Positions 1 to 20,000 of a stretch of DNA of 20,000 nt are shown one piece after another (position 1 is the stretch's first letter; every line of letters begins with the position of its first letter). Source of the stretch: an uncultured virus (IMG/VR IMGVR_UViG_3300035670_000148) (lineage: Duplodnaviria; Heunggongvirae; Uroviricota; Caudoviricetes); the IMG/VR virus record IMGVR_UViG_3300035670_000148. One strand, written 5' to 3'. Below the pieces are notes generated by a model that saw only the letters and a list, made by a program, of their open reading frames with translations, made no database searches and was not told the DNA's origin. A program made the translations under genes and the position numbers.

Positions 1-1764
1 GCGACAGGTTTGCTAGGTAGTCACACTTATGTGGTGATGGAACACGCGATAGACATCACTAAGGCTTCTAACTATACAGCGGGAGACTCCTTCACTACTT
101 TTGATTATGTGATTGAGTGTGAAGTGTTTGTGTTTGCGCGCGGCTTTATCAGCCACAACAACTTTATCCTTCCTCGTGTATATGGCGGAGATGGTGCTCT
201 CGTAGGGACTTCAGATTACGAAAATATCCGCATGGCAATTGCGTCAGCTGTCCCTGCGACAGATAGCGTATATGTCACAGGAGCGCGCACAGTTTATCAA
301 GGAGACCCTTACCACACCATAGGTGGTTCTAGTCACTCTGTTGCAGACTCCCCTTCTCGATATGGGCTTGTCACATCAAGTGACGCTTATAAGTTGGCGA
401 CTCCTAGAGGGCAACTTCTAGAAGACGGCACATCAGCCATCGAACTCGCCAATCCGAGGTCTGTTGAGGTCGTGGCTTCTCTTGATTTCTTCACAACACT
501 AGGTTCGGGCTCTATTGGTGGTCCTGTAATTGAGAATAGCCTTAGTGATGTGGGCTTCGTGAGATATGCAAGACAAGGAGTCTCTGCCGAACTTGCACGC
601 ATACCCGCCTCTGCTGTAGAGCCTCTACCACAGACACAGGTGAACTTATTTACAGCTCCCTTAGATAATCAGTCTGACTATTCGTATGCGACTTTAAAAC
701 TATACTCTTACACAGAGAATGTAGTCATCACATATGAGGACTCGTTTGGGAGTATAAACTATCCGACCATCACAGATACTCCCGCTTCATTAAGTGAATT
801 GGCTTCTCTCATAGAGGCTTATTTTGCGGATAATGGATTATTAACGACATCTATTTTAGGAGATGGGTATCTCTTAGTCTTATTTCAGAGTCGAAATAGA
901 GGGGATAATAGTGCTACGCTATCGGTTCTTGCGGACACTCAATACAGAACGCGCGTTCTGACAAGACTTTATTCGGGGAAGTTCACTTATGATATGACGG
1001 CGACGACCCCGAATAAAGTCTCTTTTGAGGTGGGTCGAATAACCCCTGTCAATGGAGCTTCTGAGGAACACCAAGTAGATATTTCGCTAGTGGGAATGAC
1101 GAGTCGTCTTCCCTTAGGTATCCTCGTGAGTGATTTTGATTTCATGGGAGAAGACCCGTTGAGAGATGAATCCGGTGCGTTCCAAACATTAGGGGCGAAC
1201 TCAACATCTTATCCTTCCTCTTTGTCTGTAAATGAACTAGGTGAGCAATACACGAAGGTGAGTGGTTCGGCTGGAGAGATTCTCCAAATGGGAGATGGAG
1301 CGTTATTGACTTATGGAGCTTATCCTCTGAGTGGAGGTACTCAGAAATATAGAATCACGAGAGGTGGAGGTAGTCTTTTTGGGGCGTTTGGCAGAGCGCC
1401 CGGTGCTCCTTTGACCTTCTTAAATAAATCAATCCCCGCGCAGTTATCGCCTGTTTTGAAGGGTTCTGTTTTGGCGTGTAGGGCGATGTTAGTGAAAAAC
1501 TTTAAGGAGGAATCTTTCACAGGTGCTAATTTAACTCTTAACTCTGAGGGTTCAGAACTACAGCTTGTGGTTGTGACTTCAGCTGTTTATCAAAACTCGT
1601 CTCAAGAGGGCAGGTTCTCACCTATTGTTTTGAAGGGAGAAATCTCTCCTAGTGGTTTTGGTGAAGGATTTGTCGCTTCGGATAGATATAAGATTTCGGG
1701 GGCTCCGCTCGTGAAAGAAATCACTAAGAAGCCTGAGCTTCAAACCCCCGCAAAGAAGGTATAA
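1..1764 (+). CDS. Large hypothetical protein, C-terminal part (5'-truncated); possible virion structural protein
   Basis: Frame is open from base 1 (GCG ACA GGT TTG...) to TAA at 1762-1764, so the TTG at 10 is probably not the start. S/T/G/V-rich, beta-strand-like composition typical of virion proteins. No recognised motif. Confidence 0.6.
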   Translation, partial: ATGLLGSHTYVVMEHAIDITKASNYTAGDSFTTFDYVIECEVFVFARGFISHNNFILPRVYGGDGALVGTSDYENIRMAIASAVPATDSVYVTGARTVYQGDPYHTIGGSSHSVADSPSRYGLVTSSDAYKLATPRGQLLEDGTSAIELANPRSVEVVASLDFFTTLGSGSIGGPVIENSLSDVGFVRYARQGVSAELARIPASAVEPLPQTQVNLFTAPLDNQSDYSYATLKLYSYTENVVITYEDSFGSINYPTITDTPASLSELASLIEAYFADNGLLTTSILGDGYLLVLFQSRNRGDNSATLSVLADTQYRTRVLTRLYSGKFTYDMTATTPNKVSFEVGRITPVNGASEEHQVDISLVGMTSRLPLGILVSDFDFMGEDPLRDESGAFQTLGANSTSYPSSLSVNELGEQYTKVSGSAGEILQMGDGALLTYGAYPLSGGTQKYRITRGGGSLFGAFGRAPGAPLTFLNKSIPAQLSPVLKGSVLACRAMLVKNFKEESFTGANLTLNSEGSELQLVVVTSAVYQNSSQEGRFSPIVLKGEISPSGFGEGFVASDRYKISGAPLVKEITKKPELQTPAKKV

Positions 1765-1797
1765 TAGCGCACCCTCTTTACTCTAAAGGTGTGCTAT
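1760..1797 (+). promoter_or_regulatory. TATAAT -10-like box overlapping a hairpin that covers the RBS and start of the 1796 ORF
   Basis: TATAAT at 1760-1765. ATAGCGCACC (1764-1773) pairs with GGTGTGCTAT (1788-1797, one G-U), with an inner TTTA/TAAA stem. The right arm holds most of AAGGTG and the AT of ATG. Confidence 0.5.
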
Positions 1798-2053
1798 GTA
1801 CTATTACTTTGAAAATGATGACTTATTTCTCATAGGCGAAAATGCTTCATATCTAGCCGACAGCTTAAGCACTTTGGTTTATTCGCACCTAGAAATAATG
1901 CCTTTTCGTACCGATATTGACTCAGAGAGCGTTGTTTTCAAGAGAGTGACTTTTATGCAGTCTATTTGGTTCTTAAATTGGCTAGATATGTATCAAGTAG
2001 AAAAGCACCCTAAGTACAAAAGTCTTAATACCTCATGTCAAATCCGAGTTTAG
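1796..2053 (+). CDS. Hypothetical protein (85 aa)
   Basis: ATG preceded by AAGGTG; fills the gap between two long ORFs; no motif. Confidence 0.6.
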   Translation: MYYYFENDDLFLIGENASYLADSLSTLVYSHLEIMPFRTDIDSESVVFKRVTFMQSIWFLNWLDMYQVEKHPKYKSLNTSCQIRV

Positions 2054-2582
2054 GTTCTATACTAGAGGGTATTTTACATACATTTCCGATCACGACAGTC
2101 TCATCACCACCTGTAGCTAGTAAGAGTCTGTCATCGGGGTCGTTGCAGAGTAGCCCATTTTCGCTGATTTTGAGCTTTTCATTTAAGCGATACACTATGG
2201 GAGGTCCTTGTCTTACTCCGCCCGCATCTAGAGAAATCGTTTCAAATTCTGAGAATAAAAAACGACCCCCGCCCGAAATTAAGGTTAAGACAGCAGAACC
2301 ATTTGCATTTGCAAGAAAACCTGCATTCTGATAGGATGTGTAGTTCCTATAGTTAGAAATCTGAGGGTCTGTGTAGTCTTCACTTCCATAAAGCAAGAAG
2401 CCTGCTACATCAACCCCATCGGACCTTTCTACGGTATATTCATCTGTAGCGGTTTCATCCTCAACATATTTAACAAAAATACCCGCTTTCCATTTTGACC
2501 TTCGCAAAATGGGTCCAACGGTTATTCTATATTTATCTCCATTTCTTATGACGGTTATGTCCTCGTTAACGACGTTGATCAT
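2025..2582 (-). CDS. Hypothetical protein, possible head decoration/cement protein (185 aa)
   Basis: Strong SD GAGGAGG. C-terminal pattern YxLNEKLKISENGLLC...VIGNVCKIP resembles beta-tulip capsid decoration proteins (pattern recall only). Confidence 0.5.
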   Translation of the reverse strand: MINVVNEDITVIRNGDKYRITVGPILRRSKWKAGIFVKYVEDETATDEYTVERSDGVDVAGFLLYGSEDYTDPQISNYRNYTSYQNAGFLANANGSAVLTLISGGGRFLFSEFETISLDAGGVRQGPPIVYRLNEKLKISENGLLCNDPDDRLLLATGGDETVVIGNVCKIPSSIEPKLGFDMRY

Positions 2583-3021
2583 AACCCATCCTCCTCATAA
2601 CTTTTTTTACTACTTCACGTTTTATATCTTTGGTAGTCTTTTCAGACTCAGGGATGATTTCCTCAGACTTCGGAGCTTGCTTGAAGCCTTTTGGAACTCG
2701 CTTAATATCCTCCTCAGTATCTACAACGAACTGATTAAGAGTAGATAACTGCTTACCCCCCGGCTTTTTTCTTATTTCGTCTGGAGGAGGGGGTGCGAGA
2801 AGTGCATCTTTTTTTGAATCTCTGATACACTTTGCAGACTCATCTTGTTCTTCGAGAGCGGTCTCTGTTATATCTACATCGTTTGAAACAGCACCCGACT
2901 CCGCAAACTCTCGTACAGATTTCTTTGTCGGATTGTCAAAGAACTTATTTTCCGCAGACGGCGCGACTTGATTTATATTTGCTCGCAAGTTGCGATATTG
3001 AGTGGGTTTATAGCCGTACAT
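2566..3021 (-). CDS. Hypothetical protein (151 aa, charged, probably disordered)
   Basis: SD AAGGAG; overlaps the next gene by 17 nt; PPPP tract. Confidence 0.75.
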   Translation of the reverse strand: MYGYKPTQYRNLRANINQVAPSAENKFFDNPTKKSVREFAESGAVSNDVDITETALEEQDESAKCIRDSKKDALLAPPPPDEIRKKPGGKQLSTLNQFVVDTEEDIKRVPKGFKQAPKSEEIIPESEKTTKDIKREVVKKVMRRMGYDQRR

Positions 3022-3050
3022 CTAAACTCCTTTGTCTCCAACCAAGAGAA

Positions 3051-3064
3051 TATAGATGAACTAT
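3051..3064 (-). promoter_or_regulatory. Candidate phage late-promoter motif ATAGTTCATCTATA
   Basis: Matches the recurring ATAR(T/A)-N4-YWAT motif; 29 nt upstream of the 3021 start. Confidence 0.45.
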
Positions 3065-3082
3065 ACTATCTAAACCTCAACT

Positions 3083-3400
3083 TCAGTTAGCCTTTTTTCT
3101 CTGCTTATACGCATATCTATTTGCGCGCTTTCGACAAACCTCGGAGCAATGATTTTGTTTATTCGCAGCTACAGGATTATTGCAGTTTCTCTCCGCACAT
3201 ATCCTAACCTCTATTGAGGGGGGGTTCTCAATCTGTATTATCCGAGGGATAGGCTTTTCTGACCTTCCGGGGCAACCATACATATAACATTTATCTAAGG
3301 AAGCTCTCTGCTTAACAGAGAAACCCATCATGAACTTATTACAAGTCCAATAGTCTTCTCCATTCTCGTCTACAGACCATTGGACTCTACACTTTGACAT
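3083..3400 (-). CDS. Cys-rich zinc-finger-like protein (105 aa)
   Basis: Start moved to the ATG at 3400 (MSKCRVQ), which has GAGGAG upstream. C-terminal CAERNC...HCSEVCRKRANRY plus basic tail resembles CGNR-type/treble-clef zinc fingers; four more Cys in the N-terminal half. Confidence 0.65.
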   Translation of the reverse strand: MSKCRVQWSVDENGEDYWTCNKFMMGFSVKQRASLDKCYMYGCPGRSEKPIPRIIQIENPPSIEVRICAERNCNNPVAANKQNHCSEVCRKRANRYAYKQRKKAN

Positions 3401-4394
3401 GGTCTTGAGTCTCCTCAACTGCCTCCGAAACATCTACAGGAGTTTCCTCTATAGAAGTCTCCTCAGATTTCTCTACTTCTGCGGGAGCCTCAGACTCCTC
3501 TACAGGAGCTTCCTCACTCTTAATTACCTTAAGAACATCATTCATAATCATGGGGGGGACATGAATGTCGAGAACATCTTCCATTGATAAATAGATATTC
3601 TCACCCTCTAGGGAGATACCTTTACCCTCAATGTACTCTGCCTTACGCAACACTAAGTACCCATTTAACTTTGAAATACTCTCGCCCGCCATGATGACAC
3701 AAGCAGCCAAGAAAGGGTCTTGTCGAGCCTGTAATGCGTCTAGCTTTTCCTGATAGTTATCTCCAAAACTATCTCTCATCAGCCTATCAAATGTTGCTTT
3801 CATATCTTCAAGCGATGTAGGAGCTTCCTCAGTCTCGGCTTCCTCAGTCTCAGTTTTCTCTACAGGGGCGGACACCTCTGAAACAGGGTTCTCAACCTCG
3901 TCAACCTCGTCAACCTCATCAACCTCATCAACCTCATCAGACTCCTCTAGGTCTTCAGAATTATCATCATCAACTAAGAAGAAAGAGAAGGCATTTATTT
4001 GAATCGTATATCCCTTAATCTCAGGGTTCCAAAGCTCTGTGAGATAGTCTTTGACAAGAGGTAGTGAGGCGCGCGGAACCCAAGTTAAAGGTTCAGATAC
4101 TTGTAGGTTTCCTTTAAGAACTACGCCTCTAACACCTACTGAGAAGCAAGTATCTGCACCCATTTTCTCTATAAAATCTCTAGTTTGTTCAAGTGCCCCA
4201 TTCTTTTTAAAGAAATAATTTACGCCACTCTCTAGGTATTTCATAGAAACCTCAACCATATTGTCAAGGATAGACTTCATAGCATGGTTTCTAAGTGAGG
4301 GTGCAGTCTTCTTCTTATTTTTTAACTTTAAAGCACGAGCCGCTTTACGCTTTGCCATCTTAATTGTGTGCTTCTTATTCGCAGTCTTTTTCAT
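3387..4394 (-). CDS. Hypothetical protein with basic N-terminus and acidic low-complexity linkers (335 aa)
   Basis: ATG at 4394 (MKKTANKK) has GGAG 7 nt upstream and is preferred over the TTG at 4406. K/R-rich first 35 aa; D/E-rich middle and tail. Confidence 0.8.
   Translation of the reverse strand: MKKTANKKHTIKMAKRKAARALKLKNKKKTAPSLRNHAMKSILDNMVEVSMKYLESGVNYFFKKNGALEQTRDFIEKMGADTCFSVGVRGVVLKGNLQVSEPLTWVPRASLPLVKDYLTELWNPEIKGYTIQINAFSFFLVDDDNSEDLEESDEVDEVDEVDEVDEVENPVSEVSAPVEKTETEEAETEEAPTSLEDMKATFDRLMRDSFGDNYQEKLDALQARQDPFLAACVIMAGESISKLNGYLVLRKAEYIEGKGISLEGENIYLSMEDVLDIHVPPMIMNDVLKVIKSEEAPVEESEAPAEVEKSEETSIEETPVDVSEAVEETQDHVKV
3892..3939 (-). repeat. 9-bp tandem repeat x5 encoding (DEV)5
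   Basis: TCAACCTCG x2 then TCAACCTCA x3 on the plus strand, in frame in the 3387-4394 ORF. Confidence 0.95.
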
Positions 4395-4462
4395 TCTATT
4401 CTCCAAATGAGTGTGTGCCTAGACGCGAGTGTTATACCGAAATAACGCCGAGAGAAATCTTG

Positions 4463-4468
4463 TATAAT
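4463..4468 (+). promoter_or_regulatory. Sigma70-like -10 box (TATAAT) in a divergent intergenic region
   Basis: Perfect TATAAT 38 nt upstream of the 4507 start. A TATAAC lies on the minus strand at 4431-4436 for the divergent gene. No clear -35. Confidence 0.35.
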
Positions 4469-4506
4469 CTGATATAGGTGTTTGCCACTTACTCAGAGGA
4501 GAATAA

Positions 4507-4716
4507 ATGAGTCCAGAGAACGAGATTTTATCTTTCCTAAGAAATAATCCTCACAGACTACATCAGCTTCACGAGGTCAACGATATAGAAGACTCCGCAG
4601 ATATTGTCTTTAAGTTGGCTCATCAGGGTCATATAGACATTTATCTTGTTCGACTCTCAAAAGATGAACCCCAAAGCCTATATTTTACACTTCCCATAGG
4701 AGACAATGATGAGTAA
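4507..4716 (+). CDS. Small hypothetical protein, possibly winged-helix-like (69 aa)
   Basis: SD GAGGAG. EILSFL...IVFKLAHQGHIDI...LYFTL pattern is reminiscent of wHTH domains (weak). Confidence 0.6.
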   Translation: MSPENEILSFLRNNPHRLHQLHEVNDIEDSADIVFKLAHQGHIDIYLVRLSKDEPQSLYFTLPIGDNDE

Positions 4717-4978
4717 TGCTTTGATTTTATTGATTTTTATTGGGGGTTCTATTGGACTTCTTACCCATCATGCTGAGAGCGAGATAGAGATTGTTATTTG
4801 CAAAGGTTCTGAAGCACCTTTTCTGTTTATAGGTGAGAAAAGAGACTACAAGTACTTACTAAATCAGGGTATTTTGACTGAGCTTACTGTGTGTCAGACA
4901 AAAAAGATGACTCACGATACTTGGTATCAGACGCGAAGTGCGCTCAACCGCTCTTTTTTGAATACTAGGGAGAAATAA
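4706..4978 (+). CDS. Small protein with N-terminal signal/TM segment (90 aa)
   Basis: SD AGGAG; hydrophobic ALILLIFIGGSIGLL; two Cys in the soluble part. Confidence 0.7.
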   Translation: MMSNALILLIFIGGSIGLLTHHAESEIEIVICKGSEAPFLFIGEKRDYKYLLNQGILTELTVCQTKKMTHDTWYQTRSALNRSFLNTREK

Positions 4979-6173
4979 TCTCTTCTAGTTTAGATTCAAC
5001 TTCGGGTGTGTATTTACTATGCTGATTTGAGAGTTCGGCTAACTCGTCAATCTCGTCTTTCTTAGAAAGACCGAGCATATGAAGAAGACTACGAACAGGT
5101 CCAGACTTCATTACTCCATTTGCGATTTGCTTAAGAACCCACCAAACGCCTTGAAGAGGCATAAGCAAAAGAACTTTTGGAGGGATAGCTAAGAGCTTAC
5201 CCCCTGCTTGATAAACTTGAGAGACTAATAACCAAACCACGAGAACTGCACCTAAACCGATAACAATCACATTGTGAGGGATATTATCGTATATTGCTTG
5301 ACATAAGAACTTAAACGCACTATAAATGTTGTCTAGTGCCCCACCTAAGACAAATGCTAGTCCTTTCCCTAAGTTCTTAAGTAAAAACCATAGAGCTTCA
5401 AGAGCGGATTCTACTGCACTTGGAACTTCTGGAAGGAGTTTCCCAATCCACCCTGTTATAACACCACCTACCCAAGCCATCGCATCGCTTCCTAAGATAG
5501 TCTTAATAAGACCCCAAGCAGCTGGTCCAATCCATTCAATAATATTTGTCCAAACCCACCCTACACCATCTAGAATCATAGTTGAAACGGCAGGTATCGC
5601 GGTCTTTTTTAGAGAAGCCGTTTTGAATTTCTTAGGGTCTGCCATCAGTATATAAACCACTTTAGGGTCTACACCTAAGAGTTGTGCGATTTTATCTGGG
5701 TCCTTTTGATTAGCCCCGATTTTCCCAACAATCTCAGATTGTTGGGCGAAGGATAATCCGGATAAGCGATTGTCTAATAACTTATCAAAAGGATTTTTTT
5801 CGGTGTTTTTGGCTAATTTTTCTACTACTTTCATATAATCTAAGGTGTTTTTAATCCCCATCTGTTTATGTATCAGAGAGAAACCTTTAACAGCTTCTCC
5901 AGATAAAGGGGGTAGCTTTGCCACCTCATCTTGAACAACCGCAGTCACGACTGCTTCTTTAAGTTGTTCTGAAGATGCCGTTCTTATGGTGTCTCTAGGG
6001 TAAGAGCTACGAACAATTTGTGAGGCGACTCGCACTTCGTGCGCGCTAAGATATCTCCCTCGAATCAAACTCATCCTCATTTTATCGTAGTCAAGTGGGG
6101 TTCTTGGAATCGCCACATTTAGACCTCTCTGTGAGAGGTATGCACACCTAGTCTGAATATCTGCCAAACTCAT
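4965..6173 (-). CDS. Membrane protein, single-unit member of paralogue family A (402 aa)
   Basis: SD AAGGAG. Helical domain (QMGIKNTLDY...KNPFDKLL...KIAQLLGVDP) similar to those in 6237, 8341 and 12432, followed by KTAS/KKTA and a long Trp/Gly-rich hydrophobic region. Confidence 0.8.
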   Translation of the reverse strand: MSLADIQTRCAYLSQRGLNVAIPRTPLDYDKMRMSLIRGRYLSAHEVRVASQIVRSSYPRDTIRTASSEQLKEAVVTAVVQDEVAKLPPLSGEAVKGFSLIHKQMGIKNTLDYMKVVEKLAKNTEKNPFDKLLDNRLSGLSFAQQSEIVGKIGANQKDPDKIAQLLGVDPKVVYILMADPKKFKTASLKKTAIPAVSTMILDGVGWVWTNIIEWIGPAAWGLIKTILGSDAMAWVGGVITGWIGKLLPEVPSAVESALEALWFLLKNLGKGLAFVLGGALDNIYSAFKFLCQAIYDNIPHNVIVIGLGAVLVVWLLVSQVYQAGGKLLAIPPKVLLLMPLQGVWWVLKQIANGVMKSGPVRSLLHMLGLSKKDEIDELAELSNQHSKYTPEVESKLEEIISP

Positions 6174-6250
6174 AACGGGCTCCTTTTTTTTCTTTAATAC
6201 TTTTGTTCTCTCATTAAAGAAAAAAAGGAGCCCGTTATGAGTTTGGCAGA
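6160..6250. repeat. Near-perfect inverted repeat (39/38-bp arms, 14-bp spacer) spanning the RBS and first codons of two divergent genes
   Basis: 6160-6198 TCTGCCAAACTCATAACGGGCTCC(T8)CTTTAAT is the reverse complement of 6213-6250 ATTAAAG(A7)GGAGCCCGTTATGAGTTTGGCAGA except for one base in the homopolymer. Confidence 0.97.
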
Positions 6251-8339
6251 GCTAGAGAAAGTCTCTAAAAGCACCGCAGAGGAAAATCAAAAAAGCCTCA
6301 TACAGATGATAAAAGATGCAGTTAGAAGTACTTCTTTGAGTACTTCTCAGATCAACTTAATAAAAGATACAGCTACTGAAGTGGGGATTGTTAACTTTAC
6401 AGATATTCTTAAGATGAAAGGACCAGCTCCCAAGAATAATCTAGAGAAATTCATGATGTTGAAAATGCAAGGTATCTCAGACCCTGCGACAGTCGCTCGC
6501 ATGATAACTGAAATACTTGCAGCTCAAGACCAAGAACAGCTGGCTGCGGCACTAGAAGTCCCGTCTGCAAAGTTGCAGGCACTACTACCCGGACCAACGA
6601 TAAAAGAAATTCTGACTAGCCTCACAAAGAAGTTCTTAGTCACTTTCTTTATCTCCTTCATCACTTCTTTCCTTTTTAAGTTCTTTCAAGCATCCTCCGC
6701 CTCTAAGATTTTAGAGTTTTGCACGAATGCTAAAACAGCTTCGGGGAAGAAATTTAAGGTCAGAGTTGCGTGGGACGCTGACTATGCGGTGGATACCCAC
6801 ACTGCGCCAATGATGGCAAAGAAAGTTGAAAAAGTTATACAGGAACGAGTCATTAAAGATATTCAAATACAGCAACAGGCAGACGCAATGAACATCTATT
6901 CGGGGGATAAAGTACTAGAAGTTCCCTCAAACCAAATTGAGTATAACGCCAGCACAGGGGAATATAAAATGTGGGTCTATAACGACCCCGCTAAGAATGT
7001 CCCTGCTGAAATAACAGAGGTGGGTGGCGTGGTGAACGCAAAGCCAACTTCCGCACGTTACCTTAACATCGGTGAGGTTGAGGGTAAGGTAGTTACAGAC
7101 AAAGAATCGGGTAGGCACATTTGGCAGCCCAAAGAGGGTGATACGGTGCGTATGTTTAAGAACGAGGATGGTAAATGGGTTCGTTTTAAGGATTTAAGCG
7201 AAGAAGAGCAAGCTAGATTAGGAGATCGGGATTACGACCCCTCACAGGCGGGTGTTGCTCTACATAAGAAGATATTATGTGGAACTATCAATTGGGCTAC
7301 ATATAGCTTCTTAGGGAGTATTTCTAAGTTCTTCGTAACTGTTGCGAAAGGGTTCGTAGCTGAATTGGGGAAAACAAGCGTACTTTACGGATTCTTAGCT
7401 TCAGCCGCAACTGCGATACTCTTATTCGGATCAAGCATAGTTAAAGGTATTTTCAAGGTCTTTTCTTTTGGGAAGGACTTGGTAGTAAATGGAGTTAAAG
7501 CACTTTGGAACTTAGCCACAAAAAGAGGTAAGTCAGCTTCAATCCCAAGAAGGAAACTTGCTCTAGAGGAAGCCGTAAACCCCAAAGAGGTGATTGACGA
7601 GACTTCCAACACAATTATGGGTGTCGTGGGAGAAAAAGTCAAAGAGGTTCAGAAATTCTTAGGTTCTAGTTCGCTCACAGCCATGAGAGACTTGGCAGCT
7701 AAAGCAGGTATGTCTTCTTTCAAAGAGTTGTCTAAAGGAGAAGAACCCGTACCCACAAACCCTCTAGAGAAATTGATTGTTGAAAAGCTCAAGAGAATAT
7801 CCTCTGCGAAAGAGAAGATATTATTTCTAGAGGGTATTCATAAGGCTTCCTCTAAGGAGGAACTTAGTAGTGTCTTAGAGATAGACCCTGCAAAGTTAGA
7901 GTCTTTTTTCGGAGATGAGACAAAGACAATAAAAAGGACTATCGTTATCTCACTAGGTATTATAAGCATAGCCTTCTTGTTGGGTGCGTTTATCCATGTG
8001 GTAATGACGACACCGATTTTAACAGGTGCTTGGTTAACTCTAAAATCTTCTTTGATGCCTTTAGTGAACTTCTTACCTGTCGCTACAAACATGACGGCGA
8101 CAGAGTTTTATAAGATGTTGGCTATTGGGGCGGCTAAGTCTGCCTTAATACAGACTACGATTATCGGAATTGTTATGTATGGCCCATCGTGGATAAGAAA
8201 GAGCTTATCCGCAATAGGTTCTTGGGTGAAACAATCTATTATTGGTATATGGGACAAAATAAAAGCACCTTTTAGAGAGGCTTCTCAAATATCTCCTGAA
8301 AGAGCTTTACTCAACATACTTAGTTACAGAGGAGTCTAA
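6237..8339 (+). CDS. Membrane protein, two-unit member of family A with a 185-aa insert (700 aa)
   Basis: SD AAGGAG. Two helical-domain copies (PKNNLEK...QEQLAAALEVP and PTNPLEK...KEELSSVLEIDP), each followed by hydrophobic segments. Its only two Cys (162, 348) flank the insert. Confidence 0.85.
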   Translation: MSLAELEKVSKSTAEENQKSLIQMIKDAVRSTSLSTSQINLIKDTATEVGIVNFTDILKMKGPAPKNNLEKFMMLKMQGISDPATVARMITEILAAQDQEQLAAALEVPSAKLQALLPGPTIKEILTSLTKKFLVTFFISFITSFLFKFFQASSASKILEFCTNAKTASGKKFKVRVAWDADYAVDTHTAPMMAKKVEKVIQERVIKDIQIQQQADAMNIYSGDKVLEVPSNQIEYNASTGEYKMWVYNDPAKNVPAEITEVGGVVNAKPTSARYLNIGEVEGKVVTDKESGRHIWQPKEGDTVRMFKNEDGKWVRFKDLSEEEQARLGDRDYDPSQAGVALHKKILCGTINWATYSFLGSISKFFVTVAKGFVAELGKTSVLYGFLASAATAILLFGSSIVKGIFKVFSFGKDLVVNGVKALWNLATKRGKSASIPRRKLALEEAVNPKEVIDETSNTIMGVVGEKVKEVQKFLGSSSLTAMRDLAAKAGMSSFKELSKGEEPVPTNPLEKLIVEKLKRISSAKEKILFLEGIHKASSKEELSSVLEIDPAKLESFFGDETKTIKRTIVISLGIISIAFLLGAFIHVVMTTPILTGAWLTLKSSLMPLVNFLPVATNMTATEFYKMLAIGAAKSALIQTTIIGIVMYGPSWIRKSLSAIGSWVKQSIIGIWDKIKAPFREASQISPERALLNILSYRGV

Positions 8340-8340
8340 A

Positions 8341-11300
8341 ATGGAAGAGACTGATTTAAAGTCAACTGTGGATAGTTCATTGGCCGCTAACCAAAAGTCT
8401 TTGATTCAATCAATCAAAGACGCGGTGCGCGACACCTCTCTTAATGACTCTCAGTTAGCTGCAATTAGAGATATGGCAGCTAAAGTCGGTATTAAGTCAT
8501 TTAAGGATGTAGTCTCTGCAAATAAAATACCTCCTAAGACTAAACTTGAAAAGTATATGCTCTTACAGATGGAGAAGTTAGGGACACCTGCCAAGATTGC
8601 AACTTTCATAAATGATGTGGTGAGTTCTAAGACACAAGAAGAACTAGCAAAAGCCCTAGATTTACCTCCTGAGGATTTGGAAAAAATCCTACCGACTCCA
8701 ACCATCTCAGAAATATTTACGAGTCTTTTCAAGAAGTTCCTCGTGACCTTCTTTATTTCTTTCTGTTTCTCGTTCATGTATCAGTTTGTGAGTAAGCTAG
8801 AGCTAGTTAAAAAGGCAATGGAAGGGTGTCATAAATTTGTGAAGTTTGGTTCTCAACACAAGATTAAGATGGCGAGAATCGCTCGGCTTATAAAAAAAGC
8901 TGAGGGCTTTACTAGTCCAGAAAGACCTCGTATAAATTTCACAAAAGTACCCAAAGCACAAATGCTAGATATGCAAGTTTCTGAGAACCCTGCTCTTTTA
9001 GACAGAGACACAATTAGGGAAATAAATGTAAGATTGCAGGACTCTAGCAAGTCACTTTCATTGACTGCTGTAGCGGTAGATGAACGAGTACAATTCCTTG
9101 ATAATGAGGTCTCATTTGCGCGTGATCGGTTGTTAAATGTTGCCAAAAACTCACCCGATGCGTTGCCCTTAGCTAGAGAAGAGTTTAACTCGCTTTTATC
9201 TAAGGTTGAACAGGCTAAAGAGGTACAAAAGAAAATACAAGAAACTCGTGAATTGCTTGAGGCGGCTTCTACTCCAAGAGTTACCCCTGATTTAAATCAA
9301 CTAAGAGTTGAATTAGTGAATGGCGATTTGGCGGACAGGTTGAACCAGATTAATGCGAGTACGAAATATCTAGATAGAATAACTCAGCAAGCTCAAGTTG
9401 ACAGCTTCCATATTCAGGTATCTGACCAAAACATAGGCGGAACAGTAAGCTACGAGGGTCTAAGTGACTCTATGAAGAGAAAGGTAGAACTTAAAATAGA
9501 AACTGCTCTAATAGAGGCACAGAAATCCCAGAAAGATCTACTTGAAGTCAGAGATAAAATCCAAAATTACCAACAACAATTACTAGAACAAATACAAAGC
9601 CGCAATCAAGCGGGTATTTCTAGCACTACGGGTACTCAAGAATATGTGAAGGTTGTTAAAGAGCTTCAGGAAGCTCAAGCAGCTGTAGATAAGAGCACAC
9701 AGCAACTAGAAATATTGCAAGAGGCTTCAAGGAGACCTAGTCTCAAAATTTACAACGACATAAATGAACGTCTTTTGAGAGAAATACAAGACAACAAGCA
9801 AGTCGGAGGTAGTGTAGGTCTTACAGTAGAACAAGATTTTGAAACGGCTCAGAGAGCTATTGACCCTACGGATACAGAGAGAGGTTGGAAATTCGTAGAC
9901 AGGAGTGAGCAGAAAAGATGGCTGAAAGATATTTATGACCAACAGGATACTTTGGAGGATGCAAGAAAAACAATAGAAAAGAGTATTGCGCGCGCAGATA
10001 AGCAACTCGCAGAGCTTGAGAAAATGAAGAACGCTCCGAATGTGCATCCCGCAGATGCTAAGAGTGTAGACGAACTGATAAACCAAACAAGAGAAAAACA
10101 GAGGGTAATGACGGAGACATTAGGGGATATTCAAGAACAAGAAGGATACTATCGGCAGTTGGCAACCAAACCTTCTATTGCGGGTGTGCGTGACCATGTA
10201 AAAGATTTCCAGCAAGTTATACAGGAGACAAATCAAGAGCTTCAGAGTTTTAATGCCGAAAGACCGCTTGAAAAGGCTAGAGAGATTATTCATTCAGCTA
10301 TCGGTAGACGAAATGCGGAGATATTTCAGCAAATCCTTCAAGAAGATGTCAAAAGACATAATTGGCTTAATGAACTAAAGACGAAAGACCCTACTCTATA
10401 TGCAGAGGCACTCGGCTTAGAGGATAGCTATATATTAGCTTTTGACCAAGCACAGAAAATAATTGGTGACGACCCTAAGGTTTGGGCACTCGTGTTTGAG
10501 CAACACCCTGAATTAGACCCCCTACAATATAGTATTAGAGAAAACTTCGGTACAGGTACGCCTGAAATAAATATCAATGAGTTGAGTGAGCTATATCAGG
10601 ATGCACAAGAACAAGTATATGACGGAGAAATTCCGACAATTAAGAATGTAAAGAAGGTCGAAGACCAGATGACAGAGGTAAAAGATAAGGCATCTTACAA
10701 TATTTTGTGCGGAGCTGCACAATGGGCAGGCTTTAGCTTTTTGAAAACATTTACAACCTTTATTACCGGACTCGCGGGTGGACTCATTAAAGAATATATA
10801 TTACAAGGGGCGCTTCCCGCGTTCATCACAGCCTGCGCGGTATCTGTCATTATTGTGGGCAAAGGGATTATTTCTAGCATATTTGGTTTTATCACGAAGG
10901 GGGTTGGTTTTGTGAAGAATATGGTGTCTAGCTTATGGCAAAAGATTTTAGGTAAGCGTAAAAAGTTAGCCTCATCAAAAGCACTCCTTAAGCAAGCCAA
11001 AGCTAGAAATAAATATGCGGCGGCGGCGATTCCGATGGAACAAATTTCCTCTGAGGAGGACGTCTTAAAAGTGACTGAGAACGCGGTGCAGGAAGGGGTA
11101 AAAGCAAGTGCCTCAGAGTTATCAAAATTCTTGGGGCAAAGGTCAATATCCTCACTTAGAGAGCTTGCCTCCGAAGCGGGGTCTAAGGTGTTTATTCAAA
11201 TCTCTCAGAAACAAGATGTAGTAGATCCGAGAACTCCGCTAGAAGACTTGATTAAGAAACGAGTTGAGAGATTATCTGGGGGGGCGCGTCTTCAGTTTCT

Positions 11301-11844
11301 TTCGGACATCTCAAATGCTTCTTCAGAAGAAGAGATGATGGGACTCTTAGAAATAAAAGAGGCGGATAAAGACCTTTATTTCAAGGGAGTCTCAACAAGA
11401 GGGCAGAAGCTGTGGAAATTTGCATTAATCTTGAGCGTCACTTTCTTATTGAGTCTTTTCATATACGCAATAGTGGCTTCGGGAGCGTGGGCTACAGCTT
11501 CAGCTTCATTTATGAAGACCATGGCTCCAATAGCGGAGACAATGCACTCTGTATTAGGGTATGCGAGTGCAAAAGAGTTCTATACGGATTTAGCATTAAA
11601 CGCAGCGAAAAGCGCCCTTATTTCCACGACCATCTTAGGGGTTATTATGTATGGTCCTTCATGGATAAGGAAGTCAGTAGGTGCTATTAGTACTTGGGTA
11701 AGTGGACATATCTCTAAGATATGGAGTGTAATCAAGAAGGGTTTGAGTTATCTGAACCCTTTGAGTTACATGAAGAAGGCGAGTTCATATACGGCATCAC
11801 AAAAGTTAGTCGTCATAATGAGACAGCCTATTTGGGTCAGATAA
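8341..11844 (+). CDS. Membrane protein, two-unit member of family A with a 626-aa coiled-coil-rich insert (1167 aa)
   Basis: SD GAGGAG. Shares NQKSLIQxIKDAVR, KKFLVTFFISF, ILCG and AAKSALIxTTIxGxxMYGPSWIRKS with the 6237 ORF. Q/E/K/L-rich insert between Cys163 and Cys790. Confidence 0.85.
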   Translation: MEETDLKSTVDSSLAANQKSLIQSIKDAVRDTSLNDSQLAAIRDMAAKVGIKSFKDVVSANKIPPKTKLEKYMLLQMEKLGTPAKIATFINDVVSSKTQEELAKALDLPPEDLEKILPTPTISEIFTSLFKKFLVTFFISFCFSFMYQFVSKLELVKKAMEGCHKFVKFGSQHKIKMARIARLIKKAEGFTSPERPRINFTKVPKAQMLDMQVSENPALLDRDTIREINVRLQDSSKSLSLTAVAVDERVQFLDNEVSFARDRLLNVAKNSPDALPLAREEFNSLLSKVEQAKEVQKKIQETRELLEAASTPRVTPDLNQLRVELVNGDLADRLNQINASTKYLDRITQQAQVDSFHIQVSDQNIGGTVSYEGLSDSMKRKVELKIETALIEAQKSQKDLLEVRDKIQNYQQQLLEQIQSRNQAGISSTTGTQEYVKVVKELQEAQAAVDKSTQQLEILQEASRRPSLKIYNDINERLLREIQDNKQVGGSVGLTVEQDFETAQRAIDPTDTERGWKFVDRSEQKRWLKDIYDQQDTLEDARKTIEKSIARADKQLAELEKMKNAPNVHPADAKSVDELINQTREKQRVMTETLGDIQEQEGYYRQLATKPSIAGVRDHVKDFQQVIQETNQELQSFNAERPLEKAREIIHSAIGRRNAEIFQQILQEDVKRHNWLNELKTKDPTLYAEALGLEDSYILAFDQAQKIIGDDPKVWALVFEQHPELDPLQYSIRENFGTGTPEININELSELYQDAQEQVYDGEIPTIKNVKKVEDQMTEVKDKASYNILCGAAQWAGFSFLKTFTTFITGLAGGLIKEYILQGALPAFITACAVSVIIVGKGIISSIFGFITKGVGFVKNMVSSLWQKILGKRKKLASSKALLKQAKARNKYAAAAIPMEQISSEEDVLKVTENAVQEGVKASASELSKFLGQRSISSLRELASEAGSKVFIQISQKQDVVDPRTPLEDLIKKRVERLSGGARLQFLSDISNASSEEEMMGLLEIKEADKDLYFKGVSTRGQKLWKFALILSVTFLLSLFIYAIVASGAWATASASFMKTMAPIAETMHSVLGYASAKEFYTDLALNAAKSALISTTILGVIMYGPSWIRKSVGAISTWVSGHISKIWSVIKKGLSYLNPLSYMKKASSYTASQKLVVIMRQPIWVR

Positions 11845-11882
11845 TACTTTTATAACAGACTCCATAAGAAATAAGGAGTCTG
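11841..11882 (+). promoter_or_regulatory. Candidate late-promoter motif followed by an RBS-sequestering hairpin
   Basis: ATAATACTTTTATA at 11841-11854. CAGACTCC (11856-11863) pairs perfectly with GGAGTCTG (11875-11882), which contains the SD. Confidence 0.55.
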
Positions 11883-11885
11883 ATT

Positions 11886-12407
11886 ATGAATCAAAGACTA
11901 GCAAGAGAAGCCATCAGACGAGTGGCGAGTATAGACTTCCAGCACGTAGCCCAAGCCATCGAATATTCGTTACAAACGAAAGCGCCAAAATCTGCGACCT
12001 CTCAAGACATCAAGCAGATGTACACAGCATTCTCTCGTAGAGACCCTAGAAAGACTGATTATTATCCGAACACGGTGGTTGGGTATGAAACGAAGGCTAC
12101 TTATTCGTTAGATGTTTTAGAAATGGCTAGGTTTGATGATGTGCTTTTATCGCAGTTAGTCTCGTTAAAAGATTCAGATACCTCCAAGTTATCTGAGGCA
12201 TTAACAGCCCAAGCCAATAAAAATACTTGGCCCTATATCAGAAGAATGAGTTCCCTTGTCTTTACTTATCACGAGCCTAACGAGTTTTTTGTGAAGTTTG
12301 AGGTTCAGAAAATAGACACAAGTAAAGGTCGGTTGGTTTTAGATGTGGTACTAAAAGTAGCCCCTAAAAACCCACCTTTATATAGAGCGTACAAACCGGG
12401 TAGATGA
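11886..12407 (+). CDS. Hypothetical protein, paralogue family B (173 aa)
   Basis: SD AAGGAG; N-terminal RRVAS; aligns by eye with the 16035 and 16499 ORFs. Confidence 0.8.
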   Translation: MNQRLAREAIRRVASIDFQHVAQAIEYSLQTKAPKSATSQDIKQMYTAFSRRDPRKTDYYPNTVVGYETKATYSLDVLEMARFDDVLLSQLVSLKDSDTSKLSEALTAQANKNTWPYIRRMSSLVFTYHEPNEFFVKFEVQKIDTSKGRLVLDVVLKVAPKNPPLYRAYKPGR

Positions 12408-12431
12408 CTCAGAAAGCAGAGGGAGTTAGAT

Positions 12432-13958
12432 ATGAATATTATTCCTGTTTTATCTGCCAAAGTAAAAGCGGTGCTACCTCAGAAAGTCAAAGAGACAGTC
12501 GATCAAGGGCTTCTATATGCCAAAGTAGCTCCTGAGGACTTGAAGTTGATTAGAAATCTTATGGTTTCTGTTGGGGTAAAATCGTCTAAACAATTATTCA
12601 GTATGAATCCACCTAAACCTTCTAATAACTTAGAAGAGTTTTTGTATCTAAAAGCGTCGCATATGAAAAAGCCTAGCGACCTGACTAGTTTTATTTCAAA
12701 AGTATCCGTTGCACAAACTCAAGAAGAGCTTGCGATAGCCCTCGAAATCCCGCCTGAAAAAGTACATACTTTAATTCCGGACAGGGACTTTAAGGATATT
12801 GCCAAGGCTTCTCTAAAGTTATTTAGTGCGAAGACACTTGTCACGATATTAAATAATATTATGTACTATGGGTTCTTCCAAAACCTAGCATTTGTTAAAA
12901 TGCTTTTGGGGGAAATAATAGATGTAGGTGGTTTTATTGGGGGTTTGATTCAAAAGATTATTTTTTCAATCAAGAACACTATTGTATATACATTTATGAC
13001 ATTCATCCCTATGGGTGTCAGACTGATAGGGTCTAAAGTTGTAGACCCTATCTTGGGATTACTCACGAAGTTAACAACAAGTGCGCTTCTTTTAGGTAAG
13101 TCCGCTAAAGATGAGGGCATCAGTTTGGCAAAAAATATAGCGGAACAAACTGCGGAGGAACTCCCAAATCTAGTAAAAACAAATAAAATAGGTAGCGTTA
13201 TTCCAGACAAAGAGAATATTTCGGATGGTTTCTTGTCGGGGATTGTGACAGCGATCCAAACAAAAGCGAAACAGATTAGCAACTATTTCACAAAGTACGA
13301 GATTAGTACGCTTCAAAGAATGGCAGGCGAGGCAGGCTTGGTTTCTCTGAATCACTTTATTGACGCGGAGCAGACTGCCCCCTCAAATGAACTAGAGAAG
13401 CGGATTTATAAGATAATCTCTACATTAGAGCCAAAAGACCAGATTGAGCTTGTGACTTGTTTGTATGAAGCACAGAGTGAAGAAGAAATCGCGACCCTCT
13501 TGAAAATTGAACCCCATAATATTCCTTATTTTTTTCCAAATCGAGGTCGAAAAACGCTAAAGATAGCAGGGTATATTTCAATCGCATTTCTTGTAGGAAT
13601 AGCTCTCGCCTCGATGACCTCTCTATTAGGGGGGGTATCCGCTTTGAGCGCCGCGCTAACGAGTTTAACCGCGCCCCTAGTAAGTCATCTAGGCGCATTT
13701 ACCGGTGGTGTTGCAGTAGGTGTGTTCCTCAAAACTATGATTGCGAAAGGTGTCCTTTCTGGAGTAATCGGGACATCTATTAAGATGTTCTTATTTCAAG
13801 GACCAAGACAAGTAAAATATCTAGTAATGCACCTTAAGGAGTGGGTGGTTGGCGAGATAAAACAGATTTGGTCAAAGTTCAAGGGTTTCTTTAAGAAGAA
13901 GACCGCGCGCAGAATCACTTTTGGAGAGATGTTATTTGAGACATTTTCTTATATGTGA
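12432..13958 (+). CDS. Membrane protein, two-unit member of family A without insert (508 aa)
   Basis: SD GAGGGAG. Two helical-domain copies (PSNNLEE...TQEELAIALEIPP and PSNELEK...SEEEIATLLKIEP), each followed by hydrophobic segments. C-terminal GPRQVK...WVVGEIKQIW matches GPSWIRK...WV...IW. Confidence 0.85.
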   Translation: MNIIPVLSAKVKAVLPQKVKETVDQGLLYAKVAPEDLKLIRNLMVSVGVKSSKQLFSMNPPKPSNNLEEFLYLKASHMKKPSDLTSFISKVSVAQTQEELAIALEIPPEKVHTLIPDRDFKDIAKASLKLFSAKTLVTILNNIMYYGFFQNLAFVKMLLGEIIDVGGFIGGLIQKIIFSIKNTIVYTFMTFIPMGVRLIGSKVVDPILGLLTKLTTSALLLGKSAKDEGISLAKNIAEQTAEELPNLVKTNKIGSVIPDKENISDGFLSGIVTAIQTKAKQISNYFTKYEISTLQRMAGEAGLVSLNHFIDAEQTAPSNELEKRIYKIISTLEPKDQIELVTCLYEAQSEEEIATLLKIEPHNIPYFFPNRGRKTLKIAGYISIAFLVGIALASMTSLLGGVSALSAALTSLTAPLVSHLGAFTGGVAVGVFLKTMIAKGVLSGVIGTSIKMFLFQGPRQVKYLVMHLKEWVVGEIKQIWSKFKGFFKKKTARRITFGEMLFETFSYM

Positions 13959-13983
13959 TTCTGATTCTTATATGTGATCCTGA
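13946..13983 (+). repeat. 19-bp tandem duplication covering the stop codon of the 12432 ORF
   Basis: TTCTTATATGTGATTCTGA followed directly by TTCTTATATGTGATCCTGA (one mismatch). Confidence 0.9.
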
Positions 13984-14007
13984 AATTTCGTTTTCAAGAG
14001 GGATTAA

Positions 14008-14691
14008 ATGACTCGATTAGTGTGCATTTCAGATACCCATGAGCGGCACAGAGAAATGAGTCTACCCGATGGGGATATACTTATTCATGCAGGCGATTGG
14101 ACATATACAGGCGAACCTAAAGCTGTTCTAGATTTCTTAGATTGGTTTTCAAGCCAGCCCCACAAACACAAAGTATTTATTGCGGGAAACCACGAAGTGA
14201 CTCTAGACTCCTCAATGGAGGAAATGTATATCGCTCGTAGATTTGGTCTGATTGGAGACTTCTCTCGTTTGAGAGAAATAATATCAAAACCTATTTCGGG
14301 AGTCCACTATCTGTTAGATAGAGAAGTGGTGTTGGAAGGGCTGAGAATATATGGTTCTCCTTGGCAACCTGCATTTGGAGGTTGGGGCTTTAATAGACAA
14401 AGGGGAAAGGATATTTCTCGTGTTTGGAGAGACATCCCTACGGGGGTAGATATTTTAGTCACTCATGGTCCAGCTTATGGGTGTCTTGATAAGTTGGAGA
14501 CTTTTGAGCGGGTAGGGTGTTCAGACTTACTTCAAGAGATAGAGGATAGGATAAAGCCAAGAGTTCATATATTTGGGCACATTCATTGTTCATATGGGGT
14601 TTTAGAGAACAATGGAGTGACTTATATAAATGCTTCCTCTTGTGGAGAAGACTATCAGATAAGGAACGCCCCCATAGTGTATGATATTTAA
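14008..14691 (+). CDS. Calcineurin-like metallophosphoesterase (MPPED1/239FB-like)
   Basis: All five metal-binding motifs in order: SDTH, HAGD, GNHE, THGP, FGHIH; also YGSPWQP and INAS. Confidence 0.95.
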   Translation: MTRLVCISDTHERHREMSLPDGDILIHAGDWTYTGEPKAVLDFLDWFSSQPHKHKVFIAGNHEVTLDSSMEEMYIARRFGLIGDFSRLREIISKPISGVHYLLDREVVLEGLRIYGSPWQPAFGGWGFNRQRGKDISRVWRDIPTGVDILVTHGPAYGCLDKLETFERVGCSDLLQEIEDRIKPRVHIFGHIHCSYGVLENNGVTYINASSCGEDYQIRNAPIVYDI

Positions 14692-15650
14692 GGGGTCTTT
14701 GCGAGGTCTTGGAGTCGAGCGCGCAGGTCTTTCTTCCAAGCGTCAGAGATTTCGGTGACTTTGCCTATAAAGTAGATTTTGCCCGTAGCGGGATTCATCA
14801 TGCTATCTACACCTCTGCTTCTCTTAGTGTCCATAGAGAGATAAAGCTCACCTGACGCATTATGGGCAGCATATTTCAAAGGACCCATATAGAAGCGAGA
14901 AGAATAAGAGCTGAAGTCCTCTACGATGTCTTGGAAATCACCACTTGTACGCATGACTTCATTTCTTGAAGAAATATCTAAAGCAGAGAACTGCGCTCTC
15001 ACTTCTGGTATGGGGGCTTTACCTGCGCGCTCATACACTATGATAAACTTATCTGAACTCTCATAGAGTTCGAGGTACTTCTTGTACTTGGAAATATTAT
15101 CAAAGCCTACTCTATATAGACCAAGTCCCTCATGGGGACTCAAAGACTTCTCTCTCAGTTCTTCTTTGAGAGCCAAGATTTTAGCGAGGTCATTCTTCTT
15201 CTGTGCCGTAGCGATGCCTTTAAGGATGCCTGCAATCCTTACAGGGTTTGCAGCCTCAAACACATAAGTCTGAGAATCAATTTCTCCGGTGGGTAGAACA
15301 GGAGAAATAACGACAGAGCAGAGTTCATCAATATCTTGAGGCTTATTGATTTTAACGACTACGAAATAAGTGGGGTTACTAGGACCATAAGCGAGAGAAG
15401 CACAGATTTTGCTGTTGTTAGGGTTCGTACACTTACTGCCATCCACATAGACAAGTTCACCAATTTTTAGCTCACCTGTAGAAGTTGTTTTAGTAGATGT
15501 CGGAGTGGAGGTAGCGGGGGGCTTAATCTGTACGCCTGCTTTCACAAGCGCAGCCTCTACCTCGGTGACAGACATACCCAAAGGCTTTGAGAGGATAGCC
15601 CATGCAGCAAAAGCGGCGGAATTGTTTTGAGGGGTAGCTCTTTTTCTCAT
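14688..15650 (-). CDS. Hypothetical protein (320 aa)
   Basis: SD AAGGAG; long ORF; starts MRKRA; T/P-rich linker after an N-terminal helical segment. Confidence 0.8.
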   Translation of the reverse strand: MRKRATPQNNSAAFAAWAILSKPLGMSVTEVEAALVKAGVQIKPPATSTPTSTKTTSTGELKIGELVYVDGSKCTNPNNSKICASLAYGPSNPTYFVVVKINKPQDIDELCSVVISPVLPTGEIDSQTYVFEAANPVRIAGILKGIATAQKKNDLAKILALKEELREKSLSPHEGLGLYRVGFDNISKYKKYLELYESSDKFIIVYERAGKAPIPEVRAQFSALDISSRNEVMRTSGDFQDIVEDFSSYSSRFYMGPLKYAAHNASGELYLSMDTKRSRGVDSMMNPATGKIYFIGKVTEISDAWKKDLRARLQDLAKTP

Positions 15651-15690
15651 GTTTGAAACTCCTTAAAAAGTTGAGTGACAAGAGGTCCGT

Positions 15691-15704
15691 TATTAAGAAA
15701 CTAT
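15691..15704 (-). promoter_or_regulatory. Candidate late-promoter motif ATAGTTTCTTAATA
   Basis: Matches the recurring motif; 40 nt upstream of the 15650 start. Confidence 0.45.
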
Positions 15705-15757
15705 GGTATATTGAGGAGGGTTTACTTAGATAACCACCCACTCTCAAGGAGTTAAAA

Positions 15758-15988
15758 ATGTCCGAGATTACCTCATTAGAGCAGAAGCAGATGAAATTTG
15801 AGAAGAAGCGTCAGAAGCAGGACTTGAGGTTGCAGGCAGTCAATATGGCGTTCACTATTTTAGAGAAGAATGAAACCATAACTGCCGAGCAGGTCCTTAA
15901 GACGGCACAGAATATTTTAGACTTTTTAGAGGGTACTGAGCCTGCGAGTAAGAAGAAAACCACTACAAGTAAGACTTCCTCGAAGTAA
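15758..15988 (+). CDS. Small hypothetical helical protein (76 aa)
   Basis: SD AAGGAG; an extended -10-like TGGTATATT at 15704-15712 lies upstream. Confidence 0.75.
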   Translation: MSEITSLEQKQMKFEKKRQKQDLRLQAVNMAFTILEKNETITAEQVLKTAQNILDFLEGTEPASKKKTTTSKTSSK

Positions 15989-15993
15989 GATTT

Positions 15994-16031
15994 ATAGAGT
16001 GTTTATGAGGAACCCCTTTTAGAGAGGGGTT
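15994..16031 (+). promoter_or_regulatory. Candidate late-promoter motif followed by an RBS-sequestering hairpin
   Basis: ATAGAGTGTTTATG at 15994-16007. AACCCCT (16011-16017) pairs with AGGGGTT (16025-16031), which carries the SD. Confidence 0.5.
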
Positions 16032-16034
16032 GAA

Positions 16035-16502
16035 ATGTTCCGACAAATAACGATTAAAACAGCAACCGCGATTGCTAAAGCTATACAAAAGACTCTTCCT
16101 TTTAAGGAAAGAGTAGACGAGATTGAAGAAGATGTTAAGGTCACTCGTCGAGGCGGGTCTTTTTTAAGTTTGCGCGTAGTCGGAGTGCGTAAGCTAGAGA
16201 CTCATAAAATCCCCTTACTTGATATTGCACAAGAGGATATGGAAATATTAGGGGAGTTGGGGTCATTAATAGATGACGACGACACCTCTTATTTCTTATC
16301 TGGAATACTAACATCACTTGAGCCAAAAGATGTAGGGTTCAAGAAATATGTCAGCTCGTATGTTCAAAAGCATACTGAGCCAGAGATGTTCATTTGTGAG
16401 AGAAGGGTAGTTTGTTTCCGACAAGAAAAAGGTTTCTTAATAATGATGACTGAATATCTTATCAGACCCCGTACTAAGATTCTTTCTTTCAAGGAGAGAT
16501 GA
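16035..16502 (+). CDS. Hypothetical protein, paralogue family B (155 aa)
   Basis: N-terminal IKTA. LLDIAQEDMEILGELGSL...DTS and EPEMF...KGFL match the 11886 ORF. Confidence 0.75.
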   Translation: MFRQITIKTATAIAKAIQKTLPFKERVDEIEEDVKVTRRGGSFLSLRVVGVRKLETHKIPLLDIAQEDMEILGELGSLIDDDDTSYFLSGILTSLEPKDVGFKKYVSSYVQKHTEPEMFICERRVVCFRQEKGFLIMMTEYLIRPRTKILSFKER

Positions 16503-17008
16503 TGATGAAAAGACAAATAATAAGAAATCTGTTGAAGACAGCCTCTTTAGATATTGAAAATCTTGCTGAGATAATACACAAGCAGATTGAGATTACACCT
16601 TCTATTCAAGAAGAAAAAGAGGAAGTCCTGACCAACTTTGTTTTAGAGAGTAACATGGGGAGGTCTCTCAAAAGAGATGTTCCTTTTGGGCATAAACTTA
16701 TAGTGACCAAAAAGCTAGATGTTTTAAGTATGGCAGGTTCAAACAATAAGATTCTCATGCAGTTATTGACTATCAGTACTCAAAATTATTTTAAGTTGGG
16801 TACGCAAATAGAAAAAATCTTTAATGGAGATGAAATACAAGAATATGTAGACCTTTTGGTGGATGATTTCTACAGAAGGAAAACAAGTGTAGAGGATTAC
16901 GAGATAAAGTTTGAAATAATAGAAATAGATAATACAAGAGGTTCTTTTAAAATCAAATACGCTATATCTCTAGCGCCTATAAACAACTTGCTCACAATAT
17001 ATGTGTGA
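16499..17008 (+). CDS. Hypothetical protein, paralogue family B (169 aa; start may be the second or third ATG)
   Basis: SD AAGGAG; ATGA overlap with the previous gene. LKTASLD, LDVLSMA and KFEIIEIDNTRG...LAP match the 11886 ORF. Confidence 0.8.
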   Translation: MMMKRQIIRNLLKTASLDIENLAEIIHKQIEITPSIQEEKEEVLTNFVLESNMGRSLKRDVPFGHKLIVTKKLDVLSMAGSNNKILMQLLTISTQNYFKLGTQIEKIFNGDEIQEYVDLLVDDFYRRKTSVEDYEIKFEIIEIDNTRGSFKIKYAISLAPINNLLTIYV

Positions 17009-17011
17009 TGT

Positions 17012-18826
17012 ATGTGGGACGCCGTAATTCTTAGAGATGGTGCTAATCCATCTTTTTATGCAGAAGTAGAACTTCTCTTAAGAAGAGCGGGTCTCAATAA
17101 TATTGCGTTAATTCATTGGGACAGACCAATCCCCTCTTGTAAAGTATTACTTGGTCACGCTAGAGGGCTTTCTCGATTCTTTGAGGTAGCTAGAACTAGA
17201 CTTATTTCACTAGGTGGTCGAACACCGGTGATAACAGAAGAGATTTTGGATGACCTCTTTATGTTAGACCCTTTTGGGTATAGACAAGCTGCTAAGAAAA
17301 CCATTAAAAACAAGGTTCGAGAGAACGCCAAGAAAAAGCAGTCTCCTAAGAAGCTGACTCCTCCTGCTCAGAAAAAACCAACACCTACCGAAAAGATAAA
17401 AGCGCGGAACACAAAGCCTTCAAAGAAAGAGGCTCCTAAACAAGAGGCTCCTAAACAAGAGGCTCCTAAACAAGAGGCTCCTAAACAAGAACCTGCAAAC
17501 AAAGAAAACAACCCTCTTTCTAAAAAGCCTATCTACACATTAATAGAAGAAAAGTACGCTAAAAGGTGGAGAGGAGAAAACCCTCTGAGTGGCAAATCCG
17601 TCGGCTTTTGGACAGTTAAAGGTTGGCTACACTCTAAAGATAAAGACTTAAAGAAATATGCGGAGTCTGTTTTCAAAGGCTTTAAGGATAGCGTAAAAGA
17701 GGACCAAAAAGAAGGAGTCTTAAAAGAAGTAATGCTCCCCGACATTATAGACAATGGTGTATTTCCTGTAGAGCTGATAAAACAGCAGACTTTAAGTTTT
17801 AACATAGACATAGAAAAGCCAATAAGCAATCAAAGTTTTGATTACTTAACCGAAAACATAAGACGTTCATTCAGAACTCAGGGTTATAATAGAAACTTCG
17901 TAGAGCAGTATGTAGATAAAAAAATAGAAGGTTATAAATCAATAATTAAACTTTTCACCAAGCCTATTATGTCCTTATTCTCTAAGCAGAAAAAAGATAG
18001 GGAGCTTGAGAGATTTGGAGATTTAGCCGAGGTTTTTGATGAAGCTCAGAATACAAATAAAGCCTTAAAACTAGCGTCTAGTTCTTTTGCTGTGGAATTC
18101 GCAATGGATACAATTATCCCAAAGTTAGGAGAATTGACTAACTCTAGTATAATTACAGACTTTTTTACGGTTGATGGATTAGGTGCTGTTGTTACTAAGG
18201 GAATCGTTGCAAAGTTTCCCGTAGCCGCAAAAGTAGCCGCACTCACAATACCTAAAGCAATACCCTTTATTGGTGGTTCTCCGATAGTTGCGGGAATCGT
18301 AACAATAGGTGTCGGCATGGTTGTTGGAAGTATTATTTCAAAAATGCTCACTAATAAAGTTCAATCCGATGAATATGATGAAATAACGGTAGATGTTTTT
18401 AGAGGTGAACTCACTCCCGAAGATATGGAAAAAACATTCAACAAGAGATTAGACGCTATTCTTAAAAAGAACATACCTAGAGAACAAATGCAAAAAGAAA
18501 TGCAAGCACTCTATGACGAGTTTCAAACAGAAGTCAGACCCGCAATCGAGAAAGCTCTTTATATGGCGGGTAAGAATGTAGGCAAAGGGTCAGAGGGGGG
18601 TTCTTTTGATATGTTTAAGTTCTTAAAAACAGGTTCAGACAGCTCTAAACCTAAAGCAGTTGTACGAATGAGAAGAGTCCTAGAATCAATCAGAATTGAA
18701 AAGCTCATAGAAAGAGCTTTAATCACAAAAGGCTTTAATGAAACCTTGACAAAAGTCCTGCGCGGTGATTTACCTATGAATCCCGAATTTCTAAAATCAC
18801 TTCACTCATATTTACCAAAGGGTTGA
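17012..18826 (+). CDS. Multidomain hypothetical protein with K/P-rich linker and a hydrophobic segment (604 aa)
   Basis: Long ORF without a clear SD. N-terminal VLLGHARG; (EAPKQ)4 linker; hydrophobic IPFIGGSPIVAGIVTIGVGMVVGSII. Confidence 0.8.
   Translation: MWDAVILRDGANPSFYAEVELLLRRAGLNNIALIHWDRPIPSCKVLLGHARGLSRFFEVARTRLISLGGRTPVITEEILDDLFMLDPFGYRQAAKKTIKNKVRENAKKKQSPKKLTPPAQKKPTPTEKIKARNTKPSKKEAPKQEAPKQEAPKQEAPKQEPANKENNPLSKKPIYTLIEEKYAKRWRGENPLSGKSVGFWTVKGWLHSKDKDLKKYAESVFKGFKDSVKEDQKEGVLKEVMLPDIIDNGVFPVELIKQQTLSFNIDIEKPISNQSFDYLTENIRRSFRTQGYNRNFVEQYVDKKIEGYKSIIKLFTKPIMSLFSKQKKDRELERFGDLAEVFDEAQNTNKALKLASSSFAVEFAMDTIIPKLGELTNSSIITDFFTVDGLGAVVTKGIVAKFPVAAKVAALTIPKAIPFIGGSPIVAGIVTIGVGMVVGSIISKMLTNKVQSDEYDEITVDVFRGELTPEDMEKTFNKRLDAILKKNIPREQMQKEMQALYDEFQTEVRPAIEKALYMAGKNVGKGSEGGSFDMFKFLKTGSDSSKPKAVVRMRRVLESIRIEKLIERALITKGFNETLTKVLRGDLPMNPEFLKSLHSYLPKG
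17429..17488 (+). repeat. 15-bp perfect tandem repeat x4 encoding (EAPKQ)4
   Basis: GAGGCTCCTAAACAA x4, in frame. Confidence 0.97.
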
Positions 18827-18827
18827 A

Positions 18828-19106
18828 ATGGAACTACCCGTCTTAATCCGCAAATACCCCTTTGAGGTTAAGTCAAACCAACACAATAAGACTTATCTAT
18901 TGCACTTGCCCTCTCAGCTAAGGGCAGAAATACTCATCGGGCAGTTTACCTCTTCTAAACCACAAAAAATCATAGACCTTCGTGACTATGAATTGGTAGA
19001 ACTCATAGTCATAAGGCAGAATAATGTCCTCAAACACACTTGTTGTTCGGTGAGCGAAGCCGAGCAACTTCTCTTAGACGCTATTTGCACATGGAGAGAC
19101 TCATAG
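18828..19106 (+). CDS. Hypothetical protein (92 aa)
   Basis: Starts 1 nt after the previous stop; no motif. Confidence 0.6.
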   Translation: MELPVLIRKYPFEVKSNQHNKTYLLHLPSQLRAEILIGQFTSSKPQKIIDLRDYELVELIVIRQNNVLKHTCCSVSEAEQLLLDAICTWRDS

Positions 19107-19310
19107 ATGGATACGAAGGCTGTTGTTGGGTTCTTAGAAGAACTCTCTAAGATTTCAAAGAAGTATGAGCTAGAACTCTTAGACGCTAAAGTGGTAGATA
19201 ATAAAGGCTATCTCTTGGGTGACCTAGAAGTCAGCCGCACGAAAATCGAGCTTCTTGACGAAGACGGCTACCCCTGTGCTTCTGTAGATAGAGAAAACAA
19301 TGAAGATTGA
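19107..19310 (+). CDS. Hypothetical acidic protein (67 aa)
   Basis: Directly abuts the previous stop (TAGATG); GGAG upstream. Confidence 0.65.
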   Translation: MDTKAVVGFLEELSKISKKYELELLDAKVVDNKGYLLGDLEVSRTKIELLDEDGYPCASVDRENNED

Positions 19311-19512
19311 AAAGTCATTACTCTATGAAGCAGACTCATTCATCGTTGAATATCTAGAGGGTGCTGTTATTCTCACCTCTAAGGAAGGCTTAGAAATAAG
19401 GCTCAACTCAGGGAGCTGGCATATCATATCTAGTAAGATACAAGCCTTAGAAAACGCCAGAACTAATCCCGCTAAAGAATTTACAATGTACCCCATGTTT
19501 GAGGATGACTGA
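19300..19512 (+). CDS. Hypothetical protein (70 aa)
   Basis: Overlaps the previous gene by 11 nt; no motif. Confidence 0.55.
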   Translation: MKIEKSLLYEADSFIVEYLEGAVILTSKEGLEIRLNSGSWHIISSKIQALENARTNPAKEFTMYPMFEDD

Positions 19513-20000
19513 TTCTCTTACGCCTACGATGAGATGAAGTCTTAATCTGGTTTGGCAAGACTGCGCGCAAAAGCTGGCGGACTTTTGGATGTACCGTCTT
19601 TGGTCCATATGTGATAAGCATACCTAGAGCCTCGCAGAACGCTTCTTCGGGGTTCGCCTTAGCGTAGCCTGTAATCGGGGGCATCATAACCTTAACTTTT
19701 CTTGGTATTTCCTTGCTCTTATAAGCTCTGAACACATCATTTATAGAATAAATCTCGTTGTCTTGGTAGTCCTCGTCAAAAGTTAGCCCCTCTAGCTGAA
19801 GGTATGTGATGGGGTCTTTTTCTTTCAGAGTGTCCTCATCTTGGCGCATAGTGACCCATGTCATGTAGGCATTCTGTAAATCAAGTGTGATATAGCTACC
19901 CTCTATGACGCTCACCCAAAAGTCCTTTGCGTCTTTTCTCAGAATATTATTCCATATGTGGTGTCCCTGCTCGTGGGCCATCGTATGAATGGCATCTTTC
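19481..20000 (-). CDS. Zinc metallopeptidase-like protein, C-terminal part (5'-truncated)
   Basis: Frame stays open to the window edge (KDAIHTM-AHEQGHHIW). HExxH motif plus downstream GYAKANPEEAFCE, matching the Y-x3-N-x2-E-x-F-x-E pattern of anthrax-lethal-factor-like zincins. Confidence 0.75.
   Translation of the reverse strand, partial: KDAIHTMAHEQGHHIWNNILRKDAKDFWVSVIEGSYITLDLQNAYMTWVTMRQDEDTLKEKDPITYLQLEGLTFDEDYQDNEIYSINDVFRAYKSKEIPRKVKVMMPPITGYAKANPEEAFCEALGMLITYGPKTVHPKVRQLLRAVLPNQIKTSSHRRRKRISHPQTWGTL

Follow-up and report, generated by a model that had tools for sequence, protein, structure and literature searches.

Gene layout and neighbourhood

The window (the whole 20-kb stretch of DNA analysed here, which belongs to a contig of up to 73 kb) carries three large ORFs on the plus strand, paralogues A, B and C (Table 1), with the start of B lying 2 nt beyond the stop of A. 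BLASTP aligns A and B over an N-terminal flank (residues 1-181, 82/181 = 45% identity, E 2e-40) and again over a C-terminal flank (A 346-697 with B 788-1143, 132/374 = 35%, E 4e-57), which bears out the initial annotation in its view that these two ORFs have common flanks around unrelated middle sections. It had also described C as having neither the insert nor the cysteines that bracket it, and the sole Cys found in C is C343. Orthologues of A are present at 87% and 44% identity. Comparison of the sequences argues that the three ORFs arose as paralogues in tandem, and that the protein family to which they belong is undescribed and very rare.

Table 1. Coordinates of the genes and features at the locus
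Feature	Position	Strand	Details
402-aa hydrophobic protein, divergent	4965..6173	-	L001 orthologue at 42% identity
Palindrome over divergent starts	6160..6250	.	arms 6160-6190 / 6220-6250
Paralogue A	6237..8339	+	700 aa, type-A insert; AGGAG 8 nt upstream
Helical domain copy 1 in A	6294..6611	+	residues 20-125; aligns with copy 2; pLDDT 61-78
First hydrophobic helix of A	6627..6695	+	residues 131-153, KKFLVTFFISF...; conserved with B
Cys162 codon of A	6720..6722	+	last invariant residue of N flank
Type-A insert	6723..7277	+	185 aa, Cys-free
Replaced/diverged blocks in type-A insert	6773-6890 and 7075-7229		relative's contigs
Cys348 codon of A	7278..7280	+	first invariant residue of C flank
Helical domain copy 2 in A	7599..7922	+	residues 455-562; pLDDT 74-83
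Paralogue B	8341..11844	+	1167 aa, type-B insert; orthologue P0012
Cys163 codon of B	8827..8829	+	
Type-B insert	8830..10707	+	626 aa, Cys-free, helix-favouring composition
Replaced blocks in type-B insert	8903-9417 and 9894-10324		relative's contigs
Cys790 codon of B	10708..10710	+	
Paralogue C	12432..13958	+	508 aa, insert-free

Database searches returned 10 representatives of the family among 1.84 billion, and a second protein search using the family alignment added no members. The family has no match in Pfam, PHROG, NCBIfam or PDB, in agreement with the earlier remark that it is not a described one; specifically, P0001-P0003 hit 0 Pfam families at E <= 0.01, and P0002 matches no PDB sequence below E 0.1. 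No relative was seen in the IMG/VR viral contigs scanned or in pattern scans of the 185,579 species genomes of GTDB, and comparison of the A-B-C region, P0001, P0003 and ORF 17012 with the GenBank phage collection gave no match at the DNA or protein level. The best ESM Atlas score was 0.79, for P0003, with nothing usable for the 930-aa ORF. (All members seen come from metagenomes.)

The divergent 402-aa hydrophobic protein shares its leader and first codons with paralogue A and is possibly a distant fourth family member: its hhalign comparison with the family repeat domain described below gives E 5e-4, but a probability of only 31%. The arms of the palindrome that covers the divergent starts are 31 nt long and 100% complementary, with an additional inner 14-nt pair, and most window ORFs are preceded by Shine-Dalgarno motifs. 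ORF 1-1764 matches the end of a 1832-aa ORF in LR745208.1, an 'uncultured phage' record of 485 kb, with 98% of the query aligned at 35%; this record has no repeat-domain copy, and no other window gene lies within 20 kb on either side of the match. The neighbours look early or regulatory, and include a phosphoesterase with 88 phage-record matches, an acidic protein, an eight-Cys protein and, in L001, a GcrA/Myb-type protein. Neither the window nor loci L001-L005 yielded a phage hallmark gene (capsid, portal, terminase, tail) in a scan that compared the 21 window ORFs with Pfam and PHROGs and 10 ORFs of L001 and L004 with Pfam. (A T4-lysozyme-like assignment of ORF 17012-18826, at E 0.05, was rejected; the match falls on a hydrophobic stretch rich in Gly and Ala, and neither Pfam nor PHROGs lends it support.) We infer that the carrier is, most probably, a tailed phage infecting bacteria of aquatic or subsurface habitats.

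A duplicated scaffold with hydrophobic helices

Each paralogue, as its alignments indicate, is an internal duplication of a ~85-aa helical domain followed by ~100 aa of hydrophobic or amphipathic helices. Within A the repeat copies pair by BLASTP (internal HSP, E 3e-10), and hhalign of the N flank with the second half of the insert-free group gives 98% probability and E 1.4e-13, with the next hydrophobic helix included in the alignment. The first hydrophobic helix of A has a Kyte-Doolittle (KD) 19-residue mean of 1.73. Hydrophobic segments of the family reach KD 2.6, but the helices that come first score just KD 1.3-1.7, a moderate value, and it is therefore uncertain that they span a membrane.

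The AlphaFold model of A has a mean pLDDT of 45, with values below 50 at residues 120-194, 210-285 and 330-476, around both Cys. A fold search with the whole P0001 model gave long-helix noise alone (best Z 9.3 over 66 residues), and the domain-only model (pLDDT 63) reached a best Z of 4.8; no helix-turn-helix protein was among the repeat-domain structural matches at Z >4.8. An assignment of the repeat domain to sigma-70 region 4 or a helix-turn-helix was rejected, as the curated threshold was not reached: the best matches are Sigma70_r4_2 (E 0.014, in 1/12 copies) and Sigma70_r3 (in 2/12), and the score against TIGR02937 is 14.9 bits, with a cut-off of 42.9.

Unrelated inserts at one fixed point

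Inserts in the family range from 142 to 626 aa, and insertion is always at one point, just after the first hydrophobic helix. The inserts fall into three types, A, B and D, that are mutually unrelated: the pairwise hhalign probabilities are 0.3, 0.1 and 0.2% (A versus B, 0.3%), and no BLASTP pairing of the A insert with the B insert is better than E 1.6. The two inserts of this locus are thus not homologous, and the idea of an exchangeable segment set at a fixed point of a conserved scaffold, first put forward from these two, extends to the third type. Insert profiles gave nothing below E 0.01 against PDB and Pfam. In paralogue C, MAFFT and BLASTP disagree on which residues are equivalent to the slot, and hhalign of A with C leaves A 348-439 and C 156-249 unaligned.

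The initial annotation called the A insert beta-rich and the B insert coiled-coil. The former finds a weak echo in the AlphaFold model, where a single helix is followed by six short strands (pLDDT 25-60). For the latter, the helix-favouring composition and a heptad pattern in 7% of 28-residue windows (1% in shuffles, with 0/200 shuffles reaching 7%) speak in favour, but the pattern occupies only 1% of windows in the B-insert orthologue, a level that 23/200 shuffles reach.

The inserts diverge much faster than the flanks, and do so block by block. P0001 and P0005 are 96/96% identical over the flanks versus 62% over the insert, and for P0006 and P0007 the values are 99/99% versus 69%; two further pairs give 67/53% versus 30% and 63/60% versus 38%. 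Contigs of a relative that is ~96% identical over the flanks (from sequencing runs of two studies) bridge five replaced or diverged blocks, four of which (1211/1282 nt) lie inside the two inserts (Table 1), and the replacements include length changes. A programmed cassette or diversity-generating retroelement was considered and rejected: no bracketing repeats were found, no direct or template repeats within 6237-13958 pair with the variable blocks, and the 21 window ORFs include no reverse transcriptase family.

The cysteine bracket

Paralogue A has exactly two Cys, C162 and C348, and paralogue B has four (C142, C163, C790 and C832); the bracket positions given in the initial annotation, and its claim that the 700-aa protein has two Cys only, were confirmed at the named nucleotides. 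Both Cys are kept in 9/9 full-length insert-bearing proteins (A-type P0001, P0005, P0006 and P0007; B-type P0002 and P0012; D-type P0011, P0013 and P0031), so insert-bearing homologues do keep the pair, and the second Cys is present in both fragments that span the second site only (P0014 and L003). By comparison, 0/4 insert-free representatives have any Cys before residue 340. Invariant columns are few among the nine, amounting to 23/170 ungapped columns (13.5%) in the N flank and 28/353 (7.9%) in the C flank, yet the bracket Cys is the innermost invariant column on each side of the insert; this argues that the pattern is not chance. The Cys content is 23/8151 residues (0.28%) for the family versus 36/4143 (0.87%) for the other window ORFs, and at the latter background a Cys-free 626-aa insert has P = 0.004.

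The stretch after the first Cys holds 4-8 K/R within 25 residues in 8/9 proteins. The K/R-x-A motif that had been read at the insert start is not a conserved site, and amounts rather to a basic stretch whose sequence varies. No column after the first Cys is invariant across insert types. No protease site was recognised in the loop, and the suggestion that it is nicked by a protease found no sign of cleavage, nor was there any of export. The charge distribution is ambiguous, as is the topology.

A proposed stapled interaction module and its alternatives

Taken together, these features suggest an undescribed scaffold, membrane-active and probably encoded by a phage, whose interaction module evolves fast and is stapled by cysteines, a proposal that, taken whole, we advance tentatively and hold at somewhat below an even chance. 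In one clade, the insert interrupts the first hydrophobic region directly past its first helix. The hydrophobic helices flanking the slot may pack together, and would anchor the protein in a membrane or admit it to one, while the insert would project from the neck as an exposed interaction module. The two invariant Cys would then be adjacent at the neck and hold it closed, with an intramolecular disulfide as the likeliest bond. The insert evolves fast through replacement of blocks, and the pressure behind this probably comes from a host or rival partner. A more ambitious version, which we regard as a long shot, would make these proteins a new class of membrane-inserting phage scaffolds, each with an exchangeable, disulfide-stapled module borne on the tip of a hydrophobic hairpin. 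Operon paralogues would carry different modules, and contact with a host or rival-phage partner would be the reason why the modules are block-replaced between close strains. If true, this would constitute a modular phage-host interface, maybe virion-delivered, in which the Cys of the first helix could permit a redox-triggered change.

The alternative that survives best, although we consider it unlikely, is that the two Cys do not form an intramolecular disulfide, and serve instead in metal binding, in inter-subunit disulfides that lock an oligomer, or in a redox switch with a third Cys in the first helix, the insert being cytoplasmic. By the positive-inside rule, the basic stretch after the first Cys fits a face in the cytoplasm, and no disulfide would form there. 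Cys-based sites also recur in the family: both B-type representatives and 2/4 A-type proteins carry a third Cys, at position 142, within the first hydrophobic helix, and P0009, an insert-free paralogue of a related phage, has a C-terminal extension with six Cys. Against this, a metal site of just two Cys would be a poor one, with no conserved His or extra Cys beside them, and Cys142 is missing from P0001, P0005 and all three D-type proteins.

It is distinctly unlikely, in our judgement, that the inserts are weakly constrained, partly disordered spacers that drift and recombine freely, and that the Cys pair is an inherited clade feature unrelated to them. Insert plus Cys pair versus neither is one split on the tree, a single branch with support 100/100, so a single joint origin followed by inheritance, with no functional tie between the two, could account for it; inserts of the D type are acidic (22% D+E), gap-rich and 31-38% identical, and no insert matches any family or solved structure. 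What counts against free drift is that the Cys, exactly innermost among the invariant residues on both sides, stayed fixed while the intervening sequence was replaced at least twice. In addition, the type-A insert has a conserved core at ~residues 218-285 (PxNQIE...GVVNxKP...VEGK) flanked by variable blocks, with its motifs well kept across 44%-identical orthologues, and the type-B insert holds its length (626 versus 604 aa) and 30% identity in its orthologue, which argues for folded modules rather than pure spacers.

Highly improbable is a model of virion-packaged, ejected proteins whose loop is cut by a protease and whose chains stay disulfide-joined until reduction in the host, the insert being released or activated as cargo: the Cys bracket, the exchangeable insert and the basic stretch are real, large genes in tandem whose products have hydrophobic helices are reminiscent of podophages, in which ejection proteins are encoded consecutively, and there are precedents in the disulfide reported between two ejection proteins of the cyanopodophage A4 pre-ejectosome, from gp27 Cys1715 to gp26 Cys5 (PMC12002296), and the predicted transmembrane helix of the crAss001 cargo protein gp45 (PMC10172136), but hallmark genes of the virion were not detected nearby, the neighbours resemble early or regulatory genes, no paralogue has a lytic domain (Pfam, PHROGs), the K/R-x-A pattern is not conserved, and known ejection proteins were matched neither in sequence nor in fold (the best such row, the A4 pre-ejectosome, has Z 4.2, within noise). 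Delivery of virion-ejected proteins stays a guess, because no virion-module marker was detected in the 20-kb window or related loci.

Comparison with known systems

New here are the rare family, a third, acidic insert type, the invariant Cys pair, block-wise insert divergence and the internal duplication. Like podophage ejection proteins (for example T7 gp14-gp16 and A4 gp26-gp29; PMC12002296), the proteins are encoded by consecutive large phage genes and are mostly helical; those proteins also have hydrophobic segments thought to end in host membranes, with the disulfide documented for A4. Unlike them, the proteins described here are mutually paralogous and internally duplicated.

Bacterial histidine kinases and chemoreceptors have a variable sensor domain between two membrane helices, and thus, as here, a conserved scaffold with an unrelated exchangeable domain between two hydrophobic helices. 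The reading as a two-helix sensor receptor was nevertheless rejected; P0001-P0003 have no HAMP, HisKA, HATPase, MCP or other signalling domain in Pfam, and a Cys bracket is not known as a feature of such receptors. In disulfide-linked nicked toxins (AB-type) and class I viral fusion proteins, two Cys bracket a loop, as they do in the nine proteins here, in which no similarity to any such protein can be recognised.

Phage tail fibres and the targets of diversity-generating retroelements are mosaic, fast-evolving host-interaction proteins, and share with the present family sharply localised hypervariable blocks in otherwise near-identical genes of close relatives; here, in contrast, there is no tail-fibre family match, no template/variable repeat pair around the inserts and, among the window ORFs, no reverse transcriptase. 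In phage-host conflict, hypervariability confined to sharp blocks is usually the mark of a molecular interface, and this makes the family a candidate for an infection step (membrane entry, exclusion or envelope remodelling, for example). At present the finding is descriptive, and the family is tiny and without a functional handle. If the stapled-module reading is true, this would be an unannotated family with a fixed docking point, marked by two invariant Cys, at which inserted domains are replaced quickly, and the slot could serve as a natural site for domain grafting.

Paralogues with unrelated inserts between two cysteines

The run of genes that includes the paralogues A, B, and C (proteins P0001, P0002, and P0003) is listed in the table. 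A and B are alike at both ends: residues 1-181 share 45% identity (BLASTP, E 2e-40), and the stretch from 'ILCG' to the end shares 35% (E 4e-57). The sequences between the bracketing cysteines, Cys1 and Cys2, do not align (BLASTP, best E 1.6), and C, which matches only the two ends of A (BLASTP, E 1e-20 and 1e-16), is without this middle. These comparisons bear out the initial annotation, which described a swappable insert between conserved cysteines, and the cysteines lie where it placed them. A has no cysteines other than C162 (nt 6720) and C348 (nt 7278); B has C142, C163 (nt 8827), C790 (nt 10708), and C832; the sole cysteine of C is C343. The third cysteine of B, Cys142 (window 8764), is positioned within the first hydrophobic helix (SFCFSF or SFCVSF) about 20 residues before Cys1. 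It is also seen in P0006, P0007, and P0012, and thus occurs in B-type proteins and two A-type orthologues, but not in the A protein of the window or in D-type proteins (see below).

Genes of the A-B-C run and blocks replaced or diverged in a close relative
Feature	Position	Strand	Description
A	6237-8339	+	700 aa; insert-bearing paralogue
B	8341-11844	+	1167 aa; insert-bearing paralogue
173-aa ORF	11886-12407	+	sits between B and C
C	12432-13958	+	508 aa; paralogue without insert
Calcineurin-type phosphoesterase	14008-14691	+	3' of C in the same gene run
Block in A insert	6773-6890		replaced or diverged in the relative's contigs
Block in A insert	7075-7229		bridged by a contig in X5 only; loose ends at both edges in X7
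Block in B insert	8903-9417		replaced or diverged in the relative's contigs
Block in B insert	9894-10324		replaced or diverged in the relative's contigs
Block in C	13504-13576		only diverged block outside the inserts

With C as the query, phmmer searched 1.84 billion cluster representatives exhaustively and returned 10 proteins at E <= 0.001. One further member came from word-indexed searches covering 5.8 billion clusters; scans of IMG/VR and of species-representative genomes turned up no relative. The insert-bearing proteins are A-type (P0001, P0005, P0006, P0007), B-type (P0002, P0012, and the fragment P0014), or D-type (P0011, P0013, P0031). The last is a group newly identified in this analysis; its insert is acidic and measures 225-259 aa in P0011 and P0013, the two for which a length was taken. 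The C-type proteins (P0003, P0008, P0009, P0010) have no insert. The gene order A-B-C is common to five metagenome loci, none of which has the 173-aa ORF separating B from C; in one of these, L002, C begins 50 nt past the end of B. In line with the initial annotation, the family corresponds to none that we found described: it has no match in four family libraries or the PDB, and a full-text literature search on phage ejection proteins, disulfides, and transmembrane segments returned analogies only and no account of it. The principle of a variable domain in a conserved scaffold, with localised hypervariability in a phage protein, is already known; what is new is the family itself, together with the duplication within its proteins and the invariant pair of bracketing cysteines.

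Both cysteines are present in all nine full-length insert-bearing proteins, and the second is present in both fragments that cover that site only; none of the four no-insert representatives has a cysteine within its first 340 residues. Among the nine, 23 of 170 columns of the N flank and 28 of 353 of the C flank are invariant, and the innermost invariant residues around the insert are Cys1 on the N side and Cys2 on the C side. No insert contains a cysteine, and cysteine content is 0.28% in the family versus 0.87% in the remaining window ORFs. The inserts of A, B, and D are not homologous to each other, in keeping with the earlier claim for A and B (pairwise profile comparisons, 0.3, 0.1, and 0.2% probability). 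The proposed co-variation of insert and cysteine pair holds as a count, but not as a repeated event: in the maximum-likelihood flank tree, C | (D, (B, A)), a single branch (support 100/100) divides insert-bearing from no-insert proteins, and 'insert plus Cys pair' versus 'neither' is consequently one event. More telling is that the two cysteines are unchanged while the intervening sequence has been replaced at least twice.

Internal duplication of the scaffold

Residues ~20-125 and 455-562 of A are two copies of one helical domain (BLASTP HSP, E 3e-10; 12-sequence alignment A4). The N flank aligns with the second half of the C-group proteins (98% probability, E 1.4e-13), and because this match extends over the following hydrophobic helix, the repeated unit comprises the helical domain plus hydrophobic helices. 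A, B, and C are therefore internal duplications, with the unit present twice per protein and the insert site located among the hydrophobic helices of the first. On the Kyte-Doolittle scale, unit 1 has moderately hydrophobic segments (1.3-1.7) and unit 2 strongly hydrophobic ones (up to 2.6). An AlphaFold model built on a 13-sequence alignment has a mean pLDDT of 45, reaching 70-83 in the two helical domains only. Pfam and PHROGs gave no match for A, B, or C, NCBIfam gave sub-threshold matches only, and so did solved structures searched with P0002 and the domain profile; membership in sigma-70 region 3/4 or HTH families was rejected, as the matches fell short of it. (The C-type protein P0009 of a related phage, at 1726-3798 of locus L004, is longer at its C terminus by ~170 aa, among which are six cysteines, C-x4-C-x10-C-x5-C and then two more, and Pfam showed no match; the family thus tolerates add-on modules at a second position.)

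Divergence of the inserts

For P0001 and P0005, identity is 96/96% over the flanks and 62% over the insert; for P0006 and P0007 the values are 99/99% and 69%, with 17 gapped columns. The same gradient is seen in more distant pairs. Contigs of a close relative from two studies (public sequencing runs X5 and X7) have flanks that are ~96% identical (23 differences/537 nt and 61/1675 nt) and span five replaced or diverged blocks. Four of these, 1211 of 1282 nt, fall within the two inserts, although these account for just 32% of the compared stretch, and the alignable insert pieces are also more diverged (85-92%). The contig blocks are independent support for the inserts as hot spots. The block in C covers residues ~358-381, where the second helical domain meets its hydrophobic helix. 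No direct repeats were found bracketing the inserts, which rules out a programmed cassette and argues for evolutionary block replacement. Within the A insert, variable blocks flank a conserved core (PxNQIE, GVVNxKP, VEGK); searches with the inserts against known families and structures gave no match.

Possible roles of the cysteine bracket

The reading that we tentatively prefer is a membrane-active scaffold whose slot-flanking hydrophobic helices would pack against each other; the insert would protrude as an exposed, fast-evolving interaction module, and Cys1 and Cys2 would tie its neck, most likely through a disulfide. The 25 residues after Cys1 contain 4-8 K/R in eight of nine proteins; such a basic stretch would agree with a cytoplasmic face and may count against a disulfide formed in the producing cell. 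That the cysteines instead form a metal site or an intersubunit link is unlikely, and it is somewhat less likely again that the inserts are weakly constrained spacers beside a cysteine pair that is simply inherited. The initial annotation had suggested a possibly nicked cargo ejected from the virion. A disulfide joins ejection proteins of cyanopodophage A4 (PMC12002296), and a membrane helix is predicted in gp45, a cargo protein of crAss001 (PMC10172136); this backing is by analogy only, and the cargo model seems improbable.

Phage context and neighboring genes

Shine-Dalgarno motifs precede most window ORFs, indicating bacterial translation, and the element is probably a phage. The phosphoesterase has 88 matches in phage records. 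The partial ORF 1-1764 (587 aa; 930 aa in locus L001), which matches no known family, is 35% identical to the C-terminal portion of an ORF of 1832 aa in the 485-kb uncultured phage record LR745208.1. There, a holin-like gene follows the 1832-aa ORF, and ~2 kb upstream is an ORF of 1685 aa that includes an endolysin-like stretch; the record has no copy of the A/B/C family. No capsid, portal, terminase, or tail genes were seen in the window or the related loci scanned. Near neighbors in the window include genes for an eight-Cys protein and an acidic repeat protein, and L001 encodes a GcrA/Myb-type protein; such neighbors are more suggestive of early or regulatory genes.

The eight cysteines of the 116-aa ORF 3083-3433(-) have zinc-finger-like spacing; this ORF overlaps the start of ORF 3387-4406(-), which encodes a very acidic protein of 339 aa with a (DEV)n repeat, and neither has a family match. 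The small ORFs 11886-12407, 16035-16502, and 16499-17008 (173, 155, and 169 aa) are mutual paralogues (BLASTP, E 5e-9 and 5e-8), again with no family match. The hydrophobic orphan ORF 17012-18826 (604 aa) contains a Gly/Ala-rich hydrophobic stretch at residues ~400-470 as well as an (EAPKQ)x4 repeat, and has no detectable relation to the A/B/C family (hhalign probability 0.1%). ORF 19481-19981(-) (166 aa) has no Pfam match and starts with an H-E-x-x-H motif (HEQGH), a zinc metalloprotease signature.

The ribosome-binding sites and first five codons of the divergent ORFs 4965-6173(-) and 6237-8339(+) lie within a perfect inverted repeat of 31 nt (6160-6190 / 6220-6250), inside which is a further 14-nt pair; consequently, both genes open AGGAGCCCGTT-ATG-AGT-TTG-GCA (M-S-L-A). 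In L001, these two genes are separated by a different palindrome (17 nt, perfect; 8610-8650) that stops short of both starts.
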